This document shows, in pieces, positions 1 through 39,748 of a stretch of 39,748 nucleotides of DNA. Where the stretch lies: positions 1 through 39,748 of IMG/VR virus record IMGVR_UViG_3300033182_000047, one strand, 5' to 3'. Source of the DNA: a virus. The position numbers were made by a program, and so were the translations under genes. Positions within the stretch are counted from its first letter, which is position 1. Each line of letters opens with the position of its first letter. Below the pieces are notes generated by a model. It saw only the letters and a program-made list of their open reading frames with translations, did no database searches and had not been told where the DNA came from.

Positions 1-112
1 GGAATTAATCAACATGGCACACTTTCAAAACATCGTAAATATTGCGCGGAAAAATCCTCATTGTAACTTCGCATTGTGGACTAAAAGAGCGTCAATTGTT
101 CGCCAGTTTAAA
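1..112. repeat. Left copy of an exact 112-bp end duplication (identical to 39637..39748). Marks circular closure or a short terminal repeat; unique genome length 39636 bp
   Basis: Read directly: both copies run ggaattaatcaacatggcac...cgccagtttaaa with no mismatch. Confidence 0.95.
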
Positions 113-322
113 GAGGAATTACCCGATAACCTGATTCTGGTGTTTTCTAATCCTAGGATCGATAAGGTTATTTATATCCCTAGGGGCTTTCATAAGGTTT
201 TCAACAACGTTTCCCCAGACAGCAACGTTAAACAAAACTGCACCGGGAAAAAATGCATGGATTGTTTACTATGCTATCGCAAGGATTCCGTCACCGACGT
301 CATAGTCGAGGCTGTAAAGTAA
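2..322 (+). CDS. Cys-rich GP88-like early protein, C-terminal part (gene starts at 39374 and wraps the junction; 194 aa in total)
   Basis: Track ORF 14..322 is in frame with ATG 39374 once base 39637 is equated with base 1. Motifs CGKCYSHK, YFRFNGHGEL, NFALWTKR and CTGKKCMDCLLC resemble the phage GP88 family as I remember it (no search run). Confidence 0.7.
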   Translation, partial: ELINMAHFQNIVNIARKNPHCNFALWTKRASIVRQFKEELPDNLILVFSNPRIDKVIYIPRGFHKVFNNVSPDSNVKQNCTGKKCMDCLLCYRKDSVTDVIVEAVK

Positions 323-352
323 CTAATTAAGAAAAGTCTAATATTATTAAAC

Positions 353-375
353 GCCCCGGTTCGCCGGGGTTTTTT
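353..375 (+). terminator. Rho-independent terminator closing the first early transcription unit
   Basis: CCCCGG(354-359)-ttcg-CCGGGG(364-369) followed by T6 (370-375), about 30 nt after the stop codon at 320-322. Confidence 0.85.
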
Positions 376-437
376 ATGCGTGGACGATCACGCTATAACT
401 CTCTCTCTGAGACTCTCAGTTACGCTGTACGGCCCGA

Positions 438-626
438 TTATGAGATACTAGTACCCTCCCATAGGGTTTGGTCTATCTCGCGCCTAACGGCTTTAGAATC
501 GCGCTGATAGGCAGTCTTTGGTTTGTGCCTATATCCCTTATAATTATTATGGGAATGTTTAGCGACTAGATTCCGCCGTTTGAGTCTGGTTTGTCGGTCT
601 GAACTCATAACCAATTCTAAACCCAT
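438..626 (-). CDS. Small very basic ORF (62 aa), antisense to the early arm, inside the otherwise non-coding 376-1035 gap; function unknown
   Basis: Only ORF of 60 aa or more in the gap. Lys/Arg/His-rich (RLKRRNLVAKHSHNNYKGYRHKPKTAYQRDSKAVRRE). Weak RBS (ggtacagtaATG) and no convincing promoter. Confidence 0.3.
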   Translation of the reverse strand: MGLELVMSSDRQTRLKRRNLVAKHSHNNYKGYRHKPKTAYQRDSKAVRREIDQTLWEGTSIS

Positions 627-1035
627 TACTGTACCAATTCTGTACCATTAAATTTTAAGCATAGTTGTCATATAGACCGAGATGCCCCGGTATCATTCCG
701 CCTCAACTCTTGTGGTATCATCGGCGGGGTTAATCCCTAGCGTTTATCAAGTACCATTTTTTTTACACCGGGTGAAAGGTGCGCCCCATTTTAGTGGCAT
801 CGTTTGCTTGTTTACCGGGCCGTCCTAAGCCCCGCTAGTAGATAACTGCTATTCGATGGATGGTGGCACAGTCGAGCCACATAATTTAAAGAGTCCACCA
901 CTCGACAGACAGTATACCAGAATGACAACTGGCAGTCAATAAAAAATTCTTTTACTCTAACTATATTATCTATTAGGAATTATCCCTTTTATATCAATGA
1001 CTTAAATTAATTAGATAAAAATGTGCAGATTGTTG

Positions 1036-1064
1036 TTGACAGACTGGAATCTATCCTGTATCAT
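1036..1064 (+). promoter_or_regulatory. Sigma70-type promoter TTGACA-17-TATCAT (second early unit)
   Basis: TTGACA 1036-1041, 17-nt spacer ending in TG, TATCAT 1059-1064. Predicted +1 near 1071, 24 nt before ATG 1095. Shares TGTTGACA with the 38946 promoter. Confidence 0.7.
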
Positions 1065-1094
1065 TCGGTTACACACTCAAAACAGGAAAGGAAA

Positions 1095-1388
1095 ATGATC
1101 TACAAAGCACTACTCAGCGTCACTCACGATGACACATTCACCACCTTTAATTGCGTGAACGTATTCAAGGGAGATGGTGAAAATGTTGACAACACTTTCA
1201 GCATCATGCACTCTGACCCAGCCAATCGGGTTCCACCCCCTGAAGGGATAATGAAAAGTGTCCGCGAATGGGCAGAAGGGAAACTCGTGCAGGACGCCTT
1301 TCCTTATCTTTGGCCAAAAGAAAGGGAATTGCTTTTAACAGGTTTCACCCCAGAGGACTGGGAAAACATGGACGATTTGGGAGAATAA
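1095..1388 (+). CDS. Early protein, unknown function (97 aa, acidic C-terminus ...ENMDDLGE)
   Basis: ATG 1095 preceded by aggaaagga. The GTG 1023 start in the ORF track would lie upstream of the promoter. Stop is embedded in the GGAGAATAAAATG junction. Confidence 0.75.
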   Translation: MIYKALLSVTHDDTFTTFNCVNVFKGDGENVDNTFSIMHSDPANRVPPPEGIMKSVREWAEGKLVQDAFPYLWPKERELLLTGFTPEDWENMDDLGE

Positions 1389-1389
1389 A

Positions 1390-1656
1390 ATGAAACAGTC
1401 AGACGCTATTAGAATTCACAATGAGGCGGTAGCCCTTGCACAAAAGGCTACTCAGGAACACCATGAGGAACATGGGGATATGTTAGCGGAATGGAGTGTG
1501 GAGAGGGTTGACAACAACTACAGAATATGTTATAATGGAGCCTGTAAAGCAACAAGTCAAGACATGGGTTACGCCTATGACTTGGTGAGGGTCTTAAACT
1601 GCGATGGCTTTATTGACGATGCAAATGATCTAAGGGAGATGGAAAATGCTGACTAA
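1390..1656 (+). CDS. Early protein, unknown function (88 aa, acidic)
   Basis: ATG 1390 is part of GGGAGAATAAAATG (RBS-stop-start junction). Continuous ORF. Confidence 0.75.
   Translation: MKQSDAIRIHNEAVALAQKATQEHHEEHGDMLAEWSVERVDNNYRICYNGACKATSQDMGYAYDLVRVLNCDGFIDDANDLREMENAD
1508..1536 (+). promoter_or_regulatory. Consensus sigma70 promoter TTGACA-17-(TGt)TATAAT inside CDS 1390..1656
   Basis: TTGACA 1508-1513, 17-nt spacer ending tgt, TATAAT 1531-1536. Confidence 0.65.
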
Positions 1657-1819
1657 AGAAAACTATGACGATGTTAAATGGGATTTAATGAACTATTCCA
1701 CCAAGTCAATGCACAGATATATCAAGGAATCTACCATCGAAAAGGTTTGGGAATTGCTTGATAAAGAGATTGACTTTGAAGAGATTGCAGACTATACTTA
1801 CGATAACTACGGAGAATAA
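1646..1819 (+). CDS. Early protein, unknown function (57 aa, not in the ORF track because under 60 aa): MLTKENYDDVKWDLMNYSTKSMHRYIKESTIEKVWELLDKEIDFEEIADYTYDNYGE
   Basis: Translated by hand. ATG 1646 preceded by agggaga RBS. Overlaps the end of 1390..1656 by 11 nt. Stop lies in GGAGAATAAAATG immediately before ATG 1821. Confidence 0.6.
   Translation: MLTKENYDDVKWDLMNYSTKSMHRYIKESTIEKVWELLDKEIDFEEIADYTYDNYGE
1770..1798 (+). promoter_or_regulatory. Sigma70-type promoter TTGACT-17-TATACT
   Basis: TTGACT 1770-1775, 17-nt spacer, TATACT 1793-1798. Predicted +1 near 1805, just before RBS GGAGAA 1811 and ATG 1821. Confidence 0.6.
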
Positions 1820-1820
1820 A

Positions 1821-2078
1821 ATGACTATTTCAGAATCAGAGGCGCGACTGTGGCGCAAGTTAAGCGAGTCTAGGGTAAACAACGCTTCATTGTCCACCGC
1901 TATAGCGCATGACATTTTCGATCTTGTCCTGCATGAGTTAGTATCAAAGTATCACGGCACAAAGGTTAACCATATCGTAGCCGATGAAACTTGGGATGCC
2001 ATTGACAAAGGGCAGATATGCGAAGCAATCGAAGAGCATTTAGACAACATTTTGAAACACATAGAAGAGGGAGAATAA
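1821..2078 (+). CDS. Early protein, unknown function (85 aa, acidic)
   Basis: ATG 1821 in the GGAGAATAAAATG junction. The track start at 1758 has no RBS and overlaps the promoter. Confidence 0.75.
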   Translation: MTISESEARLWRKLSESRVNNASLSTAIAHDIFDLVLHELVSKYHGTKVNHIVADETWDAIDKGQICEAIEEHLDNILKHIEEGE

Positions 2079-2079
2079 A

Positions 2080-2385
2080 ATGTTTGATCCAGTCGAAAGA
2101 GATTTTAACGCCTTCTCAAAATCACAGTCTTACGCGGAGGATTTTGAAGAGGCGGTCAATGAGAGGGTACAGCAGGAAGTTGAGAAGTTCTTCGATGACC
2201 TAATCATTGATGACGTTCAGACCTATCTGGGGAATGATAACAGCATCGTGCTTGAGTTAAACGGCAACGGCTTTGTGCTGACCCCAGATGCTCTGGCTAA
2301 ACTGTCAGACCTCAGTACATGGACGGTGCAGGAATACGATGATGCCATGTCGGAAGAGAATGACAAGCAAAGACAATGGGACTAG
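2080..2385 (+). CDS. Early protein, strongly acidic (101 aa), unknown function
   Basis: ATG 2080 in the GGGAGAATAAAATG junction. Asp/Glu-rich throughout (EDFEEAVNE, FFDDLIIDD, EYDDAMSEEND). Confidence 0.75.
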   Translation: MFDPVERDFNAFSKSQSYAEDFEEAVNERVQQEVEKFFDDLIIDDVQTYLGNDNSIVLELNGNGFVLTPDALAKLSDLSTWTVQEYDDAMSEENDKQRQWD

Positions 2386-2474
2386 CGAGTTTAGACAGGT
2401 GATGCTGGCATCTGAGAGTCTGGTGGGGGCGCTAGTCTAACCTCCTTTCCCCCCACTAGACAACCAGTTTAATT

Positions 2475-2870
2475 ATGATTGAGAAAAGAGCGTTAAGAAT
2501 ACTCAGAAACATTCCCAAAAGAATGGTGGCCACTGTACGCCATCAAGGGGATGTTGAGTCTGAGACAATGATGAAGAGCGCGGTTAAATGTCTTGACATT
2601 CTATCCCGCTCACGTAGAACAACAAACAAGATGATGGTAGAGGCGTGGAAGTTATACTTGCAAGCGCAGAATTTATCTGGCACAATACCGCAAAAGTTCC
2701 TAGACAATGACCACAATCACCCCATGAGAGTGGAGACTTCAACCAAAGTCAGGATCAAGGGAATGGATTGGAGTAAATTTTATAACACTAACCACAAACC
2801 ATTCGATCAATACTACAGACACGGTGGAAACTGGAGATACGGCAGATGGAAATCACGGAAAAAGAATTAA
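2475..2870 (+). CDS. Basic 131-aa protein of unknown function, first gene of the replication block
   Basis: Continuous ORF after an 89-nt gap. No Shine-Dalgarno before ATG 2475, so the start is uncertain. Arg/Lys-rich ends. Confidence 0.55.
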   Translation: MIEKRALRILRNIPKRMVATVRHQGDVESETMMKSAVKCLDILSRSRRTTNKMMVEAWKLYLQAQNLSGTIPQKFLDNDHNHPMRVETSTKVRIKGMDWSKFYNTNHKPFDQYYRHGGNWRYGRWKSRKKN

Positions 2871-3835
2871 AGCGGTACGATAGTGTTGGATCAGTTGAAC
2901 GTAGGGTCAGACCATCCAATGATTTTACCAGTGAAGTCTTTGACTTCTTCTTCAATGAAGAACAATTGCAGGGGGTTAAACTCCCATTCAGACAGTTTGA
3001 TGACAAGTTCAGACTGCGAGGGGAAGAACTAACCATCCTTGCAGGGATTAATGGCGCGGGGAAATCCCTGTTTGCTTCTCAGTGCCTGCTGTCTGCTATG
3101 GAGCAGGGGCATAAGTGCCTGTCAGTATCACTTGAAATGAGTCCTAAAGCGCAGTTGGCGAGAATGTGGCGTCAGGCATCACTCCAGAACAAACCAGACA
3201 TGGAAGCAGGGTTGCAGTTTACCAAATGGAGCAATGACAAACTGTGGTTCTATGACCAACACGGCACAGTCAATCCGCGTGTCCTGCTGTCCGTCATGAG
3301 GTATGCCTACGACAAACTAGGCATTGATGTATTCCTAGTGGACTCTCTGATGACCATGAATCTCAATAGCGATGATTGGAATGGGCAGAAGAACGTGGTG
3401 CAGGGGCTTGCCAATACAGCCAGACAGTTAGGGGTACACGTTATACTGGTGGCCCACGCTAGGAAAGGGCAGTCAGTCAAGGATAGGCTAGACAAATGGA
3501 GTGTCGCGGGGTCTGCTGACATAACAAACAGGGCAGACAACGTAATCATTCTGGGCAGGGTGTTTGATGACCCAGAGATTGACGCATACCTAAGTCTTTG
3601 TAAAGCAAGGCATTTTGATGGGGCTGAGATGGATTTGGATTTAAAACTTGACTTGGCCTCAATGAACTATTACCATGATGGGCAACTACCCAAAGCCATA
3701 TTGAAAACCCCGCCGAAAGGTGGTATAATGGGGGAGTTAGATAGAGTGGCACTAACTGAGGGAATAAATGAAAACATCATCCGCAAAGTCGAAGGGCAGA
3801 AGGCTTCAGCAATGGGTCAGATGTCTGTTAATTAA
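2846..3835 (+). CDS. DnaB / T7 gp4-like replicative helicase (RecA-fold, helicase domain only)
   Basis: Walker A GINGAGKS, SLEMS (DnaB H1a-like), Walker B DVFLVDSL, VILVAHARK, GSADITNRADNVIIL. No zinc-finger/TOPRIM primase domain upstream. Confidence 0.85.
   Translation: MEITEKELKRYDSVGSVERRVRPSNDFTSEVFDFFFNEEQLQGVKLPFRQFDDKFRLRGEELTILAGINGAGKSLFASQCLLSAMEQGHKCLSVSLEMSPKAQLARMWRQASLQNKPDMEAGLQFTKWSNDKLWFYDQHGTVNPRVLLSVMRYAYDKLGIDVFLVDSLMTMNLNSDDWNGQKNVVQGLANTARQLGVHVILVAHARKGQSVKDRLDKWSVAGSADITNRADNVIILGRVFDDPEIDAYLSLCKARHFDGAEMDLDLKLDLASMNYYHDGQLPKAILKTPPKGGIMGELDRVALTEGINENIIRKVEGQKASAMGQMSVN
3701..3729 (+). promoter_or_regulatory. Sigma70 promoter TTGAAA-17-(TGg)TATAAT inside the helicase 3' end
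   Basis: TTGAAA 3701-3706, 17-nt spacer ending tgg, TATAAT 3724-3729. Predicted +1 near 3736, upstream of RBS gaggga and ATG 3768. Confidence 0.65.
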
Positions 3836-4118
3836 AACGTTTGATCTGGAGCCAGATGATGTGTACTCACGCAGTTCGGGAGCCACGGGTGAGGATGTTA
3901 TGCTCTCACCCGAGGCTAGAGCAATCTTCCCATACAGTATAGAATGCAAGAACGTGGAGAAATTAAATTTGTGGGAGGCTTGGAAACAAGCAGAAGCAAA
4001 CGCAGGGGGCTACGAACCCTTGCTAATCGTAAAACGCAATAGGCAAAAACCTTTGGCAGTCGTAGATGCTGAACATTTTATAGGAGTTTTAAATGAAGAT
4101 GACAGTGCATCCCTTTGA
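3768..4118 (+). CDS. Hjc-like PD-(D/E)XK Holliday-junction resolvase / endonuclease
   Basis: KSKGRRLQQWV, SSGATGEDV and SIECKNV reproduce the KG-R-E...SG..D...E-x-K layout of archaeal Hjc-type resolvases. RBS gaggga. Overlaps the helicase end by 68 nt. Confidence 0.65.
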   Translation: MKTSSAKSKGRRLQQWVRCLLIKTFDLEPDDVYSRSSGATGEDVMLSPEARAIFPYSIECKNVEKLNLWEAWKQAEANAGGYEPLLIVKRNRQKPLAVVDAEHFIGVLNEDDSASL

Positions 4119-4329
4119 TAGGGAATTTATGGATCAGTTCTTTTCACCAATCAAATACCGAACCTTTAGCGGGGAACGTATTGAGGGAGAGGGAACTAAG
4201 GAAAACCCTTATGTAATTCACCGTCAAAAAATAGTTGACAAGGTGTATCATGGGTGGTATGATGACGATGGTGGGTATCACGAAGTTTTGGTAAAAGAAG
4301 ATACCCAAGATAAAAAACAAGAGGAATAA
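4093..4329 (+). CDS. Hypothetical protein (78 aa)
   Basis: ATG 4093 preceded by taggag. Continuous ORF. Confidence 0.65.
   Translation: MKMTVHPFDREFMDQFFSPIKYRTFSGERIEGEGTKENPYVIHRQKIVDKVYHGWYDDDGGYHEVLVKEDTQDKKQEE
4235..4263 (+). promoter_or_regulatory. Sigma70 promoter TTGACA-17-(TGg)TATGAT inside CDS 4093..4329
   Basis: TTGACA 4235-4240, 17-nt spacer ending tgg, TATGAT 4258-4263. About 60 nt upstream of ATG 4331. Confidence 0.65.
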
Positions 4330-4330
4330 T

Positions 4331-4786
4331 ATGAAATATGTAGAGATAGCGTTGAAACGCCCCTTTGCTAATCACAAGTGGCGCAAAGGTTACAAGGGTG
4401 GTAAAGACTTGGTGTACATTGATGCGCGAGATGTAATGAACCGACTGGATGAGGTGTTTGGTGTTGGCGGTTGGCAAGCGCATTACGAAAGTGTAGGTGG
4501 CCGTATGATCTGCAAGTTGTCATGCAGAATAGATGGTCAGTGGGTTACTAAGTCTGATGGCGCGGGTGATACTGACATTGAAGGCGACAAAGGGGGCATT
4601 AGCGATGCCTTGAAGAGAGCCGGAGTCCTATGGGGAATTGGACGCTATCTCTACTACCCTTCTGCCTTTGACTCAAACAAGCAACCCGCTGAGTGGGCTA
4701 CGCCAGAGGGCTATGATAAACTCATGGAGCAACGGCACAAGAAAGACATTGAAAAGTGGAGAAAGGATTACGAGGACTCTTTATGA
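4331..4786 (+). CDS. Rad52/Rad22-family single-strand annealing protein
   Basis: GGISDALKRAGVLWGIGRYLY matches the conserved Rad52/22 core as I remember it. RBS gaggaa. Confidence 0.8.
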   Translation: MKYVEIALKRPFANHKWRKGYKGGKDLVYIDARDVMNRLDEVFGVGGWQAHYESVGGRMICKLSCRIDGQWVTKSDGAGDTDIEGDKGGISDALKRAGVLWGIGRYLYYPSAFDSNKQPAEWATPEGYDKLMEQRHKKDIEKWRKDYEDSL

Positions 4787-6429
4787 AATTTAGAACTGAA
4801 CTAGGCGAAACTATTTTTAAGCAGAAGTACGCAAGCAACCCTTATGAAACTTGGGAGGACAAAGCACACACCGTAGTCAACAATGTCTGCGGTACATACG
4901 ATGGCAAGAAAAATAACTTAATGTCCAAGTCTGACCAAGATCAATTGGTTCAGTACATATCTGACTTTAAGTTTATGCCCGGTGGCCGATACCTGTGGTA
5001 CGCAGGGAGAGAGGCGCGGTTCTATAACAACTGTTACTTGTTGAGGTTGGAAGAGGATACCAGAGAAGAGTGGGCTAGTGTGACGCAGAGAGCAATGTCC
5101 TGCTTAATGACAGGTGGAGGCATTGGGGTGGATGTTTCCATAGCAAGGCCGTCAGGCAGACAACTCAGGCGCACAGGTGGGGTTGCCTCCGGCCCCATCC
5201 CCCTTCTGTTCACCTTGAACGAGGTCGGCAGGAATGTCATGCAGGGTGGCAGTCGGAGGTCTGCCCTGTATGGCTGTATGAACTGGCAACATGAGGATGC
5301 CTCTAATCTACTTGAGGCTAAGAACTGGCATGATATGAAAGCCGGGGATACTACCCTGTCTGCTCTTAAACAGGCAGACTTTAACTTCCCCGCCCCATTG
5401 GATATGATGAACGTCAGTCTGAACTATGATGATGCTTGGCTAAATACTGAATCGCGGGCATCTGACCCGATCTTTGTTAAGAATGTGCGTCAGGCTATGA
5501 TGACAGGCGAACCGGGATTTAGTTTTAATTTTGGAGAGAAAGAAAATGAAACGCTTAGAAATGCTTGCACTGAAATTACGAGTGAAGATGACAGTGATGT
5601 CTGTAATCTTGGCTCTGTTAATCTTGCAAACATTGATTCTATCGAAGAATTTCGTGAAGTGGTTGGGCTTGCGAGTAAGTTCTTGGTATGTGGACTTATC
5701 AGAGCGCAACTACCTTACGAGAAAGTGGAAGAGGTAAGACAGAAGAACAGTCGTATAGGGCTTGGACTTATGGGTATGCACGAATGGTTACTCAAGCGTG
5801 GTCATAAGTACGAGATGGTAGATGAACTTAAACAATGGATGAAAGTATATGAACGAGAAAGCAAACGATCCGCTGACGCACATTGCGACAGACTTTTTCT
5901 CAACCGTCCTAAAGGCTACAGAGCAATCGCTCCAACAGGGACAATTAGTATTCTCGCGGGAACAACCAGTGGCGTGGAGCCAATCTACGCCGTGGCATAC
6001 CGCAGACGCTACCTTGCGGATGGAACCAGATGGAAACATCAGTTTGTCGTTGACGGTACGGCCCAAGAACTGATCGACTCAGGGATAAAACCAGAGAAGA
6101 TTGAGTCTGCTGTAGACCTAGCCTTTGATCCTGAACGCAGGGTGAAGTTTCAGTATGAACTACAGAAGCACGTTGACCATGCTATTAGTTCTACGTTGAA
6201 CCTTCCCGCTTGGGGAACGGAATCAAACAACGAGGATACTGTGATTGATTTTCAGAAGATTATCGCTAACTACGCCCCCGGTTTGAGGGGTCTGACAGTG
6301 TATCCTGATGGTGCTAGGGGTGGTCAGCCTATAACGTCAGTGCCTTATGAAGAGGCTCACAGTAAGCGTGGCGTGGTCTATGAGGACAACAGTGAAGAGC
6401 AATGTCTGAGTGGGGTGTGCGGGATATGA
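4783..6429 (+). CDS. nrdJ: Ribonucleotide reductase, single-subunit, class II (B12-dependent) inferred
   Basis: NNCYLL, N-x-C-x-E loop RNACTEI, CNLGSVNL, C-terminal C-x4-C (CLSGVCGI). No NrdB or NrdG partner in the genome. ATG 4783 overlaps the upstream stop (ATGA) and has a gagga RBS, so it is preferred over the GTG 4756 of the track. Confidence 0.85.
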   Translation: MKFRTELGETIFKQKYASNPYETWEDKAHTVVNNVCGTYDGKKNNLMSKSDQDQLVQYISDFKFMPGGRYLWYAGREARFYNNCYLLRLEEDTREEWASVTQRAMSCLMTGGGIGVDVSIARPSGRQLRRTGGVASGPIPLLFTLNEVGRNVMQGGSRRSALYGCMNWQHEDASNLLEAKNWHDMKAGDTTLSALKQADFNFPAPLDMMNVSLNYDDAWLNTESRASDPIFVKNVRQAMMTGEPGFSFNFGEKENETLRNACTEITSEDDSDVCNLGSVNLANIDSIEEFREVVGLASKFLVCGLIRAQLPYEKVEEVRQKNSRIGLGLMGMHEWLLKRGHKYEMVDELKQWMKVYERESKRSADAHCDRLFLNRPKGYRAIAPTGTISILAGTTSGVEPIYAVAYRRRYLADGTRWKHQFVVDGTAQELIDSGIKPEKIESAVDLAFDPERRVKFQYELQKHVDHAISSTLNLPAWGTESNNEDTVIDFQKIIANYAPGLRGLTVYPDGARGGQPITSVPYEEAHSKRGVVYEDNSEEQCLSGVCGI

Positions 6430-6623
6430 AACCTTCACACTACAAGATGAAAATACAGCCTATTGAATATATAATGGCCAATAGGCTTGACTTCTGCTCT
6501 GGTAATATAGTAAAATACGCTAGTAGATGGGACAAGAAGGGAGAACCATATTCCGACTTGTGTAAGATCATAGAGTACGCTAACATATTAATAGAGGAAA
6601 TTAATGCCAAGGATCATAAGTAA
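6426..6623 (+). CDS. DUF3310-like small protein
   Basis: HYKMKIQPIEYI...GNIVKYASRWDKKG...DLCKIIEYANILIE fits the DUF3310 pattern. ATG 6426 overlaps the RNR stop (ATGA). Confidence 0.7.
   Translation: MKPSHYKMKIQPIEYIMANRLDFCSGNIVKYASRWDKKGEPYSDLCKIIEYANILIEEINAKDHK
6487..6516 (+). promoter_or_regulatory. Weaker sigma70-like promoter TTGACT-18-TAAAAT
   Basis: TTGACT 6487-6492, 18-nt spacer, TAAAAT 6511-6516. Upstream of ATG 6604. Confidence 0.35.
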
Positions 6624-6888
6624 GGCATACCTTGAGTGGGTAGCCACCCTTCCCTGTAGCGAGTGTAAGGCTACGGATGGGACTGTGGTGGCGCACCACC
6701 TTAAAGGTAGGTACGCACCCCTGTCTGGTGGCATGGGGTACAAGGCGGATGACTGGTTGACAATGCCCCTTTGCTTTAAGTGTCATACAAAGATGCACTC
6801 AGGCGATGCGGAATTAATGAACTGGCAACCATATTTTATTTTGAAAACACTTGACAAAGCATTTGATGATGGTATAATAGAATTATGA
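6604..6888 (+). CDS. DUF968/HNH-like zinc-binding putative nuclease
   Basis: LPCSECK...VVAHHLKG...MPLCFKCHTKMH (Cys pairs plus His). RBS gaggaa. Confidence 0.6.
   Translation: MPRIISKAYLEWVATLPCSECKATDGTVVAHHLKGRYAPLSGGMGYKADDWLTMPLCFKCHTKMHSGDAELMNWQPYFILKTLDKAFDDGIIEL
6851..6878 (+). promoter_or_regulatory. Consensus sigma70 promoter TTGACA-16-(TGg)TATAAT; predicted +1 coincides with the A of ATG 6885
   Basis: TTGACA 6851-6856, 16-nt spacer ending tgg, TATAAT 6873-6878. 6878 + 7 = 6885. Confidence 0.65.
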
Positions 6889-7214
6889 ATATTCAGGGTG
6901 AAGTTGAGGAATACCTCACACAGATAGAACAGACTGCTCCGAAGTACGCAAAGGCCAAGGCTGAAACGTACCAGTTGACGGAGTATAAAAAGACTCAACG
7001 CTCCTTGTTGTACAGTAAGGCCATAGGCAAAACTGTAGCAGACAAGGAGAACTGGGTATCTATGCAACCGGAAGTTACCAAAACAATAGAGGGTATCGCG
7101 GTAGCCATAGAAAACGAAGAGCGTCTACGTTGGGAACTCAAGGTGGCAGAACTTCATATTGAAGTCTGGCGCACTGAGCAAGCAAATAGGCGATTGGAAC
7201 ACAAAATCTTATAG
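6885..7214 (+). CDS. Coiled-coil protein (109 aa), unknown function; possibly translated from a leaderless mRNA
   Basis: ATG 6885 overlaps the upstream stop (ATGA). No SD sequence. Consensus promoter immediately upstream. Confidence 0.7.
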   Translation: MNIQGEVEEYLTQIEQTAPKYAKAKAETYQLTEYKKTQRSLLYSKAIGKTVADKENWVSMQPEVTKTIEGIAVAIENEERLRWELKVAELHIEVWRTEQANRRLEHKIL

Positions 7215-7223
7215 GAGATATAT

Positions 7224-7457
7224 ATGAGCGACTATGTACCAAAGGACGGCGATCTTTCGCTGTTTGAAAATGACAAGGAAGGGAATGAAAATCGCCCTGA
7301 CTTAACAGGCTACGCATGGATCAATGGTGAGAAGATGCGTGTATCAGTATGGGAGAAGAACTCAGGTAAACTGAAATACTCTGGCCGTATTGAAGAGCCG
7401 TATAATGGTGCGGGTTCAAGTGCGTCTAACAGCGTATCCTCTGAAGTTCCGTTTTGA
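7224..7457 (+). CDS. Small protein (77 aa) with Gly/Ser linker and C-terminal ...SSEVPF tail; possible mini single-strand-DNA-binding or SSB-tail mimic
   Basis: RBS taggaga. LFENDKEGNENRPDLTGYAWINGEKMRVSVWEK resembles small OB-like phage proteins. The terminal VPF recalls the bacterial SSB DDDIPF tip. Confidence 0.7.
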   Translation: MSDYVPKDGDLSLFENDKEGNENRPDLTGYAWINGEKMRVSVWEKNSGKLKYSGRIEEPYNGAGSSASNSVSSEVPF

Positions 7458-8221
7458 AGATTAACTACCATGATGGGGATACTGTCGAGATGTTATTCGA
7501 CAGTAAACTCCACTCATACAAGGTGGGGGATGAGATAATCCCAAGCGCCACTAAGGTTCTGGACATTATCTCTAAACCCGCTCTTGTACCTTGGGCTTTA
7601 AAGGTGGGGGCTAACTGGTTGGAGAAGAACTTCTTCTTTGACGAGGATTCTTCATCCAAGAAAACCAAGGTCTACAAGTCGCGTATGGCCCTTGAACCCC
7701 TTATCAAAGGGATGAAGTCTGCCTATCGAAGTAAGTCTCACGATGCGCTGAACATTGGAACCATCACCCATGAATGGGTAGAGGCCGCGATTAACTGGAA
7801 ACTTGAGGGTGGTGAGATACCCAAAATGCCCAAGCAAGACGAGGCTGTCAATGCTATTGAGGCATTTAAAGATTGGGTGAGCCAGAATGTAGTTGAGTGG
7901 AAATCCTCAGAGGAAAAACTATTTAACAGGAAATATAGATATGCGGGAACAGTTGATGCTAGGGCTGTTATTAATGGAGAATATTGTGTTATTGATTGGA
8001 AAACGAGTAAAGCGGTTTATCCTGAGTATCATCTACAGGTTGCGGCGTATGCGAAAGCGGTGGAAGACATTCATGGAATTCCAGTGGATGCTACCTACAT
8101 ACTTAGATGTGACAAAGCAACAGGGAGATTTGAAGCAGTCAGATCAACAGCCATCGAAGAAAACTTTCAAGCCTTTCTAGCGGCGCTTACATTGCACAAG
8201 AGGATGAAAGAACTTAGATGA
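7454..8221 (+). CDS. PD-(D/E)XK (RecB/Cas4-like fold, no Fe-S cysteines) exonuclease
   Basis: GTITHEWVE, GTVDARAV, CVIDWKTSK, HLQVAAYAKA. Track start is TTG 7454 overlapping the upstream stop. An in-frame ATG at 7490 is an alternative start. Confidence 0.75.
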   Translation: MKINYHDGDTVEMLFDSKLHSYKVGDEIIPSATKVLDIISKPALVPWALKVGANWLEKNFFFDEDSSSKKTKVYKSRMALEPLIKGMKSAYRSKSHDALNIGTITHEWVEAAINWKLEGGEIPKMPKQDEAVNAIEAFKDWVSQNVVEWKSSEEKLFNRKYRYAGTVDARAVINGEYCVIDWKTSKAVYPEYHLQVAAYAKAVEDIHGIPVDATYILRCDKATGRFEAVRSTAIEENFQAFLAALTLHKRMKELR

Positions 8222-8460
8222 GTATACCGACAATGATCGTGTTCCATTTCGATTCGGCGCTGGAACTGATGACGGATGGGATGGAACATGAATTGTTTAA
8301 CAAGGATGAGATGGAGCAGTTACTTGAAGGGTGCGCTAAACAATGCGAGTATCAGGCGCATGAGTTTATGTGGCGATCATTCAAGCGGATGTTAAGGCAG
8401 GATACAGGCGGGAATGTTGTGGGGTTTTCCTCAGAACTGAGAGGCCCAGATGTGCATTGA
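8218..8460 (+). CDS. Hypothetical protein (80 aa)
   Basis: ATG 8218 overlaps the upstream stop (ATGA). Continuous ORF. Confidence 0.6.
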   Translation: MSIPTMIVFHFDSALELMTDGMEHELFNKDEMEQLLEGCAKQCEYQAHEFMWRSFKRMLRQDTGGNVVGFSSELRGPDVH

Positions 8461-8659
8461 ATGGGGTAAGGGATCAGCGTTTAACTTGGGCAGGATAAAT
8501 GATATGAGGGTGGAGAGAAGCAGGAATGATAATGGTTGGAGTTTCCTTGCGAGTGATGACAAACTAACCTACCTTCATGTAGACAACAGATACTTTAAAA
8601 CTAAAGAGGACTTAGATGAATGTATTATGGAGTGGATAAATGAACGTAAAAAGATGTAG
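8450..8659 (+). CDS. Hypothetical protein (69 aa)
   Basis: ATG 8450 preceded by gagagg. Continuous ORF. Confidence 0.6.
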   Translation: MCIEWGKGSAFNLGRINDMRVERSRNDNGWSFLASDDKLTYLHVDNRYFKTKEDLDECIMEWINERKKM

Positions 8660-9347
8660 TGGTTATAAGGGGCATTGGGAATGTGGTGAAGATTACCCAG
8701 ACCACATGGTTCCTGTCAGCGAGTTTGGCAAGCACTCTAATCAAAGCGATGGGCTTCAAGACAAGTGTCTGAGATGTAAACAACTTGAAAAGAAAACATC
8801 GAATCCAAAAAGAAAGATATGGTACGGATTAGCCGGTAGTCAAAAAGAATACTACAACCTGTCAAAAGAAGAGAGAGCCAAGATTAGGGCGAAGGCTGAA
8901 AATGTTGAGTGGAAGATCAACGACAAGGTAATAGACATTACCCCACGGTTTAAGTCTGAGTATGGGCCATCAAAGCCAATGACCAAACGAAAAACGGTAC
9001 ACGTTGAGGGTGAGAAAATTCCTCAAGGTTGGGTCTACGTTATGAGGAATACCGAAATACCTTGGTTGTTTAAGGTTGGTAAGACTTATCCTGATGGCAT
9101 ACAGCAGAGGTTGAGAGAGGCTAGAACATGGGGTTGCTTTGATCTTGAAGAAAAGTATTGGTTTGAGGATGCTATTACGGCGGAAAAAAAAATACACGCA
9201 TTACTCAGTGAATTCAATATGCGTAACCTTGGTCATAAAAATTGCGGTACGGAACTATTTAAATGTTGGAACATAGGAACCATTATAGATGCAATCAATA
9301 AAGTTCAATCAGAAAATGATAGACCAAGCATTGCAATGGGCAAATGA
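8640..9347 (+). CDS. Zn-ribbon + T5orf172 (MUG113, GIY-YIG-related) domain protein
   Basis: N-terminal Cys6/Cys15/Cys43/Cys46 with VPVSEFGK. C-terminal GWVYVMRN...LFKVGKT...RL...KIHALL...GTELFKC core typical of T5orf172. RBS ggagtgg. Confidence 0.7.
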   Translation: MNVKRCSGYKGHWECGEDYPDHMVPVSEFGKHSNQSDGLQDKCLRCKQLEKKTSNPKRKIWYGLAGSQKEYYNLSKEERAKIRAKAENVEWKINDKVIDITPRFKSEYGPSKPMTKRKTVHVEGEKIPQGWVYVMRNTEIPWLFKVGKTYPDGIQQRLREARTWGCFDLEEKYWFEDAITAEKKIHALLSEFNMRNLGHKNCGTELFKCWNIGTIIDAINKVQSENDRPSIAMGK

Positions 9348-9789
9348 TCTGGGCAGAATTAAGAATTCCATTACAAAAGGTGCGGGTAATCTTGCTGGAA
9401 GATTAGGTGAGATTGCCCTAGCCAATCACCTGTCAGTAGGCGTACAAGACCACAGAGAATACGATATTATCCACAAAGGTAAGCGTATAGAGGTTAAAAC
9501 TAAGCGCCGCACAGTCGCTCCCAAATCGTTATACGAGGTATCCGTAGCAAAGACTAGCAAGCATCAACATCCTGATGTGTATGCTTTCATAAGTATGGAG
9601 TTTGACAGGAAGCACAAAGGCTCTTACTACGGCTTGAAAAACATTTGGTTATGCGGGTACATGGATGCAGACAAGTATTGGCGCAAGGCTAAACCAATGT
9701 ATAAAGGAGATAAGGATAACTCAAATGGATTTATAACTTTGGTTGATATGTACAACATGAGAATAGACCAACTTGACCAAAACATTTAA
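9289..9789 (+). CDS. PD-(D/E)XK restriction-endonuclease-like protein
   Basis: GRLGEIALANHL ... YDIIHKGKRIEVKTKRR gives the E / D / E-x-K triad. Start uncertain (ATG 9289 or ATG 9316); both overlap the upstream gene. Confidence 0.65.
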   Translation: MQSIKFNQKMIDQALQWANDLGRIKNSITKGAGNLAGRLGEIALANHLSVGVQDHREYDIIHKGKRIEVKTKRRTVAPKSLYEVSVAKTSKHQHPDVYAFISMEFDRKHKGSYYGLKNIWLCGYMDADKYWRKAKPMYKGDKDNSNGFITLVDMYNMRIDQLDQNI

Positions 9790-10030
9790 AGAACAAGAAG
9801 AGGAATGGGCTTACCAAAGGAGGCTACATTTTGCTAGATACTGTTGGATAAACCAACATAAGAAACTAAATGTGCGGGGTGAGGTGCTTACTTGGGCGCA
9901 GATATTTGAAAGGAAGGAGGGGATTTCTCTGTATAAGTATGCGCGGGATCGCATGGATGAACGCGAACAACAGCGCCAGAAGGAAAAGCATGAAGCCCAT
10001 AATACACAGGAGGATGATTTTCTCCCATGA
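9773..10030 (+). CDS. Doubtful ORF (85 aa, TTG start) at the end of the plus arm
   Basis: No ATG, no RBS. Its last 143 nt overlap the better-supported convergent gene 9888..10190. Confidence 0.25.
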   Translation: MTKTFKEQEEEWAYQRRLHFARYCWINQHKKLNVRGEVLTWAQIFERKEGISLYKYARDRMDEREQQRQKEKHEAHNTQEDDFLP

Positions 10031-10190
10031 AATCATCAGGGTCTTTAGTGTTTGCGATGACGATTGTATCATCGTCCTGACTAACTAACCACCCCACAGT
10101 AAAAAGGGTGGGGCAAGAAATCTCCTGCTCCCACCCTGATGTTGCTATAATGTCACGCCATTCGACAATGACTAAAGGTTTGTTAGACAT
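9888..10190 (-). CDS. Small conserved phage protein (beta-rich, unknown function), last gene of the late arm
   Basis: VIVEWRDIIATSGWEQE...FTVGWLVSQDDDTIVIA...GAVVRV follows a pattern I recognise from many small phage proteins. No SD before ATG 10190. Confidence 0.6.
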   Translation of the reverse strand: MSNKPLVIVEWRDIIATSGWEQEISCPTLFTVGWLVSQDDDTIVIANTKDPDDFMGENHPPVYYGLHAFPSGAVVRVHPCDPAHTYTEKSPPSFQISAPK

Positions 10191-10279
10191 AAGTTAAAAC
10201 AAACAGTTTTGCTACAAATATTATATAGGCTATGACCACGGTTATAGATCGTATACAATCCTTGGTAAAGTCACTCACC

Positions 10280-10669
10280 TTACCTTTTTTTCTTGCGCTT
10301 TATAGTGGGGCTAAAGTTTCTGGCAAAATTACTCGCATCCCACAATGTAGGGAACCTAAGGTAATCCTCTTTAATCATTGCTTCACGATACGCTTGCGGA
10401 GGAAGCAACCTTTCTAGGTATGGGATTGTTTCTTTGTATTCATTTTTTTGAGGCTCCCTGTACCTAATAGTTGGATACATAATTCCCACCCTTGGCTCTC
10501 TTGTGCGGCTTGCATCCCCAAGAGGCGCGGTTGCACTGTAGATTGTTTGAGGGTTTCCCCTCTCATCCTCCAAGTACATCTCGTTTACCAAGGGGGAATC
10601 GGTTTGCCCTTTAGCCCTCTTCAACCAGAAAGGCTCTTCCTCCCCCATTAAGTATTCAAGCAGTCCCAT
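10280..10669 (-). CDS. Hypothetical protein (129 aa) with basic KRKKKR C-terminus
   Basis: ATG 10669 overlaps the upstream stop (TAATG). Continuous ORF. Confidence 0.65.
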   Translation of the reverse strand: MGLLEYLMGEEEPFWLKRAKGQTDSPLVNEMYLEDERGNPQTIYSATAPLGDASRTREPRVGIMYPTIRYREPQKNEYKETIPYLERLLPPQAYREAMIKEDYLRFPTLWDASNFARNFSPTIKRKKKR

Positions 10670-11106
10670 TATCTAATAAACTGATTGGGGTGTTTGTCGC
10701 GCCCTTTCATTTTCACAGGGCCGGGTAAAAACCATCCAAGCACCATTGGAATTACCACTACAAGAATAAGCAACCAACCACCCATTTCCACAAGGGAACC
10801 AAGCAATGTCCAGAAGTTATCAGGAGCGCAATTAGCCATAGTAGTCTGGGACGTATCCGTCACCTCTGTCACCGCATCTGCCACAAAGGCACTTGTCGTG
10901 GCTCCCACTATCGGCGCAATCGCACCCCCACTGAACACAGTCCCCGCAACGGCACCCGTCCCTGCCGCTGTCGCTACTATCCCTGCTTTCTTTATCGTCC
11001 CGCATCCAATTAATCCTAGCGTTAGCCCCAGATAGCCGCAACTACGACCAATACGGCTACGCCAGCCAATACCCAAACTTTTACTTTGCTGTCTAAAGAA
11101 TTCCAT
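10669..11106 (-). CDS. Lipoprotein with glycine-zipper core and C-terminal transmembrane helix (u-spanin-like topology or exclusion lipoprotein)
   Basis: Basic n-region RSRIGRS, h-region, lipobox L-I-G-C (Cys35). GIVATAAGTGAVAGTVFSGGAIAPIVGATTSA glycine zipper. C-terminal GGWLLILVVVIPMVLGWFL followed by basic tail. Confidence 0.65.
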   Translation of the reverse strand: MEFFRQQSKSLGIGWRSRIGRSCGYLGLTLGLIGCGTIKKAGIVATAAGTGAVAGTVFSGGAIAPIVGATTSAFVADAVTEVTDTSQTTMANCAPDNFWTLLGSLVEMGGWLLILVVVIPMVLGWFLPGPVKMKGRDKHPNQFIR

Positions 11107-11117
11107 TTTTCTTTCAT
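11022..11117 (-). CDS. 31-aa single-TM peptide MKEKWNSLDSKVKVWVLAGVAVLVVVAAIWG, overlapping the 5' end of the lipoprotein gene in another frame
   Basis: Best RBS in this region (taGGAGataaaATG). The longer track ORF 11022..11219 has no RBS at its own start. Confidence 0.4.
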   Translation of the reverse strand: MKEKWNSLDSKVKVWVLAGVAVLVVVAAIWG

Positions 11118-11167
11118 TTTATCTCCTACGTTAGATAAATTATTCTGATTGATTAATGCAATATTAA

Positions 11168-11194
11168 GCGGTGAATAGCACCTATAATCACCGC
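11168..11194 (-). promoter_or_regulatory. Stem-loop GCGGTGA-13 nt-TCACCGC in a 95-nt intergenic gap of the late operon (possible attenuator or processing site)
   Basis: 7-bp perfect inverted repeat read directly. No clean U-tract on the minus strand. Confidence 0.25.
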
Positions 11195-11212
11195 GCCCAT
11201 CTTTTTCAAGCC

Positions 11213-11479
11213 CTACCATTTAACTTTGTTAGCCCAATAAGCCGCAGACATTTTGCCTTTGGCTATATTCTTAGCGTGTCTAGCCTTGAACGATTTTTGT
11301 CTAGCAGTAGGCTTCTTGTCTCCAGTAACTCCCTGCTGTCCAAACCTTATAGTTTTAATCTTGTCACCTTCTTTAGCAACAACAACATGAGATTTAGTAG
11401 GATGACTAGGAGTTCTCTTTGGTTTATTGAATCCAGATACGCCTGCTCTTGCAAGTCTTGGGTCTTTCTTTGTTGACAT
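11213..11479 (-). CDS. Basic DUF5872-like protein (88 aa)
   Basis: KPKRTPSHPTKSHVVV...IRFGQQG...KSFKARHAKNI...AAYWANKVKW matches the DUF5872 pattern as I remember it. ATG overlaps the upstream stop (TAATG). Confidence 0.7.
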   Translation of the reverse strand: MSTKKDPRLARAGVSGFNKPKRTPSHPTKSHVVVAKEGDKIKTIRFGQQGVTGDKKPTARQKSFKARHAKNIAKGKMSAAYWANKVKW

Positions 11480-11613
11480 TATTTCTTATCTCTTGCGTTG
11501 AATAAATTAAAGAGAGTCTTGACCTTTTCTTTTAGTGTATCAATCTCTGCGTGCATTTTTGCTAACACTACTACTAAAGTAATGAACCCCAGAAATATTG
11601 GCCACATTGCCAT
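11479..11613 (-). CDS. 44-aa single-TM protein MAMWPIFLGFITLVVVLAKMHAEIDTLKEKVKTLFNLFNARDKK (holin/antiholin-like; not in ORF track)
   Basis: Translated by hand. Fills the gap between 11640 and 11479 on the coding strand. Could start at GTG 11640 (53 aa). Stop overlaps ATG 11479. Confidence 0.45.
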   Translation of the reverse strand: MAMWPIFLGFITLVVVLAKMHAEIDTLKEKVKTLFNLFNARDKK

Positions 11614-11639
11614 AACATCAGCAAGATCAAGCGTGTCCA

Positions 11640-11870
11640 CTACTTTATCTCTGGGCCAAATGCTCTTTGAATCAGTTTCTCCAAGTGTTCCATACGATAG
11701 GCAAGCACATCAAGATGCTCAATGATCTCTTCCATCTCATCTCTATCCTGCTTTAGCATTGCAACATCACTTGAGATTCCAGACGCCCACCATATTGCGG
11801 CACTGGTTTGCCCAACAAGGAATATAATTGCACCTAGCATATATCCCGGTATGTTAATCCCATTCGTCAT
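11640..11870 (-). CDS. 76-aa membrane protein: one TM helix plus charged coiled C-terminus (holin-like)
   Basis: GYMLGAIIFLVGQTSAAIWWA then DRDEMEEIIEHLDVLAYRMEHLEKL. ATGA overlap with the upstream gene. Confidence 0.65.
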   Translation of the reverse strand: MTNGINIPGYMLGAIIFLVGQTSAAIWWASGISSDVAMLKQDRDEMEEIIEHLDVLAYRMEHLEKLIQRAFGPEIK

Positions 11871-12241
11871 AGTTTATCCTCTGGAAATTCTGGGTTAGGG
11901 TTGACAGAGAACGCCATGCCGCTAGGACTTTCACCAGACCATATAACGCAGGCTTCTTCTTTCTCTTTGCTTTTCTTAGACACAACCAAAGTTGATGTAG
12001 TCTTTTCTTTGTTGACAAAATAGACCATAGTATGAGCATTGGCATGACCTTCTTTAAGGTATCCCATCATAACAGGATGCTCTTTGAAGTCTGCCGCAAG
12101 CACATTCATTAGAAACTCAAAAGAATCAGCGCAGAATAACTGCATCATTACAGGGACAGGTGTGACACCTATCGGCGGGTTCTTAGTCTGCGCCATGACT
12201 GGTGATGCAACCAAGGCCAGTGCTAGTAGTAGTTTCTTCAT
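11867..12241 (-). CDS. Secreted/periplasmic protein (124 aa) with Sec signal peptide, unknown function
   Basis: MKKLLLALALVASPVMA-QT signal peptide. ATGA overlap with the upstream gene. Confidence 0.7.
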   Translation of the reverse strand: MKKLLLALALVASPVMAQTKNPPIGVTPVPVMMQLFCADSFEFLMNVLAADFKEHPVMMGYLKEGHANAHTMVYFVNKEKTTSTLVVSKKSKEKEEACVIWSGESPSGMAFSVNPNPEFPEDKL

Positions 12242-15006
12242 GGTATAACGCCCATCTGATTCAGTAATGCTTCTTGGCTCTTTGTGGTTTTTTGTTCTAT
12301 CATGTACTGCTTCAAAAGTTCTGGATCATCCTGAGCCATAGCGCCTTTAAGTCTATCAAGGGCCATAGATTTAAACCTCTTTAATACTTCCTCAAGCGCA
12401 ACCTTCTTCCTTGCGTCATCCATATTCTGATACATATCAGACATGATGAAACTTTCAATCTGTGGGGCGTACTCACCCATGATTGCAGTCTGTCTCCTGT
12501 CCATTTCTTTGTTACCAGTGCGCGGATTCCAGATAGAATAATTGATAGCCAACCTGTCTACCTCCCTCTGTACTGGAGTCTTTGTCTGTAGGTTAGCACC
12601 AGTAATCTGAGAGGCTATGCCCCCGGGTATTGGGCCAATAGGCTGTTGCTCTATAACTCCGGGTCTTAGCGGGGAGCGTTTTGGCGGGAGCAGGGTTTCT
12701 GCGTAAGGAATATTTCTTAGTGTGGGGTTAAAAAGCCGCTCTGCGGTGGTATCTCCGCGAGTATCACGCACTACAGTATCGCCGCTGATTGCTTGAGCAA
12801 CGTCTTTAGCCTGTGCTAATGGAGTTGTAAATGCTCCAAACCAATCACCCATAAACTTAGTGAACTGCTTATTGGAGAATAAATCGCCAAAACTTTTTAT
12901 ATCTCCTGATCTGAGAATGTCACCAAGTATAAGACCAGTTCCACCAACCCTGTTTATTCCTGCGGCAACATCAAGAAAATCTCCCGCAGTAAGGGTAGAT
13001 GGCCTGTCTGGATTTTTTGCATCATCAATAACTTGCGCCATAAACAAGTATAAAGACATTGGAGCATAAGGTCTAGCGTCTATGTTAGTGGTAGTGCCAT
13101 CCTCATTCTCTACAACAAGTTCATACCACTTCTCACCACCCGCTTTGTCACGCAAGTCCATTGCCCATGCAAGCATGGTACTTCCTATTAAACCCCTTGA
13201 TGCGGCCTTGGCAAACTCCTTGGAGTTTCCTTTCGCTAAATCATTAACCACATTAGGGGATAAGGCTTTCATCAATCCGTAAGGAGAATGTTCTATCAGG
13301 AATGGGATAGAGTTTCCAAATACAAATCGCGGAAATGGATTAGAGATAGTATACAAGATGGGGAAATCATCATACATCTTTACCGCTTTCCTAGCCATCT
13401 TGCCACCAGAAGATGCAAACGTCATATCCAATGCGTGTTTGGTTGCTGTTTCCAACCACTCATTAGGTATCCTTTCAGGATTCATATCCTCCAGTCTAAC
13501 ACCGGCATCCCTAGCCAACTTCTCTAACTTCGCTTGGAACGCATACTTCCTGAACGCCCTTTCCTGAAACACGTTCATGGTATTAACAGCGCGGCTAACT
13601 TTATTTAATAAGGTTGCCTCGTTGACTGAGGTATAAAGCAGTTGGTCTTTGGTAAGGGGGTTTCCCTCAAGCACTTGATTAAGCAGTTCTTTATTCCTGA
13701 TCCCCGGCAATGCCATCATGTCTGAGCGGATAGAATTCCACATATCCCTCATACTTCCACCGCCAAGAATAGACTGCGCCGCATCATCAAACGATGCCAT
13801 AGTAATCCTGCCCACAGCAGAACTAGCGTTACGCATAGCAGTCCTTAACTGCGATACCATCATACCTCTGCGGAAGTTCTCCACACTACGCAAAACATTG
13901 AAGAACTTCTCCGTCTTGGTAATGGATTTATCTTTGGCTATTTGTCTAGCCAGTTCATCCAACTGATTCCTCATACCATCTGGAAGAGAGGGATCACGTG
14001 CCATTTGTTTAGCGGCTTGAGATAATACGTTAAGGCTTTTACCGGCCTCTCTAATAGAGGTTGTCCACGCCTTGACAAACTCATCAGGCTCCATGTTTAA
14101 ATCTTTGGTAAGCCTTGAGATACTGGATAGGGGGATTTCTCCTGAACGGATAGCCTCGTACATTACATCACCAACGTCTTTATACAGTCGTTGTTTGTCA
14201 CTACCCGCCGCATCCCTAATAGCATTAACTCTTTGCAAGAATGTTGGATTAGTAACAACATCTCTAGTAAGAGGTACGGATGCGCGGGGTACGAAAGCCC
14301 CATCCGCATCAGGTAAAACTTCTGCGGCTTCCCCCCCTTCTTCTACTACATCATCAACAAAACCATCATAGGTTTCCCTAGCCGCCGCATCTTCCTTAGC
14401 CGTTCTATAATTTCGTATATGTTCAGGAACATCTCTGAGTTGTTTAACAACACTCCCCGGCTGTACCATCTCTGTGCCTAAAGCGGCAATGTCACCAAGG
14501 AACTGTTTTAACTGGTAGTCACCACCCCAATCAGCAAGGCTCTCACCTACTACGGGGATATCACGAACACCAATCTCAGGATCAACTCCTGCGGCTTCAA
14601 GAGCCATACCTGTTCCCGCCTCTACCGGATCACCGGCAAAGGCTCTACCAAATCCAGTGACAGGAGAGAATAACCATTGCATAGAACCCATTACCGCATT
14701 AAAGGCGGCGGATGACATTTGCCCTGCCTTGAATTTAGACATGGCATCTTTCATCGCTCTCTGCCCTGCTATCCTTTGTTCTTCAGCAATATTAAATGCA
14801 CTACCGGCGGGGTCTAATGTTCCTGCTCTAACGCCTTCAAGCATTACGTCAAGAAATTCAGCCAAGGGGCCGGTCTTATTCTTAGAGTCCTGCTTCCAAA
14901 GGTGTTGCTTCAATTGCTCTTGGTGTCTGGGATTCGTCTTGTCAAAGTTATCAGGAACCTTTACAGTTCTCTTCCGCCCTTCAAATGTAACTTCGATTTC
15001 TTCCAT
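12238..15006 (-). CDS. Large (922 aa) virion-internal / ejection-type protein, function unknown
   Basis: Uninterrupted 2.8-kb ORF in the block between tail and lysis-position genes. No motif recognised. Confidence 0.8.
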   Translation of the reverse strand: MEEIEVTFEGRKRTVKVPDNFDKTNPRHQEQLKQHLWKQDSKNKTGPLAEFLDVMLEGVRAGTLDPAGSAFNIAEEQRIAGQRAMKDAMSKFKAGQMSSAAFNAVMGSMQWLFSPVTGFGRAFAGDPVEAGTGMALEAAGVDPEIGVRDIPVVGESLADWGGDYQLKQFLGDIAALGTEMVQPGSVVKQLRDVPEHIRNYRTAKEDAAARETYDGFVDDVVEEGGEAAEVLPDADGAFVPRASVPLTRDVVTNPTFLQRVNAIRDAAGSDKQRLYKDVGDVMYEAIRSGEIPLSSISRLTKDLNMEPDEFVKAWTTSIREAGKSLNVLSQAAKQMARDPSLPDGMRNQLDELARQIAKDKSITKTEKFFNVLRSVENFRRGMMVSQLRTAMRNASSAVGRITMASFDDAAQSILGGGSMRDMWNSIRSDMMALPGIRNKELLNQVLEGNPLTKDQLLYTSVNEATLLNKVSRAVNTMNVFQERAFRKYAFQAKLEKLARDAGVRLEDMNPERIPNEWLETATKHALDMTFASSGGKMARKAVKMYDDFPILYTISNPFPRFVFGNSIPFLIEHSPYGLMKALSPNVVNDLAKGNSKEFAKAASRGLIGSTMLAWAMDLRDKAGGEKWYELVVENEDGTTTNIDARPYAPMSLYLFMAQVIDDAKNPDRPSTLTAGDFLDVAAGINRVGGTGLILGDILRSGDIKSFGDLFSNKQFTKFMGDWFGAFTTPLAQAKDVAQAISGDTVVRDTRGDTTAERLFNPTLRNIPYAETLLPPKRSPLRPGVIEQQPIGPIPGGIASQITGANLQTKTPVQREVDRLAINYSIWNPRTGNKEMDRRQTAIMGEYAPQIESFIMSDMYQNMDDARKKVALEEVLKRFKSMALDRLKGAMAQDDPELLKQYMIEQKTTKSQEALLNQMGVIP

Positions 15007-15007
15007 A

Positions 15008-16162
15008 TTATTCTGGGAACACTAGTTCGCTGTTTCCTGCGGGGTTCTGCATTGACTTTCCAAGCAACTGCCACAACAAATTTTGATTCTGTTTCATCTT
15101 TACAGCAATCTGCTGTATGAGCGGAGCCAAAGCAGAATTCTGTTGCATTGCGCCAAGCGGCCCAAGTTCTTCCATGAGTTGCAAAGCCTTCATACGATCA
15201 GCATGACTTATATTTGGCAATTCACTTAATGCCATAATGGCGGCAAGTTCAGCAGAGGTGGATAGTTTACCTCTATCAGTTTGAAGGGGGGTATATCTAT
15301 CCCTCTCATTAGCAATCTCCCTGTCAGACCTAAACACCATTTTGCCTGTTTGGGTATCAAGAACCTGTTTAGTTGTTGGTGCTTTTGCAATAAGTTTAGT
15401 AAGCCTATCGCTTAATACATCTGGATCAAGTCCCATTTGACTAGCCTTTAGCATGGCATCGTCAAAGATTTTCTGTTGCGCGGCAAAGGTTAAACCCGGA
15501 GGGACTGGAGAAACTTGACCACCTTCATGAGCAAATCCTTCACCATCTCTTACAGCACGAATCTGCCTTAGTGCTTGATTAACCAAAAGATCGTAATCTA
15601 ACTCTTCTTGTTTTCTTGTCCTTTTCTCTTCCTGTTCTTGAGTGAACTTTATCTCAGCCCTCTTTTCACCACGCGCCGCCCTTTTCTCTGCGGCTACAGC
15701 CCTTTCCGCTGACTCTATGGCTCTTCGCTCTGCTCTAACGGCTCTCTCCTGCTCTTCTGTTCTGCCAATGTACTTAAAATACTTATCTACAATAGCCAAA
15801 CCCTTAGAACCTAGACCATAGGCATTAACAATAGCGGGAATCTCAGATTCTTTTAAAGGTCTGCCTAACTGTTGCTGAATTTTTTCAAGGGAGCGCATGA
15901 ACTCTCTAGCCGCCTGCTCATCAGCCGCTTTAGTTTGGGCGGAAGTAGGAGCATCACTATAGGTTGTGACTTCCATAGGAGCGCCTGCCCTGCGCCCAGT
16001 AGCCAGAGCAACAAACTGATTGAGTCTGTTGTAGTCTTGCACCATCTGAGCGGTCTTGGCTCTAGCGTCAAGCACAGCCTGACTGACAGGTGGATTAGCA
16101 AGTTCCTGTCTGCGCTTCTGTATATCGAAGGTTTGGAAATCGTCTATGTTAAAATCTGTCAT
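15008..16162 (-). CDS. Coiled-coil internal virion-type protein (384 aa)
   Basis: Arg/Glu/Ala heptad-like stretch ERAVRAERRAIESAERAVAAEKRAARGEKRAE. ATGA overlap upstream. Confidence 0.75.
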   Translation of the reverse strand: MTDFNIDDFQTFDIQKRRQELANPPVSQAVLDARAKTAQMVQDYNRLNQFVALATGRRAGAPMEVTTYSDAPTSAQTKAADEQAAREFMRSLEKIQQQLGRPLKESEIPAIVNAYGLGSKGLAIVDKYFKYIGRTEEQERAVRAERRAIESAERAVAAEKRAARGEKRAEIKFTQEQEEKRTRKQEELDYDLLVNQALRQIRAVRDGEGFAHEGGQVSPVPPGLTFAAQQKIFDDAMLKASQMGLDPDVLSDRLTKLIAKAPTTKQVLDTQTGKMVFRSDREIANERDRYTPLQTDRGKLSTSAELAAIMALSELPNISHADRMKALQLMEELGPLGAMQQNSALAPLIQQIAVKMKQNQNLLWQLLGKSMQNPAGNSELVFPE

Positions 16163-16635
16163 GAATAAAGTCCCTGTAGGAAGGGGGCATCCAATATATC
16201 CTTATCTCTTTTAAGAGGGCCAGATGCTATAGGAGTGAACCCCCTCATGCCGCTACCCGCTCCCACCATCTGAGGTCTTGGTGCTGTGGCTTGGCGATCA
16301 TCACCCATAGTAGCAAGTTCCATTAATTTATTTTGTTGTGCTTGCCTAATTTTTTCTTGGATATCAAACTGTTCTTGTAATTGAGCCACATCATTTGCGC
16401 TGTAAGTAGTCCCAGAATCAATAGTGGAGACTTGTGGGTTCTGTACTATGGGAGCATACCCTAATTGCGGAACTCCGGGGTCAATTGTATTAGGGCCACT
16501 AAACCAAGATTGTGGGGTTTTCGTTGTAACAGTTTGGGTTGATAATCCTGCCATAGGGGCGGTAGGTCTAACCCCAGCCCCTAATCCAACATTAGATGGT
16601 TGAACCCCAAATAAGTTTTGCGCTCCTGCGGCCAT
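16159..16635 (-). CDS. Gln/Pro/Gly-rich protein (158 aa), unknown function
   Basis: Continuous ORF. Start shares one base with the upstream stop. Confidence 0.7.
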   Translation of the reverse strand: MAAGAQNLFGVQPSNVGLGAGVRPTAPMAGLSTQTVTTKTPQSWFSGPNTIDPGVPQLGYAPIVQNPQVSTIDSGTTYSANDVAQLQEQFDIQEKIRQAQQNKLMELATMGDDRQATAPRPQMVGAGSGMRGFTPIASGPLKRDKDILDAPFLQGLYS

Positions 16636-17606
16636 CAGATCGCTCCGTAGTCAACGTACTTAATGCCATGAACCTCGCCAACAGCATGAGGATAAATACC
16701 TTCAACCTCTTGAGCCATGACACCTCTGCGTGGAGTAGAGTCGCCAATGTAGTTGTAGGTGTAGACGTTAAGACCTTTCCACTTTGTACCTTCTGGCACA
16801 ATGTTTTCCTTAACCCTAGCGTCTGACATACCCGCGAGTGTACCCGCGATACCCACAGCCTGACCGATCTGACTAAGTGCTGACGGCCCCGGTGAGGTCT
16901 GATAAGACTGGCTACCGTAGTTGCCCTGAATGGCTGAGATGTAGTTAGCCAAAGCCTGTTGAGGCATGGTGGCTTCATACTGGTATCTCGCCATGTCAGC
17001 ATCCATACCGCGCTGAGTCATTGCTCTACGCCTTGCGCCAACATCACCCATAGCGCCGTACATACTAAGAGGTGCGGCCATGATGGAGGGATATAATTGG
17101 CCTGACTGCAATGCCCTGTTCTGCGCTTGGTTATACGCATTGGTGTACATCTCTGCAATAGGTCTAGTCATTCCTGCTGTTACCCTGTTAGCAACAGCCT
17201 TCTCGTATTCCTGCTGTGCTTTAGATGAACCACCCGGTTGATACATAACCTGTTGCTGTCTAATGCCCGGTAGAACTTCATTCTGTAGATTGCTAATTAC
17301 ATTAGAGGTTAAGGCATTTACCATTGGGTTATATGCGCTAGGGTCTATCTTCCCACTTAACCCTTGGATAAGGCTTTGCTCTGCGGCGGCTTGCTGTGCG
17401 GCGGCTCTTGGCCCCATAGCATATCCAAGCGTTGCCTGTTGTGCCGCCTTTTCTGCGGGGTCAAAGCCTGCTACAGTTTCCCCCGGATAATATTCAGGGA
17501 CTTGATTAAACTGTTTTTCAGCCATGTCAAAGGCTTTAAGAAGGTACTTTTGTTGTCCCTTCCACGGCCCTGTTGACTGAGTTGTTACTTGAGTTCCACC
17601 ACCCAT
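16635..17606 (-). CDS. Gln/Ala-rich virion protein with C-terminal peptidase-S74 intramolecular chaperone (self-cleaving) domain
   Basis: Last 63 aa SDARVKENIVPEG...LNVYTYNY...RRGVMAQEVEGIYPHAV...IKYVDYGAI match the S74 signature SD-R-K-NI...AQEV..P..V...VDY. RBS gagga. Confidence 0.8.
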   Translation of the reverse strand: MGGGTQVTTQSTGPWKGQQKYLLKAFDMAEKQFNQVPEYYPGETVAGFDPAEKAAQQATLGYAMGPRAAAQQAAAEQSLIQGLSGKIDPSAYNPMVNALTSNVISNLQNEVLPGIRQQQVMYQPGGSSKAQQEYEKAVANRVTAGMTRPIAEMYTNAYNQAQNRALQSGQLYPSIMAAPLSMYGAMGDVGARRRAMTQRGMDADMARYQYEATMPQQALANYISAIQGNYGSQSYQTSPGPSALSQIGQAVGIAGTLAGMSDARVKENIVPEGTKWKGLNVYTYNYIGDSTPRRGVMAQEVEGIYPHAVGEVHGIKYVDYGAI

Positions 17607-17636
17607 ATTATGTTCCTCTTTTATTAACCACTTTAT

Positions 17637-18452
17637 TCAAACGATGTTAGCCGAACCTTCTGTTTCATCGCTATCTGATTCATCTTCCTCTGGTTCTTCA
17701 AAAGGCCCAAGAAGTTCTTCCCAATCTTCTGGCAAAGTCAAGCCTCCAAATGGATTGGGTCTGTAACTTACCTCACCCACACCAAACTGGTTGGGATCAT
17801 ACTGCCAAATGTTTCCGGGTACAAATGCCTGTTGGTATTCAGTAGTCCAAGGCTGATACAAAAGACCGCCGATATTAAATTGTTCTCCACCAGAAATAGG
17901 ATCGCTAGGGGCGGTAGGAAGAACCCTGCCCTCATCATCCAATGGAGGGAAAATAGCCTGTGGATATCTTGCTTGCGCACCACCTGTAAGCAATCCTCCA
18001 ACTGGCATATACTGTGACCAATCTTGAACGGCGGGAGCGGTATATTCTGTTTCGAGAATTGGAAAATATATATTGTTTGCAGGATATGGGCCTAGTTCCG
18101 GGAGGGGGTTAAGCAATCCGCCGCCTCCGCCAGATTCATGGGCGGGGGCAGAAGATACTCCGGGCATTGACCTACCTTCATTTCTTCCATATTGATTCCA
18201 GTGCATAGCGCCGTATTCGGATAAACTGATGCCCTCGTTTTTACCGCTAAGTGGCTCAGGAGCGCCCCTTTTCCAGTGTTTGTTATAGTTTTCCATTAAG
18301 TCAGGATGCTTTCTGACATAATCAGCATAGTTAGGATTCGTTACGCCTTGGCTACCATAAGGGGTGCTAAAGTCAACAGCATCCATTCGGTTAGCCGCCT
18401 CAATTTCCGCTATTTGTTGAGGGCTTCTTTTTTCTCCACCACCAAATGACAT
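17637..18452 (-). CDS. Virion-module protein (271 aa) with very acidic C-terminus
   Basis: RBS gagagga, TAATG junction. ...EEPEEDESDSDETEG tail. ADYVRKHPDLMENY...HWNQYGRNEGRS motif. Confidence 0.75.
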   Translation of the reverse strand: MSFGGGEKRSPQQIAEIEAANRMDAVDFSTPYGSQGVTNPNYADYVRKHPDLMENYNKHWKRGAPEPLSGKNEGISLSEYGAMHWNQYGRNEGRSMPGVSSAPAHESGGGGGLLNPLPELGPYPANNIYFPILETEYTAPAVQDWSQYMPVGGLLTGGAQARYPQAIFPPLDDEGRVLPTAPSDPISGGEQFNIGGLLYQPWTTEYQQAFVPGNIWQYDPNQFGVGEVSYRPNPFGGLTLPEDWEELLGPFEEPEEDESDSDETEGSANIV

Positions 18453-18871
18453 TATTGCATCCTCTCTTTAAGGTTCTTAGTGAACACTATGTAATTACTT
18501 TCCCAATCTGGTAACATTTTTTTCCACCCTTTTCTTCCCCACAATTCTAAACCAGAGCAACCAGTTTGTATTGCGAATGATTCAATCATGTCATTAAACT
18601 GACTATGAGTTTCTTTAAAGTTCTCTCCCGCTAACGCTATAATTCTTAGCGTTTTTCTTCTTGGGTACTCTATTATCTGAGTCACCATAGCCATTGTGAT
18701 TTCAGTATCTTCTACCGCTAACCACAAGTGCATATAACCATTAATGATGTTGTCAAGAAAGTCATCAGGAAGCAACTCCCCTTCTGTCTGATCTACAACT
18801 TTCTGTAACATCGGCCCAACTCTATCCCAAAGTTGTACAGCATCTTCGGGAGAAATTAATCCTGCTCTCAA
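18452..18871 (-). CDS. Conserved hypothetical protein (139 aa)
   Basis: TTG start overlapping the upstream stop (TTGA). Pattern LWDRVGPML...LWL...GRKGWKK recalls a small family seen in phage virion modules. Confidence 0.6.
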   Translation of the reverse strand: MRAGLISPEDAVQLWDRVGPMLQKVVDQTEGELLPDDFLDNIINGYMHLWLAVEDTEITMAMVTQIIEYPRRKTLRIIALAGENFKETHSQFNDMIESFAIQTGCSGLELWGRKGWKKMLPDWESNYIVFTKNLKERMQ

Positions 18872-19902
18872 AAATCTATCCTATATGTAGACATTATTCT
18901 ATCTTCCGAGTACCTTAAACTATACCCACCTGAGTCTAATCCTAACTCGTAACCGTTGTCATTTGCCTGTAGTTTTAGTTTCGGCTTGTACTTTAACATT
19001 GCGAAGAGGGTGGCTACTGCGATCCCAGAAACGACTAACTCCTTTTCGTGGCGTTGATACCACTTTTGCTTTCTTTTCCCCCACTCTAAGGTTTGACAAG
19101 ACGTTGTTCCTCTTCCGTTTCCTGTTCCAACAACTCCGGGGTAGGAGCAAGCAATGTCTCCAAACGCTTTCGCTCTTCCTGACGTTCCTTGGAGGTCATA
19201 CTCAGATACGACAACTGGTTTTCCAAACCGAAGAGCCTTCTCAATCTGTTGCCGGAACTGTTTCTCATTAAGGTTAAACCCTGTTTGAAGGTATATTATG
19301 TCTGCATCCTTAATGTACTCAGCCTTAACCCCCGGCGTAAGATGAACTCCTATTGGCTTGTTTGTTTTCTTTCTGAGTTCCCCTATCAGCGTAGATACAT
19401 CTGAAGGGCTGTAATATTCGTCACACTCAAGACAAACAACATAATGGCTAACAACATCATCAACCGCAGAAACAACTTGACTTTGGTAATCAATCTGGTT
19501 ATTTAATCCTCTATCATATAATTGTTGACTGTCATCAGAAATCAACCATACTATCGGAACAACACCATTAGAACGCAGAAGGCCAATACGATTCCGCCAA
19601 CTATCTCTATGAACACCATCAACTCTCCCAAAGTCGCTTGCCGTGCTTCTAGCCATGATATCAGCATGGGTATCCCCGCCGATCATACCTATAACACGGT
19701 TTCTCCAATTATCATCTAAGTCGTTTGACAACCAAGACAGGGTAGAGTATGGTGATATAAACCTTCCTTCTGGCTCACCTATAAGGAATGTTGACTTAAA
19801 GTCTGCGCTAGAGGGCTGTCCAAGTAGTGCCGTTATACCAATAAATGCCGTTAGCGCCAAGCGTATTACCCCAAGTGCCTGACGTACCATACCCTGCCGC
19901 AT
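18868..19902 (-). CDS. Signal-peptide protein with TIM-barrel glycoside-hydrolase-like core and C-terminal TM anchor (tentative)
   Basis: MRQGMVRQALGVIRLALTAFIGITALLGQPSSA-DF. Candidate catalytic Glu contexts CLECDEY and VVVSEYD. ELVVSGIAVATLFAMLKY near the C-terminus. 5' end overlaps 19808..20101 by 95 nt. Confidence 0.6.
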   Translation of the reverse strand: MRQGMVRQALGVIRLALTAFIGITALLGQPSSADFKSTFLIGEPEGRFISPYSTLSWLSNDLDDNWRNRVIGMIGGDTHADIMARSTASDFGRVDGVHRDSWRNRIGLLRSNGVVPIVWLISDDSQQLYDRGLNNQIDYQSQVVSAVDDVVSHYVVCLECDEYYSPSDVSTLIGELRKKTNKPIGVHLTPGVKAEYIKDADIIYLQTGFNLNEKQFRQQIEKALRFGKPVVVSEYDLQGTSGRAKAFGDIACSYPGVVGTGNGRGTTSCQTLEWGKRKQKWYQRHEKELVVSGIAVATLFAMLKYKPKLKLQANDNGYELGLDSGGYSLRYSEDRIMSTYRIDF

Positions 19903-20101
19903 ATCTTATATCGCCTTCTCTGCTTTTCTCCGGTTCTGTAAATGTAGGTTCCAATCTAAATACATCTAAGTTAAATATAATATCTGACAGTCTGTTTAAC
20001 TCATGGAAGAGGTAATCAGAGAGTTGATCGTTATTGATTGGCGCGGGGTTAGGAGTCCATCTAGTTACAGACTTTACATTCTTTGATAAAGCGTTAGCCA
20101 T
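19808..20101 (-). CDS. Conserved tail-module protein (97 aa)
   Basis: C-terminus REGDIRYAAG...WGNTLGANGIYWYNGTTWTAL fits a recurrent podophage family pattern (REG-I-YA...G-Y-Y-G--W--L). Confidence 0.7.
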   Translation of the reverse strand: MANALSKNVKSVTRWTPNPAPINNDQLSDYLFHELNRLSDIIFNLDVFRLEPTFTEPEKSREGDIRYAAGYGTSGTWGNTLGANGIYWYNGTTWTAL

Positions 20102-21938
20102 GTGACCTTGATCCTCTTAGTCCTCTTTTCTGTACTTCAAAGGCGAGGCCATGTAACTTCCAGTCAATGTCAGTATCAGACTCTACCTTGATACCAAAGT
20201 ATTTCCCGCTTACCCTGCATGATACCTTAGACTGAGAGTTAGGGTTAAAGGCTACTGGCCCTTCCCATGTAATACCCTCTTCCGTACTCATCTGTCTTCC
20301 AATGTACACGTTCACCGTGTTATCCCCACTCACCTCAATCTGGGGATAGACAGCAGATACAAACTTAACAGACTGTGGATCACCCAAGTCATATCCGCTT
20401 CTCTCAATGTAAGCAGACATAGAGGCTGTGTCTTTCTTGTTGCCCTTGTTGTCCCTGAATATCTTGGTGTTAGTGACATCAGCAAACACGATGTTCTTAA
20501 TTACGTTATCGTAGTTGGTAGCACCCCAAGGGTCTGAGTCGGCATCCCAAGTTTCGGATGAGGCATCCCATGTAGCACCAGTTGTAATCTCTACAATACC
20601 TGAGTTAATGTGAGAAGTATCAGGCAGATCGCGGAAGGAGAAGGTGTTATCCTTCCAGTTCCAGATCAGGGCTTTGTTTACTACAGTAGATGATCCTGCG
20701 GGATAGCAGGCCATCATTTCGTTTCTAACGTAGTCTGCGGCAACAAAGCACTTCTGGTAGTTGTCACCGTTTAACTCGTCGTAGACCGTCCTACGGAGCC
20801 TGTTAGACAGCATAGGAGTTACAGTCTGACCATTACATACATAGAAGTCAGAGTTACCCATGAAGAAGTGTCCACCCTCAAACTCCGCTACCGCTTCTTT
20901 AGACAGCAAGCCAATGGTAGGAGACAGGAGTTTAAACGAGAAGATGTACGGAGTACCAACATAGTTCATAATGTAGATACTGTCATCCTTGTAGATGATA
21001 AATGAGTCACCCAGAGGTAGACCGTCTATGATATCTCCCGGCGTATCTGAGAGTTCATATTCACCCGCATCTAGCGTAGCATCTGTTTCATCCCATGTAG
21101 AGGGGGGAGAGCCGTATGAGGCTTCTGTACTCCACTTAACTAGGCGTGGCTCTTCGTTGGCTCTTTCCCAATTAAGGCCAACAAGGAATGTCCTGAAGGA
21201 TCGTATTGACTTACACTTATTTCCAGTAGGCCAGTTACGCAACTCCATAAATGGGTTGGCTAGAGATGGAATACCACTGCTAAGAGGCCACATCTGGGGC
21301 GTATCATACCCATTAGTAGCAACAACCAAACCATTTAAGTTGGTAGCAGTCCACCTCTTGTCTGTAGTGTTAGCCCCATAGTCATTATCTGAAGTACCTG
21401 CGCTACCTGAAGGCGTAACAACAGCGTTATCAGGGTGGTCATATGTGGCCGTACCAGACAACGTAATCACGCCAGTACCAGTATCCCTAGCGGTGTAGGT
21501 TAGGGTTTCAAACTTGTTTGTACTAGCGTCTGATGTAATGTCAGTACCTATCTCTAGCGTACCACTGGCAGAAAGAGCGGTCAGCGCGGCTCCAGTGTCT
21601 ACTGTAATACTGCTATCCCCCGCAGTCACAGCGCCATTCAACTGTAGCGTGGTCTGTCTTACTACGTCAGTCCATGTAGAGCCATTCCATACCGCTATAT
21701 CTGTGGCTCCGTATGCAATCCAGTAGTATGTTCCTGCAACCGTAAGGTACGGATGGAGATAATAAGGGGCGAATGGACAAGTAGCCATCACCTCTTGGTA
21801 TCCAGCGACTTTCTTTACGCCGTTATCCAAGAGCCTTACATTGTTTCCATCAGACCATGCGTTAGGGGGAAGATTATACGGAGGGGTATCCTTTATAATT
21901 CCTATCTGGCCTAAGTTTTCGATAGGGACTAGGGGCAT
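20094..21938 (-). CDS. Large tail structural protein (614 aa; tube/nozzle-type, tentative)
   Basis: Long beta-rich ORF downstream of the fibre genes. ATG 21938 overlaps the upstream stop (TAATG), preferred over the TTG 21959 of the track. Confidence 0.75.
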   Translation of the reverse strand: MPLVPIENLGQIGIIKDTPPYNLPPNAWSDGNNVRLLDNGVKKVAGYQEVMATCPFAPYYLHPYLTVAGTYYWIAYGATDIAVWNGSTWTDVVRQTTLQLNGAVTAGDSSITVDTGAALTALSASGTLEIGTDITSDASTNKFETLTYTARDTGTGVITLSGTATYDHPDNAVVTPSGSAGTSDNDYGANTTDKRWTATNLNGLVVATNGYDTPQMWPLSSGIPSLANPFMELRNWPTGNKCKSIRSFRTFLVGLNWERANEEPRLVKWSTEASYGSPPSTWDETDATLDAGEYELSDTPGDIIDGLPLGDSFIIYKDDSIYIMNYVGTPYIFSFKLLSPTIGLLSKEAVAEFEGGHFFMGNSDFYVCNGQTVTPMLSNRLRRTVYDELNGDNYQKCFVAADYVRNEMMACYPAGSSTVVNKALIWNWKDNTFSFRDLPDTSHINSGIVEITTGATWDASSETWDADSDPWGATNYDNVIKNIVFADVTNTKIFRDNKGNKKDTASMSAYIERSGYDLGDPQSVKFVSAVYPQIEVSGDNTVNVYIGRQMSTEEGITWEGPVAFNPNSQSKVSCRVSGKYFGIKVESDTDIDWKLHGLAFEVQKRGLRGSRSHG

Positions 21939-22288
21939 TATTCTGGAGGGGTAGGCCAAGTAATATTAAAGGGATCAGACTGATCGGTTATATCTCTCAA
22001 AGCCTGACGGTATACTTCCCATTGTTCTCTTTCGGAATCAGTCATGGGAACGTCAGTTAGAACAGTCCAATCACAAGCGACAAGTTTGCCCTTGCGCTCT
22101 GCTTTGACTACATTCCATTGTTCTGGGTCTTGCCCTGCCTGTACTGTAGCCCATGATGGTTTCTTTGTTGGATCGTTATATACAACATTATTGTTGTAGT
22201 CTGACTCATTCTCTACTGATCCGTATATAGCAAACCCCTCGTTAGGAACTGCGGCCCAAAGAATGTTACTAAGTGTTACGTTGTTCAT
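21938..22288 (-). CDS. Tail-fibre assembly / DUF4376-like protein
   Basis: KLVACDWTVLTDVPMTDSEREQWEVYRQALRDITDQSDPFNITWPTPP matches the fibre-assembly C-terminal motif (DW...W..YRQALRDI...WP..P). Confidence 0.7.
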   Translation of the reverse strand: MNNVTLSNILWAAVPNEGFAIYGSVENESDYNNNVVYNDPTKKPSWATVQAGQDPEQWNVVKAERKGKLVACDWTVLTDVPMTDSEREQWEVYRQALRDITDQSDPFNITWPTPPE

Positions 22289-23031
22289 TCTTCAATCTCC
22301 CAAACAATAAATGTCCCATCACTAACGCCAGTACCACCGGCCCCTGCTTGTGGAGTTTTGATCCAAATGTCAAACGTATTGCTACCAACTGCGCTAGGAG
22401 TATCAGGTCTATTAGCGGGTGTAACTTTCCAAGTATGTGAAAAACCGCCAGCATACTCATTTGTAGACAAACCAGAGCCAACAGAATCTTTCATATCAGC
22501 AATATAAATATCGTCAGTTGTTCCAGTAATCAAGGCTCCAGAAGTATCGGCTAATCGAATATATGCGTACTGATGACTGCTACCAGAATCCCAAGAACTG
22601 TAGGTTCCCTGAGTCCCATCAATATGAACATACAAATTAGACGTTGCAGAAAGGCAAGTATGTGTAACACTCCATCCAGTATCTACATAAGTATTTGATC
22701 TAAATTGGCTGGTAGTTGTTTCAATATCGTGGGTAACATCAAGCAATCTTGCGCCTTCAGAAGCAGACATATTTAACCACCCGCTGTCAGCCTCGTTACG
22801 CATTTTTAACAGGTTGTTAGAAGTGTCAAACCATAGTTGCCCTGCTGACGTAGAAGAAGGTGCGCTTGTGCTGGTATGAATACCGTTGATAGCCTCATAT
22901 GCGTTTGGCAAGGTACTCTTTAGTACAGACTTGATTAGACGTAGGTGATCGTCACCTTGACTAATAGAGTCTGATCCACTAGGGTTTGTATCTACCAGAC
23001 CACTGATGTATGTTGCACTTTCTAATGCCAT
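22285..23031 (-). CDS. Tail fibre protein (248 aa)
   Basis: N-terminal anchor motif ESATYISGLVDTNPSGSDSISQGDDHLRLIKSVLKSTLPN. RBS ggag. Confidence 0.7.
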   Translation of the reverse strand: MALESATYISGLVDTNPSGSDSISQGDDHLRLIKSVLKSTLPNAYEAINGIHTSTSAPSSTSAGQLWFDTSNNLLKMRNEADSGWLNMSASEGARLLDVTHDIETTTSQFRSNTYVDTGWSVTHTCLSATSNLYVHIDGTQGTYSSWDSGSSHQYAYIRLADTSGALITGTTDDIYIADMKDSVGSGLSTNEYAGGFSHTWKVTPANRPDTPSAVGSNTFDIWIKTPQAGAGGTGVSDGTFIVWEIEE

Positions 23032-23034
23032 GTT

Positions 23035-24783
23035 TTAACTCCATCCAAGGGAAACCGCTTGGATGCGTGTTTCCTTACTTGCAGATTGATTTAAGGTTTC
23101 GATTTTGTATCTCATCGACGTTCCAGATGGTTGACTTGAGATGTCTACATTGTGAGCGGCCAGAATGGTGTGACCACCAGTTGTGCCTTCGCTTGATAAA
23201 GTAGCCTGAGTCCATGTAGTTCCGTCATCCCTAGAGACATACGCTTTCAAATCTGTATTCACAGTTGCTGTTCCGGCTCCATTTGTGTACATCATAACAA
23301 TGTCGCCTGTGGTTGGTGTTGCTTTTGCGGTTGTTGAGTTAGATACTAGGGTCATATCTTGGTTTATTTGACCTAGTTGATCCGTGTTTACACCCCCAGT
23401 TCCACCATTGTTATAAGCAGTAGAGCCAGAACCACCATTTGTTGCGGTTATAGACCCCGAATTAGAAAAGGTTCCTTTGTATAGTGCGTGGATCGCTCCA
23501 CCACCTGATCCGCCTCCAAACGCATAACTAGAATTAGTCCCTGCGGCGACGCCTTTTGCTTCAATTACGCCGGTTCCACCTATGGTTAAATTACCCCCAA
23601 CTACAAGCCAGATAATTCCACCTACGCCAGTTCCTCCAGTTTGACCTCCATTAGAGCCACCTCCTGCCGGATTTCCAGAACCACCAGATGCTCCGTTATA
23701 TCCACCCTCAGAAGAACCGCCTCCGCCAGAACCACCGTAATCGCCGCCATTGCCGCCAGTTTTTCCTGAATGTGAATGTGACTGAGCGCCGCCTCCGCCT
23801 GCTCCACCAGAAAACGCACCGCCTCTACCACCAGTGCCGCCGGTTATTGTCACAGCGCCACCCCCACTAATATCGTGAGTTGTTCCGCCACCGCCTCCCG
23901 CTGTTGATATAGTGGCCCCACCAGTGGTTCCGGCAGTACCCACGCTACCATAGGACGTTCCACCATCCCCCGGCGATCCGCCTCCTGATCCGCCGGTAGA
24001 CCCTAACTGACTTATTGTATAAATCGTTCCGTTGCTAGATATATTTCCTTGGTTTGCAATAGCAGTTCTAACGGCAGTACCGCACCCGTTAAAGCCGGTT
24101 CCATCATTTGTAAAACTAGAAGAACCCCCAGTTGTAAGCAAGCCAATCTGTAATCCATTAGAGGAAACTGCATTACTGTCTGAACCACCGCTTGCAGTTG
24201 GATCGGCATTTGCACCTTTGCCTGTCATGCTAATTGTTCCGTTAATGGTGCAGTCACCAGAAACGTAAATAAACATTCCACGGCAGGGTTGGTCTGTCGT
24301 TATCGTGTGTCCAGTGTTTACGGTCAAAGATGAATATTGCTTTATGACCATATCTCCATCGTATGATCCATTTTTATTATCAACAGTGTATGTGACGTTA
24401 CCCGCTGTAGATAACGCTCCATCTGAATCATCGCCGTAATAGTTTCCTATAGCCCCGGCAAATGCGCCTCCAGAAAGTTGCTCTCCTGTAGAAGCAGAAG
24501 CATCAATACCAGTTGCATCTTGGAAGTCATCAATCGTTTGGTCTACAAGATTGTATTTTCCTAGCGAACCATTAGCCGCAACTTTAAAACCAAGAATAGC
24601 AATGTCATTTTTTACGCCAGAATCATCGTAAGTGGGGTCTGAGGCTAACTTGCTTAACGCTATTGCCGCACTGGAGTTAATGTCAGCATTAACAATTGCG
24701 CCATCAACAATCTTTGATGACGTAACAGTATTGTCTGCTAGTTCCCCAACCTCTTGAGGTGGTTTGTTTCCTATGTAACTCAC
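23035..24783 (-). CDS. Glycine-rich fibre/spike protein, paralogue B
   Basis: GTG 24783 gives MSYIGNK (compare MSYIGR of 26734..27699) and overlaps the upstream stop (GTGA); the track uses GTG 24789. About 200 aa of GGxGG repeats. C-terminal 94 aa nearly identical to paralogue A. Confidence 0.8.
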   Translation of the reverse strand: MSYIGNKPPQEVGELADNTVTSSKIVDGAIVNADINSSAAIALSKLASDPTYDDSGVKNDIAILGFKVAANGSLGKYNLVDQTIDDFQDATGIDASASTGEQLSGGAFAGAIGNYYGDDSDGALSTAGNVTYTVDNKNGSYDGDMVIKQYSSLTVNTGHTITTDQPCRGMFIYVSGDCTINGTISMTGKGANADPTASGGSDSNAVSSNGLQIGLLTTGGSSSFTNDGTGFNGCGTAVRTAIANQGNISSNGTIYTISQLGSTGGSGGGSPGDGGTSYGSVGTAGTTGGATISTAGGGGGTTHDISGGGAVTITGGTGGRGGAFSGGAGGGGAQSHSHSGKTGGNGGDYGGSGGGGSSEGGYNGASGGSGNPAGGGSNGGQTGGTGVGGIIWLVVGGNLTIGGTGVIEAKGVAAGTNSSYAFGGGSGGGAIHALYKGTFSNSGSITATNGGSGSTAYNNGGTGGVNTDQLGQINQDMTLVSNSTTAKATPTTGDIVMMYTNGAGTATVNTDLKAYVSRDDGTTWTQATLSSEGTTGGHTILAAHNVDISSQPSGTSMRYKIETLNQSASKETRIQAVSLGWS

Positions 24784-26456
24784 GACCACCCCAATGACAC
24801 GGCTTGTATGCGTGTCTCTTTACTTGCTGATTGGTTATGCGTTGTAATTTTGTATCGCATTGATGTTCCCGATGGTTGCGATGAAATGTCCACATTGTGT
24901 GCGGTGAGGATGGTGTGTCCTCCGGTAGTGCCTTCAGATGACAGGGTTGCCTGAGTCCAAGTCGTGCCGTCGTCTCTGGAGATATAGGCTTTTAGATCAG
25001 TGTTCACCGTAGCCGTACCCGCACCGTTTGTGTAGGTCATTACGATATCGCCAGTAGTGGGGGTTGATTCAGCGGTTGTTGAGTTGGAGATTAGGATCAT
25101 ATCTAAGTATGAATCTCCAGTTACTGCGGCTGTTTGTACGCTTCCATTACCCCCATTCCCTCCAGCGCCACCATTAGCACCGCCACTGCCGCCTGTTGCC
25201 GAAATAGAACCAGAATTAGATAACGTACCGCCATACAGCACCACAACATTGCCGCCGCCTGATCCACCGCCGCTACCAGTTGAACTGCTACCCCCGCCGC
25301 CAGCAGAACCATTAGATTGAATAGTTCCTGCCGCCCCTATGGTTAAATTTCCCCCAACAACAAGAAATAGTAATCCACCAGTTCCGTCTGTCCCTGCCGC
25401 TCCATTTGAAGAACCAGCGCCACTGGGATTTCCTGCGCCGCCGCCTCCGCCCTCAGAACCTCCGCCTACATCACAACCAGCGCCACCAGCGCCACCATTT
25501 GCAGTACCACTACCAGCGGTGCAAGCGGCATCATCTTGATTTGATGCTGAACCACCTCCACCCGAACCTCCAGAAAAACAAGTTCCCGCCGCTCCAGAAC
25601 CAGACACGCTTGTTCCTAAAGCGGCTGAATGTCTCCAAATACCGCCACCACCACCGCCACCAGATTCTCCTGCGCTACCAGAAGTACCATTATTACCAGT
25701 ATGGCTTCCGCCACTACTTGTTGATCTGCCCCCACCGCCAGACGCTCCCGCCCTACTTATAGTCCATATTGTTCCATTGCTAGATGGGTTAGTCTGATTG
25801 GCGATAGCAGTTCTAATTGCAGTTCCGCAACCATTAAAAGTAGTTCCGTCCATTGTCAAAGAAGAACTACCGCCAGATGTTATTGCGGCGTATTGAATAC
25901 CACTAGCAGAAACGGCGTTGGAATCTGATCCGCCAGAAGCGGTAGGATCGGCTAATGCGCCTTTTGCAGAAGCGGAGAGTGTGCCATTAATAGTACAGTC
26001 GCCTTTAACATATATAAACATTCCTCTACAAGGTTGATCTACAGTCATTGTATGACCGGCGCTTATTGTCAAGGAGGAATACTGTTTTACTACCATATCT
26101 CCGTCATACGAACCACTCTTATTTTGGACGGTATGAGTAACATTACCAGATGTTGTTAAAGCGCCATCTGAAGAATCTCCAAAATAGTTTACGGCAGTTG
26201 TTCCAGAGTAATAGTTAGAGGCGTTCCTTATTTCATCAGTAGACGCACTAGCATCAATACCACTGGCATCCTCAAACGCATCAATCGTCTGATCCTTGAG
26301 GTTGTACGCCGCCATACTTCCATTGGCCGCAACCTTGAAGCCCAACAGTGCGATGTCGGTTTCCAGACTTGTGGTGTCTACAGCATCACTGGCAAGGTCA
26401 GCACTCTTGACCTGACCGGCAGTTATATCTTCTGAGCGGATTGTGGTTCTAGTCAT
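24780..26456 (-). CDS. Glycine-rich fibre/spike protein, paralogue A
   Basis: Shares ILGFKVAANGS, YDGDMV.KQYSSLT, DQPCRGMFIYV.GDCTINGT and CGTA.RTAIANQ blocks and the C-terminal domain with paralogue B. ATGA overlap upstream. Confidence 0.8.
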   Translation of the reverse strand: MTRTTIRSEDITAGQVKSADLASDAVDTTSLETDIALLGFKVAANGSMAAYNLKDQTIDAFEDASGIDASASTDEIRNASNYYSGTTAVNYFGDSSDGALTTSGNVTHTVQNKSGSYDGDMVVKQYSSLTISAGHTMTVDQPCRGMFIYVKGDCTINGTLSASAKGALADPTASGGSDSNAVSASGIQYAAITSGGSSSLTMDGTTFNGCGTAIRTAIANQTNPSSNGTIWTISRAGASGGGGRSTSSGGSHTGNNGTSGSAGESGGGGGGGIWRHSAALGTSVSGSGAAGTCFSGGSGGGGSASNQDDAACTAGSGTANGGAGGAGCDVGGGSEGGGGGAGNPSGAGSSNGAAGTDGTGGLLFLVVGGNLTIGAAGTIQSNGSAGGGGSSSTGSGGGSGGGNVVVLYGGTLSNSGSISATGGSGGANGGAGGNGGNGSVQTAAVTGDSYLDMILISNSTTAESTPTTGDIVMTYTNGAGTATVNTDLKAYISRDDGTTWTQATLSSEGTTGGHTILTAHNVDISSQPSGTSMRYKITTHNQSASKETRIQAVSLGWS

Positions 26457-26737
26457 TTAGGATACTTCTCTTTAATTGCTGTTCTCTTACTCTGTAGTTC
26501 AATAGACGATGCCATGCGTTCTTCTATGACTGCTTCCCATAGTGCTACCACTAATTCGTCAGTGGTTGGGTATTCTGCTTTGCGGTTTACTGCATATTGC
26601 AATCTTGCAATTTCTGCGTCTATTTCTTCTTGTGTTGGTTGTGGAATATCGGGGCTAAGCCATTCCGTAATAGATGTTCCATCCGTAACCCACTCAGCAC
26701 CGGGAGCAAGAGTGCGTAGTGCTTCCATTACGTTCAT
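26453..26737 (-). CDS. Small helical protein (94 aa), XkdW-like / fibre-associated (tentative)
   Basis: PTQEEIDAEIARLQYAVNRKAEYPTTDELVVALWE...IKEKYPK pattern. ATGA overlaps on both sides. Confidence 0.6.
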   Translation of the reverse strand: MNVMEALRTLAPGAEWVTDGTSITEWLSPDIPQPTQEEIDAEIARLQYAVNRKAEYPTTDELVVALWEAVIEERMASSIELQSKRTAIKEKYPK

Positions 26738-27699
26738 ACTTCATACTCCAATGCCATGATGTAATAAGGTGATGCTGAAGTATCTATTTGTCCACCTTGC
26801 ACTCTAGGACAAGTATAGTAAGCACCATCGTTGTAACTTTTAGTTTGAAATGTCAAAGCGCTAGTGTCAGATGGATCATAAATTCCAACCATAGAAGCGT
26901 TGCATACATCTGCTTCTGGCCCGTTATGACCAAGATACTGAAACGCAACCATTGTTCCGCTCCCGGTTTCAAAAATCGCCGCATTTGAATGTGTCGCTGA
27001 TGATCCGCTTCCTGCTATATAGAAAGAATCATTGCTCATTACCAGAATCATATTACTAGCACTTGATGGAGTTATGCTTACACTCATAGAGCCAGTGGTA
27101 CTCCACGATGAACTGCTGTGATTTGATGTTTGACCCGCATAAGCGGTGTACTGGACTTGCACTAATTTCCCGCCGCCAGCCGCCGCCCAACTCTGATCCC
27201 CTCTAAGGAATGTCGTAGCGTCTGCCGTACCAGAACCTAAACGTGCAGTGGCTAACGTGCCGCTTGAAATGTTTGAGGCATTGGTTGTGTCAGTTGTGGC
27301 TGATGTAGCAAGGCCGCTGATCTTTGAAGTGGCTATCGCCGCTGAAGCATTAACGTCAGAGTTAGTAATGTCTAACGATAGTTTGCTCTGAGCGATTGCC
27401 GCAGTAGAAGAGATGTGATCGTTGGTAATAACTCCGGTGCCGGGAACCATTGTCTCACCGACATCCTGTATCCCAATTACTTCCATCTTGTCAGTAGCGA
27501 CAAGTGCAGAAGTTAGGGTAAGCGTAGTACCGGATACACTATAGGCGTCCTCGTGCTGCTTGACTCCGTTTATCGTGACAATCAACGACTGCTCGTTAGG
27601 GGGGGTCCAAGTAAGCGTATGCGTAGCAGACGTAGAGCCTGTTACGTTAAACCGCTTTATGTCAGACGCTTTCTGTTCTACCCGGCCTATATAACTCAT
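26734..27699 (-). CDS. Tail fibre protein (321 aa)
   Basis: AIAQSKLS / AIATSKIS repeats and LATARLGSGTADATTFLRGDQSW, a classic phage fibre motif. Confidence 0.75.
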   Translation of the reverse strand: MSYIGRVEQKASDIKRFNVTGSTSATHTLTWTPPNEQSLIVTINGVKQHEDAYSVSGTTLTLTSALVATDKMEVIGIQDVGETMVPGTGVITNDHISSTAAIAQSKLSLDITNSDVNASAAIATSKISGLATSATTDTTNASNISSGTLATARLGSGTADATTFLRGDQSWAAAGGGKLVQVQYTAYAGQTSNHSSSSWSTTGSMSVSITPSSASNMILVMSNDSFYIAGSGSSATHSNAAIFETGSGTMVAFQYLGHNGPEADVCNASMVGIYDPSDTSALTFQTKSYNDGAYYTCPRVQGGQIDTSASPYYIMALEYEV

Positions 27700-28019
27700 G
27701 TGATCTCAAGAACTGATATGAAACATTCAAGGTCAGAGGCTGCGCTTGCCGTCACCGTCAATTTGTCGCTTGCCTGTAGATTGATAGGCTTGTCAAGCAC
27801 CAGAGTAGAATCAGCAGGCACAGGGATAGTCTTGCCGACATGATAGTACGTTGTGACAGAGTTATCATACACCTCAATGGTAGCATCTACTGAGGATGTT
27901 CCATCTACGTTAGACAAGTATACCGCATGGATAACGGCTTCCGTACTGCCCGGACAAGTATATACGTCTGTCCGTGTTGTGCCGATTGCCGCTCCTGCGT
28001 TCTTAAAGGCGTTAGCCAT
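27696..28019 (-). CDS. Small beta-rich virion protein (107 aa)
   Basis: Strong RBS taggagga. Ser/Thr/Val-rich sandwich-like sequence. Confidence 0.7.
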   Translation of the reverse strand: MANAFKNAGAAIGTTRTDVYTCPGSTEAVIHAVYLSNVDGTSSVDATIEVYDNSVTTYYHVGKTIPVPADSTLVLDKPINLQASDKLTVTASAASDLECFISVLEIT

Positions 28020-28020
28020 A

Positions 28021-28281
28021 TTATCCTCCTAATGCCAAAGCCATTGCCGCCGCATTATCCGCAACTTCAGCCCATTGAGCGTCAGTGCCATCTGTCTGTA
28101 GGTATTTATTTGCCTGACCAGACATATTGGGAACAATCGCGGCAGTAGACGTAGACGGAAAACTGTTCTTTAACACGGTCTTAATCATACGGAGATGGTC
28201 ATCACCCTCTCCTACTGGATCACCAACTACAGGGTTGGTATCAACTAACTGTGTTACCCAACTTGCGCTTTCGACAGCCAT
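28021..28281 (-). CDS. 86-aa protein consisting essentially of the fibre N-terminal anchor motif
   Basis: ESASWVTQLVDTNPVVGDPVGEGDDHLRMIKTVLKNSFPS parallels the N-terminus of 22285..23031. TAATG junction. Confidence 0.7.
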   Translation of the reverse strand: MAVESASWVTQLVDTNPVVGDPVGEGDDHLRMIKTVLKNSFPSTSTAAIVPNMSGQANKYLQTDGTDAQWAEVADNAAAMALALGG

Positions 28282-28787
28282 TATGCACTAGCCGCAGTCA
28301 GTGTGACAGTCACAGTTAGTGTGTCACCAGAGATAACAGAGCGGGATGAACTAAAGTCAACCACGCCATAAAGCGTACCAGTAGTTCCAGATTTTGTGCT
28401 ATCACTGTTAATAAAGGCTCCTGCTACTGTAGCCGTACCGTTGATAGAGTAGGTTGCTTTGCTTGCGCTGTTGTCGATGCTGCCAGAAGATGCCGTACCC
28501 AAAGTAAGAGTCTGACGTACAGATTGTGAGTAGTCTGTTACTTCAGTCCAACCAGAGTGAGATGACATAGTGTCACCAGCCGCCGCAGAGCCAGAACCTT
28601 TAAGACCGACATACCAAGTGGTGATCTGCGTACCGCCGTCAAGGGTGCTGGACAGAACGTGGTTTAAACCTTCCGTCGTGACAAGGTTCTTTTTAGTTTC
28701 GCCCCATTTAAGATTACCCTCAGAGTCGTAGCACTCAATAGTCCATACGTTCTTCAGGCCGAGGCTCATGTTAGTATCGTGTTGCAT
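28281..28787 (-). CDS. Beta-rich virion protein (168 aa)
   Basis: ATG 28787 has a tGGAGGcttgatt RBS and avoids the 80-nt overlap implied by the track start 28892. Confidence 0.7.
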   Translation of the reverse strand: MQHDTNMSLGLKNVWTIECYDSEGNLKWGETKKNLVTTEGLNHVLSSTLDGGTQITTWYVGLKGSGSAAAGDTMSSHSGWTEVTDYSQSVRQTLTLGTASSGSIDNSASKATYSINGTATVAGAFINSDSTKSGTTGTLYGVVDFSSSRSVISGDTLTVTVTLTAASA

Positions 28788-28812
28788 AATCAAGCCTCCA
28801 TCGGCTTTTAAA

Positions 28813-29370
28813 CTAATTGGGGTATTCAACATCCGTCCATACCGTTGTTGGGTCTGAAACATCTGACCACGTTGAAGAAGGATCAGATACATCTGACCAC
28901 GTTGAAGAAGGGTCGCTTACATCTGACCATAAAAACGCATTACTGCTGGAAAATCCGCCAGAGATTGCGTATGTTGCTGTCCCTGTCGTTGATAATGCTG
29001 TTGTTGGGGTGTATCCCTGTTTCAGTGCATATGTAGCAGATGGACTCATGGATAGCGTGGCGGAATCTGTATATGTTAAAGAAGCCGCGAAAGTCGCTGA
29101 AGGGGACAGTGATATAGCTGCTGAATCGGTGTATCCAGAATTTATAGAGTAAGTTGCGGAACCTACCATATCATGTTGCCCGGATTTAGAGGCTGTTAAA
29201 TCAACCGCAAAAGAGGCTGACGGCCCTAGAGTTAATTCCGGGGTATTTGTAAATCCGGCGGTGACAGCAAAGGATGAGGAATCAGCCTTTGCAGGGCTAT
29301 TCCAGTTTATTCCAATATTACTCCAGTATATCGGAGCAGAGGCTTCTGCCCACGTTATAGGGGCTGTCAA
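28813..29370 (-). CDS. Repeat-containing Ser/Thr-rich virion protein (185 aa)
   Basis: TTG start overlapping the upstream stop (TTGA). Internal S-x-SPSATFA repeats. C-terminal WSDVSDPSSTW decapeptide x3. Confidence 0.6.
   Translation of the reverse strand: MTAPITWAEASAPIYWSNIGINWNSPAKADSSSFAVTAGFTNTPELTLGPSASFAVDLTASKSGQHDMVGSATYSINSGYTDSAAISLSPSATFAASLTYTDSATLSMSPSATYALKQGYTPTTALSTTGTATYAISGGFSSSNAFLWSDVSDPSSTWSDVSDPSSTWSDVSDPTTVWTDVEYPN
28859..28929. repeat. 30-bp tandem repeat, about 2.4 copies (acatctgaccacgttgaagaaggatcagat)
   Basis: Copy 1 28859-28888, copy 2 28889-28918 (5 mismatches at the 3' end), partial copy 28919-28929. In frame within 28813..29370. Confidence 0.9.
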
Positions 29371-29993
29371 TAGTTAGCACCTGTATTCATCACCCTAAGC
29401 GCGGAGCCTGAGTGACGATCCCTGTTGTCCTGATCTTGTATATCTGCAATAGCCTGTTGGAAGGCGGTTGCCCACAACTGTACCCTTGGATCATTCATAA
29501 TGAATGGTTCCGCTTCCAGTAGGCAACCATAAAGATACACATCAGGAGCGTTAGTAATCATCCAGTTAGTAGCGGCAGATGAGGTAAGCGCATCAAACTT
29601 CTTATAGAACAACATCTCAATAGTTTGTACACTTGCGGGGATTGGTCCTAACTGGATTTCATCTGCAAGAATGGTATAAGCCTTTGGGGTTCCTGTATCG
29701 GAGCCTCCATAAAGCCTATCATACATTTCTGGGGTGACATACTCTAATGACGTAATGGGAGATGTGTTTATCTGTAGATTACGCATCTGTATGAAGTTGG
29801 TAGGCAGGGCAAGATTTCTCTGGTCTGCTACCGTGGAAGCGGTTTGCTTTGTTTCCATAGCCCTGATACGAAGCAGGCGATTAAACCTTGCTTCTGCCAG
29901 AGCAATAAACTCTGGTATCCTATCGGTTAAGTCATCCCTGTCTAACCAGTTGGCAACAGCGGTGTTTAACTCGCTGTAATTTGATATTGCCAT
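29367..29993 (-). CDS. Virion protein, putative head-tail adaptor (208 aa)
   Basis: N-terminus SNYSELNTAVANWLDRDDLTDRIPEFIALAEARFNRLLR is a pattern I associate with BPP-1/Bcep-type podophage adaptor-region proteins. Confidence 0.6.
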   Translation of the reverse strand: MAISNYSELNTAVANWLDRDDLTDRIPEFIALAEARFNRLLRIRAMETKQTASTVADQRNLALPTNFIQMRNLQINTSPITSLEYVTPEMYDRLYGGSDTGTPKAYTILADEIQLGPIPASVQTIEMLFYKKFDALTSSAATNWMITNAPDVYLYGCLLEAEPFIMNDPRVQLWATAFQQAIADIQDQDNRDRHSGSALRVMNTGANY

Positions 29994-29994
29994 C

Positions 29995-30291
29995 TTACTT
30001 GCTTAGTTCAGTAATGTATACCGTTGCGGTTCCAGTACCAGTAATAGCCGCACCTTTGGCTTCATCGCTAACCTTAAACCAGTAAGGTGTATTTGCCGCG
30101 ATATAAGTAGACGAGGTAGTCGCTGTAGGCGTACCATCAAATTCTACAAAGCAAGCCGCAGTAGCCGTAACCATTACAGCCGCAACCCCTGTATCAAAAG
30201 CGGAGGTAGCGGTTGATCCACTTGAAGTGGTGGCAGACAACGTATGGGTTGTCAAAGGCCGCCAAACATTGCTAATGTCAACGTAACTCAT
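29995..30291 (-). CDS. Small beta-rich capsid-module protein (98 aa; decoration/cement-type, tentative)
   Basis: Thr/Ser/Ala-rich. RBS agga. Sits two genes downstream of the major capsid gene. Confidence 0.65.
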   Translation of the reverse strand: MSYVDISNVWRPLTTHTLSATTSSGSTATSAFDTGVAAVMVTATAACFVEFDGTPTATTSSTYIAANTPYWFKVSDEAKGAAITGTGTATVYITELSK

Positions 30292-30300
30292 ATCTATATC

Positions 30301-30624
30301 CTATATATTAGTGGGTGCTACTTTGAAGTATTTATTGTCTGGATCGTTGAGATACTTTGCTAACAGTTTGCTATCCTTCTGAATAGCACCGTTGGTTTCC
30401 TGCATCCAACGCTCCCAAACATTAAATGGGATAGAAGCGGCTTTATGCCACTCCCCTCTTTTGCCCATAGTCCTCTTATCACCATAGGCATTATATTCTT
30501 TTTTGTTCTGCTCTAGGATAGGTTCTACATCCTGAACAGTATTAAATGTACCAGTACCGTCTGCGTGTTCATGTACATACGTTGTTCTGTACGGAGTTTG
30601 GTCAAATATAAATTTCTTAGACAC
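30301..30624 (-). CDS. Hypothetical capsid-module protein (107 aa)
   Basis: GTG start. Continuous ORF. ...LAKYLNDPDNKYFKVAPTNI tail. Confidence 0.65.
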   Translation of the reverse strand: MSKKFIFDQTPYRTTYVHEHADGTGTFNTVQDVEPILEQNKKEYNAYGDKRTMGKRGEWHKAASIPFNVWERWMQETNGAIQKDSKLLAKYLNDPDNKYFKVAPTNI

Positions 30625-30790
30625 AGTAAGTCTTTACCCCACCTATGTTTGTTCTGCCAGTCACACCATTATCTTTCATGTCTTTGAGGTGTTTATCAAG
30701 CAACTGGTCAGAGTTCATTGGTTTGCGCTTGCTCTTCTTGGAAGGAGTAGCGCCCAGTTTTTTTACTAACTTTTGTTCTGCTTTATTCAT
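30617..30790 (-). CDS. Possible 57-aa basic protein MNKAEQKLVKKLGATPSKKSKRKPMNSDQLLDKHLKDMKDNGVTGRTNIGGVKTYCV (not in track)
   Basis: Translated by hand. Fills the 200-nt gap after the capsid gene on the coding strand. No SD. Confidence 0.3.
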   Translation of the reverse strand: MNKAEQKLVKKLGATPSKKSKRKPMNSDQLLDKHLKDMKDNGVTGRTNIGGVKTYCV

Positions 30791-30798
30791 AGTAGATT

Positions 30799-30820
30799 GG
30801 GGGCGAGTTTCCCCGCCCCC
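30799..30820 (-). terminator. GC-rich stem-loop 7 nt after the major capsid stop (partial terminator / mRNA stabiliser)
   Basis: GGGGGCG(30799-30805) pairs with CGCCCCC(30814-30820), 8-nt loop. No U-tract follows on the minus strand. Confidence 0.4.
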
Positions 30821-30827
30821 TACCTAT

Positions 30828-31814
30828 TTACGCCTTGATGTCAGCCAAGAAGCCAGACGATGATTCGTTGTTGACCTTAAGGCCATACTCAACGATCAAC
30901 ATCTGCTGAATGGAGTCACCAGTTTTAGCGAGGGTTTCCGTCTTGAAGGGACGGAGATAAGCAACTTCAAAGAAGTCCATATCCAGAACAAACAAATCCT
31001 GATCGCGGAATTGATTTCTGTTTGGTACAATCTGAAAAGTTCCAAAGTCGCTAACATAAACGTCCACAGCCGCGACAACGTGAGCCGGAGCCACCTTGTC
31101 TGCCGCAGTACGCAGGCTTGACACGCTAGCAGAAAGCGCGGAGATAGCCTGTTTAATGGCGGGCTTACACATAATCATGTCAGGCTCACCACCAGCTTCA
31201 TAAGTGTCTTTAATGACATTTTTAAGCATAGACTCCGTAATGGAAGCCGTAGCCGTAGCATCGGTAGGTGCAGTTGTGCCAGAGCCACCAGCCGCAGGCG
31301 AACCGCTTGAGGGATTGCCTGAAACATAGTTCGTAGCAAGCCAAGTCGAAAGACCGCCAGTTTTACGAGCCGTGCCTGCCGCGCCAGCATTCTGGGCTTC
31401 GTTGCGGGTCAACTGATATTCCATATCTCGTTTCAACTGTTTGGCTTTCTTAGCCAACTGGTATGCCTGTGCAGACTTAAAGCCTGAGTTATTGACGGCT
31501 TCGTTAGTGCCTGAAGTTTGGACTACATAGCGAGAAATCTGCGTGTAGTTACCAACGCGAGTCGGTACTGCACGAGCATCTGCACTTGCATCGTCACCTT
31601 CGATCTGCTGGTTCGCGGAACCCGCAGCGATTGTGTCAGTCTGCCACTCAAAATAAGTATTCTCAGCGGTAGCCTTGCCACAACCAGACATGAAGGGAGT
31701 ATCAAGTGGCGCGATGTTGTAGATAATATCGCTCAAGTCCTCACGAATTGAACTAAGCCGAGTGCTACCACTAGCGGCAGCAAAGGTATAGTTCGTATTA
31801 GTAGGAACTGCCAT
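30828..31814 (-). CDS. Major capsid protein (HK97 fold, SU10/BPP-1 type)
   Basis: SSIREDLSDIIYNIAPLDTPFMSGCGKATAENTYFEWQTD matches the SU10-type MCP N-terminal signature. Strong RBS ttaggag. Follows the scaffold gene. Confidence 0.9.
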   Translation of the reverse strand: MAVPTNTNYTFAAASGSTRLSSIREDLSDIIYNIAPLDTPFMSGCGKATAENTYFEWQTDTIAAGSANQQIEGDDASADARAVPTRVGNYTQISRYVVQTSGTNEAVNNSGFKSAQAYQLAKKAKQLKRDMEYQLTRNEAQNAGAAGTARKTGGLSTWLATNYVSGNPSSGSPAAGGSGTTAPTDATATASITESMLKNVIKDTYEAGGEPDMIMCKPAIKQAISALSASVSSLRTAADKVAPAHVVAAVDVYVSDFGTFQIVPNRNQFRDQDLFVLDMDFFEVAYLRPFKTETLAKTGDSIQQMLIVEYGLKVNNESSSGFLADIKA

Positions 31815-31829
31815 AGTAATTACTCCTAA

Positions 31830-32873
31830 TTAAAGGTCTATAAAATCCTCTAAAAGACTAGCGGCATCTCTTGAATGTCCTGTCTTTGCGAGGCGCTTCA
31901 TCTTTTCAGCACGTTGACTACGATCACTGGCCTTCTTACTTACGCCTTTTCCTGATCTTACCACTTTGGGTTTGTTCTTAACCTTTTTGGATTTTACATC
32001 GGACTTCTGAAGTGCATCATACTTCTGCGCTTTCATTAGAACGAGTAGCGATCTATGGTCGATTAGTTCTCTCAGTTCTTCTTTCGTGAATCCCTGTTCA
32101 ATAGCATACGTCGAAAGTTCAGATGCCATCTGATTACGTTTTTCTGGTTCATTCCATTCAGGCACGGCGGCTACTAATTTTGCGTGTTCTTCCTGAACGG
32201 CCAGTTGGCGTAACTTGGCTGTTTCTTCCTGTTGCTTTTGAAGGGCTTTGCCTTGTTCTTCCTGCGCTTGGCGAACACGGTCTTGAGCCTCTCTCAGCTC
32301 TTCCTTCTTAGTAACAAATGCAATGGGGTCTGTTTGTCGCAGATTTTCCCAATCAACATTTTGAAACTGCTCTAATCCACCCATAGCGTTTTGAACAAAT
32401 TGTCCAAGTGCGTCTATGTACTGTTGACGCTCCGCTTGTGCCTGAGAGATTTCACTGGCCCACTGCTGTTGCAGTTGAGCCATTTCATTTCTCTGGCTTG
32501 CAAGTTCTTGCGTTTTTCGGGTATAGTCAGACTGTCGGGAGTACCCACTAATGAGTTCGTCAAGGCTTACCTCAACCTCTTCACCATCTACTTTAACTGC
32601 GTAGGTGGTATTAAGACCGGGTTCCTCTTCGTCCTCATCTTCGTCTAACTCTTCCTCGGATTCTTCTTCATCCTCAATGGACTCATCTTCCTCTTCGGAA
32701 ACCTCTTCAGATGATTCGTCTTGAATTTCTTCAGTAGACTCTTCAACTTCTTCAGGTTGTGCCTCTTCGGATTCCGGTGTGACCTCTTCAGGTTCCATCA
32801 TTCCTAGTAAGGCGTTGGTTGCTGACATAATACTACCGTCAGTAAGTTGCGGGGCTTCTTGCTTATCCGCCAT
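31830..32873 (-). CDS. Scaffolding protein
   Basis: Poly-acidic N-terminal half (EEAQPEEVEESTEEIQDESSEEVSEEEDE...), coiled-coil remainder. Position between portal and capsid. RBS taggaga. Confidence 0.75.
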   Translation of the reverse strand: MADKQEAPQLTDGSIMSATNALLGMMEPEEVTPESEEAQPEEVEESTEEIQDESSEEVSEEEDESIEDEEESEEELDEDEDEEEPGLNTTYAVKVDGEEVEVSLDELISGYSRQSDYTRKTQELASQRNEMAQLQQQWASEISQAQAERQQYIDALGQFVQNAMGGLEQFQNVDWENLRQTDPIAFVTKKEELREAQDRVRQAQEEQGKALQKQQEETAKLRQLAVQEEHAKLVAAVPEWNEPEKRNQMASELSTYAIEQGFTKEELRELIDHRSLLVLMKAQKYDALQKSDVKSKKVKNKPKVVRSGKGVSKKASDRSQRAEKMKRLAKTGHSRDAASLLEDFIDL

Positions 32874-32884
32874 AATAAATTCTC

Positions 32885-33121
32885 CTATATATGGTATTCC
32901 TTCAGTTTCTCCGCCATCTCTCCAGTTTCAATGATACTGGTTAGATGAAGGCGAATCCTCTCAAGGAGTCGTAATGAAAGCCAGCATTGCTCCCGGCTTT
33001 CGACATCTTGCACACTTGAGTTTGCCCAAGTGTTATAAATACTTTCTGCTAACTGGTCAAATGATTCGTTATAGAGTGGGTCGTTAAGAAGGCTCTTGGC
33101 GTGTTCTTCTCGGCTTCTCAT
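32885..33121 (-). CDS. Small conserved head-module protein (78 aa, Bbp19-like)
   Basis: LLNDPLYNESFDQLAESIYNTWANS...VESREQCWLSLRLLERIRLHLTSIIETGEMA follows a family seen between portal and scaffold in BPP-1-like phages. Confidence 0.65.
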   Translation of the reverse strand: MRSREEHAKSLLNDPLYNESFDQLAESIYNTWANSSVQDVESREQCWLSLRLLERIRLHLTSIIETGEMAEKLKEYHI

Positions 33122-35085
33122 GTTGCTCCTATTGCTACGGCCCTATTCTGTTCTCTTTCAAGGGCCAGTTCTGCGGATTTAAGTTGTGCGTCTACAGCGG
33201 CTTCCTGTGCGTCCTGTTGGACTTTCATCATCTTGACTTGTAGGTCGCCCTGTTTGATTTCCAACTCCTTCATTTTAATCTGTTGCTCCATCATCGCGGC
33301 CTGCTCTTCTGGGGAAGGCTGTTCAGGCTGTGGTGGAGGCGGAGGGGTCAGGTAGTCATCTACGTTCTGATAACCCATAGCCTTAACCAATGCGGCTCCC
33401 AGATTGTACATATTCTGTGGAGTTACGATGGGTAGTCCACCCTGCATGGCTTGTGCGGCAAACTGAATCATTTGTGACAGATGAGCCATTTGCTGATCTT
33501 TTGAACCATTTCCTAATGCAACAGATACAGTGCAGTCCATCTTATCTGACCAACTATCAGGGCGTACAGGAACCCACTGATTCCTCAACATAACTACTCG
33601 TTCTTTGTCCTGATATTTAAGTAGGAGTTCATAGATGCACCACATCAACTCTTTAACACCAGTCTCGGCAAACTGTCTTGCAATCATCTCAACTCTTGAC
33701 TGAGCGTTTGACATAACAGCGTTGACAGCGGTAGCCGTGGTATGGGACGTTAGAGCGTCTGCATTAATACCTTGGGTGTTTTTGTTTACCCCTGATCTTG
33801 ACTCTCTTACCTCATCCAGATAGTTAAGCATCTGGAAGGATTCTGGCTGTAATGGAGGGGTAGCCAAGGGCATGACGGCGTTGGGGGATTTAACTCGTAC
33901 TACGCCCCCCGGCCTCTGGGTTAGCAAATCATCTAAATTCGCTTGACCCTCAAGGACAGCATACCTACCGTAGTTCTGGTTATAGGCGTTGTCCATCAGA
34001 TTACGCATCAGCGTACTCTTGATTAATTGTAAATCCATTACGAGATCAGCCACGGACAGACCGTAGAACTTATGGGGGATTTTCAAGGGGGTGATAGAAA
34101 CAAACGGAGCCTTGTCTATTTCTTCATTGGAGAATACATAACTACCCACGGAACAAACCTTTCTCAGTTCCGCTATGCCATCTTCGTTATAATCTGTTTT
34201 AATGAATGACTCGTAAAGCCAATATTCTCTTAGGGCTTCTTCTGTATTATTATCTAATCCATAGCCAGAGAAGGTTGCTTGAGTCTCATCAAATGAGAAT
34301 CTTGCAAGACGTTCTGCATTGGGGTCGATCATATCATCGCCGCCACCCAAATCTTCAGGCCCAAAGTCCTGATCTGGGTACATCTCCCTTAATTCTGAGA
34401 GTGTTTTCTTTACGCGGTGGCAGACAAACCTTGCATCATGTATTCCTTTCGCCTCTCTGGAAATAAGGAATTCTTCAGGTGGTACATTCTCAATACACAC
34501 CTTACCGTTGTATCCAGTGCGTTTAATAACAACGTCATGGTAAACTCCACCATCTTCTGTGATACTGTTTGACTGTACTTCGGTATGCTCAAGAACCTCT
34601 ACATCATCATCCGAGATAAGATATTCAAACTCAAGTTCCCCAAGATTATGGTATTCCTCTCTTTGAGCCTCTTCATACTCATCCCACCATACTTTGACAA
34701 TACCATTCTTTTGAAGGAGGGCATCATGGAACCACGAATAGAGGATTTCCCAACCGGGATTATCTTTTGTGAAAACGTAATTAACGTAATCAGTGGCCTG
34801 CTCTGCGGCCTGCACATCTTCTGGCCCTTGTGGCGTGAATTTAACCATCTCATCGCCAGAGGCGAATACCCTCATCAGAGAAGGTTTGATCCATTCGATT
34901 GTATCTTGAACAGTGGAATCAACGTATTGACTGCGGCCATCCACCTCGTTACCAAAGGGCAACGCATAGTAGTATTCTTGAGCCAACTCCCGTTGCTCTG
35001 CAAGATCATCGTTGTAATATCCTAGCGCATCATGTATTTCTACATTGATTCTTGCTAGTAATTCTCTATCGTCAGACAATGCCAT
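33118..35085 (-). CDS. Portal protein
   Basis: 655 aa immediately after terL. GRSQYVDSTVQDTIEWIKPSLMRVF...VKFTP...AEQATDYVNYVF portal signature. Pro-rich then coiled C-terminal barrel-like tail. Confidence 0.9.
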   Translation of the reverse strand: MALSDDRELLARINVEIHDALGYYNDDLAEQRELAQEYYYALPFGNEVDGRSQYVDSTVQDTIEWIKPSLMRVFASGDEMVKFTPQGPEDVQAAEQATDYVNYVFTKDNPGWEILYSWFHDALLQKNGIVKVWWDEYEEAQREEYHNLGELEFEYLISDDDVEVLEHTEVQSNSITEDGGVYHDVVIKRTGYNGKVCIENVPPEEFLISREAKGIHDARFVCHRVKKTLSELREMYPDQDFGPEDLGGGDDMIDPNAERLARFSFDETQATFSGYGLDNNTEEALREYWLYESFIKTDYNEDGIAELRKVCSVGSYVFSNEEIDKAPFVSITPLKIPHKFYGLSVADLVMDLQLIKSTLMRNLMDNAYNQNYGRYAVLEGQANLDDLLTQRPGGVVRVKSPNAVMPLATPPLQPESFQMLNYLDEVRESRSGVNKNTQGINADALTSHTTATAVNAVMSNAQSRVEMIARQFAETGVKELMWCIYELLLKYQDKERVVMLRNQWVPVRPDSWSDKMDCTVSVALGNGSKDQQMAHLSQMIQFAAQAMQGGLPIVTPQNMYNLGAALVKAMGYQNVDDYLTPPPPPQPEQPSPEEQAAMMEQQIKMKELEIKQGDLQVKMMKVQQDAQEAAVDAQLKSAELALEREQNRAVAIGAT

Positions 35086-36607
35086 AATCCCTATAGTGTA
35101 TTTCGCTAGTCCATTCGGGGTCAGACCCTGCTATGGCGTAGCGTTGTGATTGGAAGGCGTACCTTGTGGCGCTCATTAAGTCGTCCCTAAGTGCTACCAC
35201 TTTACCTTCCTTTCTGTGGTACATTCTAAACTCTTCAAACCAGTCGGAGAGTGTAGAGAATACTTTAAAGTTTCCTTTCTCCATGCTCTGTAGCATAGCC
35301 ATCAGCCCTTCCTCTACTGAGTTAGAGCCTTTCTTTTCACCTAGACCCGGAGGATTGGAGAAGTGTTGCATCAGGAAGTTACACCCTAAACTTCTATACT
35401 GCTCGGCAAGGCCGGGGTTTCCCATGCTATCCCTGCGATTTCCGTCATGCGGGTAGGCTATCGGAATAAAATAAGGACGTTGCCTTATCACCTCGGAGTG
35501 TACCGTTGGGCTTGCCTTGGATGCTCTATAGCAGTCGTATACATAGAAAGTATCACTTTCATTATCTATTGCACACCAAACAACAGCCGTTGGGTGATCC
35601 CAACCAAAGTCTATGGCCGCAATTCTAGGCCAATGATCCTCTATTTCTATTGGATCAATCATCAAATCTTCTTCGTTCAGGGGGAAGATAAGGCCAGAAC
35701 CGATAGACGGTCTACCGTATCTACGCATCTCCCTCTCATGGGGGGAGTAAGCAGAGAGAATCTGCTCCATCACCTCTTCGGAGAGATGCCCCTTTCTTCC
35801 CTGCATAGACTTCACGTTTTCTGAGGCGTGATCCCATGTGGCATTGGTTAGGCTCTGCCCCTTCTTTATGTTGTTCATAAAGGCGGCGACTGTTTCAGTC
35901 ATGCCGTTTTCAGGGGTGAAGGTCATGTAGACCATTCCCCTCCTGTCTAGGGTTCGCGTGACAGCCTGTGAGTACAATTCTCTGGATGGTTCCTCATCCA
36001 ACCATACCACATCTACTGATCTGCCTTGCCACTTGTCTACGCCCATCTCATAGGCTTTAAAGAATAAAGAAGAGTTCTCACCAGAAATATGCCGTATGAG
36101 GGCTACGGACTTGGCGTTTGGAACACCGGGCTTGCGTTCAGTTTTTATAATACATTCTCTGGGAACAGCGCCAGTGCCAAAGGCTTCTGGATCATCGGGA
36201 GAACCCAATAGTTCTGCTTGTACAATATCTCGGGTGGTTTCGTTAGATACACCACCCGCCCATGCTGTGATGGCTCTGTTAAATCTCCTACCCTTCCACC
36301 ATTTAGGATATAGTCCTGTAAGGTGGTAAGACATCTCTGCGGCTCCACAATAAGACTTTCCTATGCGGTTAGCCGCCATCAATAAGCGTTGGTTATTACC
36401 TACCCCTGTTTCGTGGAATTCCTGTTGGTATGGGTATGGATCGTAAAAGTCAATCTTACTAAATCTTTGACGTTTTTTTATTTCCTTTGCTATTTCTACC
36501 GCCTTTTCCATATCCACTTGCATAAGCGGCTCTTGCTTGTTTTTCGGCGGATGCTCTACTTGCATAGCATTTTCCAGATTTTCCCCATTTATAACCCTTT
36601 TTTCCAT
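35072..36607 (-). CDS. terL: Terminase large subunit
   Basis: Walker A-like AANRIGKS, Walker B VVWLDEEP, C-terminal nuclease-like AIDFGWDHP...D. Start codon uncertain (no SD at 36607). Confidence 0.92.
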   Translation of the reverse strand: MEKRVINGENLENAMQVEHPPKNKQEPLMQVDMEKAVEIAKEIKKRQRFSKIDFYDPYPYQQEFHETGVGNNQRLLMAANRIGKSYCGAAEMSYHLTGLYPKWWKGRRFNRAITAWAGGVSNETTRDIVQAELLGSPDDPEAFGTGAVPRECIIKTERKPGVPNAKSVALIRHISGENSSLFFKAYEMGVDKWQGRSVDVVWLDEEPSRELYSQAVTRTLDRRGMVYMTFTPENGMTETVAAFMNNIKKGQSLTNATWDHASENVKSMQGRKGHLSEEVMEQILSAYSPHEREMRRYGRPSIGSGLIFPLNEEDLMIDPIEIEDHWPRIAAIDFGWDHPTAVVWCAIDNESDTFYVYDCYRASKASPTVHSEVIRQRPYFIPIAYPHDGNRRDSMGNPGLAEQYRSLGCNFLMQHFSNPPGLGEKKGSNSVEEGLMAMLQSMEKGNFKVFSTLSDWFEEFRMYHRKEGKVVALRDDLMSATRYAFQSQRYAIAGSDPEWTSEIHYRDYGIV

Positions 36608-36634
36608 TGGGTAATGTACATGATTGTATTGGCA

Positions 36635-37009
36635 TCAGTTAAGAGGGCCAACAAGGGCTTCCAGTTCTCGTTGTAATTCCTCCGTTGATTTCTCTTCAAC
36701 GTGTGAGACTTCCTGTTTGATCTTCTCAGTGGGTTTAAGCCCTGCCCTGTCCAGTATATCCTTGACAGCGCCAAGTCTCACAGATTCGCTCTCAGCGCCT
36801 TCTGAGAGGTTTTTGAGAACCATCAATGCACCGGGTACACAATCCTGAATCATCTTGCGGGTGCGTTCCTCAATCTCTCTGGCGAACTGATTCTTTAACT
36901 CATACCCTCTTTGCTTTGGATGCGAATACCCTGCGGTTTGTGCGGCTTTAGCGGCACACCCATGCAGACAGTATTGCTCAATGAATATCTCTTGTTTTTC
37001 AGTCCTCAT
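36635..37009 (-). CDS. terS: Terminase small subunit
   Basis: QEIFIEQYCLHGCAAKAAQTAGYSHPKQRGYELKNQ matches the Terminase_2 HTH pattern (F..eY...gNa..AA..AGYS). Directly upstream of terL. Confidence 0.85.
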   Translation of the reverse strand: MRTEKQEIFIEQYCLHGCAAKAAQTAGYSHPKQRGYELKNQFAREIEERTRKMIQDCVPGALMVLKNLSEGAESESVRLGAVKDILDRAGLKPTEKIKQEVSHVEEKSTEELQRELEALVGPLN

Positions 37010-38597
37010 AAGGATTTCCTATAAGCCCAAGGGTAGCGGCTAAACTTGCCGCTATACGATTTGGTGCAATGCTATCAGCATCAGACAAAATAGCGTTAAA
37101 TAATGCCTCATCTTCTTTACTTAAAATTCCTTGTTCTGGTCGTGGTACTTTTGGTTTTGTTTTCTGCGATTCTTTAGCATTCTTCAGAGAAATACCCTCT
37201 CTTCCCTCTTTAGGTGGATTTTTGTATTTTGGTGTTAGTTTTCTAGCCAGTTTTTCTCCGGTCTTACCGCCAATACTTATCTCTCTGGTTCCGATTCCCA
37301 CTATCGCATCAGCAGACCCCGGAATTTTTTGGCCGAATATATCCTGTTTATCCGTACCAAACATCTTCATAGTACCATTGTTCTTAACCTTGACTATAGC
37401 ATTAAATCCACCCAAAAGATAGTCCCTTTTCCCTGCTGGAGAAAACTGAAAGAATACTCCATCAGTACCCTGACGAATTTTCATCGGAACTTTTGATTTC
37501 CATTCTGGATCGTACCTATCCAAAACTTCTAGCCACTCATCTGCGGTCTGCGGGTTGTGCTTGGCCTTCAATGATTTTAGTACAGATGCCTGCCTTGATT
37601 TACCTACATCACTTAGGGAGTCTCCTGCGGCCCTAATATTTTTCTTGTTTAAGAATATTACATCACTTGGGCCTTGAATTCTACCACCTGACAGACTTTT
37701 CTTAAAGCCCTCTGTCCATGCCTCGCGGGACATATCGTAGATCATTTCTGCGTCTACGTCATCAAACATATCACTGGCCAACTGTCGATCAAAGGGCATT
37801 TCATACCCAAACCGCCGTTCAGCATAAGGGCTAAATACTTGTGGTATTTTTCCCCCATGATTTGTCATCATCTTGGCGTGTAGTATGTTTTGGGCTACCT
37901 GACCGTCAATCTTTCTTATTGCATCACGCATAGCACTTTTGATTTCTTCGGTATATCCGCCTTCCTCCCCCAATTTTTTCAACTCATTATAATCATCTAA
38001 GTTTTTTCTAATGACTCTTTTGGTGGCTAAAGGGACTTTGCTTGCGCTATAGAGTTTTCTGGTAAGGTCAAGAGAACCTTCCTCAAAAGCCCTTCCAATG
38101 TTTAATGCAACACCGGGGGCTTTATTTCCGCTATAAAAGCCGGGAACGTAATTACGCATATTCATAACGTAATTCTTTATTAACTTGGGAAAGCCCATAA
38201 TACCAAGGTCAAAACCCGCTGAAACAAAGTCCAAGAGGCCAACCTCTTCTGTGGGGCTAATACGCTTTCTAGTAGCGGTTGCCAGACCTCTAGGTACGAT
38301 ATCAAGCGCCCTGTTGACCCTTGGCCCCTCTGGCTCACGGCTAGCCTTAGAGGCAAAATCGTACAACAAATCTCCTATGGTATCCAACCCTCCCGATCTT
38401 GGTGGTGTTATTCCCCTAATGCCGTGATAAGGGTCTTGGGCTAAAGGTATCAGATTGGGCTGTGTCTCATTAACCATTTGCCCACCCGTTTTCTGATAGC
38501 CCTGTCGTGCTATATATTCCTCCAATAGCCCCCTCTGGTCATCTGCATACTGGCCTCCCATTCTCTCCTGTAATTGCTTTAGTAGTGTCTTAGCCAT
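36999..38597 (-). CDS. 532-aa ORFan, promoter-proximal gene of the late arm
   Basis: Continuous ORF. No motif recognised and no SD at ATG 38597. An internal ATG 38561 (Met13) has an acAGGAGAGA RBS and is an alternative start. Confidence 0.75.
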   Translation of the reverse strand: MAKTLLKQLQERMGGQYADDQRGLLEEYIARQGYQKTGGQMVNETQPNLIPLAQDPYHGIRGITPPRSGGLDTIGDLLYDFASKASREPEGPRVNRALDIVPRGLATATRKRISPTEEVGLLDFVSAGFDLGIMGFPKLIKNYVMNMRNYVPGFYSGNKAPGVALNIGRAFEEGSLDLTRKLYSASKVPLATKRVIRKNLDDYNELKKLGEEGGYTEEIKSAMRDAIRKIDGQVAQNILHAKMMTNHGGKIPQVFSPYAERRFGYEMPFDRQLASDMFDDVDAEMIYDMSREAWTEGFKKSLSGGRIQGPSDVIFLNKKNIRAAGDSLSDVGKSRQASVLKSLKAKHNPQTADEWLEVLDRYDPEWKSKVPMKIRQGTDGVFFQFSPAGKRDYLLGGFNAIVKVKNNGTMKMFGTDKQDIFGQKIPGSADAIVGIGTREISIGGKTGEKLARKLTPKYKNPPKEGREGISLKNAKESQKTKPKVPRPEQGILSKEDEALFNAILSDADSIAPNRIAASLAATLGLIGNPYED

Positions 38598-38625
38598 ATA
38601 TTAGAGAATTCTTATGAAGGGTAAA
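38598..38625 (-). promoter_or_regulatory. Weak promoter-like element TTTACC-16-TAATAT abutting ATG 38597
   Basis: TAATAT = revcomp of 38598-38603, TTTACC = revcomp of 38620-38625. The predicted +1 would fall just inside the annotated ORF, compatible with the Met13 start. Confidence 0.3.
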
Positions 38626-38669
38626 ATGTCCTGATGGTGAGTGGGTACAATATAACGCTATTGCGCTAG

Positions 38670-38689
38670 AAAAAAAGGGGGTCGCCCCC
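38670..38689 (-). terminator. Intrinsic terminator on the minus strand, upstream of the late operon
   Basis: Minus strand reads GGGGG-cga-CCCCC followed by T7 (plus-strand A-run 38670-38676). The stem is only 5 bp but all G-C. Confidence 0.55.
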
Positions 38690-38768
38690 GGTCAGCGCCA
38701 CGCGCCCGCGCCACGCGCACATAAAGGTGGCTAGGCGAGCAGGGTTCAGTTGAGCAGTAGTCCAGAAT
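38670..38768 (-). ncRNA. Candidate ~100-nt GC-rich leader / small RNA between the 38802 promoter and the 38689 terminator
   Basis: Bounded by promoter and terminator. Contains GCGCGTGGCGC twice in tandem (plus-strand gcgccacgcgc at 38695-38705 and 38708-38718). No SD-led ORF. Confidence 0.3.
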
Positions 38769-38774
38769 CGGTGA

Positions 38775-38802
38775 ATTTTATTTTTGCTATAGATAGTAGC
38801 AA
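38775..38802 (-). promoter_or_regulatory. Sigma70-type promoter TTGCTA-16-TAAAAT on the minus strand, with the -35 element inside a perfect inverted repeat
   Basis: TTGCTA = revcomp 38797-38802, TAAAAT = revcomp 38775-38780. TTGCTA-ctatcta-TAGCAA palindrome spans 38784-38802. Confidence 0.5.
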
Positions 38803-38945
38803 GACTTTTAGTTACCATGCCATAGAATAACCTACTATAATAGTCTGGTATTATCAGCGGATGGTCTGAGAGAGTGTGTGAGTGTGTGTCAGGAACGTCA
38901 TTAATTCCCTTTATACCCCTATCAAAACATTATCGAAAAAAAGTG

Positions 38946-38974
38946 TTGACACTGTGCCGAAAGTATGGATAATC
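38946..38974 (+). promoter_or_regulatory. Early promoter TTGACA-17-(TGg)ATAATC
   Basis: TTGACA 38946-38951, spacer ending tgg, ATAATC 38969-38974 (or GATAAT with a 16-nt spacer). Predicted +1 near 38981, 27 nt before ATG 39008. Confidence 0.7.
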
Positions 38975-39007
38975 CGCTTTGCTACTCAATCAATAGGAAA
39001 AAATCAA

Positions 39008-39106
39008 ATGAAACGATCTATCGCAAGTCTTGTTGCAGACATTCTATTCTTCGGTGTTTCATACGGCGCTATCGCCCTCACAATCTACATAATCATAGGA
39101 CTGTAA
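39008..39106 (+). CDS. 32-aa hydrophobic peptide MKRSIASLVADILFFGVSYGAIALTIYIIIGL
   Basis: First ATG after the early promoter, RBS aggaaa. The longer track ORF from 38882 would start upstream of the promoter. Confidence 0.5.
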   Translation: MKRSIASLVADILFFGVSYGAIALTIYIIIGL

Positions 39107-39108
39107 TC

Positions 39109-39222
39109 ATGCTAGAAACAATAATGGAAATTCTGGGCCTTGTTTTCGGTCTGCCCATGTTGGCAATGGGTATAATCGTTATAGGCGCTCTTTTAATATC
39201 GCCCTTTCTGAGGATCAAATAG
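39109..39222 (+). CDS. 37-aa hydrophobic peptide MLETIMEILGLVFGLPMLAMGIIVIGALLISPFLRIK
   Basis: ATG 39109, 2 nt after the previous stop, RBS agga. One TM helix. Confidence 0.5.
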   Translation: MLETIMEILGLVFGLPMLAMGIIVIGALLISPFLRIK

Positions 39223-39371
39223 TGGAAATTGACTATATCTATATTGACGAAAACGGCCTGAAAGTAACACGTTTAAAGCCACAAAAGACTGTTGAAGAAT
39301 ACCGCGCTCATAGTGGTGGCTTATTCGATGATGATCTGATAGAATCTATTGACGATTTAACGGGAGAATAA
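39222..39371 (+). CDS. 49-aa acidic protein (GTG start) ...FDDDLIESIDDLTGE (not in track)
   Basis: Translated by hand. GTG 39222 overlaps the previous stop (TAGTG) and follows a gagga RBS. Stop lies in GGGAGAATAATAATG just before ATG 39374. Confidence 0.5.
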   Translation: MEIDYIYIDENGLKVTRLKPQKTVEEYRAHSGGLFDDDLIESIDDLTGE

Positions 39372-39373
39372 TA

Positions 39374-39748
39374 ATGCAAATCAAAATCAGCAAAATGAGC
39401 GGGAAATTACACGGCATTGGTGCGATTAACACCGATACAACCACCAATGAGTTTTGTATCCGCCAGAAAGAAACCGACACAATTTGCGGTAAATGCTACT
39501 CACACAAAATGCTTTCAACGTATCGCAAGTCTTGTGTACCAGCCTTTCAACACAATTCTAAACTCATGTCTGAATTGATAGACTGGGATTTATTACCGGT
39601 AATTAATCAAGCATATTTCCGCTTTAATGGTCATGGGGAATTAATCAACATGGCACACTTTCAAAACATCGTAAATATTGCGCGGAAAAATCCTCATTGT
39701 AACTTCGCATTGTGGACTAAAAGAGCGTCAATTGTTCGCCAGTTTAAA
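39374..39748 (+). CDS. GP88-like Cys-rich early protein, N-terminal part (continues at base 113 of the circular map; see 2..322)
   Basis: ATG 39374 after RBS gggaga. Reading frame runs off the window end and is continuous with 14..322. Confidence 0.7.
   Translation, partial: MQIKISKMSGKLHGIGAINTDTTTNEFCIRQKETDTICGKCYSHKMLSTYRKSCVPAFQHNSKLMSELIDWDLLPVINQAYFRFNGHGELINMAHFQNIVNIARKNPHCNFALWTKRASIVRQFK
39637..39748. repeat. Right copy of the exact 112-bp end duplication
   Basis: Identical to 1..112. Confidence 0.95.

Follow-up and report, generated by a model that had tools for sequence, protein, structure and literature searches.

A predicted direct terminal repeat where the early and late arms meet in the genome of an uncultured marine podophage

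The stretch of DNA analyzed here (the window) comprises all 39,748 nucleotides of IMG/VR virus record IMGVR_UViG_3300033182_000047. Its early arm is read from the plus strand and its late arm from the minus strand, on which ORFs run from 38597 down to 10280. As originally predicted, a single non-coding control region heads this one-strand late arm. The first late ORF, which has no family match, is replaced by other genes or is missing in relatives, and next to it lie the genes of the terminase subunits, TerS and TerL (Table 1). The early arm contains eleven sigma-70 sites scoring at least 10/12, and a promoter scan found no convincing sigma-70 promoter belonging to the late arm itself. More than 590 IMG/VR contigs encode TerL with at least 78% identity. 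Neither the control region nor the 532-residue ORF matched any of 50,697 phage records, and the region thus has no cultured relative in that set. Its 22 matches to genome contigs were all chance 18-mers or unrelated genes and therefore give no clue to the host.

The original prediction described a promoter, a leader of about 100 nt and an intrinsic terminator in front of the late operon, and the individual elements are present in the sequence. The hexamers TTGCTA (38802-38797) and TAAAAT (38780-38775) lie on the minus strand with a 16-nt spacer. The first of them is one arm of an inverted repeat, TTGCTA-N7-TAGCAA (38802-38784), of which the window has a single occurrence (0.01 expected by chance). 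Two copies of the 11-mer GCGCGTGGCGC (38718-38708 and 38705-38695; also 0.01 expected by chance) form a GC island, with a local G+C content of 0.62 at 38650-38749 compared to ∼0.45 for the genome. A third GCGC-N3-GCG unit (GCGCAATAGCG, 38666-38656) follows downstream. Between these units is a hairpin with a 5-bp all-GC stem and a 3-nt loop, consisting of GGGGG (38689-38685), cga and CCCCC (38681-38677), followed by seven T residues (38676-38670) that end 72 nt before the ATG at 38597. With a free energy of −7.8 kcal/mol, it is the top terminator-like site in the region, and the hairpin with its T-run is a credible intrinsic terminator in this genome. The promoter-like hexamers are less distinctive. 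Matches of 9/12 to the sigma-70 consensus are ordinary (8 in 36500-39748 versus 6.7 ± 2.8 in shuffled sequences), and no version other than the window's attains this score: the site is weaker in lineage mates, and its place is taken by unrelated sequence in other lineages. On the plus strand, TTACCA-18-TATAAT keeps its position in relatives with a weaker score, and many relatives have a 10-11/12 site equivalent to the early promoter just outside the first boundary motif copy.

Table 1. Sequence features at the early/late arm junction of the window.
Feature	Position	Strand	Remarks
Early promoter TTGACA-16-GATAAT	38946..38973	+	11/12; ∼50 nt outside the outer boundary
Outer boundary motif, copy 1	38866..38899	-	GACGTT (38899-38894), CCTGAC, CA-rich ACACACTCACACAC; kept across lineages
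Predicted direct terminal repeat	38655..38896	.	∼242 bp; boundaries inferred, uncertain by a few bases
Promoter-like site TTACCA-18-TATAAT	38812..38841	+	10/12; directed towards the early genes, inside the predicted repeat
Promoter-like site TTGCTA-16-TAAAAT	38775..38802	-	9/12; site of the original prediction; overlaps the inverted repeat at 38784-38802
GC island, tandem GCGCGTGGCGC x2	38695..38718	-	Window's lineage only; unrelated inserts in other lineages
C-tract/T-tract box (C/T box)	38670..38693	-	GACC, GGGGG, cga, CCCCC, T7; able to form a hairpin in this lineage
Inner boundary motif, copy 2	38630..38654	-	TATATT (38654-38649), GTACC, CACTCACCATC, AGG
Candidate weak late promoter TTTACC-16-TAATAT	38598..38625	-	8/12; between the predicted repeat and the first late ORF
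First late ORF	36999..38597	-	532 aa; no family match
Terminase subunits	small 36635-37009, large 35072-36607	-	PHROG matches; presumed enzymes acting on the boundary motifs

To place these features in their family, we compared the region with ∼90 related loci from metagenomes as well as with three phages (tf, LUZ24 and KIT05). A close set contains 41 distinct versions, 39 of them full-length, and all 39 share the motifs M1-M4, the C/T box and a 57-nt block. The segment in the middle, by comparison, exists in at least five mutually unrelated versions within the same set. Fur-like boxes are present in relatives. Two copies of a boundary motif are conserved on the same strand, each made of a hexamer (nAyrTy) and a C- or CA-rich flank. 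A distance of 245 nt separates the two hexamers in the window, compared to 185-250 nt in relatives. Their family-wide forms are GAyrTy and nATaTy, and the window's GACGTT and TATATT are degenerate, deviating from GATATy. The outer motif reads GATATTCTCCCCACACAC in diverged relatives. The inner motif is nearly invariant among 54 non-redundant versions, and the window has no second strong copy of it (its PWM score is 41.8, that of the next site 13.3). In all 54, the proximal C-tract ends 21-23 nt before the inner hexamer and is followed by a T-run. The C-tract and T-run keep this position even where no stem can form, a stem being possible in only 17 of the 39 close versions. The L006 and L129 versions are examples of relatives without the hairpin. 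Independently of the motif comparison, a direct repeat (GTGAGTGTGT/GTGAGTGGGT) was recovered with its copies 241 nt apart. The inner site lies upstream of TerL in 48 of the 80 loci fetched through that gene, and, of the loci with 2.6 kb or more of sequence upstream, just two do not fit the strict pattern. The boundary site stays similar while TerS identity ranges from 59 to 99%.

The TerL protein is 45-53% identical, over 87-91% of its length, to the terminases of KIT05-type Vibrio phages, LUZ24-type phages and tf (52% for KIT05 and 45.5% for tf). Experimental mapping of the ends of tf, a Krylovvirus, gave a direct terminal repeat of 186 bp, and GATATCcc was put forward as the core site of the terminase at both boundaries (Glukhov et al. 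2012, PMC3517423). In the tf record, the outer boundary reads GAT/ATCTC and the inner ..CCCGGGG/GGATATCC (a slash marks the boundary). As in the window, two direct GATATy-type hexamers with C-rich sequence bracket the repeat, which lies between divergent arms and upstream of TerS and TerL. The inner boundary, /GGATATCCTATGTCCCCAC, is homologous to the window's inner motif, and a G/C-tract (GGGGCCACCCC) is located 27 nt inside it, like the window's C-tract. There are also differences. The tf hexamers are GATATy-type, compared to GACGTT and TATATT in the window; the repeat is 186 bp rather than a predicted ∼242 bp; and the window's C-tract, unlike that of tf, is followed by a perfect T7. The first late gene of tf starts several hundred nt past the repeat with two sigma-70 promoters between, whereas that of the window begins 57 nt past the predicted repeat. 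Finally, the ends of tf are mapped, while those of the window are predicted from sequence.

Similar correspondences are found in LUZ24, whose annotated 184-bp repeat is flanked on both sides by GGGATATTCCCC. Its outer boundary (GAT/ATTCCCCCC) matches the window's outer motif, its inner boundary (/GATATTCCCCAGATACACCGGAGGA) is homologous to the inner motif, and its inner flank (..ACACCGGAGGA) resembles that of the window (..TCACCATCAGGA). The counterpart of the C-tract, GCCACCCCC, is located 25 nt before the inner copy; across LUZ24, tf and KIT05 this distance is 23-27 nt. Both LUZ24 and tf have early sigma-70 promoters beyond the left repeat, comparable to the early promoter outside the predicted outer boundary in the window. 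In the late arm of LUZ24, however, the repeat is separated from TerS by tRNAs and canonical promoters (TTGACA-17-TATAAT), none of which are present in the window, and the LUZ24-type portal is only ∼41% identical to the window's. Since the LUZ24 inner motif lies ∼860 nt from TerS with canonical sigma-70 promoters between them, its conservation is not explained by late transcription. In Vibrio phage KIT05, the two ends of the record share 130 identical nt. As read from the record, this repeat extends from GAC/CTTCCCC..CACACCCACAC, matching the window's outer motif, to ACCCCCCATACCCC and a further 23 nt before /ATACGT..ACCGGAGGGGG; this inner boundary (/ATACGT..ATATACCGGAGGGGG) is homologous to the window's inner motif. 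The LUZ24/PaP3-type Bruynogheviruses have direct terminal repeats of 184 and 182 bp. A study of phage Delta, of the PaP3 species, found a 182-bp repeat and no cos ends, and questioned the reported "cos" end of PaP3 (PMC8540360). A cohesive-end reading based on the start of the PaP3 record (GCCGGCCCCTTTCCGCGTTA) was considered and dropped in view of the Delta result (PMC8540360). The spacing of the two copies (245 nt in the window and 185-250 nt in relatives) is in the range of known short repeats; values for comparison are 186 in tf, 184 in LUZ24, 182 in Delta and 130 in the KIT05 record.

Because the conserved features match the repeat boundaries of tf, LUZ24 and KIT05, we prefer a packaging interpretation. 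The stretch originally read as promoter, leader and terminator most likely lies inside a direct terminal repeat of ∼240 bp, and the region is most likely a DNA-packaging element in the main rather than a lambda-style late-gene switch. On the sequence comparison, the non-coding junction of the two arms probably consists of this short repeat and two terminase processing sites. Its location is similar to that of the known repeats, between divergent arms, ∼2 kb upstream of TerL, and with a strong early promoter just beyond the outer boundary. Cut positions were transferred from tf, LUZ24 and KIT05 (outer, after the third base of the hexamer; inner, directly before the hexamer). In the late sense, the repeat would start within the outer motif, GAC/GTT-CCTGAC-ACACACTCACAC, and end directly before the inner motif, /TATATT-GTACC-CACTCACCATCAGG. 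The C-tract and T-run would constitute a third conserved element within the repeat, 22 nt away from the inner cut. If tf and T7-type phages are taken as a guide, terminase would recognize and cut both motif copies in the concatemer, and the repeat would be duplicated after cutting, so as to be present at both ends of each virion DNA. The variable middle may represent lineage-specific regulatory sequence; in the window, it contains weak promoter-like sites in divergent orientation as well as the tandem GC-rich 11-mers and the inverted repeat. In the window's lineage, a G-run happens to lie upstream of the C-tract and gives rise to the GGGGG/CCCCC hairpin that was taken for a terminator. The conservation of the motifs, their spacing and position, and their homology to phages whose ends are known or annotated are established at the sequence level; the actual cuts, the duplication of the repeat and any transcriptional role are what we infer from them.

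Under this interpretation, genome ends and a packaging signal are predicted for a large family of uncultured marine podophages, which is of use in orienting and completing their genomes. From Pseudomonas phages to Vibrio phages to this family, the internal C-tract and a GATATy boundary motif of the tf type appear to be conserved. The case also calls for caution in reading from sequence only, as an element acting at the DNA level can give rise to a GC hairpin with a T-run beside a late operon as a by-product.

Phage T7 forms concatemers with one shared repeat between genomes; site-specific cuts are made at both boundaries and the repeat is duplicated. T7 uses an RNA polymerase that it encodes itself, and pausing of polymerase at a site within the concatemer junction contributes to processing. 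The proposed arrangement in the window resembles the T7 junction in overall packaging logic alone: there is no sequence similarity, and no phage RNA polymerase was detected among the window ORFs scanned. By this analogy, the C/T box could act as a stop or pause site for host RNA polymerase, holding back late-sense transcripts begun inside the repeat and coupling stalled transcription to concatemer cutting, with late expression then requiring a phage override factor; we regard such a role as improbable. It is modeled on the T7 polymerase pause site, with the host enzyme in place of the phage one, and the C/T box would then be a full hairpin terminator in a third of the lineages.

A transcriptional or translational role probably overlaps the packaging role at the inner flank, because conservation there runs to TAATAT beside the first ORF, and because the first gene starts only 40 nt past the hexamer in some relatives. 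Late transcription may start in or at the terminal repeat, as the late arm lacks canonical promoters and begins so close to the predicted repeat. If so, the family would be a compact system in which to examine the sharing of sequence between promoters and packaging sites.

Among the alternatives, the original prediction had included an insulator, with late transcription from a weak downstream promoter. The hairpin would serve as the insulator, and the late operon would be transcribed from TTTACC-16-TAATAT (38625-38598), starting at ∼38591, with translation from the ATG at 38561 after AGGAG. We consider this possible but doubtful; it is compatible with a terminal repeat. It fits the comparison better than the other transcriptional proposals of the original prediction, in that both hexamers are invariant in ∼35 close versions and recognizable in several distant ones, and that conservation stops exactly after TAATAT, whatever comes next. 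Moreover, the annotated ATG (38597) has no Shine-Dalgarno sequence, unlike most genes in the window, and the ATG preceded by AGGAG is possibly the true start of the first late ORF. The promoter itself fares less well: it scores only 8/12, its hexamers are no better conserved than the spacer between them, and more distant relatives lack it. In addition, codons 2-12 of the annotated ORF display some synonymous change, so the first ATG may be real.

A switch of the lambda PR'/tR'/Q type, the principal claim of the original prediction, would have RNA polymerase start at the 38802-38775 promoter and produce a ∼100-nt leader stopped at 38689-38670, with the late genes dependent on a phage factor. 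The resemblance to the lambda PR'/6S/tR' arrangement lies in a single control region before a very long late operon and, for this genome, in a terminator-like hairpin that precedes the first late gene. Together with its perfect T7, that hairpin outranks every other terminator-like site on the late strand of the window, and it resembles other terminators of this phage (plus strand, 353-376; minus strand, 10136-10111). Strong sigma-70 promoters of the kind abundant in the early arm are lacking from the late arm. A late promoter at this location does occur in the family: in one relative (L193), a late-sense sigma-70 promoter scoring 12/12 lies inside the repeat, ahead of the C/T box. Members of the lineage retain the inverted repeat, and the changes in its stem, five of them U-G-compatible and one a double compensatory change, hint at late-sense transcription. 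However, unlike lambda, the window has neither a strong conserved promoter nor a conserved hairpin. No usable stem is present at the T-run in 22 of the 39 close versions, the T-run is kept without any stem, and it is often broken in versions that do have the G-run; the conserved parts are explained by packaging sites. The promoter match is at chance level and restricted to the window, with spacers of 14-15 nt in lineage mates. In single-sequence folding, the putative leader (105 nt) did not outperform shuffled sequences (z = +0.77). An RNAalifold analysis of 11 members of the lineage favored no conserved structure (covariation term +0.41; compensatory change in 2 of 22 pairs), and an Rfam search of the region returned nothing at the gathering threshold or at E≤10. 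Terminators inside the late arm were not above chance in a terminator scan, and the operon thus shows no need for antitermination. No Q-like or other antiterminator family, sigma factor, activator or phage RNA polymerase was found by Pfam/PHROG matching among the ∼40 ORFs scanned; a factor of a new kind is conceivable. We do not retain the switch as the explanation of the region and judge it unlikely, although a switch of this type could coexist with a terminal repeat.

The inner motif could instead be the late promoter itself. TATATT would be a −10 element lacking a −35, and the C-tract pair (at about −35 to −50) would bind a phage activator or sigma-like factor, a proposal to which we attach little weight; a start at A38642 with a 45-nt leader, as it would entail, seems equally improbable. 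The spacing of the C-tract to the hexamer, fixed at 21-23 nt across a spacer of variable sequence, would suit such a promoter, as would the presence of one copy per genome at the head of a late arm without a canonical promoter, and L192 and L193 have a Shine-Dalgarno sequence and an ATG ∼40 nt past the hexamer. Position 2 of the hexamer is A in 94% of versions, with the C-tract at its fixed distance. On the other hand, position 5 is T in all versions and position 6 is C in 28%, which is atypical of a sigma-70 −10 element. The motif recurs 245 nt upstream without a gene behind it, in LUZ24 and tf it marks repeat boundaries far from the late promoters, and the ORFs scanned contain no detectable sigma or activator family.

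A free-standing small RNA of ∼100-215 nt, transcribed from the minus strand and ending at 38670, is very unlikely. It would stop at the terminator-like site, and phages commonly produce short RNAs terminated near their promoters (in six Pseudomonas phages, 42 terminators are located within 5'UTRs; PMC10914365), but the Rfam, covariation and folding results above give it no support and unrelated sequence replaces the segment in other lineages.

Several coding and structural readings were also rejected. A mini-ORF (MTFLTHTHTLSQTIR, 38901-38854), preceded by AAGGGA, recurs in many versions and is absent or of other length elsewhere. The CA-rich motif is kept regardless of this mini-ORF and is therefore treated as a nucleotide-level element. 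A 66-aa ORF in one lineage is not shared, and a 5'UTR hairpin, GGGGTA-AAA-TACCC, present in some relatives, is broken in the window's class. The sequence ACTCAC-CATC-GGGG resembles the T7-type polymerase promoter ACTCAC-TATA-GGG; this reading was dropped since no RNA polymerase was detected among the ORFs scanned, and also because the motif maps to repeat boundaries in phages that use the host polymerase. The 112-bp overlap between the window's own ends lies inside a gene and is an assembly artefact. Contig ends were likewise set aside as a stand-in for physical ends, as those of relatives do not pile up at the predicted termini. Their breaks cluster at the shared 57-mer, as assembly graphs would give.

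The window holds a complete podophage genome of ~39.6 kb; its portal and terminase share 37–53% identity with their counterparts in LUZ24-, tf- and KIT05-type podoviruses. The region under study is the divergent non-coding junction separating its early and late arms. The first 112 bases recur as the last 112 (1–112 and 39637–39748), an exact direct repeat inside the plus-strand ORF of a GP88-like protein, which starts at ~39374 and runs across the window ends to 322. Its place within a gene marks this end repeat as an overlap left by assembly of a circular or concatemeric map, not as the physical terminal repeat.

Features of the junction and of the two arms (x/12, match to sigma-70 hexamers)
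Feature	Position	Strand	Description
Early arm	~38965 through window end to ~10000	+	helicase/primase, Rad52, ribonucleotide reductase, nucleases, GP88-like protein
Late arm	38597 down to 10280	-	532-aa ORF, small and large terminase, portal, scaffold, capsid, tail genes
Strong early promoter	38946–38973	+	TTGACA-16-GATAAT; just outside outer boundary, also in many relatives
Outer motif, hexamer	38899–38894	-	GACGTT
Conserved left block		-	ends in CA-rich ACACACTCACACAC
Middle segment		-	at least 5 unrelated versions, 60–150 nt
C-tract and T-run (C/T box)	38670–38693	-	3' of middle segment, then variable spacer of ~15 nt
Inner motif, hexamer	38654–38649	-	TATATT
TATATT block		-	near-invariant up to TAATAT, adjoining first ORF
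12/12 early promoters	1508–1536, 6851–6878	+	extended TG
11/12 early promoters	1036, 3701, 4235	+	in promoter-dense stretch 1036–6878
Clean intrinsic terminator	353–376	+	GCCCCGG-ttcg-CCGGGGT then TTTTT; after GP88-like gene
Clean intrinsic terminator	10111–10136	-	GGGTGGG..CCCACCC stem then TTTTT; where early and late arms converge
10/12 sigma-70-like promoter	911–939	-	extended TG; within early arm, upstream of basic 62-aa ORF (438–626)
GCGC-N3-GCG(C) units	38718–38708, 38705–38695, 38666–38656	-	flank C/T box, spacings 13 and 39 nt; third between T-run and inner hexamer
Mini-ORF	38854–38901	-	MTFLTHTHTLSQTIR-stop behind AAGGGA; overlaps outer boundary motif

Neither the region nor the first late ORF had a match among cultured phages. 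With an invariant 18-mer as query, 13 viral contigs and, once chance hits had been discarded, ~35 metagenome contigs were recovered (41 distinct versions of the region), and a TerL search found more than 590 relatives in IMG/VR. A diverged version lies upstream of TerL in 48 of the 80 fetched loci; among loci with enough upstream sequence, just 2 failed the strict pattern. The region is modular, ordered in the late sense as left block, middle segment, C-tract and T-run, spacer and TATATT block. The stretch from TATATT to TAATAT is kept even where the first ORF is only 51% identical, replaced or missing, and the proximal C-tract end lies 21–23 nt 5' of the hexamer in 54/54 non-redundant versions. 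The slot between the predicted repeat and the small terminase gene is a mosaic (36999–38597 in the window; related loci L003, L004, L006, L010, L011, L127 and L158). In relatives it holds proteins 51% identical, unrelated proteins, or no gene, with TerS directly next; the 532-aa ORF that occupies it in the window has no family match.

The TATATT-CACTCACCA motif has one strong copy in the window (position-weight score 41.8, next 13.3) and a weaker second copy, GACGTT-CCTGAC-ACACACTCACAC, on the same strand 245 nt upstream. Diverged relatives also have two copies, GATATTCTCCCCACACAC and GATATCCTCTCCACTCACC, 185–250 nt apart. This two-copy layout agrees with that at the terminal repeats of phages tf, LUZ24 and KIT05. 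The ends of tf were mapped by experiment, giving a 186-bp repeat, and 5'-GATATCcc-3', at both repeat boundaries, was proposed as the core terminase site (PMC3517423). In the tf record, read in the late sense, the outer boundary is GGGAT/ATCTCTGGGGCGTCCCCC (slash, repeat boundary) and the inner one GGGGCCACCCC plus 27 nt, ending ..CCCGGGG/GGATATCCTATGTCCCCAC. The annotated 184-bp repeat of LUZ24 runs from GAT/ATTCCCCCCGATCCACCCCC to GCCACCCCC plus 25 nt /GATATTCCCCAGATACACCGGAGGA. The record of Vibrio phage KIT05, whose TerL is 52% identical to that of the window, begins and ends with the same 130 nt, from GAC/CTTCCCCTATGCACACCCACAC to ACCCCCCATACCCC plus 23 nt /ATACGT..ATATACCGGAGGGGG; the junction is identical in a second isolate. 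Aligned with these three phages, the outer boundary of the window reads AAT GAC/GTT CCTGACACACACTCACAC and the inner one GGGGGCGACCCCC plus 22 nt /TATATT GTACCCACTCACCATCAGGA. The ACCGGAGGG of KIT05 and LUZ24 is also present in relatives L157 and L200. As in LUZ24 and tf, an early promoter lies just outside the outer boundary. In LUZ24, the inner motif and the small terminase gene are ~860 nt apart, and canonical promoters occupy the interval; thus, conservation of the motif is not due to late transcription.

From this alignment, a direct terminal repeat of ~242 bp is predicted at 38655–38896, and a direct terminal repeat with terminase sites, the best-supported identity of the junction, is probably the correct one. 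Unique sequence of 39,636 bp plus the predicted repeat would give virion DNA of ~39.9 kb. Replication would produce concatemers in which adjacent genomes share a single repeat; both motif copies would be recognised and cut by terminase, the repeat being duplicated. The same packaging model has been proposed for T7-type phages. It is also the model proposed for tf (PMC3517423). Alongside the two motif copies, the C/T box is conserved as a third component and, as a guess, would be a small-terminase binding site; lineages differ in having a C-tract or a G-tract on its 5' side, and the hairpin arises only with the G-tract. With its terminase sites, the predicted repeat would be one more example of an established type of element, from a marine phage family that is abundant and uncultured.

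The original prediction had seen here a minus-strand promoter, a ~100-nt leader and a hairpin terminator. The observation is real, and every motif was found where it had been placed. The inverted repeat and tandem 11-mer occur far above chance, local G+C reaches 0.62, and the hairpin with T7 (-7.8 kcal/mol) is the top terminator-like site on the late strand. The promoter and GC-rich leader form part of one of the variants in which the middle segment occurs. The fallback interpretation, an insulator plus a weak promoter, is compatible with the predicted terminal repeat. A lambda-style late switch is not supported. Of 39 close versions, 17 could form the stem adjoining the T-run; the remaining 22 still keep the T-run but have two C-tracts and no G-run (e.g. 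GACCCCCCCACCGCCCC-T8). The 9/12 promoter match, a level given by shuffled sequence, is limited to the window, as the spacer is shortened to 14–15 nt in its lineage mates. The conserved parts match the terminal-repeat boundaries of tf, LUZ24 and KIT05 instead. Nor is a free-standing small RNA supported, as Rfam gave no match for the region, the RNAalifold covariation term for the window's lineage (+0.41) does not favour a conserved structure, and the 105-nt leader folds as its shuffles do (z = +0.77). The TTGCTA/TAGCAA stem is the only one in that lineage with one compensatory and five U-G-compatible changes.

Eleven plus-strand promoters in the early arm reach at least 10/12, including two of 12/12. 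In the late arm (28.7 kb) there is no convincing sigma-70 promoter, and none comparable to those of the early arm; therefore, late transcription may start in or beside the predicted repeat. Late-arm terminator-like sites are not above chance, except the hairpin/T7 site and the operon-end site. Three candidate starts can be proposed from sequence. The first is TTTACC-16-TAATAT (38625–38598), both hexamers of which show no variation in the close set, conservation ending exactly after TAATAT; no Shine-Dalgarno sequence precedes the annotated ATG of the 532-aa ORF, while AGGAG stands before another in-frame ATG, at 38561. Alternatively, TTGCTA-16-TAAAAT inside the repeat could drive the late genes. 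Supporting this, a promoter scoring 12/12 stands at a similar position in related locus L193; downstream of it come a Fur-like box, the C/T box, the hexamer and, 40 nt on, a Shine-Dalgarno sequence with ATG. The TATATT hexamer might also serve as a -10 element without a -35, the C-tracts being an activator site; against this, 28% of versions have C at position six of the hexamer, and the motif occurs in two copies. A start at TTGCTA-16-TAAAAT would let the hairpin attenuate late transcripts in the window's lineage; with either of the others, the hairpin would be upstream of the start and could act only as an insulator.

Many lineages have one or two Fur-box-like sites within the variable middle segment of the predicted repeat; examples include GCTAATGATAATCGTTTGC (15/19) and GCGAATGAGAATCATTCTC (14/19), scored against GATAATGATAATCATTATC. 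Carriers are L193 (~2840–2870), L158, L160, L164, L148/L150, L152/L153, L011/L014, L060/L081 and L142; the window's lineage has none. In L158, L160 and L164, GAATGAGAACGATTCGCATT is immediately 5' of the C-tract, and in L193 the box is directly 3' of the 12/12 late-sense sigma-70 promoter. These sites suggest iron- or repressor-controlled late transcription in the phages that carry them. The GCGC-N3-GCG(C) units may be operators particular to the window's lineage. The minus-strand promoter in the early arm and its 62-aa ORF may form an antisense or counter-transcribed unit. The mini-ORF has counterparts in many relatives, not all, encoding His/Thr-rich peptides of 15–21 aa.
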